In this document: positions 1 through 39,794 of the stretch, piece by piece
Layout: each line of letters opens with the position of its first letter
How positions within the stretch are numbered: position 1 is the first letter of the stretch
Source: a virus
Reading direction: 5' to 3' (one strand)
DNA: 39,794 nucleotides
UHGV virus genome: UHGV-0220445
Program-made: the position numbers and the translations under genes
The notes under the pieces: generated by a model
The model's input: the letters and a program-made list of their open reading frames with translations, nothing else
Database searches by the model: none
Told to the model about the DNA's origin: nothing

Positions 1-136
1 ACCCCCTTGTAATGCTTGGGGGAATAGCCCCGTCGATGATTCATGAGGAATGATTTTCCGAATTGGAACTGCAATTTTCCATAGAGATGTTGCAGTTACA
101 ATTTCTATTGCTCGTCTACAATCACCGTTAAAAGGC
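1..136. repeat. Inverted repeat IR1, left arm (136 bp, perfect reverse complement of 463-598)
   Basis: Direct comparison: rc(1..136) equals 463..598 base for base; repeat abuts window edge so full extent is unknown. Confidence 0.9.
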
Positions 137-398
137 TAATATCATCTTCATCAATCCACTGAGTAATACCAGCAATACAATCTTTGTAGACAATATCAAC
201 TACTTTACCAACAAGTGAATCAATTCTATCAAATAGCTTCTTACCAATGAATAATCTCTCAACAATATTACCTTGAAGATCATTACAATCTACTAGATAA
301 CGCTCTGAAAAATCATCAGTAGCTTTAAGAACACTAATACTATTCAATACAACTGCATTCAACTTCTTAGTTTCCGGTGCATTAATTAAAGTATTCAT
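105..398 (-). CDS. Hypothetical small protein (97 aa) whose 3' third lies inside IR2/IR1
   Basis: ORF track; weak ribosome-binding site; coding status uncertain. Confidence 0.3.
   Translation of the reverse strand: MNTLINAPETKKLNAVVLNSISVLKATDDFSERYLVDCNDLQGNIVERLFIGKKLFDRIDSLVGKVVDIVYKDCIAGITQWIDEDDISLLTVIVDEQ
137..218. repeat. Inverted repeat IR2, left arm (82 bp, perfect reverse complement of 613-694)
   Basis: rc(137..218) equals 613..694; flanking bases 136/695 and 219/612 mismatch, so IR2 has a different symmetry centre from IR1. Confidence 0.9.
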
Positions 399-462
399 AA
401 CACAAATAGCAATTACCTTTACATTGCGAGGTTCTAATTATTATTAATTGAATTAATTCCAT

Positions 463-598
463 GCCTTTTAACGGTGATTGTAGACGAGCAATAGAAATTG
501 TAACTGCAACATCTCTATGGAAAATTGCAGTTCCAATTCGGAAAATCATTCCTCATGAATCATCGACGGGGCTATTCCCCCAAGCATTACAAGGGGGT
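463..598. repeat. Inverted repeat IR1, right arm
   Basis: Perfect reverse complement of 1..136. Confidence 0.9.
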
Positions 599-612
599 GC
601 TGTCGTATAAGG

Positions 613-694
613 TCACTTGTTGGTAAAGTAGTTGATATTGTCTACAAAGATTGTATTGCTGGTATTACTCAGTGGATTGATGAAGATGATATTA
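613..694. repeat. Inverted repeat IR2, right arm
   Basis: Perfect reverse complement of 137..218; encodes the same 27-aa peptide SLVGKVVDIVYKDCIAGITQWIDEDDI as the minus-strand ORF 105..398. Confidence 0.9.
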
Positions 695-998
695 ACGAAG
701 AAGTTCGATTTCATACTGTAGATCATAAGCAAGTTGTTGATATTGTTAAAATTAATGATATTAATCTATTGATTGCTTGTATTAAAGCTGGTATGAAAGA
801 TATGTATAATGATTTAAAATTATTGAATCAATGAGAATTACTAGAGTTATACCTGGCACCACGTAAAATGCGCTTCGGTATCTCCGAAGGCATGGTGATG
901 GCTGCTGGCCCTGGCGGAAAAGATATCTTCCTGTTAAGCCCGGATGCTGGTGCTAAACCTGGCCACCAGGTTAAGTAATTAAACAACCTCTCTTCGCA

Positions 999-1025
999 AT
1001 GCCCGGCAACACGCCGGGCATTTTC
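999..1025 (+). terminator. Putative intrinsic terminator (atgcccggc-aacac-gccgggcat + TTTT)
   Basis: 9-bp GC-rich stem followed by T run. Confidence 0.55.
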
Positions 1026-1061
1026 ATATAGACACAATCCCTTCTGATTTACACAGTACCT

Positions 1062-1127
1062 AAAACAATTTGTTTTCTGCCTTTTGTTGATGGAGATAAT
1101 AAACCACATAAGAAAACAACTTGTTTT
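1062..1127 (+). promoter_or_regulatory. Early promoter region with two copies of palindromic motif AAAACAAnTTGTTTT flanking GATAAT
   Basis: aaaacaatttgtttt at ~1062-1076, gataat ~1095-1100, aaaacaacttgtttt ~1113-1127, then SD ggag and ATG 1140. Confidence 0.45.
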
Positions 1128-1139
1128 GGAGTGGTTGAA

Positions 1140-1439
1140 ATGTTGAACATTACCCAAGCCTACCAGGTGGCATTGATCAGCTCATCTCATACATCAGAGG
1201 AAGATGCTCGCCGGTTCATGATCGCAAGCAATGAGCTGGATTGGGTTTCACAAATTGACGGCGGTTGTATTGTCCACGCCGGGTTACAGGATGATGTCTG
1301 GAAAGAGGACTTGCGTCGATATGGTATATCCGAAGGCGCGATTGCTAACATTCAGAAAGTACTTGATGTAGGCTTTGACTCTGTACATTTTGATTGTGGT
1401 GCACCGGTCGTTGAAGGGCTTGAGTGCTGGAACTGGTAA
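1140..1439 (+). CDS. Hypothetical early protein (~99 aa)
   Basis: ORF track (1131..1439); ATG at 1140 is 8 nt after SD ggag. Confidence 0.5.
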   Translation: MLNITQAYQVALISSSHTSEEDARRFMIASNELDWVSQIDGGCIVHAGLQDDVWKEDLRRYGISEGAIANIQKVLDVGFDSVHFDCGAPVVEGLECWNW

Positions 1440-1484
1440 CAGATATTAAAGCATTGGTAGTTTGTTTTTAGGATTATCAAAGAA

Positions 1485-2219
1485 ATGAAAAAGTTGAAAA
1501 GTTTAGAAATCCCTGGAACTGGTTATAAATTCTTTATGGACAACGCGGAGTGTGCACCTAACGCGTTGGAAAAAATACAAAGTCTTATCAACAGCCTTAC
1601 TGAAGAAGCGAAAGAACTGAAGAGCGAGGCGACAAAGGACAATACAGCTAAAATCCAATGCTTAAATCTCGTCTCTTATTGTTTATATCAAGTATCCAAA
1701 ACACTGATTAAAGGCAATATCTATTACGACGATGAAGACACCTCGACACCTGAAGAAAAAGATAGCGATGAAGAACTCTACGAAGATATCTCTACTAGTG
1801 CGGGTCACGCTGCCTTCGATGCTATGGGTGAATCGTCAGGCATCAGATCGTTTGTTGAACAGAACAATTCGACAATAATGATTGAGTACTGTGAACAAAC
1901 AAGCTCCAAGGCCATACATGTTCTTCACGATGTTGCTGCAGGGGTTCGCTGTGAGGCTGAAGCGGTCAGAAAAGATGTATTTGGTGCAGACAGTAATACC
2001 GTGAAAGCGTTTATCAACAGTGCTCTGCTAAATTCTTACTCAAACCTTATAGTCAATGCGGCACTATGCGCAAATTCAGGTGAAGAACACATTGTCATAA
2101 CTGAAACCAAACATGAGCATCAACAGTCACCAACCATAGAAGAGGTAACTGCATTGGCTATCAAACAGGCGAGTGAAATTAGTGATGAAATTCTCTCTCT
2201 GCTAAACAAAACTAAGTAA
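1485..2219 (+). CDS. Hypothetical protein (244 aa) with acidic stretch
   Basis: ORF track; acidic segment YYDDEDTSTPEEKDSDEELYEDI; no family recognised. Confidence 0.5.
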   Translation: MKKLKSLEIPGTGYKFFMDNAECAPNALEKIQSLINSLTEEAKELKSEATKDNTAKIQCLNLVSYCLYQVSKTLIKGNIYYDDEDTSTPEEKDSDEELYEDISTSAGHAAFDAMGESSGIRSFVEQNNSTIMIEYCEQTSSKAIHVLHDVAAGVRCEAEAVRKDVFGADSNTVKAFINSALLNSYSNLIVNAALCANSGEEHIVITETKHEHQQSPTIEEVTALAIKQASEISDEILSLLNKTK

Positions 2220-2299
2220 GACATTGATAATGGCGGTCACAATTTGATTCTTTTCTATAAGAATCCGTTGATCGCCACTACTCCCCTTCCATACCCGCA

Positions 2300-3110
2300 A
2301 TCACATCCTTAAATATCAATAAGTTATAGTTGTTTATACAATCAAGAAAACAACTGAATAACAGATCAACGAAACATCAACGCTTTCACCCGATTTGGTC
2401 TAAAAAATTGACGTTTTCACACATCACTGCTTATACCCGTAATTCTACGCAGCAGACAGCGCCACAGCGTCCAATTTTCACCACAGACGACCCAACACAC
2501 TACCAACAAAAACACACGCTCAAAATCGCTCCCGTTGCGTTACACAACCATATAAACAACTTATTTTCAGGTATAACGAAACAACTAAATAACACATATG
2601 CCATTTCCAAAAACAACCAACCTCTTTATGGCAGGCTACCGAAAAGACCCACCTCTTCTCCCCAGGCTACCGGACAACCAACCTAACTTTCACAGGCAAT
2701 CCGAAAAACATTCATACGCGCGATACCCACGATACGCCATTCCCCCAAATAGCGAAGCACACCAGAATCACTGAAACCCCCAACGAAGCCTGTAACCGCA
2801 AGGATTCTCTCAATCCCAAAAGACACGAAACATAACAATCACGGGAAACGCCATTACCCAATACACGAATAACTACAAAAGCCTTTCACACTCCAGACAA
2901 ACAACTCAAACACAATAACGAAAGCAATCGCCCACCTGCCATTACTCCATAGACGGAGAAGAACAATCACCAAAACGACGAGAACACCCCATAGAAGAAC
3001 CACCGCAAAACTAACGAAACCACATACACCGACAGGGAAAACAACACACCCAATTCACCAACAGAATTAGTCGCCGTATAGAACGTTCTGGAAGGAGTGA
3101 GCATTAACGC
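2300..3110 (+). other. Non-coding tract with strong strand compositional asymmetry (A+C-rich, G- and T-poor on + strand)
   Basis: Manual count of one 60-nt row (2461-2520): A 24, C 23, G 6, T 7; same bias visible by eye across ~800 bp; only a low-complexity ORF overlaps. Confidence 0.7.
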
Positions 3111-3280
3111 CTATAGAGAGGTTGAAACAGATAAAACACGAAGAAAACACAACATGTATAGCGAACAAGACAGGTATGTATAAGTGGGGAGGGAAGGAGT
3201 GGTGTCGCCTCCTTTTTCGTATTTATTCAACTCCTGATTTTATCCCCCGTAACACCCCTACGGTCAGCCTTCGGTCCATA

Positions 3281-3411
3281 CAGGGAAAAGGCTGCATCCC
3301 GCTACAGAAACGGCTGGGTTGCCTTCGGGGAACGGCTGGGGATTTTCAGGGAAACGGTCGAGTTGCCTGTGTGGATTTCGGGAAAAGGCTCGATGCCGGT
3401 TCAGGAACGGC
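3281..3411 (+). repeat. Iteron-like array: six degenerate direct repeats C(A/G)GG(A/G)AA(A)CGGC
   Basis: Copies starting ~3281, 3305, 3326, 3347, 3379, 3402; spacing mostly 21-24 bp. Confidence 0.6.
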
Positions 3412-3730
3412 GGCGTACCGGTATAGCGAGAGGGAGAGTTGCGGCTACCCACCTGTAATGTGCGGGAAGAAGAGAGGCGCTCACGTGCAGGCGAACTTAC
3501 TTACCGCTGGATTCCCTCTGAATGCCCAGCTACAGCGTAATTGTGCCAGACAGCCAACGGGTCACAATCGATTTCAGTAGGTTTTCGGGGAGATGATTAT
3601 TCTGCCCACCAGCCACCTTCGGCCACTAAATCAGAATAATGTAAAAAGTGTACTCGGTACTGAACCTGAAAACTCACTGCCAAAACCACATTCACCGGAA
3701 TAAAATCCTTTTTCGCCTGTGCGTTATTGC

Positions 3731-3764
3731 GATAATAACACCATCAAGAAAACATGTTGTTTAA
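3731..3764 (+). promoter_or_regulatory. Early promoter (TGcGATAAT extended -10) plus leader motif caagaaaacatgttgttt
   Basis: gataat ~3731-3736 preceded by tgc; motif ~3745-3764; ATG 3775. Confidence 0.45.
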
Positions 3765-3774
3765 GGATTGCTTT

Positions 3775-4104
3775 ATGTTTGCAAATATCGACATCAACCA
3801 AATTAAGAAATTAACTCAAAAAGAGTTTGATCAGTTTTATGAGTTAGAAGGTTGGTCTTCCACTCTGATCAATTCGCGGTGGGTGCTTGAGCTGATGACT
3901 CGTGATGACGCACCTGCTTTGATGATTTGCGACATGGGTGAAGATGCTGACTTTATGGATATGAGCGAATTTTGTGTGGACACATACAACCGCAGCCAGA
4001 AGTACTACTTCACATGCGATAGCGAGAATGACGTTATTTCTAAGGTCTATCTTCACCTCGTCCAGCATTGGGACGTTCAGGAGTTTCTTGAAGTATTCGA
4101 GTAA
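3775..4104 (+). CDS. Hypothetical early protein (acidic)
   Basis: ORF track (3754..4104); ATG 3775 has SD aagga 7 nt upstream. Confidence 0.5.
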   Translation: MFANIDINQIKKLTQKEFDQFYELEGWSSTLINSRWVLELMTRDDAPALMICDMGEDADFMDMSEFCVDTYNRSQKYYFTCDSENDVISKVYLHLVQHWDVQEFLEVFE

Positions 4105-4210
4105 CCCCAACCAAAGCCAGCATTGCTGGCTTAATTTCTCTATAGCCGCAGGGAAGAACCTGCATATCGCTCATGCACCTGATCAATATGCTTTGTAGCC
4201 GTTTTCTCAC

Positions 4211-4248
4211 TGGTATTATTTACGCCATTGAGAAAACAAGTTGTTTAC
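4211..4248 (+). promoter_or_regulatory. Early promoter (TGgTATTAT) plus leader motif gagaaaacaagttgtttac
   Basis: Same architecture as other early genes. Confidence 0.4.
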
Positions 4249-4257
4249 GGAGTTGTA

Positions 4258-4569
4258 ATGAAAAAATCATTGGTTCTTGGTCTGGACAAAGACCAGAAGA
4301 GAAAAGAGAAGCCTGCACTGGTTGCTCAATTAACTTTGCTGGACATCGTTGCCAATGGAACCTCTATTCGTCTGTTCCGTGAAACAGCGGTGTCTTTCGA
4401 TAAAAACACCTTTACTCGTTATGTAATGAATGTTCGTCGCCAGCGTGGAAAAGGCTGGATGGCATTTCAAAGAATGTGGCCGGAACATCAGCTCGAACTG
4501 GCTTTGATGGAAGTTAACCGCGTGGCCCAGCAAGAAATTCAGAGAGCATCAGTGATGGCAATAGCCTGA
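4258..4569 (+). CDS. Hypothetical early protein (~103 aa)
   Basis: ORF track (4228..4569); ATG 4258 follows SD ggag. Confidence 0.5.
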   Translation: MKKSLVLGLDKDQKRKEKPALVAQLTLLDIVANGTSIRLFRETAVSFDKNTFTRYVMNVRRQRGKGWMAFQRMWPEHQLELALMEVNRVAQQEIQRASVMAIA

Positions 4570-4604
4570 TAATGTGCAAGTGGTAATTAGTCGACAGTAC
4601 GACA

Positions 4605-4631
4605 GCCCCGCCATCCTTACGGGGCTTTTTT
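4605..4631 (+). terminator. Intrinsic terminator (gccccg-ccatcctta-cggggc + TTTTTT)
   Basis: GC stem followed by T6. Confidence 0.65.
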
Positions 4632-4636
4632 GTATT

Positions 4637-4652
4637 GTAAGTACATACTTAC
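4637..4652. promoter_or_regulatory. Palindromic motif GTAAGTAcaTACTTAC (late-type element)
   Basis: Member of a motif family recurring before structural genes. Confidence 0.45.
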
Positions 4653-4695
4653 GATCATAGAATATAAAAATAACCAATACACTACGGAGAGTGAA

Positions 4696-5091
4696 ATGAC
4701 CATTAAACGCGAAAAACTGACAGTTGATGTTTACTATGCCTCTGAAACCGCCGAAGGTAAGAATGTGGCAAAAATCACCGTTGTTACGTACAACACCGAA
4801 ACTGGTGCCGAAGTCCAGGCCAGTACGATCGTGCGTAAAGGTGATGCCTCCGACGGCGAGTACGCGACTCAATACCAGTCTATTTTCGATGCAACTGACC
4901 CGCTGCTGCTGAAAATCGAGAACTACTTCCGCCAGGTTGATGAAGAGGTGTTTGAACCAATGATGAATATGGTTAACACCGTATTCGCCTCCAACCTGAA
5001 TACCAACACTACCTGGATTGGTCAGTACGGCCTGCGCATTACCTCCGGCATTCCTGCCGAGACCTTAATCCCTGAAAGCGTATTCGCTTAA
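4696..5091 (+). CDS. Hypothetical protein (131 aa), moron-like unit between two terminators
   Basis: ORF track (4630..5091); ATG 4696 follows SD ggagag. Confidence 0.55.
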   Translation: MTIKREKLTVDVYYASETAEGKNVAKITVVTYNTETGAEVQASTIVRKGDASDGEYATQYQSIFDATDPLLLKIENYFRQVDEEVFEPMMNMVNTVFASNLNTNTTWIGQYGLRITSGIPAETLIPESVFA

Positions 5092-5100
5092 TCCTCTTTA

Positions 5101-5127
5101 AATGGCGCGTAAACCGCGCCATTTTAT
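5101..5127 (+). terminator. Intrinsic terminator (aatggcgcg-taaac-cgcgccatt + TTTATT)
   Basis: 9-bp stem plus T-rich tail. Confidence 0.6.
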
Positions 5128-5137
5128 TAAGCCCGAT

Positions 5138-5183
5138 AACAATTTGTTTTCTGCCTTATCTGATTTGTGAAAATGATTTCACT
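5138..5183 (+). promoter_or_regulatory. Early promoter: motif aacaatTTGTTTtctgcc (-35-like TTGTTT) ~19 bp upstream of GAAAAT
   Basis: Sequence pattern shared with 1062-1100. Confidence 0.4.
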
Positions 5184-5208
5184 GAAGCAACTTAATAAGG
5201 AAACCATC

Positions 5209-5583
5209 ATGGGACTTGATATCTATATCGAGACACAGCCTAAAAACGATCTGAATAACGAGGCATCCAGAAAGCAGGTTGCTTACTTCCGTAAGTTCAA
5301 TGCGCTCGTTGGGTGGATGGAGCGCAACGTAGGTGAAGTCGAAAATTGTGAGCTTTTAGAATTAACGATGAATGACATTTGTTTTCTGAAGGCTCATTTG
5401 ATGCACATAAACGAAAGCAATTGCGAAGAGTACTTGCCTACCCGGGAAGGTTTTTTCTTCGGCAGTCAGGAGTACGATGAAGGTTACTGGCATGATGTGG
5501 GGCAGTTGAAAGAGCTTGTGGAAGACCTGATTAAGAACCACGACTTTCACAATAACAGACTGACCTTCTGCGCCTGGTGGTAA
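5209..5583 (+). CDS. Hypothetical early protein (~124 aa)
   Basis: ORF track (5167..5583); ATG 5209 follows SD aagga. Confidence 0.5.
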   Translation: MGLDIYIETQPKNDLNNEASRKQVAYFRKFNALVGWMERNVGEVENCELLELTMNDICFLKAHLMHINESNCEEYLPTREGFFFGSQEYDEGYWHDVGQLKELVEDLIKNHDFHNNRLTFCAWW

Positions 5584-5585
5584 AT

Positions 5586-5729
5586 ATGGGCGATTTCAAG
5601 AAACGCCTGAAGGAAAGAGCCGAGATGGTCAGAAAGCAAAACGCCTCTTCTGTCATCAGATACGCAAGGCAGTTTAGTCGCAACAACAAATCAGTTGAGG
5701 AAAAGATCCTTAGCGTAATCGGTCGATAA
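5586..5729 (+). CDS. Possible small basic protein (47 aa)
   Basis: ATG 3 nt after previous stop; followed by hairpin; below ORF-track length cut-off. Confidence 0.3.
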   Translation: MGDFKKRLKERAEMVRKQNASSVIRYARQFSRNNKSVEEKILSVIGR

Positions 5730-5734
5730 TTATT

Positions 5735-5758
5735 AAGGCCACCAGCATTGGTGGTCTT
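5735..5758 (+). repeat. Conserved stem-loop aaggccacca-gcat-tggtggtctt (copy 1)
   Basis: Near-identical copy at 6206-6229; both directly follow a gene. Confidence 0.6.
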
Positions 5759-5867
5759 AAATGACTTTTAATAACCGAAGGTTAGTTTGAAACCTGGCTA
5801 TCAACTTCCAGAACCTTTCTTGTGTATTCAGCCTGTATTAACTTCTTTTATGCCTTATCTACACTGC

Positions 5868-5901
5868 GATAATTACACCAACAAGAAAACAACATGTTTA
5901 C
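5868..5901 (+). promoter_or_regulatory. Early promoter (TGcGATAAT) plus leader motif caagaaaacaacatgtttac
   Basis: Same architecture as 3731-3764. Confidence 0.45.
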
Positions 5902-5912
5902 GCAGTGAGGAT

Positions 5913-6200
5913 ATGCTCATGACTGATTTCACCATTACCCCTAAAGCACAAAATGTATTCCTTGAATCATGGCTGGACTTGCCGGAAACAGAACAGCAAG
6001 AAATGGATCATGTGGATTATGACGAGCAGGTAAGCACGCGATTCTTCCACTTTGAGGGATGCGTTTACGACATTGCCGACTTCATGCGAGATGACCGCTT
6101 CCCTGGATGGCACGCCAGTTATCCACTAAACGCCTTTGCCATGCTGATGATCCGTGTGGGTGATTCAGGGGATACCATCGACATCGGTCTGCTCCACTAA
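5913..6200 (+). CDS. Hypothetical early protein (~95 aa)
   Basis: ORF track (5787..6200); start at ATG 5913 or 5919 downstream of promoter motif. Confidence 0.45.
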   Translation: MLMTDFTITPKAQNVFLESWLDLPETEQQEMDHVDYDEQVSTRFFHFEGCVYDIADFMRDDRFPGWHASYPLNAFAMLMIRVGDSGDTIDIGLLH

Positions 6201-6205
6201 AGACT

Positions 6206-6229
6206 AAGGCCACCAATGCTGGTGGCCTT
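6206..6229 (+). repeat. Conserved stem-loop aaggccacc-aatgct-ggtggcctt (copy 2)
   Basis: Perfect 9-bp stem; followed by C-rich G-poor tract 6236-6330. Confidence 0.6.
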
Positions 6230-6330
6230 AAATGACCATCCTGTTTCCCGCAGGCTAAAAACACCAACCTCTTACCTCCAGGCAACCGACAAACCCACCT
6301 GTTCCCGTCCGGCTACCGCAACTTTCCACT

Positions 6331-6389
6331 TTGACGCCTTATTCGTACAACGATAATTAACACCAACAAGAAAACAATATGTTATTTAC
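6331..6389 (+). promoter_or_regulatory. Early promoter TTGACG-15-GATAAT plus leader motif caagaaaacaatatgttatttac
   Basis: Best sigma70-like match among the early promoters. Confidence 0.5.
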
Positions 6390-6404
6390 GATAAGGAATT
6401 AATC

Positions 6405-6887
6405 ATGAATTTTATCGCTACTGTAAACGCACCCGCACATGGCAATATCGCTGTAACGTTCTCTGACATTGAAAAACGAGTACTTGGTGCCTGGCGTCAC
6501 AATGAGACGGTAGAACTGTCAGAACAAGAAAAATGCATTATTGCACGCGACATCATTGGCAATCGTCGTTACTCGCGGGTATTTGAGAAAGCGTATGTGG
6601 TAAATTCTGGGTTCGGAACGTTCGTCTTTCCGGTGCGCTCCGGGCGATTCTGCCAGTCCAAGCTGATTGAGTTCGCTACGCAGATTTCTGTCTGGATTAA
6701 AACTCAATCGTCGTTCAAATTTTCCGACGATGAAGCAGTATCGCAGGGGATGCGGATCGCCAACAATGCGATTAAATGCAAAAACATTACGTATACCGCT
6801 GGCGTTGACACATGGAAACTGTTTTGCGCTAACTTTATGCTGAATGTATACGCAAGCAACCGCATCCACATCCTTGATGGCGTGTAA
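6405..6887 (+). CDS. Hypothetical early protein (160 aa)
   Basis: ORF track; SD aagga upstream. Confidence 0.55.
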   Translation: MNFIATVNAPAHGNIAVTFSDIEKRVLGAWRHNETVELSEQEKCIIARDIIGNRRYSRVFEKAYVVNSGFGTFVFPVRSGRFCQSKLIEFATQISVWIKTQSSFKFSDDEAVSQGMRIANNAIKCKNITYTAGVDTWKLFCANFMLNVYASNRIHILDGV

Positions 6888-6890
6888 CTG

Positions 6891-6920
6891 AGAAGAGGGC
6901 CAGAAACGGCCCTTTCTCTA
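6891..6920 (+). terminator. Putative terminator (agggcc-agaaac-ggccct + TTTCTCT)
   Basis: Stem-loop immediately after stop at 6887. Confidence 0.45.
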
Positions 6921-6936
6921 TAGCCACCAGCTGCCG

Positions 6937-7014
6937 CAGGGAAATTTTCAGAAACGGCGAGGAACGTATTCATGAGCCGACGGGAAACGGCCAGGATTTT
7001 TTCGGGAAACGGCG
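6937..7014 (+). repeat. Second iteron-like array (cagggaaa, cagaaacggcg, cgggaaacggcc, cgggaaacggcg)
   Basis: Same repeat family as 3281-3411. Confidence 0.55.
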
Positions 7015-7436
7015 GGGGTCGCCTTTATGTAGAAAACTGAGCGGGAGAAACCCGGAATCGCGCCAGAAATTGCGTAGCGGCGCTGGGGTATCGCTGGTGG
7101 GGGGGTCAGCCCCTGGGCCATCCAGATAGCTTTCGCTATGTGATTATGTGAATCCGTGGGTAAATCACTGTAAGCGCGTACACGTTGCCCAACGTGGCAA
7201 TCATACGCGAGCGGATACGGAACAAAACAAAATGCCGATCTGCGCCGACAAATAAACGCGGATCACATAGCAAGACTAAAAGCCAATGATTAGCCATACG
7301 TTATAGCGCAATATAACGCATTTTGAGCGCGTTAATGTGTTAAGTAATGGGTATGTACTGGTAAGGATATAAAAGCGCGTCTATGGCGTTATTTTGGCGC
7401 TTATTTTTATGTTGTTGGAGTGAGTCAAAGACAATA

Positions 7437-7466
7437 AAAAAACGCGCCAATGATGGCGCGTTTTGG
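7437..7466. terminator. Bidirectional terminator-like hairpin (A-run, cgcgcca-atga-tggcgcg, T-run)
   Basis: Symmetric A/T tracts around a GC stem, between convergent gene blocks. Confidence 0.55.
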
Positions 7467-7486
7467 TGGGAGTATTGGAAACGAAA

Positions 7487-7507
7487 AAGCGCCCATAGTG
7501 GGCGCTT
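7487..7507 (-). terminator. Hairpin agcgccca-tag-tgggcgct, partial copy of the 37-bp leader repeat
   Basis: Immediately past the stop of 7512..7742; T-rich on minus strand. Confidence 0.5.
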
Positions 7508-7511
7508 GATT

Positions 7512-7742
7512 TTATTTGTGCAAACTGATTTTAAATCCCATTTCTACAAACGCTTTTAGCATTAAAAATATATCAGCGTCATTCACGTCTGCTTTTTTTC
7601 GCTCCTGGTCGCTCAATAAGTCAATTTTGCGCGTCGTTTCATCGATAAACTCGACTGAGCGCCCAGCGTAACCAGCGATCCCAGCGATGCGATTAACAAA
7701 ATATTCATTGCGCACGTTAACGCCAGCGATAAGAATAAACAT
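7512..7742 (-). CDS. Small hypothetical protein (76 aa), paralog A
   Basis: ORF track; N-terminus shares MxIxIxGVN...IAG.AGYA with 7785..8012. Confidence 0.55.
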   Translation of the reverse strand: MFILIAGVNVRNEYFVNRIAGIAGYAGRSVEFIDETTRKIDLLSDQERKKADVNDADIFLMLKAFVEMGFKISLHK

Positions 7743-7776
7743 GATTAAGCTCCTTAAAAGCGCCCATAGTGGGCGC
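7740..7776 (-). repeat. 37-bp perfect direct repeat (start codon + SD + hairpin), copy 1
   Basis: catgattaagctccttaaaagcgcccatagtgggcgc identical at 7740-7776 and 8010-8046. Confidence 0.85.
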
Positions 7777-7784
7777 TATTGTTT

Positions 7785-8012
7785 TTATTTTTCTAAGTGA
7801 ATATTAAAGCCAGCGTTTAAAAATTCTTGAAGCATTAAAGTTACATCAGCTTCATGGATTCCTGCGCGCGCTCTATGTTCTACGTCATTGATGTTTATTT
7901 TAAACGTTGTTTCGTCAACCACTTCAGAACTTAGAGCATACCCAGCTAAACCAGCAATATCATAAACAAGAGTATGATTGTTGATATTTACGCCAGAGAT
8001 GAAAATAACCAT
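7785..8012 (-). CDS. Small hypothetical protein (75 aa), paralog B
   Basis: ORF track; paralogous to 7512..7742. Confidence 0.55.
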   Translation of the reverse strand: MVIFISGVNINNHTLVYDIAGLAGYALSSEVVDETTFKININDVEHRARAGIHEADVTLMLQEFLNAGFNIHLEK

Positions 8013-8046
8013 GATTAAGCTCCTTAAAAGCGCCCATAGTGGGCGC
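8010..8046 (-). repeat. 37-bp perfect direct repeat, copy 2
   Basis: Identical to 7740-7776. Confidence 0.85.
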
Positions 8047-8059
8047 CAGATTCCATTAA

Positions 8060-8710
8060 TTACGCTTTGAAAGCATCAGCCAGATAGTTATAGAAATCAT
8101 TTTTAATAAAGCGATATTGCTGAGTACCAGCTTTCGCGCTCCCAGCTCCTTTGACTTTTTCAACAAGTCCGAGACGTTCGCAAAGATTGATCAACTGGTT
8201 GGCTTGAGTATAGCCAGCGTCCAATTTAATTTCACACGCTTTTTTAGCTTCATTCATTAAATCGAAAACAGCGCCATTAGTGAACGTGTCGATCTCGTCG
8301 TTAATCATATCGATTAAAGCGAATACACGAGATCCGGACATATCAGCGACGGAATAAACACACTTTCCAGCTTTAATGGATTTAACCAGATAAACCAGTT
8401 TTTCCAGAGAATAACTGTTAGTCATTGCATCACGGAAAAAAACTTCTGGCGCTTGTTTGCTTGCTTTGATCGCATAGTAGAAAACAGAGCATAATTTTTC
8501 GTCTTCTACAGCGTTTACAACGTTGTTGATGAAGTAAGCAAGTTTAGTGGTAGCAGCTTGCATATTTGCTTTATCTGCTTTGGTGTGCGTACCATTTTTA
8601 TAATGTTCGTTATATGTTTGAGTTGCCAGATCTGCTTTTTCGCGCAGTTCATCGGATACAATGGAAGCAGCTTCAATGATGGATTTTTTAGAAATGATAA
8701 TGTTAGTCAT
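8060..8710 (-). CDS. Hypothetical protein (216 aa)
   Basis: ORF track; no family recognised. Confidence 0.5.
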   Translation of the reverse strand: MTNIIISKKSIIEAASIVSDELREKADLATQTYNEHYKNGTHTKADKANMQAATTKLAYFINNVVNAVEDEKLCSVFYYAIKASKQAPEVFFRDAMTNSYSLEKLVYLVKSIKAGKCVYSVADMSGSRVFALIDMINDEIDTFTNGAVFDLMNEAKKACEIKLDAGYTQANQLINLCERLGLVEKVKGAGSAKAGTQQYRFIKNDFYNYLADAFKA

Positions 8711-8966
8711 GATAATATCCTTATGAAAGTTTAAAATTTAACTCAAGAAAGAAAGTGTTTTGCACTCGTTCCTGATGCGTTCAATTATCGACACGCGAAA
8801 AAAGATTGCAAGTGTTTTTTTTAATTTTTTGCAGGGACGAAAGTCCTAGAAATAAAAGCGAGATCGTCGAAGGTGTTCCCTAAATAAATAATAAATTCCG
8901 GCTTTTGACCTTATATATTTATACGGGGGAGAATTGAAAGGGTATTAAATGAATGGCATGTAAAAT

Positions 8967-8990
8967 AATAACCGGACTTAGCCGGTTATT
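8967..8990 (-). terminator. Putative terminator hairpin (aataaccgg-acttag-ccggttatt)
   Basis: 9-bp stem just past the stop of 9004..9525. Confidence 0.4.
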
Positions 8991-9003
8991 ACCCTTATAG
9001 AAA

Positions 9004-9525
9004 TTAAAACGGAAGGATTCGTTCAACCCAATCGAAGAAAACAAGTATTTTTCTGCCGTCTTCTAACTTAAGAGTGACCTGGCAAGCATCAACGCCTCTT
9101 GATACCCCTTCTATTTCACGACCGTCTGCCATGTAGACCCTTATAGATTGGTCGTTTTGATAAGCCTTGCGACATATCGCAAAAAAGTCACGACGTGATG
9201 GCTGATTAACCATCTGTTCATTGTTCAGTGTTAGTCGACCTGTGAATGAAGTGTCAACCTCTTCTATGCCTGACTCAATTGTGCTAATGCGCTCAAGAGG
9301 GAGCCTTACACGATTTGTGTTGCTAAACGGATCTGGTGTGAGGTTCAGCTTATTTCTTGCGCTCAACAGCCCGTAGACATACATGCAAAACACTTGGCCG
9401 TCTTCGAGAGTGACTCTTACAGGAAATTTTGCACTCCGCCAGAAGAGCAAGGTGCGCTCAGCATGTTCGTAGTCTCGCGGCCAGACTTCAGCCGGTATGC
9501 CGTAGGTGATGTCCAATGTTTTCAT
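9004..9525 (-). CDS. Hypothetical protein (173 aa)
   Basis: ORF track; start overlaps the stop of the upstream gene. Confidence 0.5.
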   Translation of the reverse strand: MKTLDITYGIPAEVWPRDYEHAERTLLFWRSAKFPVRVTLEDGQVFCMYVYGLLSARNKLNLTPDPFSNTNRVRLPLERISTIESGIEEVDTSFTGRLTLNNEQMVNQPSRRDFFAICRKAYQNDQSIRVYMADGREIEGVSRGVDACQVTLKLEDGRKILVFFDWVERILPF

Positions 9526-10115
9526 TCTGATACTCTTAGAGGTGTTTTCAGCAACCCAAATTTAAATTCTTTGTTACCAACGACAAAGAAGGGAACCTCA
9601 ACATAGATTTTTTTATCGACGGATTTAGAGTTCGCTGTTTTCTGTATGTCACGAACGATACGTTTTGAGGTATTTTCATCGATAAACAATACCTTTCCAC
9701 TTGTATTCCCTTCAGCCTTGGCGTAAGTAACGATAGGGTCTTCATTGCCAACCCTAATGTTTACTTGGCAACCTGTTGTAGCCATTTCATCACAGTAAAG
9801 TGTGCCGTCTTGAACTTCTAAAACAATTCCAGATGGCTTCATGGCTTCGTCAGAGCTTACATTAACGTTTTCTGGTACAGCGGTCCCGTTAATTTGCAAC
9901 CGTAATCTTTCTTTTCCTGCATTAAGTATTGTTTCTTCTGCGTTATCTGAGAATCTGAACCAGACTGGTTGAATCAGACCTCGTGATTCGTATTTTAGTA
10001 CGTCTTCAGAAGTATACATGCTGTACGTTTTTTGCATGTCGGAGACGATATCTGACAACGCATTTGCGGAAAATGACGAGAGGTATATACAAGCAAGAAG
10101 TAACGAACGTTTCAT
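9522..10115 (-). CDS. Secreted/periplasmic protein with N-terminal signal peptide (197 aa)
   Basis: N-terminus MKRSLLLACIYLSSFSANA: basic n-region, hydrophobic core, AxA cleavage motif. Confidence 0.55.
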   Translation of the reverse strand: MKRSLLLACIYLSSFSANALSDIVSDMQKTYSMYTSEDVLKYESRGLIQPVWFRFSDNAEETILNAGKERLRLQINGTAVPENVNVSSDEAMKPSGIVLEVQDGTLYCDEMATTGCQVNIRVGNEDPIVTYAKAEGNTSGKVLFIDENTSKRIVRDIQKTANSKSVDKKIYVEVPFFVVGNKEFKFGLLKTPLRVSE

Positions 10116-10200
10116 TTTTATACAGCGATTATTGCAAAGTAGAATTATAAATATCCAATAGTCTCAAACGATAAGTTTTCAACTGTAAATAGCAGACGTG

Positions 10201-10240
10201 TTTCTCTAAAAGCTGTGCGGCAAAGGCGTTGTTGCCGCAC
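10201..10240 (-). terminator. Intrinsic terminator on minus strand (gtgcggcaa / ttgccgcac stem + AGCTTTT)
   Basis: 9-bp stem followed by T-run on minus strand. Confidence 0.5.
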
Positions 10241-10295
10241 TCTGTCTATTAGCTCTTCAAGTCTGGCAATTCTGAAATTGACTAAGAATCCAATA

Positions 10296-10574
10296 TTACG
10301 GCAGTTTGCTTAGAATTTGCTCTAAATCTTCCTTTGTCATATTAGAGTTCTCATAGATGCGCATGATTTTCTCACGAGCCTTAGCAGAGACTCCAACGGC
10401 AGATGAAACTTTGTCAAATTCAGCCATTGTCATCGCTTCCAGAATGGTATTGATAACTTCAGCCTTAGACATTTTGATGTTTTTTTCTTTTAGTTTCATT
10501 TGAAACTTTCCAAGTTTGTCATTGGCCTTATCGGACAATGCCACCTGACAATAAGTTGTTTTCTTTTCGCTCAT
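10296..10574 (-). CDS. Hypothetical protein (92 aa), translationally coupled to helicase
   Basis: ORF track; starts 2 nt after the helicase stop. Confidence 0.45.
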   Translation of the reverse strand: MSEKKTTYCQVALSDKANDKLGKFQMKLKEKNIKMSKAEVINTILEAMTMAEFDKVSSAVGVSAKAREKIMRIYENSNMTKEDLEQILSKLP

Positions 10575-10576
10575 AA

Positions 10577-12136
10577 CTAATCTCGTTTCAGAACTCCAAA
10601 ATCGAATGCGCCATCAATAGGCAATACACCTTCTGCAAAGCCAGGTGTGGTGTCGATGATGTGTTTTCGCTCATAAGAGTGAGACAACAGGTATTTGTTG
10701 CTAATGTCAATGAAATCAGTGATAAAACACACGTTTGCCTGATTCTTCTTGGCTCGTAAGCCACGACCGACACGCTGCCTCATTTCAACTTCTGCTTTCC
10801 CACCACCAGCCAGAATGACCGCACCAACGCTTGGCACATCAACACCGACATCCAGAATAGTCGAGCCTATTAAAACATCTATTTCGCCAGACGCTAAACT
10901 GTTCAGCTTTGCTTGCCTTGTCGCCTGGTTCGATTCCCCATAGATGAAGTCAACTCTAAGGCCGGACTCCTTCATCATCTCCATCAGGATTTGCCCGTGG
11001 CGTTTAAGACGAACCAGAGTCATGCAATTGAGAGAATGTTGCTTATAGAGCAATGCTTCGCGCACAATGGCCTCGTTACGTCCCAAATTATACACGATCC
11101 CCAACTGATAAGCCTTTTGGTAGGCTGTGCTCATACCTACTCTAAAATTAAGGTGTTTGTTGGCAAGTTCCGCCTTGATTCTGACCTCGTCTGGCTTGTA
11201 AGCAACTTTATGATAAAGGAAGTACGGTTTTGCCAGAATGCCTCGATCAATCAGGTACTTTTCTGTGACTTTAATTTCAATTCGACCGGCCACAGCCATC
11301 AGACGCATGTTGGCTTCTGTAGAATCCTTCATGAACGGCGTGGCCGTAAGCGCCAGACGATAGTCTGCGTTCACACATAATCTGGCAATGTCATAGAAAT
11401 TAGAGCCTGAAGACTCATGCGCTTCTTCCAGAATAAGCAGAGACACACTTGAAAGGAAGCGTTTCACTAGCTCCCGACGTTTGAGGTGGTAGCTTTTCTT
11501 ATCTGGTGTCGCATCGCGTGGTGGTTCTTCGAGGAAACTTGCAAGAGTTTGAACTGTAGCGACGTTGATATGTCGTGATACCTGGAACTCACCCGAGCCA
11601 ATGACTCCAACCTTTTGGTCTTTTAACCACGGTTCGCCATTTTCGGCGCGGTAGTCGATGGATCTCTGGAAGTTTTCGGCCATTTGAAACATCAGAACAG
11701 AGCGGGTTGTTAAAAATAATGTCATTCGACCGATACGTGCAGCTGCTTTGCAGGCAACGTTAGATTTCCCGCCACCAGTAGCGATCTGCGCAATCATCAT
11801 TCCCTCTCGAACCAGTGTTTCCACAGTCTGATCCTGATACGCATAATCAGGATTGTATGGGAATGGGTTAACCGCCGGATTTGGTTTACCAAGCGCCGGG
11901 GCTTTGTCTTTGCGGATATGAACACATTTGATGCCCGCCTTGTTCAAGTTCGCCGCTACAGGCTTGGCAAAGCCAGCAGGGAACGAGTTTTTACTCCAGT
12001 TGAACATCGTGCTTGTGCCCTTCCAGTCGCCAGTCTCGACTTCGTAGCTCAACATTTGCTGCACCAGTTGCTTTACCTTGTCATCTGCGCCAGAAATAAG
12101 CGCATTTACTGCGTTAGATACAATCCGAACAGTCAT
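10577..12136 (-). CDS. Superfamily-2 DNA/RNA helicase (DEAH-like)
   Basis: Motif I AQIATGGGKS, motif II LILEEAH, motif III TATP, motif VI QRVGRGLR. Confidence 0.8.
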   Translation of the reverse strand: MTVRIVSNAVNALISGADDKVKQLVQQMLSYEVETGDWKGTSTMFNWSKNSFPAGFAKPVAANLNKAGIKCVHIRKDKAPALGKPNPAVNPFPYNPDYAYQDQTVETLVREGMMIAQIATGGGKSNVACKAAARIGRMTLFLTTRSVLMFQMAENFQRSIDYRAENGEPWLKDQKVGVIGSGEFQVSRHINVATVQTLASFLEEPPRDATPDKKSYHLKRRELVKRFLSSVSLLILEEAHESSGSNFYDIARLCVNADYRLALTATPFMKDSTEANMRLMAVAGRIEIKVTEKYLIDRGILAKPYFLYHKVAYKPDEVRIKAELANKHLNFRVGMSTAYQKAYQLGIVYNLGRNEAIVREALLYKQHSLNCMTLVRLKRHGQILMEMMKESGLRVDFIYGESNQATRQAKLNSLASGEIDVLIGSTILDVGVDVPSVGAVILAGGGKAEVEMRQRVGRGLRAKKNQANVCFITDFIDISNKYLLSHSYERKHIIDTTPGFAEGVLPIDGAFDFGVLKRD

Positions 12137-12182
12137 AAACCTCTTTCCTTAGTGCCTTTTGTATGTTATTTGGCTATTATAA

Positions 12183-12200
12183 TAAGTAAGTGATTACTTA
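12183..12200. promoter_or_regulatory. Palindrome TAAGTAA-gtga-TTACTTA in the 64-bp divergent intergenic region
   Basis: Late-type palindrome family. Confidence 0.45.
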
Positions 12201-12218
12201 GTGGATTGTAGCAATAAA

Positions 12219-12899
12219 ATGGATGTAAAAATCACGATTTTGCAGGTTGATGTTGCCAACCTTCGCCCGAATACCTGGAACACCAATTCGGTTGGTGCGC
12301 AGAATTTTGAAAAACTGAAAGGTTCTATCGAAAAATTGGGCTTTTTTAAGCCAATTTTGGCTCGTGAACTTGAAGATGGATTTTTTGAAATCCTCGGCGG
12401 CGAACATCGCTGGCGTGCTGCTATTGAGCAAGGAATTTCAACGGTTCCGGTGCTTTCTGTGGGCAAAATTAGCGATGTCGTAGCTAAACAGATGTCACTG
12501 GTGGACAACGAGCGATACGGTGAAGACGACCAAATCGCATTGCAACGCTTCATTGAAGAAATTCAGTCAGAACTTGACTATCAACTGTCTGAAATCGCCC
12601 CGTATGACGACGAAATCTCGATGGTTTTAGCAAAAGAGGCGGCAATCGACCTTGAAGCACTGGAGGCGTTGTCTCGTGGTAGTGATGAGCCTGTCGATAC
12701 CGACAAACGAGAGAAAACCGAACGTGTGGGTGCGGAACATCAGACCATGCGCTTCAAAGTAACTTTCGATGCGTCAGATCGTGTTGCAGAAACCATAAAA
12801 AACATCATCAAAGAGCAGGCTATTAACACCGGTAATGAAATGGAGAACGCTGGTGAGGCTCTGGTGTGGCTGGTCGACTACTACAAGGAGCGTATGTAA
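12219..12899 (+). CDS. ParB/Srx-fold (ParB N-terminal domain-like) protein
   Basis: ParB box-like motif ILGGEHRWRAA; ORF track 12201..12899 (GTG); ATG 12219 chosen. Confidence 0.6.
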   Translation: MDVKITILQVDVANLRPNTWNTNSVGAQNFEKLKGSIEKLGFFKPILARELEDGFFEILGGEHRWRAAIEQGISTVPVLSVGKISDVVAKQMSLVDNERYGEDDQIALQRFIEEIQSELDYQLSEIAPYDDEISMVLAKEAAIDLEALEALSRGSDEPVDTDKREKTERVGAEHQTMRFKVTFDASDRVAETIKNIIKEQAINTGNEMENAGEALVWLVDYYKERM

Positions 12900-13567
12900 T
12901 GACCAAAAAGTTTGAAATCGTATATCGCGACCCGGCAGATCTTATTCCCTATGAGATGAATGCCAAAAAGCATGATGAACAGCAGATCCGAGATCTGGCC
13001 GCAGCCATTAAAAAGCGCGGATTTGACCAGCCAATTACGGTCGATAAGAACGACGTAATTATTACTGGCCACGGCCGCCGTGAGGCTGCAATTTTTGCTG
13101 GACTTGAGCGCGTGCCGGTTATTGTTCGCGATGATCTGAGTGATGACGAGGTACGTGCAAAGCGCCTTGAAGATAACCGACTTGCCAGCATTGATTACGA
13201 TGCAATTAAGCTACAGAAAGAGCTTGAGTCGCTTGTTCTGGACGATATCGAGGTTTTCGGCTTCGAAGAGCGTGAGTTGAATGTTCTCGTTGGCAGTATG
13301 ACAGAAGAAATGGACACCGACTCGCTAGTTATCGATCTTGGCGAAGAAACTAAACGACAGAAGGATGAACACACCGAGATCAGTCGTGAAGTTGCAGCGG
13401 AAGAAGTACGTGTTGTCGACGTATTGGGCTTTAAAACGCTCCCTGCTGGCTCTGCCATTGTTGTTGGTGATTTGCTTGCCCATATGGAAGAAATGACGGG
13501 AGAAAGCGGGGTAGACGCATTTGTGGCATATGCGGAGAAGATCTCTTCCGGGGAGATGGCTGCATGA
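12899..13567 (+). CDS. Second ParB/Srx-fold protein (paralog)
   Basis: Motif ITGHGRREAA; ATG overlaps upstream stop (ATGTAATG). Confidence 0.6.
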   Translation: MTKKFEIVYRDPADLIPYEMNAKKHDEQQIRDLAAAIKKRGFDQPITVDKNDVIITGHGRREAAIFAGLERVPVIVRDDLSDDEVRAKRLEDNRLASIDYDAIKLQKELESLVLDDIEVFGFEERELNVLVGSMTEEMDTDSLVIDLGEETKRQKDEHTEISREVAAEEVRVVDVLGFKTLPAGSAIVVGDLLAHMEEMTGESGVDAFVAYAEKISSGEMAA

Positions 13568-14229
13568 GCAAATACATCATCAACGTATCGTTTCAGACAC
13601 GCGTAAATAAAACCACGCGCACGTTGGAAATCGCTGAGTCGTTCGGGCTTGGCCTGGACGAAAAAGAGTGGACGCTTTACGACAATCTGGAGCTGGAAGT
13701 GAAGCAGGGCGATGTGGTGTACATCACCGGCCAATCCGGTTCCGGCAAATCCGTTGTGCTGCGCGAGTTGCAACGACAGATGAAGGATGAAGGGCTGTCT
13801 GTAGCCTCCATCGATGATTTTACCTTCGATAATGAGGTTAACGTCATCGATCAGTTGGGCAAAACGACCAGTGATGCGCTTGGGTTGTTATCTATGGCTG
13901 GTCTGAACGATGCATATCTGTTTGTTCGCAAGCCTTCTGAAATGTCAGACGGCCAGAAATATCGTCTCAAGATTGCCAAACTGATTGAGTCAGGCGCTAA
14001 AGTATGGGCTGCTGACGAGTTCGGCGCTGTTCTCGACCGTGTAACCGCTCAGGTTGTGGCGTCTAACCTCCAGCGTGCCGCTCGAAAGGTTGGTGCGACG
14101 GTAATGGTGGCGACGACTCACGAAGACCTGAAGAACGCGCTGCGCCCTGATATGCAGATCACCAAGCACTACAAAGAACGCGTGAAGGTGGAATATCACA
14201 ATGGTAGTCATGATGAGGTCCATTCATGA
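13564..14229 (+). CDS. ABC-type ATPase, nucleotide-binding domain only (221 aa)
   Basis: Walker A GQSGSGKS, signature-like MSDGQKYR, Walker B VWAADE, H-loop ATTHE; ATGA overlap upstream. Confidence 0.65.
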   Translation: MSKYIINVSFQTRVNKTTRTLEIAESFGLGLDEKEWTLYDNLELEVKQGDVVYITGQSGSGKSVVLRELQRQMKDEGLSVASIDDFTFDNEVNVIDQLGKTTSDALGLLSMAGLNDAYLFVRKPSEMSDGQKYRLKIAKLIESGAKVWAADEFGAVLDRVTAQVVASNLQRAARKVGATVMVATTHEDLKNALRPDMQITKHYKERVKVEYHNGSHDEVHS

Positions 14230-15116
14230 CGGACATCATCATTAAACGCTACCGCCCTGAAGAGTTTCCGCGTCATCTGGACTTTCTGGAGCGAATGACT
14301 GTTACAAAGGGAACTGTAGAGGACTGGCACGCTCTTAAGTCGCTTCACTACAAAACAGACGGCAAACCTTTCGCGCCAACTTACTATCGCTGCGAACTTG
14401 ATGACCGTCTGGTGGGCGTCGTGGTTATGGCTTACCCGAAACTACTGTTGGCACCTCGCCACCGCATGTTTCCTAAGTTGAAACCAACCACTAATACCAC
14501 CGTGGCTAACCAGTACTGGGGTCGGTACGTGAATAACAACTTTGCGGTGATCAGTCGCTCAGTTGTGGATACTCAGTATCGTGGCGTAGGCGTCTCTTAT
14601 CGAATGATTAACCTGGTTAGCAGGATGCATGACCGGCCAATCATTGAGATCCAGTCCTCGATGAGCAAATACAATCCCTTCGCCATGAAAGCAGGGTTTA
14701 AGTTCATCCGCCCTGAGCGACCGAAGAGCTATGAAAGTGCACTGCGTGTGTTCCAGCGCCATTTCCGCTCCGACCCGGGTGATAACGAGGCGATCGTTAA
14801 AGAGTTGTTCGCTATGAGCGAGTCTCGTCGTCGCCGTGCACTGCGTGATCTGGTGGCGGACTACCACAAGAACAGTTCCCTGGCAAAAGCAGGGCGGAAT
14901 CGTGGCACGACGATTCAGGACATTGCCGACAGTCTGGTGGACGAGGCCAGCATTGTGAAGCTGCTCAAGGACATTCACAACCTGAGCTTTACGTCTCCGT
15001 TGTATGGTGTGTACCGAAACCCTGACTTTGGCCGTCGACTGCCTGAAACGCTGCCACTGCTGGCATTCGACAAACAACCTTTGGATAAACCGTTAGAAAT
15101 TGCTTTACCGGCATAA
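14226..15116 (+). CDS. Hypothetical protein with possible GNAT-like acyltransferase core (296 aa)
   Basis: Pattern VGVVVMAY ... FAVISRSVVDTQYRGVGVSYRMINLV resembles the GNAT acyl-CoA binding motif; tentative. Confidence 0.35.
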   Translation: MTDIIIKRYRPEEFPRHLDFLERMTVTKGTVEDWHALKSLHYKTDGKPFAPTYYRCELDDRLVGVVVMAYPKLLLAPRHRMFPKLKPTTNTTVANQYWGRYVNNNFAVISRSVVDTQYRGVGVSYRMINLVSRMHDRPIIEIQSSMSKYNPFAMKAGFKFIRPERPKSYESALRVFQRHFRSDPGDNEAIVKELFAMSESRRRRALRDLVADYHKNSSLAKAGRNRGTTIQDIADSLVDEASIVKLLKDIHNLSFTSPLYGVYRNPDFGRRLPETLPLLAFDKQPLDKPLEIALPA

Positions 15117-15125
15117 GGATTTGCC

Positions 15126-15392
15126 ATGACGTTAACCGATAAACAAAAGGACATCATCAAAACGCTCAATCTCGGTTATGAGCGAGGTCATCTACTTGAC
15201 CTGGACGAATTGCTTGAAGTTTTGCCGTACAAGACAACCAAGCAAAGTATCCAGTTCTCAATTCGCGCTCTGATAAAAAAGGGGCTGGTGGAGAAAGGGC
15301 ATACGCGCCAACGCAGTGACAATCGCTATCACCGCCGGACTCTTGGGTTAACCACTTTAGGTCGAGCCAAAGCGAAGTTACTGGTGATGTAA
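15126..15392 (+). CDS. Small basic protein, possible winged-helix DNA binder (88 aa)
   Basis: ORF track; size and charge only. Confidence 0.35.
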   Translation: MTLTDKQKDIIKTLNLGYERGHLLDLDELLEVLPYKTTKQSIQFSIRALIKKGLVEKGHTRQRSDNRYHRRTLGLTTLGRAKAKLLVM

Positions 15393-15416
15393 TCGGTCTG
15401 GGAGCTTATTTAAAGA

Positions 15417-15471
15417 CCTGCTTCTGTATATATAAATAATAAGTAACTTATTAAATATATACGGAAGCAGG
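15417..15471. repeat. ~55-bp imperfect AT-rich palindrome with GC clamps (cctgcttc ... gaagcagg)
   Basis: Core aataagtaacttatt belongs to the late-type palindrome family; ~115 bp upstream of terminase small subunit. Confidence 0.7.
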
Positions 15472-15505
15472 CTTCGTAAGACATGCCAGACCTAATTAAA
15501 CACCC

Positions 15506-15569
15506 CAGAAAACAAGTTGGTTAGCAGATGCAGTAAACAAGTTGTTTTAGAGCGCATGGACGCGCTCTG
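15506..15569 (+). promoter_or_regulatory. Two copies of early-type motif (gaaaacaagttggtt, gtaaacaagttgtttta) followed by hairpin agagcgc-atggac-gcgctct
   Basis: Sequence pattern directly upstream of 15588 start. Confidence 0.4.
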
Positions 15570-15587
15570 TGTGTTTTAGAGGGATCT

Positions 15588-16220
15588 ATGACGGTCGAAA
15601 AAGACGAGGTAAAAACTCGCCTGACACCAGCGGAGTGGGCCGAAGCTGAAGCCAAATGGACGTCAGGCGAATATACACTCTCAAAGCTGGAGGAAGAGTA
15701 CGGCATTCGTCGTGAAACACTCTCCAGACATTTCAAAAAGCGAGGATTAGAGAAAGGCGCGGACTCTGTTGGGAAGATGGTTCGTGAGTCTCTTAAATCT
15801 GACGCAGAGCTTCGCGCTAAAGCCCGTGCGGAAAAGATAGAAGAACGTCGTACACGTTATGACGGCTGGGCGTATGCGTTGGGGCAGATGGTGATGGTCG
15901 AAGTCACTACGGCCAAACGTGAGGGTAAGCCTTTAGGGGCGATTGAGGATTCTCTCAAGAGCTTACAGAGAGCCAGTAATACCCTTGCAAAATGCTTTGA
16001 AGTTTCGTCCAAAGCATTGGGCATGGATCATGCGGAAAATGACGAGGAAGAAATTCCGAACCTGGTATTTGGTGAGCTTACGCCTTCCCAGGTGGCGAAA
16101 TTACGTCAGGAAGACGACGAGCCTGAAATCATCGATGACGAATTGCTTGAGACGTTAGAAGAAGAAGCTCTAAGCGAATTTGATGCGACAGATGATGGAA
16201 GTGAAGGGGAGGACGAATAA
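15588..16220 (+). CDS. Putative terminase small subunit
   Basis: Directly upstream of and overlapping the large terminase; HTH-like N-terminus, acidic C-terminal tail. Confidence 0.5.
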   Translation: MTVEKDEVKTRLTPAEWAEAEAKWTSGEYTLSKLEEEYGIRRETLSRHFKKRGLEKGADSVGKMVRESLKSDAELRAKARAEKIEERRTRYDGWAYALGQMVMVEVTTAKREGKPLGAIEDSLKSLQRASNTLAKCFEVSSKALGMDHAENDEEEIPNLVFGELTPSQVAKLRQEDDEPEIIDDELLETLEEEALSEFDATDDGSEGEDE

Positions 16221-17476
16221 TGGCAATCCCGTCCTCGCTCAGTCTTGTGCAACTGCATTCTGGACAGATGAAAGTCTTCCAGTCTCCGCATCGATTTAAA
16301 GTTGTTTGTGCTGGTCGACGCTGGGGAAAATCCCGGTTGTCGATCTCCACTATTATTCGTGCGGCGGCAAAGGAAAAAAAGCAAAGAGTCTGGTATGTCG
16401 CTCCTACTTACCAGATGGCTCGCCAGATTTTGTGGGACGATCTACAGGAAGTTCTGCCTCGTAAGTGGGTTAGGAAAAAGAACGACACCACGATGACAAT
16501 CGTGTTGAAGAACGGTTCGGAGATCGCCCTCAAAGGTGCTGATAAGCCTGACACTCTGCGCGGCGTAGCGTTGCATTTTGTAGTGCTTGATGAATTTCAG
16601 GATATGAAGGCTGACACCTGGTACAAGGTGTTACGACCTACTCTTTCATCGACACGCGGCGGTGCACTGATCATTGGTACGCCAAAAGGCTTCTCGGAAT
16701 TTCACAAACTGTGGACTATAGGCCAGAACGTAGAGCTGCAAAGAAAGGGACAGTGGAAGAGCTGGCAGTTTGTAACTGCCGATTCTCCGTTTGTACCTAC
16801 GGCGGAAATTGAAGCTGCTAAGAACGATATGGACCCGAAATCGTTCGCTCAGGAGTACCTGGCGAGCTTTGAGAACATGTCCGGGCGCGTTTACTACCCG
16901 TTCGATCGTAACGTGCATGTAAAACCGCTTCAGTTCAACCCTCGGTTGCCTATATGGGTAGGGCAGGACTTCAACATTGACCCGATGTCTTCAGTAATTT
17001 TGCAACCTCAGCCAAATGGTGAGCTATGGGCAATTGATGAATTGGTGCTCTTTTCCTCTAACACGGCAGAGGTTTGTGATGAGCTTGAGAGACGCTTCTG
17101 GCGCTGGAAATCACAGATAACGGTATTTCCAGATCCGGCAGGTGCTTATCGCCAACATGCTCGCGGGGAGTCTGACGTCGACATATTCAAAGAGAAGGGA
17201 TTCTTACGTGTCGATTATTCGAAAAAGCACCCGCCAATTGCGGATCGTGTTAATGCTGTTAACCGAATGCTGATGACCGCATCTGGAGATATCCGGCTGT
17301 ATATCGATCCGAAGTGCAAGCATTTGATTGATTCACTGGAAAAAGTCATCTACAAGCCTGGAACACGAGATATGGATAAGACAGGTGGCATTGAGCATAG
17401 TGCAGACGCATTGGGCTATCCAGTACATCGTAGGTATCCAGTCAAAAACCGTGTTATTCTTGGTGGTTCTCGATAG
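16220..17476 (+). CDS. Terminase large subunit
   Basis: Walker A VVCAGRRWGKS, Walker B FVVLDEFQD; followed by portal. Confidence 0.85.
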   Translation: MAIPSSLSLVQLHSGQMKVFQSPHRFKVVCAGRRWGKSRLSISTIIRAAAKEKKQRVWYVAPTYQMARQILWDDLQEVLPRKWVRKKNDTTMTIVLKNGSEIALKGADKPDTLRGVALHFVVLDEFQDMKADTWYKVLRPTLSSTRGGALIIGTPKGFSEFHKLWTIGQNVELQRKGQWKSWQFVTADSPFVPTAEIEAAKNDMDPKSFAQEYLASFENMSGRVYYPFDRNVHVKPLQFNPRLPIWVGQDFNIDPMSSVILQPQPNGELWAIDELVLFSSNTAEVCDELERRFWRWKSQITVFPDPAGAYRQHARGESDVDIFKEKGFLRVDYSKKHPPIADRVNAVNRMLMTASGDIRLYIDPKCKHLIDSLEKVIYKPGTRDMDKTGGIEHSADALGYPVHRRYPVKNRVILGGSR

Positions 17477-17492
17477 GTAAGTAATTATCTAA
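17475..17492. promoter_or_regulatory. Late-type motif taGGTAAGTAATTATCTA upstream of portal
   Basis: Near-identical to the motif at 20897-20914. Confidence 0.45.
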
Positions 17493-17502
17493 GGTTATTC
17501 AA

Positions 17503-19077
17503 ATGGAATTGAACGACAAACAAATTAAGGATCTGGTGGCGCGACGCCACCCGGAATACGAAAAGAAAAAAGAACATTGGGACTTCCTCGCCAGCACTTA
17601 CGCTGGCGGGCGTGGTTGGTTTACAGACAATATCTTTCGTTACTTTAAAGAGGGAGATCAGGAGTTTAAGGAGCGAGTTGAACGTGCTTATCGCTTCAAC
17701 CACACTCGTGAGGTGGTAAACCTCATCAACAAATATCTCTTTAAAGAAGACATTCATAGAAATATCGAAGAGGCACCAGAGCAGATCCGCAATTTCTGGA
17801 AACGTGCGACTCGCCAGAATGCCTCTATTGACTCATTTATGGCCGCTATTGATTTGCAGTCGTCTATTTACGGTCGCATATGGGTTGTTGTCGATAGCAC
17901 GATGAGTGGTGATGTTGAGTCAGTAGCTGACGAGAAAAAGAAAGATGCTCGCGCCTACGCCTACTGGATTTCACCTCAGCAAATGCTGGATGTGGCATGG
18001 GACGACGACGGGAATATGTTGTGGGCGTTAATTGTGGAAGTCGCTCGTGATGACGCAGATCCTTTTACTTCTACAGGTCAGGAATACCAACGTTATCGTC
18101 TGTGGACACAAAACGAGTGGTATCTGTTCCGTGAGGAAGTGAAGAAGGGCGCTGGTGGAGCAGGTCGCCGTCAGGCAAAAGTTATTTTAGAGGATAGCGG
18201 TGAGCATAATCTCGGCGTAGTTCCTGTGTTTCCTGTTGATTGTATTGGAGAAAGTGAATCACCGTATTTCAGCCCATCGTTGATCGATGATATCGCTTAT
18301 CTTGATCGTGCGGTTGCAAACTATCTGTCAAACCTTGATGCCATTATTCAGGATCAGACATTTAGCCAGTTGGCTATACCGGTACAGTCGCTTTTACCTG
18401 GTGATGAAAACCACACTAAAGTGCTTGAAATGGGCACAAAGCGAGTCTTCACCTACGATTCTGAAGGCGGAAACCAGCCGTTTTATCTGTCACCAGACCC
18501 GAAACAAGCTCAGATGATCATCACTACGATTAAGACGGTGATTAACGAAATCTACCATTCAGTTGGTGTAGCTGGTGAGCGAACGAAGCAGGACAACGCA
18601 CAGGGAATCGATAATTCATCTGGTGCCGCAAAAATGTATGACTTCCAGCGTGTAAATAGCTTGCTTGTCACAAAAGCAGAGCGTCTGGAAAGGGCTGAAC
18701 GCCAAATCATGCTACTGGTTGCGAAATGGATGGGGGCAGATCTGGACGAAGACCACTCTTTAATTGCGTATCCAGAAAGTTTCGATATTCGTGGCCTTAC
18801 TGATGAATTTTCTGTTGCCGAGAAACTGTCATTACTTCAGGCACCGGACTCTGTACGTCGTCACCAGATGGAAATGCTTATTGAGAAGATTTTCCCGAAC
18901 ATTACTGAGGCGATGAAAAAGGAATTTGATAAAGATCTCTTGAATTTTCCTCCAAAAAATGATCTAAATACCCTTGAAAATAAGTCAGTACTTACTTATG
19001 ATCGTGGTACGGCCCAAGAAAGCGGGCAAGATCAACCCCGAGGGAATGGGGACTCATCTACTCAAGAGAACGAGTGA
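17503..19077 (+). CDS. Portal protein (524 aa)
   Basis: Size and position between terminase and scaffold. Confidence 0.7.
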   Translation: MELNDKQIKDLVARRHPEYEKKKEHWDFLASTYAGGRGWFTDNIFRYFKEGDQEFKERVERAYRFNHTREVVNLINKYLFKEDIHRNIEEAPEQIRNFWKRATRQNASIDSFMAAIDLQSSIYGRIWVVVDSTMSGDVESVADEKKKDARAYAYWISPQQMLDVAWDDDGNMLWALIVEVARDDADPFTSTGQEYQRYRLWTQNEWYLFREEVKKGAGGAGRRQAKVILEDSGEHNLGVVPVFPVDCIGESESPYFSPSLIDDIAYLDRAVANYLSNLDAIIQDQTFSQLAIPVQSLLPGDENHTKVLEMGTKRVFTYDSEGGNQPFYLSPDPKQAQMIITTIKTVINEIYHSVGVAGERTKQDNAQGIDNSSGAAKMYDFQRVNSLLVTKAERLERAERQIMLLVAKWMGADLDEDHSLIAYPESFDIRGLTDEFSVAEKLSLLQAPDSVRRHQMEMLIEKIFPNITEAMKKEFDKDLLNFPPKNDLNTLENKSVLTYDRGTAQESGQDQPRGNGDSSTQENE

Positions 19078-19098
19078 TAAGTAACAAAAGGAATTTTT

Positions 19099-19986
19099 AT
19101 GAATCTGTGGCAAATGCTTTTGGCCCGTCGTGGTCTGATGGATGTCGCTGAAGCGCATGAGCGTGGAGGCGCTGGCGGTGTAGCTGCTGATAATGAGCAG
19201 AGTACACAAGATCCTGACAAACAGGGTGAACAAAAAGAGCAGCCGAAGGGCGATGACGAATACGCTGGCATGACTCAGGAAGAGTTACTGGCCGAACTTC
19301 GTAAAACCAAGAAAGCTGGTGCTGAACTGCTGAAGGAGAACATGAAGCGCAAAGAGAAAGAGCGCACATTGGCCGATCAGCTTGCTCAGTACGGTGATAT
19401 CGATCCGGCTCGTGCTCGCCAGCTTTTAGAAGCTGAACAGGCCGCAGAAAACGCACGTCGTGAGGCGGAGCAAGCTGAACTGGAGCGTCGTGGTGAGTTC
19501 GATGCTGTTAAAAAACAGATGATCGAAGCACACCAGGCAGAGCTGGCACAGCGTGACGAACGTTATGCAGCACTGGAAAGTGAAAACGCATCACTGAAAT
19601 CTCAATTAGTCGAGATGACCGTGGGCGCTTCCTTCAGTAACTCTCTCTTCCTACGTGACAAAGTTCTGATGACCCCGGCAAAAGCCCGCGTGATCTACGG
19701 TTCTCATTTTGAAGTGGGTGAAGACGGTAGCGTAGTGGGTTATGACAAACCGGCAGGTCACAAAGAACGAGCTGTTCTGGTTGACGGTGAAGGTAAGCCG
19801 TTGCCGTTTGAATCCGCGATTGAACGCATTGTGCGGGCAGATCCGGAAGCTGACGCATTGATGCGTAGCGAAGCCAAGCAGGGTGTAGGCTCACATTCCA
19901 AATCGACCTACACAATATCCCAACCGAAGAACAAGTCGACTATGGATAAGTTGGCCTCCGGTCTGGGGAAAATTGGACTTAAGTAA
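19099..19986 (+). CDS. Scaffolding protein
   Basis: Charged, Ala/Glu/Arg-rich coiled-coil-like sequence immediately upstream of major capsid gene. Confidence 0.55.
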   Translation: MNLWQMLLARRGLMDVAEAHERGGAGGVAADNEQSTQDPDKQGEQKEQPKGDDEYAGMTQEELLAELRKTKKAGAELLKENMKRKEKERTLADQLAQYGDIDPARARQLLEAEQAAENARREAEQAELERRGEFDAVKKQMIEAHQAELAQRDERYAALESENASLKSQLVEMTVGASFSNSLFLRDKVLMTPAKARVIYGSHFEVGEDGSVVGYDKPAGHKERAVLVDGEGKPLPFESAIERIVRADPEADALMRSEAKQGVGSHSKSTYTISQPKNKSTMDKLASGLGKIGLK

Positions 19987-20011
19987 CATCTAAATCAAAG
20001 GGAATTGATAG

Positions 20012-20887
20012 ATGCCATTACTGCGTGAAGAAGCTGAAAAGCTGTCTAACAACGAACTTGAACAGGGTGTGATCGAAACTATCATCGATCGCGATGACCT
20101 GTTTGCCATCCTGCCTTTTATGAAAATTAATTCAAAGGCATATCTGTACAACCGTGAAAAAACGCTGAGTGAAGCTACCTTCATCGACGTTAACGACACC
20201 ATCCCTGAAGGTGCAGCAACCTTCGAAGAATGCGTTGCGAAACTGCGTATTCTGGCTGGTGACGTAGACGTTGATAAATTCCTGGCGACCACTATGGCCG
20301 ACACCAACAACCAGTTGGCTATTCAGGTTCGTCAGAAAGTTAAAGGTCTGGCTCGTGCGTTCCGTCGCAACCTGATTTTGGGTGACTCCAGCTCCAACAC
20401 CAAAGCGTTCGACGGCATTCCACGCCTGATGCACGCAGATCAGAAGATCGATATCGCCGGTGCATCTATGACTTTCTCTATGTTCGACGAACTGGTCGAT
20501 GCGGTGAAAGATCTTGGTGCTGACTGCATCATGATGCGTTCAGAGCACCTGCGTGCTTACCGTGCGCTGCTGCGTACAGTAAACGTAGGTCCGTCTGAAA
20601 TCATGATGGAGAACTTCGGTCGTCCGATGCTGTGTCATAACGGCGTTCCGTTCATCATCAACGACTTCATCCCGACCGATTCTGGCAAAGCAAGCATCTA
20701 CTGCCTGCATCTGTCAGAAGAGAACGGCGTTACTGGTCTGTATGGCGGCGACAACGCAGGTATCGTTGTTGAAAACATTGGTACTGTACAGAACAAAGAC
20801 GCAGTACGTACCCGTGTGAAGTGGTACTGCTCTCTGGCGAATAAGCACGATAAGGCTATCGCTGCACTGACCAATGTAAAAATTTAA
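20012..20887 (+). CDS. Major capsid protein (291 aa)
   Basis: Position after scaffold; followed by late motif and strong terminator. Confidence 0.75.
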   Translation: MPLLREEAEKLSNNELEQGVIETIIDRDDLFAILPFMKINSKAYLYNREKTLSEATFIDVNDTIPEGAATFEECVAKLRILAGDVDVDKFLATTMADTNNQLAIQVRQKVKGLARAFRRNLILGDSSSNTKAFDGIPRLMHADQKIDIAGASMTFSMFDELVDAVKDLGADCIMMRSEHLRAYRALLRTVNVGPSEIMMENFGRPMLCHNGVPFIINDFIPTDSGKASIYCLHLSEENGVTGLYGGDNAGIVVENIGTVQNKDAVRTRVKWYCSLANKHDKAIAALTNVKI

Positions 20888-20896
20888 TCAGTGAAG

Positions 20897-20914
20897 TAGA
20901 TAAGTAATTATCTA
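20897..20914. promoter_or_regulatory. Late-type palindrome TAGATAA-gtaa-TTATCTA
   Basis: Palindrome family. Confidence 0.45.
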
Positions 20915-20919
20915 TGTTA

Positions 20920-20947
20920 AAGGGTGGGCTATACGCCCACCCTTTTT
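20920..20947 (+). terminator. Intrinsic terminator after capsid gene (gggtgggc-tatac-gcccaccc + TTTTT)
   Basis: 8-bp GC stem plus T5. Confidence 0.7.
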
Positions 20948-20960
20948 GTAGGAGCGAGAA

Positions 20961-21881
20961 ATGCCAGAACAAAAGATGAAGATTACGGAAGAGGCATTTT
21001 CGGATTTTACGGGGCATATGTGCCGTGCCGGATTTACCAATTCTATCTCCGATGAACCTTTAACAGAGCGACAACAAAGTCAGCTATCTGCTTGTTTGCA
21101 GGCGGTTCCCTTCTCCCAATCCGTAAACATAACCCCGGCTTCACCGTCAGTTTTGGTTGGGAAAACTGTTCAACTTAGTGCAGGTATTACTATGGGTAAG
21201 AGTGCCAGTTCATTCACCTGGAAGTCAGCCAATGATCAAATTGCAACCGTCAACGGCACTGGATTAGTAACTGGCGTAGCACCAGGCAAAGTGAAAATTA
21301 CCGCAACTGATCAGGAAACCCAGCTTTCCGCGTCAGTGGAAGTCACCGTAAATCCGGTAGCCGTTCAATCCGTAACGGTAACGCCAGACTCAACCTCTGT
21401 TGAGAAAGGGAAATCAGTCAGTCTGAAAGCGAATGTTCAGCCGTCAAATGCGACGAATAAGGCAGTTACCTGGTCTTCCAAAAATAAAGACAAGGCAACG
21501 GTAGACCAGAGCGGGAACGTTACTGGTGTAGAAGTTGGCACTGCGACGATTGAGATCGTTTCCCAAGATGGCAGCAAAAAGGCAACTGCAACGGTGGAAG
21601 TAACTGCGCCTGTTGTGGCTGTTACCGGCGTCGAAATCGACCCAAATAGCACAACCGTTGAGGCAAACAAAACTGTTCAGCTGACCGCAAATGTCGAGCC
21701 GGCAGGAGCAACAAATAAAACCGTTACTTGGGAATCCAAAAATACCGAGTTTGCAACGGTGGATAGCGAAACAGGTGTTGTAACTGGCGTTGCGGCTGGT
21801 ACTGCCACAATCGAGGTTACTACCCAAGATGGTAGCCACAAAGCGACAGCGACCGTAGAAGTCACTGCTGCACAGGAATAA
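20961..21881 (+). CDS. Protein with tandem bacterial Ig-like (BIG2-type) domains, likely capsid decoration
   Basis: Four repeats of pattern V.V.P...TV..G.TVQLTA.V.P..ATNK.VTW.S.N...ATVD..G.VTGV..G.ATI. Confidence 0.65.
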   Translation: MPEQKMKITEEAFSDFTGHMCRAGFTNSISDEPLTERQQSQLSACLQAVPFSQSVNITPASPSVLVGKTVQLSAGITMGKSASSFTWKSANDQIATVNGTGLVTGVAPGKVKITATDQETQLSASVEVTVNPVAVQSVTVTPDSTSVEKGKSVSLKANVQPSNATNKAVTWSSKNKDKATVDQSGNVTGVEVGTATIEIVSQDGSKKATATVEVTAPVVAVTGVEIDPNSTTVEANKTVQLTANVEPAGATNKTVTWESKNTEFATVDSETGVVTGVAAGTATIEVTTQDGSHKATATVEVTAAQE

Positions 21882-21925
21882 TCAATATTGGGCGGCGAAA
21901 GCCGCCCATGTAGAGAGAATGCGTT

Positions 21926-22360
21926 ATGAAACCAGCAAAAATTGTTTTATTAGAACCGCAATTTTCCGGTTATTCGGGAATGTTGTGCGGCGTTCAGTTC
22001 GAGAACGGGGTGTCCGTAGCGGAGTTGCCTTTTATCGATCAGCAAAGGATTTGTGCCTCAATGCGAGCATCAACAGTCGAGGGCAAAAATGTTTCTCCGT
22101 CTGCCGCATACAGTGATCGTGGCGAGTTGACCGCAGACCTGATTACCGAGCCAGCAGCACCTGACATTGTGCCAATGAAACGTGGGACACCAGATGAACC
22201 GGCCAAACAGATCCAGACTTTCACACGAGAAGAGTTGGAGTCAATTGCAGACAATGAAGGCATTGCCGGTCTACGTGTGATTGGTAATCAGGTTGGTGTC
22301 AAAGCGAAAGGAATTGTCGAGATGATTGAAGGCATCCTGAAAGCACAAGGCGGTGAGTAA
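21926..22360 (+). CDS. Hypothetical head/neck module protein (144 aa)
   Basis: ORF track; position in structural module. Confidence 0.45.
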   Translation: MKPAKIVLLEPQFSGYSGMLCGVQFENGVSVAELPFIDQQRICASMRASTVEGKNVSPSAAYSDRGELTADLITEPAAPDIVPMKRGTPDEPAKQIQTFTREELESIADNEGIAGLRVIGNQVGVKAKGIVEMIEGILKAQGGE

Positions 22361-23193
22361 TGGCGCAGATCGACTCGTATCGTAGCGGTGAAGCTGTTTC
22401 CCTTTCATTTGCCTTCAACGTGCTGGATATCGAATCTGCTACCTACACAGTAAAGGACAGCACCGGGGCTATTCTCGTTGATGGAGAGCCGCTAGAAATT
22501 ACCAGCGGTCAAATGTCGATTCCGGTTGTCGTGTCGGCTGAATATAACCAGCTCTCTGAGAAAGAGCGAGATCTGCGGTACGTCATTGTGAAGGCTGTTG
22601 CATCGGGTCTGACGCATGAAGAGCGGCAAATGTATGTTCTGCTGAATAGTTTTGAACTGTCGATACCAGAACAGTCGTTTGCAACTGTCGCTGATGCTCA
22701 AATGCAGGCGATCGATATGCTGAATGGGGACACTTTGCTGTCGGATGGTGAAGGCTTAATGCGCAAGCGTCTCATTGAGGCTACCAGACGAATTAAAACT
22801 TTACCGTTCTCAATCCGCAAAATTCTACGTATCGACTTTGACCGATACGATCGCCCTCAAAATATGCTGAATGTGTATGACATTCCGTGGGGAGCAGATG
22901 GAGCGTACCGGCATGATTTAGTCGATTGGGAAAAGATGACGCAGGAGAAGTTTGAAGAGTTCCCTGACTACTTCAAAGAAGCGTTGATGCTTGCCGTTGT
23001 CAACGAAGCGTGTGAGATCGCAAATGGCAATGATGTTGCCGCAGCACGAGAGGATGGCATTTTGTCAGAGTCAATCGGTGAAACAACCAACATGTACCGT
23101 ACCGGTAAAGCTGCAAACGTGCATGTGGCTCGCAGTACCTGGCGCTTGCTGGTCAGTTACATCAACAACCGTATGATTGTTCGCCGTGCGTAA
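22360..23193 (+). CDS. Hypothetical structural module protein (277 aa)
   Basis: ORF track; start overlaps upstream stop. Confidence 0.45.
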   Translation: MAQIDSYRSGEAVSLSFAFNVLDIESATYTVKDSTGAILVDGEPLEITSGQMSIPVVVSAEYNQLSEKERDLRYVIVKAVASGLTHEERQMYVLLNSFELSIPEQSFATVADAQMQAIDMLNGDTLLSDGEGLMRKRLIEATRRIKTLPFSIRKILRIDFDRYDRPQNMLNVYDIPWGADGAYRHDLVDWEKMTQEKFEEFPDYFKEALMLAVVNEACEIANGNDVAAAREDGILSESIGETTNMYRTGKAANVHVARSTWRLLVSYINNRMIVRRA

Positions 23194-23272
23194 CGCCAGT
23201 CGCATTATTTACTTTTGGTCTAAAGGGTTTTTGGCCAGTAATGAGAGCGACCGACAACAACAGGGAGAGAGC

Positions 23273-23617
23273 ATGAATATTTCATGGCAAACAGAAATTG
23301 CGATCTACCGCTTTGGCGCAAAGAACGTTTACGGTGAGGCGCAATTACAATTCGTCAGGAAGACGAATGTCGGCGTGGTTAAGTTCGAACAGAGTAATGA
23401 GAAATCGTCAGTTCGTGCTGATAGCTCTGGTAGTCGTGGTAAGGCGAGTCTGGAGCTGTTTGATGCTGTGTTAGTTGTCCCTTTAGAAGCGGCTGTACAA
23501 CTTGATGATGTGCTGATCCTTGAAGGTCAAAAATTAAAGGTGTCCAGTGTTCATCGCCGCTGGGGGCTACGAGGAAGACCTGGGCATCTTGAAGTAGGGG
23601 CGAATATATGGGTCTGA
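23273..23617 (+). CDS. Hypothetical head-tail joining module protein (~114 aa)
   Basis: ORF track (23177..23617); ATG 23273 follows SD gggagag. Confidence 0.4.
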   Translation: MNISWQTEIAIYRFGAKNVYGEAQLQFVRKTNVGVVKFEQSNEKSSVRADSSGSRGKASLELFDAVLVVPLEAAVQLDDVLILEGQKLKVSSVHRRWGLRGRPGHLEVGANIWV

Positions 23618-24081
23618 AATACGATGCGCATCAGTTCAAACGTGCGGGGAATCGACTCAACAACAGCCAGAAAGCATTTAAGCGATATCTTATCCGGGAC
23701 ATGGAAAAGCTGGCGCGTTTGGTTGAGCGTCTCAGCCGTGCAATGGCCCCGCTGGAAACCGGATCTCTGGAGACAGCCATCTTTGCCAGGGTGATTAAAG
23801 AAGGTTATTCAGGGCTGCGTATTGAGCTTTCTGTGTCTGGAGCAAAACCACGTCAGGGGCATCCGGGCGTAGAAGTAGGTGACTATGCTAAGTACATGGA
23901 GCTGGGTAAATACCGACTCGGTTATCTTTCTCGAATGAAGAACGTGACAAACCCACCAATTGCCGGTGTTAAACCCCGTGTTGGGCCACACTTTCTGGAA
24001 AGAGCGGTGGAAATTAGCGAGAAGCAGTTCTCAGAAGCGATTCTTGAGGCTGCCAGAAAAGCCGGATTTACGAGAGGTTAA
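23608..24081 (+). CDS. Hypothetical neck/tail module protein (157 aa)
   Basis: ORF track; start overlaps upstream gene. Confidence 0.45.
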   Translation: MGLKYDAHQFKRAGNRLNNSQKAFKRYLIRDMEKLARLVERLSRAMAPLETGSLETAIFARVIKEGYSGLRIELSVSGAKPRQGHPGVEVGDYAKYMELGKYRLGYLSRMKNVTNPPIAGVKPRVGPHFLERAVEISEKQFSEAILEAARKAGFTRG

Positions 24082-24082
24082 T

Positions 24083-24466
24083 GTGTTTATTGAAGCGTTT
24101 GCAAGTTTGATGCAGAAGGCAAAGATTGGCACGGTCGGGACTGACATTTTCTGTCACTACTTGCCTGCCAATGTGAAATCTGGCGTCCTGCTTATTAACC
24201 CAAATACCGGCATCAGCATCGATCATGAGCTACAGGGCTTTTATCACGAATCATTCACAATCATTGTGCGTGGTTCGTCAATTACTACGACGGTTGAGAA
24301 AGCCAATAAAATCATTGAGATGTTTCCAGTAGAGGAAACGGAATCTGGTGGTGTTTATTTTCGACTGGTACGACCGATGGCGATGCCAATCATTTATCCC
24401 AAAAATGATGGAGCATTAATAGAAGCAGGCATTCCAGTTGAATTTGCTGGCTATTTATTGAATTAA
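24083..24466 (+). CDS. Hypothetical tail completion-type protein (~127 aa)
   Basis: ORF track (23960..24466); GTG 24083 follows SD gagagg. Confidence 0.4.
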   Translation: MFIEAFASLMQKAKIGTVGTDIFCHYLPANVKSGVLLINPNTGISIDHELQGFYHESFTIIVRGSSITTTVEKANKIIEMFPVEETESGGVYFRLVRPMAMPIIYPKNDGALIEAGIPVEFAGYLLN

Positions 24467-24474
24467 GTTAATCG

Positions 24475-24490
24475 GTAAGTATATACTTAC
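24475..24490. promoter_or_regulatory. Perfect 16-bp palindrome GTAAGTATATACTTAC upstream of major tail gene
   Basis: Self-complementary; late-type family. Confidence 0.5.
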
Positions 24491-24540
24491 TGTTAGCGCA
24501 ATGAATGCGTAGAATTAACGGAAAAAGGAGTTTTCCATCA

Positions 24541-25287
24541 ATGTCTAATACCCATGTAAAAAACATCAAACTTGGTGCCTGTAAGGTGTCGTTTGGTGGT
24601 GTGGATTTGGGTTACACCAAAGGTGGTGTTCAGGTTGAAGTAGCCACTGAAACGCTGAAAGTCACCGTCGATCAGTTGGGGCAGACCGTAATTTCCGAAT
24701 TAGTTCAGGGGCGCAACATTACCATCACCGCGCCTCTGGCTGAGTCTGTACTCCAAAACATGGTTGACCTGATGCCTGGTTCTACTCTGAGCGAAGATGA
24801 CAACTCTGTCACGATCACATCTGCACAGGGCGTTAACCTGATTGATGTGGCGAAGGAGCTGGTTCTGACTCCGCAGGACACCACCGACTATGTGTTGACC
24901 ATCCCGAAAGCGGCAACCGCGGGCAACTTCACTATGACCTACCAGTCTGATGATGTTCGTGTGTTCTCTGTTCAGTTCAGCGCATACCCGGATGATGAAG
25001 GCGTTCTGGGCAAAATGAGCGGTCCTAAACCGGTAAAAACTGTGTCGATCTCACCGGAATCTCCAACCGTAAAAGCTGGAGAAACTGTGCAACTGACAGC
25101 CGAAATCACTCCAGCTGATGCCGCAGACAAAACCGGTGTTTGGGAATCCGAAGACCAGGAAAAGGCCACGGTAGATCAAACGGGTCTGGTACGTGGTGTG
25201 GCGCAGGGTTCTACAAATATCTCCTTCACCAGCAATAGCGGTGGTAAGAAGGCAACTAAGTCAGTAACGATTAACCCCGCAGATTAA
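24541..25287 (+). CDS. Major tail protein with C-terminal Ig-like domain
   Basis: Position before G/T chaperone and tape measure; C-terminus has the same BIG2-like pattern as 20961..21881. Confidence 0.7.
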   Translation: MSNTHVKNIKLGACKVSFGGVDLGYTKGGVQVEVATETLKVTVDQLGQTVISELVQGRNITITAPLAESVLQNMVDLMPGSTLSEDDNSVTITSAQGVNLIDVAKELVLTPQDTTDYVLTIPKAATAGNFTMTYQSDDVRVFSVQFSAYPDDEGVLGKMSGPKPVKTVSISPESPTVKAGETVQLTAEITPADAADKTGVWESEDQEKATVDQTGLVRGVAQGSTNISFTSNSGGKKATKSVTINPAD

Positions 25288-25300
25288 TCAGTAATTAAGC

Positions 25301-25327
25301 AGAGGCTCAGGATGGGCCTCTCTTTTA
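25301..25327 (+). terminator. Terminator-like hairpin after major tail gene (agaggc ... gcctct + CTTTT)
   Basis: Stem-loop plus T-run. Confidence 0.5.
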
Positions 25328-25342
25328 AAAGGATTTTAACCA

Positions 25343-25660
25343 ATGACCAAATTACTCGATCTCGATTCCATTCTGCCTCCGAAGAAAAGCATCAAATTTG
25401 GCGGTCAGGAATATCCCATCGTTGAAATGACGGTAGGTCTGTTCGTTTCCATCAAGCAGATGGAAGGCAAAGATCTCATGAACATGTCTCCTGTTGAGCA
25501 AGTGACAGCTTATGCAGATCTGGTTCGTAAGGTTATCCCTTCAGTACCTGACGAAGTTCTTGAAAAACTGACTGTTCCGCAACTCCAGCAGATCTTCACC
25601 TTCGCTATGGAAGTGATTGATGAAGAAAACGAAAAAGCGGCTGGCGAAGGGGCAAAGTAA
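25343..25660 (+). CDS. Tail assembly chaperone (gpG-like)
   Basis: Size (105 aa), acidic C-terminus, directly upstream of tape measure. Confidence 0.6.
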   Translation: MTKLLDLDSILPPKKSIKFGGQEYPIVEMTVGLFVSIKQMEGKDLMNMSPVEQVTAYADLVRKVIPSVPDEVLEKLTVPQLQQIFTFAMEVIDEENEKAAGEGAK

Positions 25661-26010
25661 TTTCCCGCGATGAATCCGGGACAAGGACCGTCTCAATAGA
25701 TCTCGGATTCTATTTCAGTCGTGTAGTTGCTCACTACGCCGTGTCGCCATTAGAGCTACTGAACGTTCCTCTCACGATGTTCTGGATGCTCAGTCGCAAT
25801 ATAGACCGTCTGCGTGCGGAAGAGGATGTCCGCAACTTACAAGTCGCTCGTGCGTCCCAGGCGGATGGCGAGGCTGTGAAGGCGTTCATGGAGGGTTTGC
25901 AACTCAGGATTGGAAGACCAGTCGTAACAGATAAAGTCTACGATCCAAGCCAGGATAAGGCAGACCCTGACGCCAAAGAGCAACTGATGCAAATATTTGG
26001 CAGAGGATGA
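25624..26010 (+). CDS. gpT-like -1 frame extension, putative G-T frameshift product
   Basis: -1 frame is open from 25624 and overlaps the last 12 codons of gene G; ORF track lists 25741..26010; no canonical slippery heptamer found. Confidence 0.35.
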   Translation, partial: RKRKSGWRRGKVISRDESGTRTVSIDLGFYFSRVVAHYAVSPLELLNVPLTMFWMLSRNIDRLRAEEDVRNLQVARASQADGEAVKAFMEGLQLRIGRPVVTDKVYDPSQDKADPDAKEQLMQIFGRG

Positions 26011-29000
26011 CAAGGGAATGTCACAAAACGTAGAGTTTATCCTGTCGCTGGAAGACAAACAGTTTACAGCGTCAATCGATCGTGCGGGGAAACTGCTTAC
26101 TCGATTTGGTGAGCAGGTAACAAAGCCTGCTCAAAAAATCCAAACCTTTGAACGCTCTTTGGGTTCGGTCGCCCGTATCATTGGCGTTCTGGAAAGCAAG
26201 CTCGATTCTACGGCAGATAAACTACAGGATGTAGCTGCCGGTTTTGAGCTTGCTTCAGATGCTACGCGTAAAATGCGTGGCAACATCACCAGCCTCAATT
26301 CTGGTCTTAAAGCCCTGATTGAGCGCGTCGATACGACAACTTCTTCAGTAGATAAACTCACCGCGTCATTACGTAAAGTGCAATCAGAGCTAAATGATTT
26401 CTCTGATTGGGCGACCTATGCAAGCAAAAGCGCAAGCCGCTTTGGTACGGAGGTCAAAGAAGCCTCTGCGTCCGTGAGTGGTATGAATACGCGCCTTAAT
26501 ACCACGACGAAGCGACTCAGTAATTGGGGTGTCACAACGAGTCAGGCTGCCGAGGGACTGAAAAAGGTTCGTGAGCAGATGGACGAAGTTATCGGACGTC
26601 AGCAACTGATTAGCAAGCCGGTACGCGTTCGTACATCTGGAAGTGGTGATGGTGGTAGCGGGCGGCGTAGCGGCGCTTCTGGCCATAGCGGTAAAAGTAA
26701 CGAAGGAGGTATGTTCTCTGGCCTTCGTGGCAACATTTTCCTGCTTGGCGAGATCGGAGATGCAGCAAGAACGGTTACTGACATCATGTTTGGGTGGCAG
26801 AAGCCTATTGTTGAAGCTGCGGCCGAAATGGAACGTATGCGGGTGATGCTTCGAGGGTTGAATAAGGAGAAGTCCAACCCGGGTCAGGCTGCCGCTGATG
26901 ATATGAAGTACATCGTAGACATGGCTCAAAATGCGCCGTTCGCGATGCAGGCGTTAACAGACTCCTTCGTGAAGTTTCGTTCTGCTGGCTTAGATCCAAC
27001 CGATGGTTCTCTGAAGGCGCTGGTGGACTCCGTTGCTCGTTTTGGTGGTGATAGTGAGCTGTTGAAACGTGCGGCTGTGGCCGTTCAGCAGATGTCCGGT
27101 AAGGGCGTTGTGTCAATGGAAGAGCTACGTCAGCAATTAGGTGAAGCCGTTCCTAACGCGATGCAGGCAATGGCAGACGCCGCAGGCATCACTATGGGGG
27201 AACTGACTAAAGCCGTTGCCAGCGGTACGGTTGAGGCAAAACAGGCGTTGTCTCTGATGTTTGTTGGTCTGCGTGCGGAGAATGAGAACGCAGCGAAAGA
27301 CATGATGCAAACCTACACAGGTGCGCTGGCGCAACTTCAGACGTCATTCACGTTATTTGCTGATCGGGTTGGTCAGGCCGGATATCTGGATTCTCTATCG
27401 AAGGGGATGAAAGAACTGGCTTCAATCATGAATAGCGCCGAAGGGATTTCGTTTGCCAATTCTTTAGGTTCGGGGTTAACAACGGCAATCGATGGGTTGC
27501 GTCAGCTTGCTCAATGGTTAGCAAAGAACCAAGAGCTGGTAATTAATCTCGGTAAGGTCGTGGCCGCGATGGTTGCGTTCAAACTGATGCGAGCAGGGAT
27601 CATGGGGGTAGTTGTCGCTGGCAGCCAGATGGTTAGCACCTTTGCCACGATGGCGACCGCTATACAGACTCCATTTAACCTCGGCGCTACAGCAGTAACC
27701 CGATTCAATCGTGCGGCACGTATGGGGCTGGCTCCGATCCCCTCTCTTATTTTCGCCATCCGTGGGGCGATTACGGGGCTTAAAGGCGCTTTTGCTGGAT
27801 TAACGGCGTTCATTGCGGCAAACCCTATAGGGGCAGCATTTACAGTCGCCACTGTAGCTGTTGCTGGCCTAATCACGTACATGACCATGCTCCGCAGCGA
27901 AACTTCAAAGGTCGTTGACGAGATTAGGAAAATACCAGAGGCGATGACGGCGGCCAAACGTGCACAAATGGCCGACCGCGCAGAAAAGCTCGAAAAGCAG
28001 ATTCTTGCTGATCAACGAGCATTAAAAACTGGTGAGGGTGTTAATTACGTATCTAACTCTGCCGGTGTTATTACTCACAAAGAGTCGAAGGCTGACATCG
28101 AAGCACGCCTGAAAAAAAATCAGGAAGAGTATCAAAAGATAACCGGCACGATAGCTCTTGGTGACGGCGCTGTAGCAAAGCGTTTGGCTAAAGAGGCTGC
28201 CGAATCTCAGATTGAGAAAATTCGAGCGGAAAACCAGATTTTCGCGGCAACATTCGTGAAAGCCCGGCAGGAGGCTCTGGATAAGATCCAGAAAATCAAT
28301 GATGACGGTTCACTTTCAGATGACGAAAAGAACAAGCTATTGGCACCGTTACGTGAAACGGTAAACAAAAGCTATCTGGAGCCTGCGCAAAAACTGGTTG
28401 ATTCACTTTCTTCTCGTAAGAATGCGACCGAGAAGCAAATCGCGACTCTTAATGATCAGCTTGAAAAAGCCAAAAAGGATGGCAATACCGAGCAAATCCA
28501 GAAACTGCAAGGCAGTATTCGTGGTTATCAGGAGCATTTGGAAGCCGTTGCTCAGGAACTTACTCAGGCAGAGTTCGAGAGAGATAACGCGGCCAAAACT
28601 GGTAAGGGCGTAATGTCAAACCAGGGGACTGTTCTTGGGTTAGGTACAACTGATAAAGCTGCTCAGAAGGCGTTGGCGCAATATATGCGAAACCAGATGG
28701 ATTCTGCGACTTATCAGCGTACTTTGCCTGACGGCACTCCGATGATGGACTTCGAAGGTAAGCCGATTATTGGGCCTAAACAACTCAAGACGCAGCTTAA
28801 TTTGCAGAAAGCATCCAGCGCCAGCTCTCTGGAGAAAATGAGCGATGAAGAGCGTGCCGCAGCCATTGCTGCACTGACTAAAGCTCGTGAACAGGATGCA
28901 GCAGCTGCCGAGAAAGCAGCCCAACGATCAGCTAACGCCTCGCAGCGTGCGGCCAAGAAGGAACAGGCAGCGCAACAGAAACTGGCAGCCGGATACCAGA

Positions 29001-30589
29001 AGGCTCTGGACAAAGCCGATCAGCTTATGGGGCAAATGGGTGAAAGCTCTAAGGCTACGGTATCGTTTGATCAGTCTCTTCGCGATACAACGAAATCGCT
29101 GACAGATTTGGCTAATGCGGTTCCTAACGAGTTCATCACTCAAGAGATGATCGACAAGGCGAAAAAACGTCTTGAAGACCTCAAAAATGCGACACCTGAA
29201 TATCGCGAGATGTTTAATCGCCGCAATGTTGAGCAGATGATCTCCACTTGGGCACCGGAGGCGGATTCCATTATTAGTGCTGGCTATACGCCGTCTCGCG
29301 AAGAGAAAGTTACTGATTTCGAAGACACCTACAACCGCAATCTCAAAGCGTTGATAGAACTTCGTGATAAGGCGTCTGATCCTAAAGTTGTGGCGCTTTA
29401 TACAAAGAAAATCAATCAACTGATTGCTGCTGGCAATACCGCGCTTATTAAAGAGACGGGGACTGCGACGCAGAAGTTGGCACTGGAATACGAAAATCTG
29501 GCAGAGCAGATCGAAAGCACCTGGACTGATTTGTTTAGTGGCTTAACTGATGTCCTGACTGATTTCGTTATTAACGGGAAGATGAGCTTCTCCAGCCTAT
29601 CTCAGTCCATTTTGAAAGATATCACCAATATGGTCGTGAAGTCGCAGATCACGCTGCCTCTAATGAACATGTTGGGGATGGGAACCACCGCAGCTGGTAG
29701 TTCACAGAGTGGTAATTTGCTCACCGGGGTTGCTTCCGCAGTTGCCAATCAAGGTGTGCGCATAAGCAACACTGTTAATGGCGACAAGTCGGTAGGAGAA
29801 GCCACGAAGGAGACGTCCAGTTCGGTAACTGGATTGGGGCAAACGACACAGCAGACCACCAGCGCAATTGGCACAGCAACAAATGCGATTGGTAGCTGGG
29901 TATCAGGGCTATTTGATAGCACCGAAGCCAAAGATGCTGAGACAAAAGCAGTGAAGGATTCCATCTTCTCGATGCAGAACCTCAGCTCTGTTACCGGCGC
30001 TCTGTCTGCCGCGTTTGCAATGCTTGGAGCTAATGCTTCCGGCTCTGGTAATAAGTGGTTGAATTTCGGCGCGACAGTTGCATCTGGTTTGGTTTCAGTA
30101 TGGGCTGGTGGTGGATTCGATGGATTGATGTCCGGTTCTTCTGGCTCAACTTCCGGGTTCAACAATCTGACCAGTTCTGCTGCCGATGGCACGAATGGTA
30201 TTCCTGCAATTCCGAAGTTTGCAAATGGTGGCATATTCGGAAAAGACGGCGTGATCCCGCTCCGGGCATACCAGAAAGGCGGTATCGCCAACTCACCTCA
30301 ATTGGCGTTGTTTGGGGAAGGCGATATGAATGAGGCGTATGTTCCATTGCCTGATGGTCGAACAATCCCTGTAACGCTCAGTACCGATGGTATGAGTGGA
30401 GGAGGAAATGTTCTTTCTCCGGTATCAATTGAGATCAACGTCCATAGTGACGGTAGCACAACTGAATCCGGCGATACAGAAAGCATATGGAACAATGCCG
30501 CTCAACGGATGAAAGCAATCGCGCTTGAGACTATCGCTCAAGAGAAACGCCCTGGCGGATCACTCAACCCAAACACTCAACGTAACTAA
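25997..30589 (+). CDS. Tail tape measure protein (1530 aa)
   Basis: Length, Ala/Gln-rich helical character, hydrophobic Gly-rich segments, position. Confidence 0.85.
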   Translation: MAEDDKGMSQNVEFILSLEDKQFTASIDRAGKLLTRFGEQVTKPAQKIQTFERSLGSVARIIGVLESKLDSTADKLQDVAAGFELASDATRKMRGNITSLNSGLKALIERVDTTTSSVDKLTASLRKVQSELNDFSDWATYASKSASRFGTEVKEASASVSGMNTRLNTTTKRLSNWGVTTSQAAEGLKKVREQMDEVIGRQQLISKPVRVRTSGSGDGGSGRRSGASGHSGKSNEGGMFSGLRGNIFLLGEIGDAARTVTDIMFGWQKPIVEAAAEMERMRVMLRGLNKEKSNPGQAAADDMKYIVDMAQNAPFAMQALTDSFVKFRSAGLDPTDGSLKALVDSVARFGGDSELLKRAAVAVQQMSGKGVVSMEELRQQLGEAVPNAMQAMADAAGITMGELTKAVASGTVEAKQALSLMFVGLRAENENAAKDMMQTYTGALAQLQTSFTLFADRVGQAGYLDSLSKGMKELASIMNSAEGISFANSLGSGLTTAIDGLRQLAQWLAKNQELVINLGKVVAAMVAFKLMRAGIMGVVVAGSQMVSTFATMATAIQTPFNLGATAVTRFNRAARMGLAPIPSLIFAIRGAITGLKGAFAGLTAFIAANPIGAAFTVATVAVAGLITYMTMLRSETSKVVDEIRKIPEAMTAAKRAQMADRAEKLEKQILADQRALKTGEGVNYVSNSAGVITHKESKADIEARLKKNQEEYQKITGTIALGDGAVAKRLAKEAAESQIEKIRAENQIFAATFVKARQEALDKIQKINDDGSLSDDEKNKLLAPLRETVNKSYLEPAQKLVDSLSSRKNATEKQIATLNDQLEKAKKDGNTEQIQKLQGSIRGYQEHLEAVAQELTQAEFERDNAAKTGKGVMSNQGTVLGLGTTDKAAQKALAQYMRNQMDSATYQRTLPDGTPMMDFEGKPIIGPKQLKTQLNLQKASSASSLEKMSDEERAAAIAALTKAREQDAAAAEKAAQRSANASQRAAKKEQAAQQKLAAGYQKALDKADQLMGQMGESSKATVSFDQSLRDTTKSLTDLANAVPNEFITQEMIDKAKKRLEDLKNATPEYREMFNRRNVEQMISTWAPEADSIISAGYTPSREEKVTDFEDTYNRNLKALIELRDKASDPKVVALYTKKINQLIAAGNTALIKETGTATQKLALEYENLAEQIESTWTDLFSGLTDVLTDFVINGKMSFSSLSQSILKDITNMVVKSQITLPLMNMLGMGTTAAGSSQSGNLLTGVASAVANQGVRISNTVNGDKSVGEATKETSSSVTGLGQTTQQTTSAIGTATNAIGSWVSGLFDSTEAKDAETKAVKDSIFSMQNLSSVTGALSAAFAMLGANASGSGNKWLNFGATVASGLVSVWAGGGFDGLMSGSSGSTSGFNNLTSSAADGTNGIPAIPKFANGGIFGKDGVIPLRAYQKGGIANSPQLALFGEGDMNEAYVPLPDGRTIPVTLSTDGMSGGGNVLSPVSIEINVHSDGSTTESGDTESIWNNAAQRMKAIALETIAQEKRPGGSLNPNTQRN

Positions 30590-30631
30590 CTATCGACTGC
30601 CCCGACCGGGGCAGTCTCACAAGGATGTGAG

Positions 30632-30967
30632 ATGGAAAGACAAACGTTTAATTGGTATCCAGATTACGAATCTGAAAAAAGCGTAAAACCGAATGTAACG
30701 ATACTTAATTTTGGTGATGACTACGAGCAGCGACAGGCTCAAGGTCTTAATCGTATTAAAGAAGAATGGTCGTTAACCTTTACCAGATCATACAACGAAA
30801 TTAATGCAATCGATGACTTCCTGACTGAGCGAGCAGGCGTTGAGTCGTTCTATTGGGTTAATCCAAGAGGAAAACGGATTGTAGTTGTATGTGACAGTCA
30901 TACGGTCAAGCGATATCAGGGGTACTGTGTCTTAACTGCTACATTCAGACAAGTATTTGAGGCTTAA
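30632..30967 (+). CDS. Minor tail protein (lambda gpM-like, 111 aa)
   Basis: Size and position after tape measure. Confidence 0.65.
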   Translation: MERQTFNWYPDYESEKSVKPNVTILNFGDDYEQRQAQGLNRIKEEWSLTFTRSYNEINAIDDFLTERAGVESFYWVNPRGKRIVVVCDSHTVKRYQGYCVLTATFRQVFEA

Positions 30968-30972
30968 GTATC

Positions 30973-30997
30973 TAGATAAGTAAGTACTAATTTACTA
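30973..30997. promoter_or_regulatory. Late-type motif tagataagtaagtactaatttacta
   Basis: Palindrome family. Confidence 0.4.
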
Positions 30998-31049
30998 TCA
31001 TTGTGGCGCTGACAGGATGTTAGCGCCTACTTATTTCAAGGATGAAACA

Positions 31050-31748
31050 ATGGGAATTAAAGCTGATATTCAGAGCTTATCTCCCTCTGCACTCATTGAG
31101 TTGTTCGTACTGGATATGTCGAACACAACTTCAGGGGGGAAGCTATTCTTCCACGCCGGAACAAACGAACTGATGCAACCGGTCGTCTGGCAAGGAGTGA
31201 CATACGAGCCGTGGCCAATCAAAGCATCAGGCTTTGACAAAACGGGCCAGGGAACGTTGCCACGTCCAAAAATTCAGGTATCGAACTTTGCCGGAACTGT
31301 CTCTGCGGAAGTTCAGGCAAACGACGATCTTGTTGGCTGCCGCATTATTCGCAAGATGACGCTGGCTCGCTTCCTCGATGCCGTTAATTTTAAAGACGGC
31401 AACCCAACAGCAGATCCAAACCAACATTTCCCGGATGAAATGTGGTTTATCGAACAGAAAACTCTCGAAACTCATCAGGTTGTCGAGTTTGAATTGTCCA
31501 GTGTGTTCGATTTGATGGGGGTGCAACTTCCGTATCGTCAGATCATTAAAAACACCTGCCCGTGGAAATACCGAGGGCCAGAATGCGGCTATACCGGTCC
31601 ATATTTCGACAAAAATAACCAGCAGACGTCTATGTCTGGTGCGGATTACTGCACAAAACGTTATGACGCCTGTAATGCGCGTCGGAATTATTTTGCCGAC
31701 GGAGTGATCCATTTTGGCGGATTTATTGGAGCTACGCGGTATGGGTAA
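31050..31748 (+). CDS. Minor tail protein (lambda gpL-like) with C-terminal Cys cluster
   Basis: Cys motif CPWKYRGPECGY...YCTKRYDACNARRNYF; ORF track 31017..31748, ATG 31050 chosen. Confidence 0.7.
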   Translation: MGIKADIQSLSPSALIELFVLDMSNTTSGGKLFFHAGTNELMQPVVWQGVTYEPWPIKASGFDKTGQGTLPRPKIQVSNFAGTVSAEVQANDDLVGCRIIRKMTLARFLDAVNFKDGNPTADPNQHFPDEMWFIEQKTLETHQVVEFELSSVFDLMGVQLPYRQIIKNTCPWKYRGPECGYTGPYFDKNNQQTSMSGADYCTKRYDACNARRNYFADGVIHFGGFIGATRYG

Positions 31749-32538
31749 TAAAGCAATCCCTGAGCTTGGCTCTGACGTTATGCAGCAAATCTATCTCTGC
31801 GCCATAAATCGCTACCCTAATGAAGCGTGTGGCTTTCTGGTGAGAACTAATGGCGACAAATATCGCTTTATGGAAGCGCGAAATGTTTCGGAGAACCCGC
31901 AGAACACTTTTGTAATGCACGTTGACGACATTATGGCGGCAGAGGATGCGGGTGATGTTATCGCAATCTGGCATTCACATACTGATGAATCAGCAGAAGC
32001 ATCTGATGCCGATCGTGCAGGCTGCGAAGCGACGGAAGTTCCGTGGATGATTCTGGCTATTCGCAAGAATGTTGAGGGAGATGCCCCTTTCCATTTTAGC
32101 GAGATGAATGTGATCACACCTGATGGTTTCGAAATGCCATACCTGGGTAGACCGTATGTATTTGGCGTATTCGATTGCTGGATGTTGTGTCGGGACTATT
32201 TGAAGCGTGAGTTTAACGTCGAGCTTAACCCGAACGCACACCTGCATATTCCATCGTGGTACACCGGCGATAACGACATTCTCGACCAGAACTACCGAAA
32301 CGAGGGATTGGTACGGCTTGCGCCTGGAACAGAGCCTCAACGTGGGGACGTCTTCTTTATTCAATACGGGAAAATGCCAGATCACTGCGCGGTTTATATC
32401 GGCGATGGAATGATTCTTCATCACCAGATCGACCGTCTTAGTTGTCGTGCTTATTACGGCGGAATGTATCAGAAACATACGACGCATCACTTGCGTCACA
32501 GAGACTTGCTCAAGGGAGATGAGACGTGTCTGAGTTAG
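31741..32538 (+). CDS. Tail tip assembly protein (lambda gpK-like; JAB/MPN + NlpC/P60-like)
   Basis: JAMM motif WHSHTDESAEASDAD; ATG 31741 follows SD ggag. Confidence 0.7.
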   Translation: MGNKAIPELGSDVMQQIYLCAINRYPNEACGFLVRTNGDKYRFMEARNVSENPQNTFVMHVDDIMAAEDAGDVIAIWHSHTDESAEASDADRAGCEATEVPWMILAIRKNVEGDAPFHFSEMNVITPDGFEMPYLGRPYVFGVFDCWMLCRDYLKREFNVELNPNAHLHIPSWYTGDNDILDQNYRNEGLVRLAPGTEPQRGDVFFIQYGKMPDHCAVYIGDGMILHHQIDRLSCRAYYGGMYQKHTTHHLRHRDLLKGDETCLS

Positions 32539-33119
32539 TTCATGTGCAGCTTGGCGGCCCTATGGCCAAACATTTTGGCCGCCACTGGCATCTAAAGGTG
32601 CGCAATACAAAACAGGCTCTGGATTTAATTGAGGCCAACAAGCCTGGGTTTAAAGCATGGATGAAGCGCAATATCAAAACCTATGACCGTTACCACATCC
32701 AGATCACCAATAAACAGGGCCACAAGTGGTCTGTTGACGAAAGTGAATATCAGATGATGGGGCAGTCTGACAACATTGCCAAAATCCGCATTACACCTGT
32801 TCCGCGAGGAAGCGGTGGATCTGCTTTTGGGTGGTTTCAGACGGTAGTAGGGGCCGCTTTGTTGGTTGTATCGGCGGTAGTGATGCCTGCTTTAGCACCT
32901 CTCGGTTTGTCACTGATGATGGGCGGCATATCACAAATCATATCGCCACAAGCCACTAACGAAAGTGTGAGACAGGCAGATAACTCGAACTCTTATTATT
33001 TCGACGGCCCTCAAAATACAGAAAACCAGGGCAACCCAGTACAACTTATCTATGGCGAGGAAATTCTGGTTGGCTCACAGGTTGTGAGTTCTTCAATCAC
33101 GATTGACCAGCTAATGTAA
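32526..33119 (+). CDS. Tail assembly protein (lambda gpI-like)
   Basis: Size and position between K-like and J-like genes; hydrophobic Gly/Ala-rich segment. Confidence 0.65.
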   Translation: MSELVHVQLGGPMAKHFGRHWHLKVRNTKQALDLIEANKPGFKAWMKRNIKTYDRYHIQITNKQGHKWSVDESEYQMMGQSDNIAKIRITPVPRGSGGSAFGWFQTVVGAALLVVSAVVMPALAPLGLSLMMGGISQIISPQATNESVRQADNSNSYYFDGPQNTENQGNPVQLIYGEEILVGSQVVSSSITIDQLM

Positions 33120-33136
33120 ACAAGGATTTTTTGAAC

Positions 33137-36100
33137 ATGGAACAGTTCAAGAAGAAAAAGCTACCGCTGTTTATTGCCGGTGCGGGTGGTAAAAAAAGCA
33201 GCAAAAGCTCCAGCCGTACACCGGTTGAAGCCGACGATACCGTAAATTCTCGTGCAATGGCCGCTATCCTCGATCTTCTTGGGGAAGGGGTAATTGGCGG
33301 CTTAGTAAATGGCGCAAGATCTATTTTTATCGACGATCTGCCGATTGTAAATGAAGACGGTTCCTCCAACTTCAGCGGAATCACATGGGATTTTCGCGAC
33401 GGTTCACAAGACCAGACTCCAATGTCTGGCTTTGATTTCGTTGAAACGCCTAAATCCGTCAATATCCAGTTAAAAAAAACACATTATGTAACGGTTTCAA
33501 TCGATAACGATGAAGCTGATCGGGTTCGTGTCATCATGAAGTTTCCTTCTTTGCGAAGCATAGATAAAAAAACTGGTGACACGAACGGTACGACTGTTGA
33601 GTACAAGTTCCAGATAGCAAATGGCGACTCAACATTTGTAGATGTGGTCGCTGAAGGTGAAAAAAGCGTTGGCATTAAGCTAACAGCAAAGAAGACAGGT
33701 GTTTATTACCGTAGCTATGAGCTGAAGCTGCCTAAGCCTGGACGAGCATACAAGGTTCGTGTGGTCCGTATTACCGATGATAACAGCAGCCAGTATCTCT
33801 ATAACGATACATGGGTGGACTCAATAGGTGAGATTGTAGATACACCGATGAACTACCCAAACTCTGTGCTGGTGGGTCTGAAGGTTAATTCTGAGCAGTT
33901 TGGTAGCACCATGCCATCTCGTTCGTATTTGGTACGTGGATTAAAAATTCGCGTGCCGTCAAACTACAACGAGGCCAGCAACACTTATGATGGTGTATGG
34001 GATGGCACTTTTAAGCTGTTGTCTTCTTCAAACCCCGCGTGGATTCTCTTTGATTTGCTGACCAATGCTCGATATGGCCTTGGTCAGTATGTGTCGGAAT
34101 CTATGATTGACCTTGGCCAGTTGTACCAGATTGGTCGATATTGTGACGAAGAGGTCGATGATGGTTTTGGTGGCAAAGAGAAACGCTTTGCAATCAATAC
34201 GCAGATCACCAGTCGACAGGACGCATACCGGCTAATTCAGGATATTGCCGGAGCATTCCGCGGCATGGTGTTTTGGGCTGGTGGGATGGTTAACATCATG
34301 CAGGATAGCCCATCAGATCCGGTAATGATGTTTACCAACTCTAACGTCAAAGATGGATTGTTTACCTATAAAGGTTCTGCGCGTAAAGATCGCCCATCCG
34401 TTGCGCTCGTAACCTACAACAACAAGGAGGACGGTTATAAGCAAAACATCGAGTACGTCGAAGATCAGGACGCAATGCGCCGTTATGGTGAGCGTAAAAC
34501 AGAAGTCGTAGCATTTGGCTGTACAAGCCGAGGGCAGGCTCACCGAGTTGGTTTGTGGCTTTTATATACCGCCAGAATGGAGTCGGATGTAATTACATTT
34601 ACTGCCGGCTTAGACGCGTCATTTCTGATGCCTGGTGAAACCGTTCTGATTCAGAACAAATATCGCGCAGGCAAACGTAACTCAGGTCGAATTGTGGCGT
34701 TTACCAAAAACAGCGTCACACTCGATGCGCCTGTGTCGTTAGCCAAAGGCGGCTGCTTTATTCGAATACTGAATCAGGAAGGCAAAATCGTTGAACGCGA
34801 TGTTCTTGAAACTGGCGAAAATATAACAAAAGTTACGTTTTCAAAAGCCCTGTCTTCGGCTGAAACGCCTGTTTTGAACGGCGTCTGGACTATTACAGAA
34901 CCAGACCTCGAACCTATGCGCGTTCGCATCGTTAACATCGCGCAGGGGGAAACGCCGGGTAGCTTTGACATCACCGCTGTTGAGAACAATCCGTCTAAAT
35001 ATGAGGCAATCGACAATGGTGCAACGCTGATTCCGCAGAATACGACGGTATTGGACCCAACTTACTCCAAGCCATCTAATTTGCAAATCACTGAAGGGAC
35101 TTATCTCTCAAGCCCGGGCAACCTGTCAGTAAAACTGACTGCAACATGGGAAGGGAAATCTCCAGAGTATTGGATCAGTTGGCGACGTTCTGATGAAAAC
35201 AATGTATCGAACTGGCAATCGGCGCGTGTAACCGAAGAGCAATACGAAATCGTTAATGTCGCGGAGAATGGACGCTACGACTTCCAGCTGTATGCGGTTT
35301 CATTCAACGGTAAAAAAACAGAGATTATCAGTGCCGTTTATCAGGTGTTGGGCACAATGACACCGCCGGATTCCCCAACGTCATTAACGGCCGTTGGAGA
35401 CTATCGTAATGTGATACTGAATTGGGTTAATCCAGATTCGGTAGACCTTGATCACATTAATGTTTACGCATCCCAGACCAACAATCTGGATACGGCGAAA
35501 CTGATCGCAGAGTCTGCAAGCACCACCTTTACACATGCTGGTCTTGGGGATAGCGAAACGTGGTATTACTGGGTTCGAGCATCGAACAAGCGAGGTATGT
35601 TAAGTCCTCCGAACTCAAACTTGGGTACAGAGGCGACAACTCGCGATGTACTGTCGTTCCTGACTGGCAAAATTACATCTTCCGAGCTTGGTCAGGCTCT
35701 GCTTGAGGACATCAACAGCAAAGCCTCTCAAGAAGCAGTTGACGAGTTAAATGAGCATATCAACCAGAGCGTCGAATCTTTGGAGGGGGCGGTAAACGAC
35801 GTTAAGGAAGATATAGCTGAATTAGATAAGCAGTTCAGCGATAACCTCGCGGATTTTGAAATAAAATTCAACGAGCGTAGCGATGCTTTGGAGAACGCAC
35901 AAACCGAGCTTAAAGGTGAGGTTTCGGCAACGATCGACAAGGTCAATGAAGCGTTTGAAAAAATTGATGCTACTGATGCTGCAATTGTTGAAATCGAAAA
36001 CACCGTATCTGAACACGATAAAGCTCTCGCTAATACAGTCGAGGCAATAAAGGCTGCAAGAGATGAAGCGGCGGCTCTTATTGCTAAGGAAAGCGAGGCT

Positions 36101-37864
36101 CGTGTTGAAGGCGATGCTGCAAACGCTAAACAACTGGAAGTGTTGCAGTCAACGGTAGAGGAAAGCTCCGCTGCCGTTGAAGAAATGAAAAAGACGGTTG
36201 CAGAGGTCGATCGTGCCAGTGCAGAACTGACTACGAACATTGAGGCGTTAGCCAAAACAAATATTGACCTGGCTCTTCGTCAAGATGAAGACCAGCACAA
36301 GCAGATGGTCAATAACGCGAAGATCGCAACAACACAGAAAACCTTTGCTGATGATATGTCTGCAATGGCCACGAAGGTTGAGGAAATTCGCGTAGAAATT
36401 GGCGAAGACATTAAGGCCAGTATTCTGGAAGAGTCCACCGCTCGTGCCGATGGCGATGAAGCGTTGGCAAAGCGTGTCACTCAGCTGCAATCTAAGTTTG
36501 AAGGAGATATCAGCGCGGCGATTAGTACAGAGCAGGAGGCTCGTACATCTGCCGATGAAGCTCTGACGACACAGATCACTCAGCTTGAGTCGAAAGTAAG
36601 CAACGATATCGTCGCAGCTATTAAGGAAGAGCAAGAAGCCCGAGCAACGGAAGATTCGGCTCTGGCAAGCCAGATCACCCAACTTCAGGCAAAGGTTGAT
36701 GATGATATTTCTGCTGCAATACGTAGTGAGCAGGAGGCCCGAGCAAGCGGGGACTCTGCGTTAGCCAAACAAATAAACCAGCTTCAGTCAAAGGTTGACG
36801 GTGATATATCCGCTGCCATCACTCAGGAGCAGGAGGCCAGAGCAAGTGCTGACCAGGCGCTCTCACGAGAAATTAACAGCCTGCGAGCACAAACCGGAAC
36901 TGATATTGCCGCAGCGGTTGCTGTAGAGACAAAAGCAAGGACTGATGCCGATAGTGCATTGTCTACCCAGATTACGTCTCTTACAGCAAAAGCTAATGAT
37001 CTCGAGGCGTCTCTTGCCAGAGAAACAACGGCTCGTGCAGATGGTGATACCGCTTTAACAAAAGAGGTTTCAAGTTTAAAAGCACAGACAGCGAAAGATA
37101 TTAGTGCGGCCGTTGCAGTTGAAACGCAGGCTCGAACTGATGCTGACTCGGCGTTGTCGTCTCAGATCACCAAGCTGACCTCTCAATACAAAGAGGATAT
37201 TAAAGCGGCTGTAGCAACCGAAACGAAAACGCGTACAGAGCAAGATGCTGCATTGGCGACTCAAATCACAAACTTAGAGTCTCAAACGGCAGCCAACATT
37301 TCCGCGGCGGTAACAACTGAAACGACAGCGAGAACGCAGGCAGATAATGCTCTGAGTGGGCGAATCGATACTCTGAAAGCAGAGGTGGATGGAAATACCG
37401 CGACAATTCAACAGCAGGCAACAGCTATTGCTGATACCAACAAAAAAGTATCAACCGCGTGGACGTTGAAAATGGAGACTTCAACGAGCGGAGGGCAGAA
37501 GTATGTTGCCGGTATTGCGCTTGGTATTGACACCACTGGGCTATCTCAGTTTTTGGTTCAGGCGGACAGGTTTGGTTTGGTCAACTCTGTTAACGGGAAG
37601 ATCACAACGCCATTTGTTATCGAAAACAGTATCGCCTATATGAATGGAGCGTATATCAAGGATGGCACAATCACCAATGCAAAAGTAGGCGATCTGCAAT
37701 CTACCAATTTTGTTAGCGGTAGATCTGGATGGCGGTTCGGCAAAAATGGAACGCTTGAGATCAACGGTAATAGCGGCGGCAATGGGCGATTGGTTATAAA
37801 TGGTCAGCGGATTGACGTTTATGACGATAACAACGTCCTACGAGTAAGAATTGGCCGTCTGTGA
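33137..37864 (+). CDS. Tail tip / central fibre protein (lambda gpJ-like, ~1575 aa) with C-terminal 35-aa tandem repeats
   Basis: N-terminal half resembles J-family sequence (NPAWILFDLLTNARYGLGQY); ORF track starts at TTG 33131, ATG 33137 follows SD aagga. Confidence 0.8.
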   Translation: MEQFKKKKLPLFIAGAGGKKSSKSSSRTPVEADDTVNSRAMAAILDLLGEGVIGGLVNGARSIFIDDLPIVNEDGSSNFSGITWDFRDGSQDQTPMSGFDFVETPKSVNIQLKKTHYVTVSIDNDEADRVRVIMKFPSLRSIDKKTGDTNGTTVEYKFQIANGDSTFVDVVAEGEKSVGIKLTAKKTGVYYRSYELKLPKPGRAYKVRVVRITDDNSSQYLYNDTWVDSIGEIVDTPMNYPNSVLVGLKVNSEQFGSTMPSRSYLVRGLKIRVPSNYNEASNTYDGVWDGTFKLLSSSNPAWILFDLLTNARYGLGQYVSESMIDLGQLYQIGRYCDEEVDDGFGGKEKRFAINTQITSRQDAYRLIQDIAGAFRGMVFWAGGMVNIMQDSPSDPVMMFTNSNVKDGLFTYKGSARKDRPSVALVTYNNKEDGYKQNIEYVEDQDAMRRYGERKTEVVAFGCTSRGQAHRVGLWLLYTARMESDVITFTAGLDASFLMPGETVLIQNKYRAGKRNSGRIVAFTKNSVTLDAPVSLAKGGCFIRILNQEGKIVERDVLETGENITKVTFSKALSSAETPVLNGVWTITEPDLEPMRVRIVNIAQGETPGSFDITAVENNPSKYEAIDNGATLIPQNTTVLDPTYSKPSNLQITEGTYLSSPGNLSVKLTATWEGKSPEYWISWRRSDENNVSNWQSARVTEEQYEIVNVAENGRYDFQLYAVSFNGKKTEIISAVYQVLGTMTPPDSPTSLTAVGDYRNVILNWVNPDSVDLDHINVYASQTNNLDTAKLIAESASTTFTHAGLGDSETWYYWVRASNKRGMLSPPNSNLGTEATTRDVLSFLTGKITSSELGQALLEDINSKASQEAVDELNEHINQSVESLEGAVNDVKEDIAELDKQFSDNLADFEIKFNERSDALENAQTELKGEVSATIDKVNEAFEKIDATDAAIVEIENTVSEHDKALANTVEAIKAARDEAAALIAKESEARVEGDAANAKQLEVLQSTVEESSAAVEEMKKTVAEVDRASAELTTNIEALAKTNIDLALRQDEDQHKQMVNNAKIATTQKTFADDMSAMATKVEEIRVEIGEDIKASILEESTARADGDEALAKRVTQLQSKFEGDISAAISTEQEARTSADEALTTQITQLESKVSNDIVAAIKEEQEARATEDSALASQITQLQAKVDDDISAAIRSEQEARASGDSALAKQINQLQSKVDGDISAAITQEQEARASADQALSREINSLRAQTGTDIAAAVAVETKARTDADSALSTQITSLTAKANDLEASLARETTARADGDTALTKEVSSLKAQTAKDISAAVAVETQARTDADSALSSQITKLTSQYKEDIKAAVATETKTRTEQDAALATQITNLESQTAANISAAVTTETTARTQADNALSGRIDTLKAEVDGNTATIQQQATAIADTNKKVSTAWTLKMETSTSGGQKYVAGIALGIDTTGLSQFLVQADRFGLVNSVNGKITTPFVIENSIAYMNGAYIKDGTITNAKVGDLQSTNFVSGRSGWRFGKNGTLEINGNSGGNGRLVINGQRIDVYDDNNVLRVRIGRL
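36400..37400 (+). repeat. About ten tandem ~105-bp (35-aa) coding repeats inside the J-like gene
   Basis: Repeating unit like EEQEARASADEALTTQITQLESKVSNDIVAAIK; DNA copies diverged. Confidence 0.75.
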
Positions 37865-37899
37865 TGGTGGAAAAAAATTTTTATATCGGTAAAAATAGG

Positions 37900-37913
37900 T
37901 AAGTATTTACTTA
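37900..37913. promoter_or_regulatory. Late-type palindrome TAAGTA-tt-TACTTA upstream of tail fibre gene
   Basis: Palindrome family. Confidence 0.45.
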
Positions 37914-37957
37914 ATGGCGGGCAAGGATAACCCGCCAAATCAAGGAGCATATTCAAC

Positions 37958-39676
37958 ATGTGGTACAGGGAAGGTACTATCACATTTACACAGGGTAGCA
38001 ATACTCTGGTTGGGGCAGGGACAGCCTGGAACGTAACAGCTAATGGTGTGTTGCCGGGGATGATCGTCATTGGCCCCGACAATAAGCTGTATGAGATCAA
38101 GCGCGTAATAAGCGATACGAATATTGTTCTCTCAGAACCTTATACCGGCGAAACTCAGTCTGAGGTTCCGTGCCGAATCATTACGACCTATGAAGGCGAC
38201 TTAACACAGTTTAGCGCGCGCTTTACAGCACTAATGTCGCGTATGTCGGCTGATTCCAAGTCTATGCGCAGTTGGTTGACTGCTCTGGATGAGGTGACAA
38301 TCGAGCGTGAAGACGGTACAGAAGTAACCGTTAAGCCGCTAATGCAGATCGTCAACGAGCACAACGAAAACGTTGAGTGGTATAAAAATAACACTGACGC
38401 GATTGATGCTGCTGGCGACAAAGCTCGTGAGGCGGCGGCCAGTGCTGCCGCAGCAGCAGAAAGCGCCAATACCGCTGGAGAAAAAGCCTCTCAAGCGTCT
38501 CAAAGTGCATCCGCTGCGGCATCCTCACAAAGTGCCGCAAGTGCGAGTGCAACTGCTGCGAAAAAATCTGAAACGAATGCCGCAGCGTCACAACAATCAG
38601 CAGCCACTTCTGCATCCACCGCGACCACGAAAGCGTCAGAAGCTGCCACCTCAGCCCGGGATGCGGCGGCCTCAAAAGAGGCAGCGAAATCATCAGAAAC
38701 GAACGCATCCTTGAGCGCCAGTAGCGCAGCTTCCTCGGCAACGGCGGCAGCAAATTCCGCGAAGGCGGCAAAAACGTCCGAGACGAACGCTAAGTCTTCT
38801 GAGACGGCAGCGGGACAGAGCGCCTCAGCTGCGGCAGGCTCAAAAACAGCGGCTGCGTCGTCTGCCAGTGCCGCGTCAACAAGTGCCGGGCAGGCCTCAG
38901 CCAGTGCCACCGCCGCCGGAAAATCGGCAGAAAGCGCCGCATCATCCGCTTCAACAGCCACAACGAAGGCTGGCGAAGCCACTGAACAGGCCAGCGCAGC
39001 AGCGAGGTCTGCTTCCGCAGCGAAGACATCCGAAACGAACGCGAAAGCGTCGGAAACCCGTGCAGAATCCTCAAAAACGGCAGCCGCATCGTCCGCCAGT
39101 TCGGCAGCGTCATCGGCATCATCGGCGTCTGCTTCAAAAGATGAGGCGACCAGACAGGCGTCAGCAGCGAAGAGCAGCGCCACGACGGCATCCACGAAGG
39201 CGACAGAGGCAGCTGGCAGTGCGACGGCGGCAGCTCAGAGCAAAAGTACGGCGGAATCCGCGGCAACGCGCGCCGAGACAGCAGCTAAACGGGCAGAGGA
39301 TATTGCATCCGCCGTGGCGCTTGAGGATGCAAGTACGACGAAAAAGGGGATAGTACAGCTCAGCAGTGCGACCAACAGCACATCTGAAACGCTTGCCGCG
39401 ACACCGAAGGCAGTTAAAGCAGCGAATGACAATGCGAATGGCAGGGTACCATCTAACCGAAAAGTTAACGGGAAAGCACTGACTGCGGATATAACATTAA
39501 CACCGAAAGATATTGGCACTTTAAATTCAGTAACGATCTCTTTCTCTGGCGGGGCAGGGTGGTTCAAACTGGCAACGGTTACCATGCCACAAGCGAGTTC
39601 CATCGTTTACATCGCATTGATTGGTGGCGCTGGTTACAACGTCGGCTCCCCACAGTGTTTACACCTGGAAGGTTAA
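37958..39676 (+). CDS. Side tail fibre protein (Stf-like) with Ala/Ser-rich repeats
   Basis: Repeats of KxSETNA/AAxSA and motif QLSSATNSTSETLAATPKAVKAA, which I recall from P2 gpH / Stf-family fibres. Confidence 0.75.
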   Translation: MWYREGTITFTQGSNTLVGAGTAWNVTANGVLPGMIVIGPDNKLYEIKRVISDTNIVLSEPYTGETQSEVPCRIITTYEGDLTQFSARFTALMSRMSADSKSMRSWLTALDEVTIEREDGTEVTVKPLMQIVNEHNENVEWYKNNTDAIDAAGDKAREAAASAAAAAESANTAGEKASQASQSASAAASSQSAASASATAAKKSETNAAASQQSAATSASTATTKASEAATSARDAAASKEAAKSSETNASLSASSAASSATAAANSAKAAKTSETNAKSSETAAGQSASAAAGSKTAAASSASAASTSAGQASASATAAGKSAESAASSASTATTKAGEATEQASAAARSASAAKTSETNAKASETRAESSKTAAASSASSAASSASSASASKDEATRQASAAKSSATTASTKATEAAGSATAAAQSKSTAESAATRAETAAKRAEDIASAVALEDASTTKKGIVQLSSATNSTSETLAATPKAVKAANDNANGRVPSNRKVNGKALTADITLTPKDIGTLNSVTISFSGGAGWFKLATVTMPQASSIVYIALIGGAGYNVGSPQCLHLEG

Positions 39677-39794
39677 TATTTGCAGAACCGTCGAAAACAA
39701 CTCCACCGATAGATCTTGCCGTCTGCAATTTCGTGGCTGTACTTGCATTACCATTCAATGAACCAGTTAATCCACCTGTAACAGACAACGGACC
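39579..39794 (-). CDS. Partial minus-strand ORF with tail-fibre-like motif, 5' end beyond window
   Basis: Translation SVTGGLTGSLNGNASTATKLQTARSIGGVVFDGSANINLPGVNT; overlaps 3' end of plus-strand fibre gene. Confidence 0.3.
   Translation of the reverse strand, partial: GPLSVTGGLTGSLNGNASTATKLQTARSIGGVVFDGSANINLPGVNTVGSRRCNQRHQSMRCKRWNSLVAW

What the first reader, a model, noticed from the sequence alone, without database searches (positions are those of the whole stretch)
24475..24490. Late-type palindrome GTAAGTAnnTACTTAC recurring before structural genes
Seen directly: related palindromes at 4637-4652, 12183-12200, 15437-15451, 17475-17492, 20897-20914, 24475-24490 (perfect 16-mer), 30973-30997 and 37900-37913. 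Seven of eight lie 25-90 bp upstream of structural or packaging genes (ParB operon, small terminase, portal, Ig-like protein, major tail, L-like protein, tail fibre). None has a convincing -35 hexamer. Inference: these are late promoters or operator sites recognised by a phage-encoded activator or sigma-like factor.
Basis: partly seen in the sequence, partly recalled or inferred. Interest (0 to 1): 0.55.

Follow-up and report, generated by a model that had tools for sequence, protein, structure and literature searches.

The report
Host SlmA-type sites on a phage-plasmid
The recurring palindrome is real, but it is not specific to late genes: it matches the DNA site bound by the host cell-division guardian SlmA, and 20-25 copies lie over promoters and between genes all round this widespread family of plasmid-like phages.

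Summary
The motif is real and far above chance (11 hits against 0.9 expected). The window comes from an SSU5-like phage-plasmid, about 98-99% identical to Escherichia phage Cyrano. Aligned properly, the motif is a 20-28 bp palindrome, AATnATArGTAAGT|ACTTACyTATnATT. There are 8 copies in the window and 21-26 per genome in Cyrano, SSU5 and Klebsiella pJN2-26. They sit at syntenic positions and almost all are intergenic.

The motif is not late-specific. It also precedes replication and nucleotide-metabolism genes and the putative prophage repressor gene. Its position relative to conserved sigma-70-like promoters varies from about -27 to +8, and some copies lie next to start codons or ahead of a terminator. 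That fits occlusion, not a positioned activator. I found no strand asymmetry that would point to an RNA hairpin.

The consensus matches the published binding site of host SlmA, a TetR-family nucleoid-occlusion factor (SBScons GTAAGTGAGC|GCTCACTTAC; core rule GTRAGY|RCTYAC). The same 20-mer sits beside TetR-family genes in unrelated bacteria, and the phage-plasmids encode no TetR protein.

Best reading (confidence about 0.55, binding untested): a dense array of SlmA sites acting as operators or roadblocks, possibly also affecting host division. Main rival: a phage-encoded repressor.

The parts
4629..4656 (.). Family copy TTTGTATTGTAAGT|ACATACTTACGATC.
   Evidence: 1 mismatch to the SlmA core rule GTRAGYRCTYAC. 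It overlaps the -35 and spacer of TTGTAA(4635-4640)-17-TAGAAT(4658-4663). The promoter hexamers and spacing are conserved in SSU5 and pJN2-26.
12178..12205 (.). Family copy TATAATAAGTAAGT|GATTACTTAGTGGA in the divergent UvsW-like / ParB-like intergenic region.
   Evidence: 1 mismatch to the literature 18-mer and 1 to the core. A perfect TATAAT at 12178-12183 abuts it, so its centre is near +2 of the ParB-operon promoter. The ParB operon is silent in the Cyrano lysogen.
17469..17496 (.). Family copy CTCGATAGGTAAGT|AATTATCTAAGGTT between the TerL stop (17476) and the portal start (17503).
   Evidence: The left half is perfect and the right half is degenerate in the window, but SSU5 and pJN2-26 carry a good palindrome at the same place. 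It is too close to the ATG to be the portal gene's promoter.
18976..19003 (.). Family copy GAAAATAAGTCAGT|ACTTACTTATGATC inside the 3' end of the portal gene.
   Evidence: 1 mismatch, 11/14 palindromic pairs. It fills the spacer and -10 of TTGAAA(18974-18979)-17-TATGAT(18997-19002), a 10/12 match. It is invariant in all three genomes.
20892..20919 (.). Family copy TGAAGTAGATAAGT|AATTATCTATGTTA after the major capsid gene, followed directly by an intrinsic terminator (20922-20945).
   Evidence: This is the weakest match in the window (3 core mismatches), but the pJN2-26 orthologue is a perfect 14/14 palindrome AATAATAGGTAAGT|ACTTACCTATTATT.
24467..24494 (.). Family copy GTTAATCGGTAAGT|ATATACTTACTGTT.
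   Evidence: It covers the spacer and -10 of TTGAAT(24458-24463)-18-TATACT(24482-24487). The hexamers and the 18-bp spacing are conserved in SSU5 and pJN2-26. The predicted start falls at the base of a covarying 5-bp hairpin (24495-24511).
30972..30999 (.). Family copy CTAGATAAGTAAGT|ACTAATTTACTATC between the M-like and L-like tail genes, followed by a GC-rich hairpin (31005-31027).
   Evidence: 2 mismatches to the literature 18-mer. It overlaps TAGATA-17-TATCAT (30973-31001, 9/12).
37891..37918 (.). Family copy AAAAATAGGTAAGT|ATTTACTTAATGGC between the J-like gene and the tail-fibre gene, followed by a GC-rich hairpin.
   Evidence: 1 core mismatch. Its right half ATTTACTTAA equals the right half ATTTACTTAC of the validated E. 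coli site SBS17 at 9 of 10 positions. It is conserved in SSU5.

Best explanation
The palindromes are a dense, genome-wide array of binding sites for a TetR-type protein. The most likely binder is the host nucleoid-occlusion factor SlmA, which binds each site as a dimer of dimers. There are 8 copies in this window and 21-26 per 103-110 kb element.

The copies lie across the -35, spacer, -10 or start site of sigma-70-type promoters, or between cistrons. Bound protein would therefore occlude RNA polymerase or block read-through, helping to keep the lytic genes silent while the element is a low-copy plasmid.

Site-bound SlmA is also the active FtsZ antagonist. The same array would therefore extend nucleoid occlusion to the plasmid. 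When the DNA amplifies in lytic growth, it could both titrate SlmA off the promoters and arrest host division.

Shown here: the motif, its enrichment, its intergenic and promoter-overlapping positions, its conservation, and its match to the published SlmA specificity.

Inferred: that SlmA actually binds these sites, and every functional consequence.
For: 1. Sequence match. SBScons is AAGTAAGTGAGCGCTCACTTACGT, and the family consensus is ATArGTAAGT|ACTTACyTAT. They agree at 8 of 10 positions per half. One of the two differences is the outermost base. The other two core positions, 3 and 6, differ only by the purine and pyrimidine swaps that Tonthat et al. showed SlmA tolerates (G to A at position 3 gives Kd about 60 nM against about 50 nM). 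The flanking TAAG/CTTA outside the 12-bp core is also shared.
2. Site quality. Against a literature-only 18-mer, the validated sites SBS17 and SBS12 have 3 and 4 mismatches. The window copies have 4, 1, 4, 1, 5, 4, 2 and 2.
3. Enrichment. At up to 3 mismatches there are 7, 21, 26 and 23 sites in the window, Cyrano, SSU5 and pJN2-26, against 0.8 or fewer expected. P1 has 0 in 69 kb and lambda has 2. In Cyrano 20 of 21 are intergenic, against 0.19 expected even with an intergenic-composition background.
4. TetR link. The exact 20-mer ATAAGTAAGTACTTACTTAT sits next to divergent TetR-family genes in unrelated phyla. No TetR-family ORF is found in the four SSU5-like sequences. E. coli encodes slmA.
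5. Occlusion-type geometry. The palindrome centre lies at variable positions relative to conserved promoters.
6. Published precedents. An SBS over a promoter represses a reporter, and SlmA binds as a dimer of dimers. SBS on a multicopy plasmid pull SlmA off the nucleoid and inhibit Z rings.
7. Expression. Genes behind the sites are at background in the Cyrano lysogen. Expression drops across sites: CY30 to 31 (55 to 6), CY34 to 35 (44 to 9), CY64 to 65 (31 to 7).
Against: - No binding data exist for these sites.
- Strict matches to GTRAGYRCTYAC are few in the E. coli-type elements: 0 in the window and 1 in Cyrano (pJN2-26 has 6). Many copies have one degenerate half.
- Nearly all copies carry A at position 3 and conserved ATAG/CTAT flanks. 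That could mark a different protein with a related specificity.
- Chromosomal SBS are mostly inside genes and were reported not to lie in promoters, unlike these.
- Two lysogen-expressed phage DNA-binding candidates exist: the XRE-type CYRAN_45, and the possibly ribbon-helix-helix protein at 10296-10574. Each has a copy in its own promoter region.
- The promoter assignments are consensus matches without 5'-end data.
- My generalised 18-mer used R/Y at two outer positions taken from the phage sites themselves.
Confidence: 0.55

Rival explanations
1. The palindrome is the operator of a phage-encoded repressor, with many dispersed copies. It would work like the C1 operators of P1 or the stoperators of mycobacteriophage L5, silencing the plasmid prophage. 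The resemblance to the SlmA site would then be coincidental. Candidates are the XRE-type CYRAN_45 and the small, possibly ribbon-helix-helix protein encoded at window 10296-10574.
For: - CYRAN_45 is expressed in the lysogen (96 against a background of about 10).
- It is absent from SSU5, which a genome announcement calls virulent.
- A core copy, GGTAAGnnCTTACC, lies just downstream of a conserved TTTACA-16-TAATAT promoter in front of its gene, in relatives down to 66% protein identity.
- The 92-aa protein at 10296-10574 is expressed in the lysogen (114) and conserved in all three genomes.
- That protein aligns weakly with CopG over the strand-helix-helix region (pairwise E 0.014).
- The variable promoter geometry fits any repressor equally well.
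Against: - The 20-bp agreement with the SlmA consensus, including the tolerated positions and the flanks, would have to be chance.
- CYRAN_45 is only 56% identical between Cyrano and pJN2-26, yet the motif is the same.
- SSU5 lacks CYRAN_45 yet keeps 26 good copies.
- The ribbon-helix-helix assignment is weak: hhalign probability 3%, AlphaFold mean pLDDT 55.
- The identical palindrome is a TetR-gene neighbour elsewhere.
Confidence: 0.25
2. One reading: the palindromes are activator-dependent promoters that replace the -35 element. They would work like the Lpa-dependent late promoters of P1 (AAGTnACTT, 4 bp, then a -10) and be switched on by a phage factor.
For: - Both motifs share AAGT/ACTT half-sites.
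- Most copies lack a good -35.
- The downstream arm tends to read TATnAT. Position +12 is A in 44 of 68 downstream arms against 26 of 68 upstream arms.
- In macrophage-grown LF82, expression rises across some sites: CY11 to 12 by about 2.5 log2, CY55 to 56 by about 3.5, CY59 to 60 by about 4.
Against: - No Lpa homologue is encoded.
- The half-site spacing differs from P1 (0 or 4 bp against 1).
- The motif is not late-specific.
- There is no fixed geometry relative to conserved -10 elements.
- One copy covers the -10 itself (24475-24490 over TATACT).
- Some copies sit 10-20 nt from start codons, and one sits ahead of a terminator.
- Several copies sit in near-consensus sigma-70 promoters that need no activator.
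Confidence: 0.08
3. The palindromes act as RNA, as hairpins in polycistronic transcripts. They could be RNase III or processing sites, or translational operators.
For: They are intergenic. Several overlap ribosome-binding regions. Several are followed by covarying GC-rich hairpins.
Against: - G.U-compatible mismatches are not favoured over A.C on the sense strand (66 against 55).
- Sense and antisense folds are equally stable.
- It is the sequence, not just the pairing, that is conserved.
- The copy in front of the repressor gene is on the opposite strand.
Confidence: 0.03
4. The sites do bind SlmA but have no transcriptional role. They serve only cell-division control or plasmid positioning, and they are intergenic only because a 20-28 bp AT-rich palindrome cannot be fitted into coding sequence.
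For: - SBS-bound SlmA is the active FtsZ antagonist, and plasmid-borne SBS delocalise it.
- SlmA was reported not to act through transcription in E. coli.
- Many phages block host division.
Against: - 4 of the window's 8 family copies overlap sigma-70-like promoters on the coding strand.
- The copy in the portal gene shows that a site can sit in coding sequence.
- Positions are conserved relative to promoter elements across 20% divergence.
Confidence: 0.15

Closest known systems
SlmA-binding sites (SBS) of the E. coli chromosome (Cho et al. 2011; Tonthat et al. 2011)
   Same: - It has the same 20-bp palindrome type: GTAAGTGAGC|GCTCACTTAC against ATArGTAAGT|ACTTACyTAT.
- It obeys the core rule GTRAGYRCTYAC.
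- The 4-bp spaced TAAG/TGAG elements are what binding by a dimer of dimers would predict.
- The hosts (Escherichia, Salmonella, Klebsiella) all have SlmA.
   Different: - The density is about 20-45 times higher: one site per 4-5 kb against 24-52 per 4.6 Mb.
- Almost all copies are intergenic and often inside promoters, whereas chromosomal SBS are mostly in genes and not in promoters.
- Position 3 is A, not G.
- The conserved flanks extend further (ATAG/CTAT, AT-rich to +/-14).
- Binding is untested.
P1 late promoters (Lpa- and SspA-dependent; 9-bp '-22 box' AAGTnACTT, 4 bp, then a -10)
   Same: It has an AAGT/ACTT inverted repeat just upstream of a -10-like hexamer. It lacks a -35 at most copies. 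It has many copies in a phage-plasmid.
   Different: - The central spacing differs.
- The palindrome is much longer.
- The geometry relative to the -10 is variable.
- It is not restricted to late genes.
- No Lpa homologue is encoded.
Dispersed repressor sites: P1 C1 operators and mycobacteriophage L5 gp71 stoperators
   Same: It has tens of copies of one site scattered over a prophage genome, in promoters and in short intergenic gaps. The associated lytic genes are silent in the lysogen.
   Different: Those sites are asymmetric (17 bp and 13 bp), orientation-dependent in L5, and bound by phage-encoded repressors. Here the site is a symmetric 20-28 bp palindrome, and the best candidate binder is a host protein. 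No C1 homologue is present.
QacR IR1 and other TetR-family operators bound by two dimers
   Same: It has a 28-bp palindrome with ATAG...CTAT outer elements (from my own recollection of the IR1 sequence). The identical 20-mer is found next to TetR-family genes in other bacteria.
   Different: No adjacent or in-cis TetR gene exists in the phage-plasmid. There are many copies instead of one autoregulatory operator.

Membership tests
SlmA-binding site (SBS) | 12-bp palindromic core obeying GTRAGY|RCTYAC (G, T, A, G required at positions 1, 2, 4, 5; purine at 3; pyrimidine at 6) | tested here: met
   The family consensus GTAAGT|ACTTAC obeys the rule. Perfect copies number 0, 1, 3 and 6, and one-mismatch copies 5, 13, 14 and 12, in the window, Cyrano, SSU5 and pJN2-26. 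About 0.1 and about 2 are expected. The validated natural sites SBS17 and SBS12 each have 2 core mismatches; the window copies have 1-3.
SlmA-binding site (SBS) | Extended 20-bp consensus with TAAG/CTTA flanks (SBScons of Cho et al.) | tested here: met
   SBScons was read from PMC4423959. Window copies have 1-5 mismatches to the literature-only 18-mer, against 3 for SBS17 and 4 for SBS12.
SlmA-binding site (SBS) | The host encodes SlmA with the conserved recognition helix | tested here: met
   slmA is present in E. coli K-12. Tonthat et al. report a conserved recognition helix and predicted SBS in Salmonella, Klebsiella and Enterobacter. The host of this window is inferred from the nearest relatives.
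SlmA-binding site (SBS) | Physical occupancy by SlmA (EMSA, ChIP) | not testable with these tools
   No binding data are available for these sites, and no paper linking SlmA to phage or plasmid genomes was found.
SlmA-binding site (SBS) | Typical chromosomal placement: inside genes, not in promoters (typical, not defining) | tested here: not met
   In Cyrano 20 of 21 copies are intergenic. Four window copies overlap promoter-like elements. For comparison, 2 of 24 E. coli SBS are intergenic.
P1-type late promoter (Lpa-dependent) | 9-bp box AAGTnACTT at a fixed 4 bp from a -10 hexamer | tested here: not met
   P1 promoters were extracted. Here AAGT and ACTT are separated by 0 or 4 bp, and the distance to the best conserved -10 varies by up to 14 bp.
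P1-type late promoter (Lpa-dependent) | An Lpa homologue is encoded | tested here: not met
   tblastn and blastp with P1 Lpa find nothing in the window. The only hit in Cyrano has E = 0.29 and lies in a gene absent from the window.
P1-type late promoter (Lpa-dependent) | Restricted to late (morphogenesis, lysis) operons | tested here: not met
   Copies precede helicase, SSB, RNR, ThyX, Dam and SbcD genes and the repressor gene.
Dispersed phage-repressor operators (P1 C1) and stoperators (L5) | Many copies in promoters and short intergenic gaps of a prophage whose lytic genes are silent | tested here: met
Dispersed phage-repressor operators (P1 C1) and stoperators (L5) | An asymmetric site bound by a cognate phage-encoded repressor | tested here: not met
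   The site is symmetric: arm matches are 8.6 against 8.2 of 10, p = 0.065. No C1 homologue is present. Whether a phage protein binds could not be tested.
TetR-family operator | A palindrome next to the gene of its TetR regulator | tested here: not met
   No TetR-family ORF is present in the window, Cyrano, SSU5 or pJN2-26. The feature is met for the identical 20-mer in five unrelated genomes.
Sigma-70 promoter | -35 and -10 hexamers with 16-18 bp spacing, conserved in relatives | tested here: inconclusive
   Four of the eight window copies overlap 9-10/12 matches. Three of these are conserved in SSU5 and pJN2-26. No transcript 5' ends are available.

The most novel reading that the evidence does not exclude
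SSU5-like phage-plasmids have co-opted the host nucleoid-occlusion protein SlmA as a global, copy-number-sensitive silencer. At plasmid copy number, SlmA occupies about 25 promoter and intergenic sites and keeps the lytic genes off, while also shielding the plasmid from septum closure. When the genome amplifies, thousands of new sites titrate SlmA off the promoters. Because DNA-bound SlmA is the active FtsZ antagonist, the same amplification would stop host cell division without any phage-encoded inhibitor.
Probability: 0.3. Interest if true: 0.85.

Novelty: new variant of a known kind. Interest (0 to 1): 0.7.

Why it matters
SSU5-like elements are common. 775 plasmid records in Klebsiella, Escherichia, Enterobacter, Yersinia and Salmonella match this region, and some carry resistance genes. 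Almost nothing is known about how their roughly 100 kb of lytic genes is kept silent.

The motif gives a concrete, testable handle:
- It defines a set of about 25 regulatory sites per genome.
- It names a candidate binder that is already purified and well studied.

If SlmA is the binder, three things would follow:
- It would be the first case of a mobile element carrying a dense array of nucleoid-occlusion sites.
- It would give SlmA a second transcriptional role, after Pchb in Vibrio.
- It would link prophage control to the host division machinery.

If a phage repressor is the binder, the motif still defines the immunity regulon of this family.

Tried and rejected
- RNA hairpin function. I counted G.U against A.C mismatches and compared folding of the two strands. 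There was no asymmetry.
- P1 Lpa and C1 homologues. blast against the window and Cyrano found none.
- ParB or KorB-like global repressor. The ParB operon is silent in the lysogen.
- Fixed activator geometry. The arms are nearly symmetric and the geometry relative to conserved promoters varies.
- Identity of the 88-aa 'DNA-binding' protein (15126-15392) and of CYRAN_45. Searches against PDB sequences were uninformative.
- Fold of the 92-aa protein (10296-10574). AlphaFold gave mean pLDDT 55, too low for a fold search. Pfam and PDB profile searches were uninformative. Only a weak CopG alignment was found.
- Whether the motif occurs in other phage families. All 39 IMG/VR loci with the exact 20-mer are SSU5-like.
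- Co-variation between the motif and CYRAN_45. This was not possible, because the site is invariant across the homologues found.
- Literature on SSU5, pHCM2 or Cyrano regulation, or on SlmA with phages. Nothing describes this motif.

Full report
**Observation.** The sequence GTAAGTATATACTTAC is at 24475-24490, and a second perfect copy is at 4637-4652. Allowing 3 mismatches gives 11 overlapping hits against 0.92 expected, and none of 100 dinucleotide shuffles reaches that number. The site at 15437-15451 does not: it is the loop of a roughly 100-bp composite hairpin present three times per genome. The distances to the next start codon are 10-62 nt, not 25-90.

[quoted passage not shown] It is 81% identical to Salmonella phage SSU5 and 78% identical to Klebsiella elements such as pJN2-26. 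I fetched these three genomes whole. Related segments occur in 775 plasmid records.

**Anatomy of the motif.**
- Across the three genomes the best common register is centred on AAGT|ACTT.
- The consensus is a 28-bp palindrome, AATnATArGTAAGT|ACTTACyTATnATT, built of 4-nt units.
- pJN2-26 has the cleanest copies, including a perfect 14/14 palindrome after the capsid gene.
- Each genome has 20-26 AT-rich copies at syntenic positions.
- In Cyrano 25 of 26, or 20 of 21 with a stricter pattern, are intergenic, although 87% of the genome is coding. A background trained on the intergenic sequence itself predicts 0.19.
- The palindromes stand out as conserved islands in otherwise diverged spacers.

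**The motif is not late-specific.** It precedes helicase-primase, ligase, SSB, SbcCD, RNR, ThyX and Dam genes as well as portal, scaffold, tail-tube, L, fibre and holin genes. A core copy also lies in front of the putative prophage repressor gene CYRAN_45, just downstream of a conserved TTTACA-16-TAATAT promoter. This holds in every relative examined, down to 66% protein identity.

**DNA or RNA.** On the sense strand, G.U-compatible mismatches between the arms (66) do not outnumber A.C mismatches (55). The two strands also fold equally well. The two arms are nearly equally conserved (8.6 against 8.2 matches of 10, p = 0.065). The one difference is that position +12 is more often A on the downstream arm, giving TATnAT. 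This points to a symmetric double-stranded DNA site, sometimes doubling as a -10.

**Geometry relative to promoters.** Four window copies overlap sigma-70-like promoter matches on the coding strand:
- TTGAAA-17-TATGAT at 18974-19002 (10/12)
- TTGTAA-17-TAGAAT at 4635-4663
- TTGAAT-18-TATACT at 24458-24487
- TAGATA-17-TATCAT at 30973-31001

The first three keep their hexamers and spacing in SSU5 and pJN2-26. The palindrome centre falls at about -19.5, -27.5 and -13.5 respectively. It falls near +2 at the ParB-operon TATAAT and near +8.5 at the repressor gene. At 24475-24490 the palindrome covers the -10 itself, and the predicted start lies at the base of a covarying hairpin. Other copies lie 10-20 nt from a start codon (portal, L, ParB) or directly ahead of the terminator after the capsid gene. 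A stereospecific activator cannot work from such varied positions. A protein that occludes RNA polymerase or blocks elongation can. These promoters are predictions only.

**Expression data.**
- In the published LF82 transcriptomes, the genes behind the palindromes are at background in the lysogen.
- CYRAN_45, toxin-antitoxin genes and a few others are expressed.
- The ParB-like operon is silent.
- Expression falls across palindromes where an expressed gene is followed by a lytic one: CY30 to 31 (55 to 6), CY34 to 35 (44 to 9), CY64 to 65 (31 to 7).
- In macrophage-grown cells, expression rises across some palindromes: CY11 to 12, CY55 to 56, CY59 to 60 (PMC9928086 supplement).

This agrees with promoter-operator cassettes but is coarse.

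**Who binds.** P1 late promoters share AAGT/ACTT, but the spacing, the geometry and the lack of an Lpa homologue exclude membership. The lead came from scanning one genome per species for the family 20-mer. Thirteen unrelated genomes, some at 70-75% G+C, each carry one copy, and twelve of these are the identical ATAAGTAAGTACTTACTTAT. In at least five of them the neighbouring divergent gene is a roughly 200-aa TetR-family regulator. The four SSU5-like sequences encode no TetR-family protein.

The hosts, however, have SlmA, a TetR-family protein:
- Tonthat et al. (PMC3020112) defined its site as GTGAGTACTCAC. They found strict requirements at positions 1, 2, 4 and 5, any purine at position 3 (G to A gives Kd about 60 nM against about 50 nM), and any pyrimidine at position 6. 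The phage core GTAAGT|ACTTAC obeys this rule.
- The 24-mer consensus of Cho et al., as quoted in PMC4423959, is AAGTAAGTGAGCGCTCACTTACGT. Centre to centre it agrees with ATArGTAAGT|ACTTACyTAT at 8 of 10 positions per half. The two core differences are exactly the tolerated positions, and the TAAG/CTTA flanks outside the 12-bp core are shared.
- Against a literature-only 18-mer, the validated chromosomal sites SBS17 and SBS12 have 3 and 4 mismatches. The eight window copies have 4, 1, 4, 1, 5, 4, 2 and 2.
- The right half of the 37891-37918 copy matches the right half of SBS17 at 9 of 10 positions.
- With a generalised pattern there are 7, 21, 26 and 23 sites at up to 3 mismatches in the window, Cyrano, SSU5 and pJN2-26, against fewer than 1 expected. 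There are none in 69 kb of P1 and two weak ones in lambda.
- The E. coli chromosome has 24-52 sites in 4.6 Mb. The element is therefore 20-45 times denser.

**Mechanism, shown and inferred.** What is shown is the motif, its enrichment, placement and conservation, and its match to SlmA specificity. What is inferred is that SlmA binds.

If SlmA does bind, published behaviour suggests the following consequences:
- An SBS over a promoter represses a reporter, and SlmA binds as a dimer of dimers.
- SBS on a multicopy plasmid draw SlmA off the nucleoid and inhibit Z-ring formation.
- Only DNA-bound SlmA antagonises FtsZ.
- Cyrano is present at about 5.5 copies per cell. The plasmid would therefore offer more sites than the chromosome even in lysogeny, and thousands during lytic replication.

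My further inference is that the 4-nt periodicity reflects the four helix-turn-helix contacts of two offset dimers.

**Rivals and caveats.**
- A phage-encoded repressor remains a serious alternative. The candidates are the XRE-type CYRAN_45 and the small, possibly ribbon-helix-helix protein at 10296-10574. Both are expressed in lysogeny and both have a copy near their promoters.
- Against CYRAN_45: SSU5 lacks it yet keeps 26 good copies, and it is only 56% identical between lineages that share the motif.
- Few E. coli-type copies are perfect by the strict 12-mer rule.
- The uniform A at position 3 and the conserved outer flanks could mark a different binder.
- Chromosomal SBS are not usually in promoters.

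**Novelty.** I found no paper describing this motif in SSU5, pHCM2 or Cyrano, or linking SlmA sites to phage or plasmid genomes. The site type is known. A dense, promoter-associated array of it on a mobile element would be new.

**Verdict.** The 'late promoter with phage activator' reading is not supported. The 'operator' reading is supported, and the most likely binder is host SlmA.

Noticed in passing
window 15395-15495: A roughly 100-bp composite inverted repeat: TCTGGGAG ... CCTGCTTCTGTATATAT, an AT-rich loop, then ATATATACGGAAGCAGG ... CCAGA. The predicted fold energy is -48 kcal/mol. It occurs three times per genome (Cyrano about 31184, about 78111 and the record ends; also in SSU5 and pJN2-26). 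The SSU5 and Cyrano records both start and end inside its loop, just upstream of terS. It may be a packaging or centromere-like site.
   Followed up: partly
L107-L119 (for example L113:3405-3424 and L115:7758-7777): The identical 20-bp palindrome ATAAGTAAGTACTTACTTAT occurs once each in 12 unrelated genomes, from Planctomycetota to Streptomyces (up to 75% G+C). A thirteenth genome carries a one-base variant. It often lies between a TetR-family gene and a divergent gene. It is unexplained why such distant TetR proteins share one exact operator.
   Followed up: partly
window 10296-10574 (minus strand): A 92-aa protein with an N-terminal strand-helix-helix pattern (YCQVAL...MSKAEVINTILE). It aligns weakly with CopG. 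Its Cyrano orthologue CYRAN_117 is among the few genes expressed in the lysogen, and it is conserved in SSU5 and pJN2-26. It may be a ribbon-helix-helix regulator.
   Followed up: partly
window 9004-9525 (minus strand): It encodes a full-length FljA-like 'repressor of phase-1 flagellin' (PF03614, E = 3e-69), conserved in all three phage-plasmids. Its target is unknown.
   Followed up: no
window 24495-24511, 31005-31027, 37915-37935: Short GC-rich hairpins directly follow three palindromes. Their stems change by compensatory substitutions between the window, SSU5 and pJN2-26 (for example GCGCA/TGCGT, GCACC/GGTGC, GTGTC/GACAC). They are likely 5'-UTR or processing structures of the tail-tube, L and fibre mRNAs.
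   Followed up: partly
window 12219-15392: In Cyrano lysogens the 'ParB / ParB-nuclease / ABC ATPase / acetyltransferase / small DNA-binding protein' operon upstream of terS is at background expression. It is therefore probably a lytic-phase (packaging or DNA-modification) module and not the plasmid partition system. A separate ParA operon is expressed.
   Followed up: partly
window 9513-10292: This is the only segment of the window with no match in Cyrano. The ORF at 9522-10115 (197 aa, phrog_18942, function unknown) replaces Cyrano's lipoprotein and CYRAN_116 genes.
   Followed up: no
L002:960-990 (Cyrano about 40960-40990) and pJN2-26 about 88865-88893: A conserved 29-bp palindrome, TGATTCCATACCTAcTATGTATGGAATCA, lies between a very highly expressed gene (CYRAN_43) and the integrase gene. 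It looks like a lox/dif-type recombination site. pJN2-26 also has a consensus LexA box (CTGTATATAAACACAG) nearby.
   Followed up: no
L002:2748-2789 (Cyrano 42748-42789): Two tandem 21-bp repeats, TGATATGAATGTATTCAGTAT and TGATATAAATTTTAGTAGTAT, lie upstream of the small gene divergent from the putative repressor. They may be a second, local operator type of the immunity region.
   Followed up: no

Follow-up and report, generated by a model that had tools for sequence, protein, structure and literature searches.

The window analysed here, a 39,794-nucleotide stretch of the virus genome UHGV-0220445, carries on its + strand a tail module whose genes follow the order terminator, major tail protein, G-like protein, T-like protein (in the -1 frame), tail tape measure protein (TMP), M, L, K, I and J. 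This is the gene order expected around a TMP, and it is shared by the relatives Cyrano (pLF82) and Salmonella phage SSU5. The TMP gene belongs to an uninterrupted ORF at 25997..30589 (+ strand), which counts 1530 codons from a TTG codon; a stop-free run of this length would arise by chance with a probability of about 1e-32, that is (61/64)^1530. The first-pass annotation took the whole of it as a protein of 1530 aa, and the ORF is indeed intact, with a start that likely lies seven codons further downstream. TTG 25997 lacks a Shine-Dalgarno sequence and overlaps the upstream ORF, whose stop is at 26008-26010. An ATG in the same frame, at 26018, stands 10 nt downstream of AGAGGA (26002-26007), its 1523-aa product aligns from 1 to 1523 with positions 1 to 1523 of PHROG 1292, and it coincides with the annotated starts of the 1525-aa TMP of Cyrano and the 1526-aa TMP of SSU5. 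TTG 25997 was rejected as the start on these three grounds, and ATG 26018 is almost certainly the true one, as judged from the sequence, which places the TMP gene at 26018..30589. The shift of 7 residues changes the predicted tail by about 1 nm and is immaterial to the length argument.

Upstream of the TMP gene, the tail terminator protein (23960..24466, + strand; Pfam Phage_tail_terminator_6, 7.1e-16), the protein that caps the tube at the TMP end, has a Cyrano counterpart annotated 'Tc1 Tail completion protein'. The major tail (tube) protein (24505..25287, + strand) matches PHROG 1280 and major-tail PHROGs and possesses a C-terminal Ig-like Big_2 domain (Pfam, 5.8e-26); its Cyrano counterpart, CYRAN_12, is named 'Tail protein', and translation probably begins near codon 13, for a product of 248 aa, the length found in Cyrano. 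A 105-aa ORF (25343..25660, + strand) sits where gene G does in lambda, after the major tail protein and ahead of the TMP, and matches PHROG 893 (4.5e-49), a family with no named function. Its assignment as a gpG-like tail assembly chaperone is taken from synteny, since Pfam and NCBIfam give no match for it; neither the G-like nor the T-like ORF matches a Pfam or NCBIfam family with chaperone function. The gpT-like extension, also recognised by position, occupies 25624..26010 (+ strand) in the -1 frame, as frame translations reveal, with a match to PHROG 1131 over 25741..26010. This frame is open from 25624 and therefore takes in the G-like ORF's final 12 codons as well. Within the 80 nt that separate the G stop from the annotated T start, every difference between the window and SSU5 leaves the T frame open, and two of the changes are synonymous in that frame. 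The open T frame and its frame-keeping substitutions fit a G-T fusion, probably made by -1 frameshifting near GCA AAG TAA (25652-25660), which is the only candidate slip site and a non-canonical one; no X XXY YYZ heptamer is present.

Downstream of the TMP gene lie five lambda-type tip genes, all on the + strand (30632..37864): M (30632..30967; Pfam Phage_min_tail), L (31017..31748; Pfam Phage_tail_L), K (31714..32538; JAB and NlpC/P60 domains, Pfam Prok-JAB and NLPC_P60), I (32526..33119) and J, the central fibre (33131..37864). They match PHROGs 14, 18, 30, 32 and 31, and their Cyrano counterparts are annotated M, L, K, I and J. The NlpC/P60 domain of the tail module is thus found in the K-like protein, outside the TMP.

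TMP_3 and TIGR02675, the signature domains of siphovirus TMPs, are both present in the 1523-aa protein. Pfam TMP_3 covers aa 264-451 (95.5 bits, 4.3e-27; cut-off 41), and NCBIfam TIGR02675 (tape_meas_nterm) covers aa 335-409 (70 bits, 1.5e-19; cut-off 21.35). Pfam Tape_meas_lam_C, which marks the lambda gpH family, matches aa 1150-1215 (49.1 bits, 6.1e-13; cut-off 23). PHROG 1292, 'tail length tape measure protein', is matched over the full length with 2941 bits, and the homologues in Cyrano, SSU5 and RefSeq E. coli plasmids are annotated as tape measure proteins. A search of solved structures returned three matches only, all of them weak and all to TMPs, two of which, 9ndy_F and 8vjh_Q, cover the TMP_3 stretch. 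Because TMP domains are present and the gene stands in a lambda-type tail gene order, it is highly probable that the ORF encodes the TMP of an SSU5/Cyrano-type siphovirus that persists in E. coli as a ~108-kb plasmid. Domain content and gene order both bear out the call made when the gene was first annotated.

The protein can be divided into several regions, all on the + strand. A coiled-coil-like N-terminus (aa 1-200), the source of noise matches to SMC and Rad50 proteins, is followed by a Gly-rich linker (aa ~205-235) and by the TMP_3 core (26807..27370, aa 264-451), which is conserved across many siphophage TMPs. Behind the core, two hydrophobic, membrane-like segments (27557..27892, aa 514-535 and 597-625) were detected in Kyte-Doolittle 19-aa windows scoring at least 1.6, with a moderately hydrophobic stretch between them; by analogy, they may serve in channel formation or membrane insertion at ejection. 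A long, highly charged stretch (aa ~640-1150) leads to the lambda gpH-type C-terminal domain Tape_meas_lam_C (29465..29662, aa 1150-1215; Pfam), after which a Gly/Ser/Thr-rich region extends over aa ~1215-1400. The C-terminal region (30113..30586, aa 1366-1523) is likewise Gly/Ser/Thr-rich by composition and mostly non-helical in AlphaFold2 models; it contains the motif FANGGIF...LALFGEGDMNEAYVPLPDGR, common to the TMPs of the window, Cyrano and SSU5, and aa 1401-1522 match Rhizobium phage TMPs. Judged from the structures of T1, lambda and Chi (PMC11945409), aa 1366-1523 of the window TMP are probably located in the tail tip and would not measure tube length. The AlphaFold2 models were made in two overlapping halves, each from a single sequence, and were used for secondary structure alone. 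Helix content is 74% overall, 80% over aa 1-1365 and about 20% over aa 1366-1523, fractions that are weak evidence because the models are single-sequence ones with a mean pLDDT of only about 44. Tandem Repeats Finder identified no internal tandem repeats in 25300-30700 or in the whole window.

The TMP gene shares 98.8% nucleotide identity with that of Escherichia phage CMS-2020a, 97.7% with that of Escherichia phage Cyrano (known as the E. coli LF82 phage-plasmid pLF82) and 79.6% with that of SSU5, and positions 851-20000 of the window are 96-98% identical to Cyrano and CMS-2020a. Of 5,426 complete E. coli genomes, 233 (~4%) carry it, in 239 places, all of them on plasmids, which range from 101 to 112 kb among the 8 records listed. 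In identity, synteny and carriage on plasmids of ~100-112 kb, the element agrees with the SSU5-like phage-plasmids (the SSU5 / pHCM2 / pLF82 group). On the strength of these identities to Cyrano, CMS-2020a and SSU5 and of the plasmid carriage, the window represents the structural region in a common phage-plasmid of SSU5 type, some 40 kb out of a total of ~108 kb. A protein database search yielded 2,428 homologues at E <= 1e-10, and the best 120 of the 2,428 are all at least 96% identical and 1523-1527 aa long; tape measure protein is the name given to the homologues, apart from one noted below. Among the homologues listed, together with SSU5 and Cyrano, TMP length varies by no more than 4 residues in the E. 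coli, Shigella and Salmonella members; in Klebsiella SSU5-like phages the gene has 75-77% nucleotide identity and a length of 4524-4533 nt (~1510 aa). A codon comparison of the window TMP gene with that of SSU5 counts 662 purely synonymous differences and 149 that alter the amino acid. These patterns argue that both the sequence and the length of the TMP are under strong purifying selection, as expected of a ruler.

Well-studied siphophages have tails of 0.13-0.176 nm per TMP residue, and the tail of lambda is about 150 nm long. Applied to 1523 aa, this range gives 198-268 nm, while the simple rule of 0.15 nm per residue gives 228 nm; the helical part alone (aa 1-1365, 205 nm) with a lambda-like tip of ~15 nm gives ~220 nm, and some 50-60 tube rings would be expected at ~4.2 nm per ring. 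A calibration is offered by T1, whose tail has ~34 rings of 42 Å and whose TMP has at least 956 aa (PMC11945409), and from which ~0.15 nm per residue follows by arithmetic. For Cyrano, with its 1,525-aa TMP, Misson et al. (PLoS Pathog 2023, PMC9928086) used 0.15 nm per residue and sought a tail of ~230 nm; the virions assigned to Cyrano, by elimination, measure 259.1 +/- 11.9 nm in the tail and 76.4 nm in the head, and were called particles of 'dimensions typical for SSU5 phages'. For SSU5 itself, a secondary table (PMC7553841) gives a head of 70 nm and a tail of 220 nm. The observed ratios are therefore 0.144 nm per residue in SSU5 and 0.170 nm per residue in Cyrano, and the two tails measured by electron microscopy (220 and 259 nm) bracket the 228 nm of the rule, both lying within ~15% of it and well above lambda. 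The first-pass annotation had estimated a tail of ~230 nm, longer than that of lambda, from protein length; the estimate agrees with the 228 nm of the rule and with the tails of both relatives (259.1 +/- 11.9 and 220 nm), which also uphold the second point, being far above ~150 nm. The gene and its relatives together support the prediction that the tail of the window's element is ~220-260 nm long, clearly longer than that of lambda. The length inference is correct, and it is already known, since the same calculation was published for the 95%-identical Cyrano protein by authors who used it to look for particles (PMC9928086). A search of the literature for deletion or duplication genetics of SSU5-type TMPs found none.

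Two other readings of the gene itself may be weighed against that of a working TMP. Weak NCBIfam matches to SMC and Rad50 families at aa 15-196, and one UniRef homologue named 'Putative membrane protein', would suit a long SMC/Rad50-like coiled-coil or membrane protein that is no TMP. Those matches, however, score 15-31 bits, with cut-offs at 567-1087, and are noise of the kind that coiled coils typically produce, whereas the TMP-specific domains exceed their curated cut-offs and the ORF occupies its canonical place in the tail module; the Pfam, PHROG and NCBIfam evidence effectively refutes an SMC/Rad50-like protein, and the probability left to this reading is negligible. A TMP bearing a lysin was also considered, prompted by a match of aa 232-545 to PHROG 1768 'endolysin', and was ruled out: the match spans the TMP_3 domain (aa 264-451), and Pfam and NCBIfam detect no muralytic domain (lytic transglycosylase or peptidase) in the TMP. 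Alternatively, the TMP gene could be an intact relic on a defective phage-plasmid that makes no virions and hence no tail. The window holds only part of the element, one Klebsiella SSU5-like plasmid is described, in the abstract of PMC8969562, as a plasmid with conserved phage genes, and Cyrano virion yields are low (PMC9928086), all of which would be compatible with decay. Yet every tail gene in the window is intact, the TMP shows strong purifying selection and strict conservation of length across hundreds of plasmids, and in Cyrano, whose gene is 97.7% identical, encapsidated genomes were above background and matching particles were seen (PMC9928086). A relic is therefore very unlikely.

The predictive value of the residue count has likewise to be considered, as its product with 0.15 nm might predict tail length poorly for this TMP and the agreement with 230 nm might be coincidental. 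The tube may not be measured by the Gly/Ser-rich stretches that lack helix (aa 205-235 and ~1366-1523) or by a C-terminus embedded in the tip: helix is predicted for only ~20% of the last 158 aa, and the TMP of T1 is ordered only at its C-terminal residues, located in the tip (PMC11945409). Other factors may co-set tail length, and TMPs of equal length accompany tails of 220 nm in SSU5 and 259 nm in Cyrano. Both measured tails nevertheless fall within +/-15% of the simple prediction, negative-stain conventions (tip and neck counted or not) easily explain tens of nm, and the helical part plus tip gives a figure (~220 nm) nearly equal to the simple one, so that a residue count of poor predictive value is very unlikely. 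The 39-nm gap between Cyrano and SSU5 (259 and 220 nm) is most likely methodological. If both measurements are right, tail length might depend on the conformation or sequence of the TMP beyond its residue count, a notion to which little credence is given; were it true, the window TMP, with its SSU5-type patch, would make the shorter tail. The chief difference between the TMPs of Cyrano and SSU5 is a replaced patch of Cyrano in the central coiled-coil region, at aa ~610-750 and 826-900.

Taking the gene as that of a functional TMP, an assembly pathway can be proposed after the ruler paradigm of lambda (Katsura & Hendrix 1984; Mahony et al. 2016, as cited in PMC9928086); in the solved T1 virion the TMP is trimeric (PMC11945409). 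The largely alpha-helical TMP would be kept in solution by G and G-T acting as its chaperones, with its C-terminal end anchored in the tip complex of M, L, K, I and J, and the major tail protein would polymerise around it as hexameric rings. Growth would stop, and the terminator would bind, once the tube has extended as far as the TMP's N-terminus. During infection the TMP would be expelled, and the hydrophobic stretch at aa 514-625 would probably help build a conduit through the envelope.

The TMP gene is well annotated, widespread and already characterised, and its identification carries little weight beyond annotation, marking the window as the part of an SSU5/Cyrano-type phage-plasmid that holds the structural genes. 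It provides a morphological expectation, namely siphovirus particles whose tail measures ~220-260 nm and whose head measures ~70-76 nm, and such dimensions aid the recognition of particles in induced lysates, the use to which the Cyrano authors put the calculation. No open question is made testable by the finding, and the one point left over is that the two tails published for TMPs of equal length are 39 nm apart.

Among known systems, lambda has the same order of tail genes as the window: U-like terminator, V-like tube protein with a C-terminal Ig domain, G/T, H, M, L, K, I and J. The TMP of lambda, gpH, is 853 aa long, so that the window TMP is ~1.8 times longer; the two have Tape_meas_lam_C in common, and similarity outside this C-terminal domain is undetectable, with no lambda chain at E <= 0.01 in the search of solved structures. 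The candidate slip site also differs from the G GGA AAG of lambda. By analogy, the ruler mechanism would be the same as that of lambda. Phage Chi, whose TMP (8VJH chain Q, 1431 aa; PMC11945409) is likewise long and comes from a siphophage of enterobacteria with a lambda-like tip, shows weak but significant similarity at aa 33-542 (E = 1.3e-06); it is a distant relative, alike in the N-terminal third only and different in overall length. SSU5, a siphovirus with Salmonella as its host, shares the tail module, and its TMP (SSU5_015, 1526 aa) is 90% identical in amino acids over the full length and 79.6% identical in nucleotides, the divergence being mostly synonymous; short insertions or deletions affect the Gly-rich linker (aa ~208-235) and the vicinity of the C-terminus. 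In Cyrano, the TMP CYRAN_15 has an identical neighbourhood, 95% amino acid and 97.7% nucleotide identity, and 1525 aa against 1523 in the window, a net difference of 2 residues. The Cyrano TMP possesses a divergent patch at aa ~610-750 (54-75% nucleotide identity), with a milder one at 826-900, and in both places the window TMP, unlike that of Cyrano, has kept SSU5-type sequence.

The stretches in which the tail tape measure protein of Escherichia phage Cyrano diverges from that of the window are two, 27850-28270 and 28490-28720 (about residues 610-750 and 826-900), and within them nucleotide identity between the two genes is just 54-90%. Comparison of the window with Salmonella phage SSU5 gives about 80% identity across the same two stretches, as is usual for this pair. 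Since Cyrano diverges here but the window and SSU5 remain at their usual identity, the sequence comparison indicates a recombinational patch in Cyrano, located in the coiled-coil region of its tape measure protein and leaving the length unchanged to within 2 residues.

The gpT-like ORF (25624-26010) is in the -1 frame, is open from 25624 and overlaps the end of the gpG-like ORF. It is annotated in databases as a separate protein of 89 amino acids starting with a GTG at 25741. The substitutions between the window and SSU5 leave the -1 frame open across the supposed gpG/gpT intergenic gap. The A AAG beside the TAA stop (25652-25660), which is not a canonical heptamer, is the only plausible candidate for a slip site.

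At the left end, a variable junction near the window start is suggested at the sequence level, because the first ~850 bp have no megablast match to related phages. In these phages a gene annotated as methionyl-tRNA synthetase is found directly upstream of the region matching the window from 851 onward (positions 1-1030 of L003, the sequence from Cyrano record 90996-93029). Strand asymmetry is extreme in 2330-3060 (+), a stretch of ~730 bp in which A and C make up nearly all of the + strand; GC skew is -0.35 and AT skew +0.29 in 2001-3000, and no tandem repeats are present in 2330-3060. Cyrano carries CYRAN_103, a 'hypothetical protein', across the part matching 2330..2686, and the following ~490 bp are without any annotation there. 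Instead of being a gene, the stretch 2330-3060 may be non-coding, with an RNA or an origin-like region as the candidates.

In the K-like protein of the tail tip (31714-32538, + strand), a JAB/MPN domain and an NlpC/P60 peptidase domain occur together, the latter being the sole recognisable domain of cell-wall-hydrolase type among the tail-module proteins scanned, with J (33131..37864) covered by PHROGs only. Lambda gpK has the same pairing of JAB/MPN with NlpC/P60.

Follow-up and report, generated by a model that had tools for sequence, protein, structure and literature searches.

An inverted join within the tail-fibre gene of an SSU5-like phage-plasmid fragment, probably a chimeric contig tip

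Invertible tail-fibre segments include Mu G/Gin, P1 C/Cin and p15B Min, and in Mu G-type systems the reading direction of the alternative segments, which start at the crossover sites, is away from those sites. For the e14 P segment, the repeat used by PinQ, PinR and PinE is CCTTCTCCCAAACCAA, and Pin enzymes of the host are able to work in trans, on a different element (PMC12529663). Oppositely oriented sequence is also a known product of DNA amplification, in which 85% of the chimeras are inverted and most are intramolecular, joining points less than 10 kb apart; at MDA chimera junctions, microhomology of at least 2 bp is found in 77% (PMC1855051). Similar artefacts have been reported for other library methods. 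Here, we compare with these systems a convergent tail-fibre arrangement at the right end of the virus genome UHGV-0220445, whose 39,794 nucleotides, read on one strand, constitute the window analysed in this work.

Sequence comparison shows that the window is a piece, 39.8 kb long, of an SSU5-like E. coli phage-plasmid of ordinary type. The relative nearest to it, plasmid p1 of E. coli WEM25 (NZ_CP061531.1; 108,197 bp), is 99.59% identical to window 10326-39654 over 29,331 nt. Window 15000-39654 aligns with the Escherichia phages CMS-2020a and Cyrano at 98.4-98.5% identity over 97-99% and with Salmonella phage SSU5 at 80.7% identity over 88%, which places the element among the SSU5-like phage-plasmids. 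ParB-type, helicase and FljA-like genes are present in the window, as in SSU5. Rfam searches of the left 1.2 kb and of the whole window gave no match, nor did a tRNA scan.

At the right end of the window, the plus-strand fibre ORF (37958-39676) encodes 572 aa and terminates in ...GYNVGSPQCLHLEG, a C-terminal stretch that also reads ...IALIGGAGYNVGSPQCLHLEG. On the minus strand, the program-made list contains an ORF at 39579-39788, whose frame is in fact open up to the window edge at base 39794; translation from the edge gives the product GPLSVTGGLTGSLNGNASTATKLQTARSIGGVVFDGSANINLPGVNTVGSRRCNQRHQSMRCKRWNSLVAW, which runs from 39794 to the stop at 39579 as GPLSVTGGLTGSLNGNASTATKLQTARSIGGVVFDGSANINLPGVNTVGSRRCNQ...VAW. 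The two ORFs overlap at 39579-39676, that is, over 98 bp. A preliminary description of this DNA had reported a plus-strand fibre gene that ends at 39676 after a less protein-like tail, together with a minus-strand fibre-like ORF that enters from beyond the edge, stops at 39579 and overlaps the first by about 98 bp, and our ORF list and translations agree with it on both counts. The likeness to real fibre genes ends at 39654 on the plus strand and begins at 39654 on the minus strand, so that the limit of homology, which the preliminary description proposed to locate on each strand, is the same position on both. Since the similarity switches strand at this point, the ends CLHLEG* (plus) and VGSRRCNQ...VAW* (minus) are antisense read-through of the opposite piece, and this is the exact cause of the odd tail. 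More specifically, 39656-39676 on the plus strand is an out-of-frame antisense read-through in frame 2 of the inverted segment, yielding the junk tail CLHLEG and a stop, while 39579-39653 on the minus strand is, by translation, the antisense read-through of the genuine fibre part and yields the junk tail VGSRRCNQRHQSMRCKRWNSLVAW and a stop. The overlap of the two ORFs is a sharp sequence breakpoint and not a chance event. Nor is the fibre gene frameshifted, another possibility that had been raised.

Megablast of window 39300-39794 against 5,426 complete E. coli genomes returned many 100% matches, all ending at 39655, and no record covering at least 80% of the query. The last 145 nt, searched alone, matched at 100% from 39654 on, to a different set of fibre genes, which run on the strand opposite to the query. 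Across the breakpoint (39654-39655), where the sense parent is followed up to 39654 and the antisense parent from 39654, the window reads ...GGCTCCCCACAG|TGTTTACACCTGG..., the sense parent ...GGCTCCCCACAG|CAGGCAGGC... and the antisense parent ...GATTACCCGTAG|TGTTTACACCTGG.... Fibre sequence without the inversion has ...CCCCACA[T/G]CAGGCAGGC... at the break, and the collinear continuation of the gene past 39654 is ...CAGGCAGGCATTTCAG.... Microhomology at 39654/39655 amounts to 1 nt (A at 39654) with respect to pWEM25 and to 2 nt (AG) with respect to CACAG-type fibre alleles; the inverted join is sharp and essentially blunt.

The two sides of the join were then compared with single fibre genes. 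The first 1697 nt of the fibre (37958-39654, plus strand), which form the genuine 5' part and correspond to codons 1-566 of an ORF of ~1640 codons, are identical at 1697/1697 positions to the single fibre gene of E. coli WEM25 plasmid p1. Window 39654-39794 is identical to the same gene at 141/141 positions (8216-8356 of the compared pWEM25-p1 piece, 100%), in the orientation opposite to the rest of the gene; its portion past the join, 39655-39794, is on the minus strand and matches at 100% the reverse complement of nt ~2047-2187, codons ~683-729 (GPLSVTGG...NLPGVNT). In WEM25 p1, the two fibre pieces are collinear and spaced by 349 nt. The same layout, with piece A (window up to 39654), 349 nt and piece B (39654-39794) on one strand and in one ORF, is found in Cyrano, p4_0.2 and pWEM25, as well as in two Rac-type prophage stf genes, and across it the fibre protein reads ...GYNVGSP(H/Q)QAGISELV...(about 115 aa)...GPLSVTGGLTGSLNGNASTATKLQTARSIGGVVFDGSANINLPGVNT|TGNQNTT.... 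An un-inverted query (A356 plus the reverse complement of B139) was matched with 100% identity and 100% coverage by two records, as two collinear pieces across 843 nt, and was covered to at least 80% by 455 E. coli records. Because both pieces are collinear in one plasmid gene, the minus-strand "cassette" is the gene's own codons ~683-729 in reverse. In the window, position 1697 of the gene is accordingly joined to the opposite strand at position 2187, from where the sequence reads back, and the feature is the left edge of a 490-nt inversion or fold-back inside a single gene. The preliminary description had also offered a recombination breakpoint in a mosaic fibre locus, and with the breakpoint it came close: something does break here and the pieces are oppositely oriented, at an inverted join within one gene. 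The fibre gene occupies the same position after a J-like gene in the window, Cyrano, p4_0.2 and pWEM25, and over its comparable bases it is identical to one already in RefSeq. In the intact relatives, the fibre carries Gp34_trimer at ~aa 907-1008, and that of p4_0.2 also has a C-terminal Peptidase_S74 chaperone; the truncated fibre of the window matched no family in Pfam or NCBIfam scans.

The left end of the window is also rearranged. A repeat scan showed that window 1-136 is the exact reverse complement of 463-598 and window 137-218 that of 613-694. These repeats belong to a foreign low-GC phage module (positions prefixed T), which the independent viral contig IMGVR_UViG_3300045988_068652 contains once and collinear, with its gene intact at 133 aa. 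Relative to this native module, the window has T15-150 forward, T476-1 reversed and T395-632 forward. More specifically, 1-136 (plus strand) is a second copy, in native orientation, of the part T15-T150 (5068-4933 of the compared native piece); 137-612 (minus strand) is T1-T476 reversed, bounded by the blunt joins 136/137 and 612/613 and carrying the 5' part of the 133-aa gene; and 613-850 (plus strand) is T395-T632 in native orientation with the 3' part of that gene, ending at a blunt join to the plasmid metG. By translation, one coherent gene is in this way split in two, with 398 to 137 on the minus strand and 613-833 on the plus strand, and the chimeric left-end ORF has a product of 97 aa; neither this product nor the chimeric 572-aa fibre product is listed in the assembly index. 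In 50,697 phage records, tblastn with the 133-aa protein gave no match. The join at 850/851 links the module bluntly to the end of metG and breaks a gene on each side; 851-978 (plus strand) is the last 128 nt of the phage-plasmid metG, which is intact in pWEM25 and Cyrano, and collinearity with these two begins there. Microhomology is 0 nt at 136/137, 612/613 and 850/851. The GC content is 33% in the module, 23-31% in its native contig and 47% in the plasmid. Where collinearity resumes, the metG sequence matches at 100% the chromosomal metG of 3,182 E. coli genomes, which makes this stretch a natural and expected point for an assembly to break. The possibility that the contig is circular, with its right end running on into the left, was rejected, as the fibre antisense sequence is not continued in window 1-600. 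For window 1-850, the only known donor is an uncultivated IMG/VR contig of 23-31% GC.

Altogether, the sequence has four illegitimate joins, of which three are local inversions; all are situated no further than 140 nt from one end or 850 nt from the other, and between these damaged ends the sequence is collinear with known plasmids. This distribution makes chimeric tips the simplest reading, and we consider it probable that the inverted join in the fibre gene is a chimeric contig tip, created by sequencing or assembly and without biological function. The window ends would be contig ends, as its odd length and the anomalies at both ends suggest, and the join would have been made in vitro or in silico and not in the cell. 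The contig follows the fibre gene in the sense direction up to 39654, jumps 490 nt downstream onto the opposite strand and reads back towards the break for 140 nt, to the end of the sequence. Such a molecule may have arisen by snap-back or template-switch, or as a ligation chimera, in amplification or library preparation; another conceivable origin is a mis-join by the assembler. The chimera could then have been used to extend the contig where the true path was ambiguous, an ambiguity attributable to stretches of the fibre gene that are 100% identical to other prophage fibre genes. All three inverted joins connect nearby points (<10 kb), with offsets of 490 nt at the right end and of 326 and 394 nt at the two blunt inverted joins of the left end. 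Their microhomology of 0-2 nt is at the low end for MDA and is compatible with either a minority MDA class or blunt ligation, MDA being one candidate process. It counts against this reading that a de Bruijn assembler with large k needs several supporting reads, or long reads, for a junction, so that the chimeric molecules must have been reasonably abundant, for instance after amplification. The largest default k of MEGAHIT is 141. That the 139-141-nt tail represents exactly one assembler k-mer was considered and set aside as a weak hint only, since the left tip, at 136 nt, does not fit.

The preliminary description had favoured a different possibility, namely that this is the midpoint of an invertible segment of the Mu G, P1 C or e14 P type. 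In such a case, a programmed Din-family segment (Gin/Cin/Pin/Min type) would switch the fibre C-terminus under the action of an invertase encoded outside the window or of a host Pin in trans, as PinQ, PinR and PinE do on the e14 P segment. Oppositely oriented pieces within one fibre gene agree with this idea, as does the 100% identity of the terminal 141 nt to part of a Rac-type stf gene adjoining pinR, and the trans action of host Pin enzymes is on record (PMC12529663). The direction is wrong, however: the minus-strand piece points towards the join and, instead of supplying an alternative 3' end, belongs to the interior of the same ORF. Between the edges of the flipped 490 nt, just 1-2 nt are shared (CCCnnAG at best), and there are no inverted sites of 26 bp. 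Even when 3 mismatches were allowed, the e14 pix repeat CCTTCTCCCAAACCAA was absent from the fibre genes of the window, pWEM25 and the Rac-type prophage; its sole match, with 3 mismatches, at 21109 in a head gene, is at chance level, and the Din core AAACCNNGGTTT had no match in or near the fibre gene. No resolvase/invertase (serine recombinase) domain was detected in the window ORFs scanned, and no serine recombinase is annotated on the complete, near-identical plasmid pWEM25-p1, whose only recombination enzymes, a tyrosine recombinase and an ISL3 transposase, are each encoded at a distance of over 10 kb from the fibre gene. The search for a serine invertase and inverted crossover sites, proposed in the preliminary description, thus yielded neither in the window ORFs scanned, in pWEM25-p1 or at the segment edges. 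As for coding, the flipped 490 nt lie wholly within one ORF, with the chaperone gene absent from the segment, and contain stops in all three frames, after 6, 35 and 65 codons, so the product of the flipped gene would end after 566 genuine residues versus ~1640 codons when intact. At the population level, neither the junction 32-mer nor the predicted reciprocal junction ...GAAATGCCTGCCTG[C/A]TACGGGTAATCAG... was found in IMG/VR, JGI metagenome contigs or GTDB genomes, while the positive control, the sequence without the inversion, was present in 26 viral contigs, and all the viral contigs with both halves (15/15) have them collinear with the 349-nt spacer. None of 72,556 PLSDB plasmids covered at least 80% of the window sequence across the junction, and there were 0 flipped copies versus 455 collinear E. 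coli records. A host Pin acting in trans was likewise rejected, given neither sites nor a coding outcome. Failing on direction, sites, enzyme, coding and population, programmed inversion is rejected, and we give it almost no credence.

Other readings keep the join as a real feature of the DNA. A real but non-programmed illegitimate inversion or inverted duplication of ~490 nt, inside the fibre gene of this phage-plasmid, would cut the fibre at 572 aa (566 genuine). The distal two-thirds would be lost, and with them the trimerisation domain of Gp34 type, the receptor-binding end and a C-terminal Peptidase_S74 chaperone such as that of p4_0.2, and the phage would depend on the J-type tip protein alone. 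Taken by itself, the sequence agrees with what the left edge of such an inversion would look like, and the junction k-mers must have had read support. Some siphophages tolerate the loss of side or long fibres, and laboratory lambda has a frameshifted stf. However, a fixed inversion makes no repeat, and the contig should therefore have continued instead of ending 140 nt past the join; two further joins of this type are present at the opposite end, within unrelated DNA of foreign origin, and neither junction was found in any public collection searched. We regard a real rearrangement as unlikely, though it retains some weight. A tail-to-tail mosaic, in which the loss of both 3' ends by deletion would have brought a second, convergent fibre gene up against the first, draws on the fact that the best chromosomal matches of the halves, taken singly, are different prophage fibre genes, 55989-type (E. 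coli 55989) for A and Rac-type for B. Yet both halves are found at 100% in one gene, not only in pWEM25-p1 but also in a chromosomal prophage of NZ_CP035884.1, collinear and 349 nt apart, and no tail-to-tail arrangement occurred in any collection searched, making the mosaic highly improbable. Slightly more improbable still is that the joins are real as the physical DNA ends of a linear 39.8-kb sub-genomic phage-plasmid molecule, defective or aberrantly packaged, whose ends were healed in vivo by snap-back priming, with inverted duplications at both termini and capture of a fragment of a co-resident low-GC phage.

In conclusion, with chimeric contig tips as the preferred explanation, the convergent fibre feature is best not counted as a real feature of the biology. 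The result is mainly one of quality control, as the "convergent fibre cassettes", taken at face value, would wrongly point to a host-range inversion switch, and a real join would amount at most to a private knock-out that disables the long fibre. On the present evidence, it seems advisable to trim bases 39655-39794 and 1-850 ahead of annotation and of gene-content or host-range analysis and to treat the fibre gene as truncated by the contig end, and other contigs of the same data set may carry similar fold-back tips.

Compared with the known systems, the window shares with the Din family (Mu G/Gin, P1 C/Cin, e14 P/Pin, p15B Min) the presence of oppositely oriented fibre DNA within the tail-fibre gene of an enterobacterial temperate element. 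Unlike those systems, the window yielded no invertase, lacks inverted crossover sites and offers no alternative 3' end in frame; the segment has no chaperone genes, the relatives show no second orientation, and the antisense piece faces the join. A real join would give the window the same outcome as in laboratory lambda, namely a siphophage whose tip is of the J type and whose long fibre is disabled, but the lambda stf lesion is a 1-bp frameshift fixed in a laboratory lineage, whereas that of the window is an inverted join at a contig end. The joins resemble the fold-back chimeras of Lasken and Stockwell (2007; PMC1855051) in being inverted and intramolecular, in connecting points separated by a few hundred nt that share little or no homology at the join, and in that several joins occur per data set along with an occasional direct inter-molecular join; they differ in their microhomology of 0-2 nt and in being seen in an assembled contig instead of single reads. 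The SSU5-like fibre genes (WEM25 p1, NZ_CP061531.1; Cyrano CYRAN_21; p4_0.2, WP_245394457) lie in the same place after the J-like gene, and that of pWEM25 is 100% identical to the window at all comparable bases. The fibres of these relatives measure 1341-1640 aa, while that of the window is cut at codon 566 by the inverted join, and its layout becomes that of the relatives, A-349 nt-B, once the last 140 nt are turned round.

The left end of the window (1-850) consists of foreign low-GC phage DNA (GC 33%) in scrambled order, in which two pieces in native orientation (1-136 and 613-850) enclose a reversed one (137-612). The inverted joins at 136/137 and 612/613 are blunt and break up a 133-aa gene that is split in the window versus unbroken in IMGVR_UViG_3300045988_068652. 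At 850/851 the foreign piece meets the plasmid, again by a blunt join. Of the phage-plasmid metG that follows (851-978), no more than the 3'-terminal 128 nt (42 codons) are present; the gene is full-length in the relatives Cyrano, PhiR41_1 and pWEM25-p1 (a plasmid of E. coli WEM25). Since 851-978 is 100% identical to the chromosomal metG of thousands of E. coli genomes, this stretch is a likely break point of the assembly.

We also observed that metagenome 3300045988 of IMG/VR (contigs L007, L018, L021, L024, L026 and L031) contains the low-GC phage with the left-end module, together with several E. coli phage contigs of the stf family, in which the fibre sequence is normal. A sample like this one could be the source of both partners of the inter-genome chimera.

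Towards the other end of the window, a J-like tip protein of 1577 aa (33131-37864) contains coiled-coil units of ~33 aa (DISAAI..EQEAR...AL..QI.QLQ.KV) reiterated over about 600 aa. The fibre gene includes a low-complexity stretch rich in Ala and Ser (38400-39300), and the long antisense ORFs across it (up to 231 aa) are spurious. In pWEM25-p1, the fibre gene occupies 5480-10402 of the analysed sequence (L006), as an ORF of ~1640 codons without interruption whose start, at 10402, is identical to the fibre start in the window. The RefSeq record begins this CDS only at 9046, a start that looks placed too far downstream, and calls an opposite-strand "hypothetical protein" of 227 aa at 9177-9860.

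Several small elements are repeated. Two paralogous genes in tandem on the minus strand (7485-8057; period about 270 nt, 78% identical) are each followed by the hairpin AAAAGCGCCCATAGTGGGCGC (n = 3 copies), which looks like a terminator. A motif of 42 nt + 24 nt (...TTTTCTGCC...GATAAT / ...AAGAAAACAAnnTGTT), reiterated at 1059-1125, 3695-3761, 4222-4245, 5133-5174, 5832-5898 and 6360-6383, is intergenic, lies upstream of a run of small plus-strand ORFs and has the appearance of a reiterated promoter/operator. Finally, two copies of the palindromic element TTAAGGCCACCAGCATTGGTGGTCTTA (5733-5759 and 6205-6231), each itself a hairpin, flank the ORF 5787-6200 on both sides.

The minus-strand gene at 9004-9525 encodes a FljA-like protein ("repressor of phase-1 flagellin", PF03614, E 3e-69). 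At the nucleotide level, pWEM25-p1 contains nothing that matches the segment in which it lies (9001-10326). Homologues with 66-94% identity are present in every SSU5-like phage-plasmid checked, including those of Klebsiella, and in SSU5 the gene already carries this annotation.
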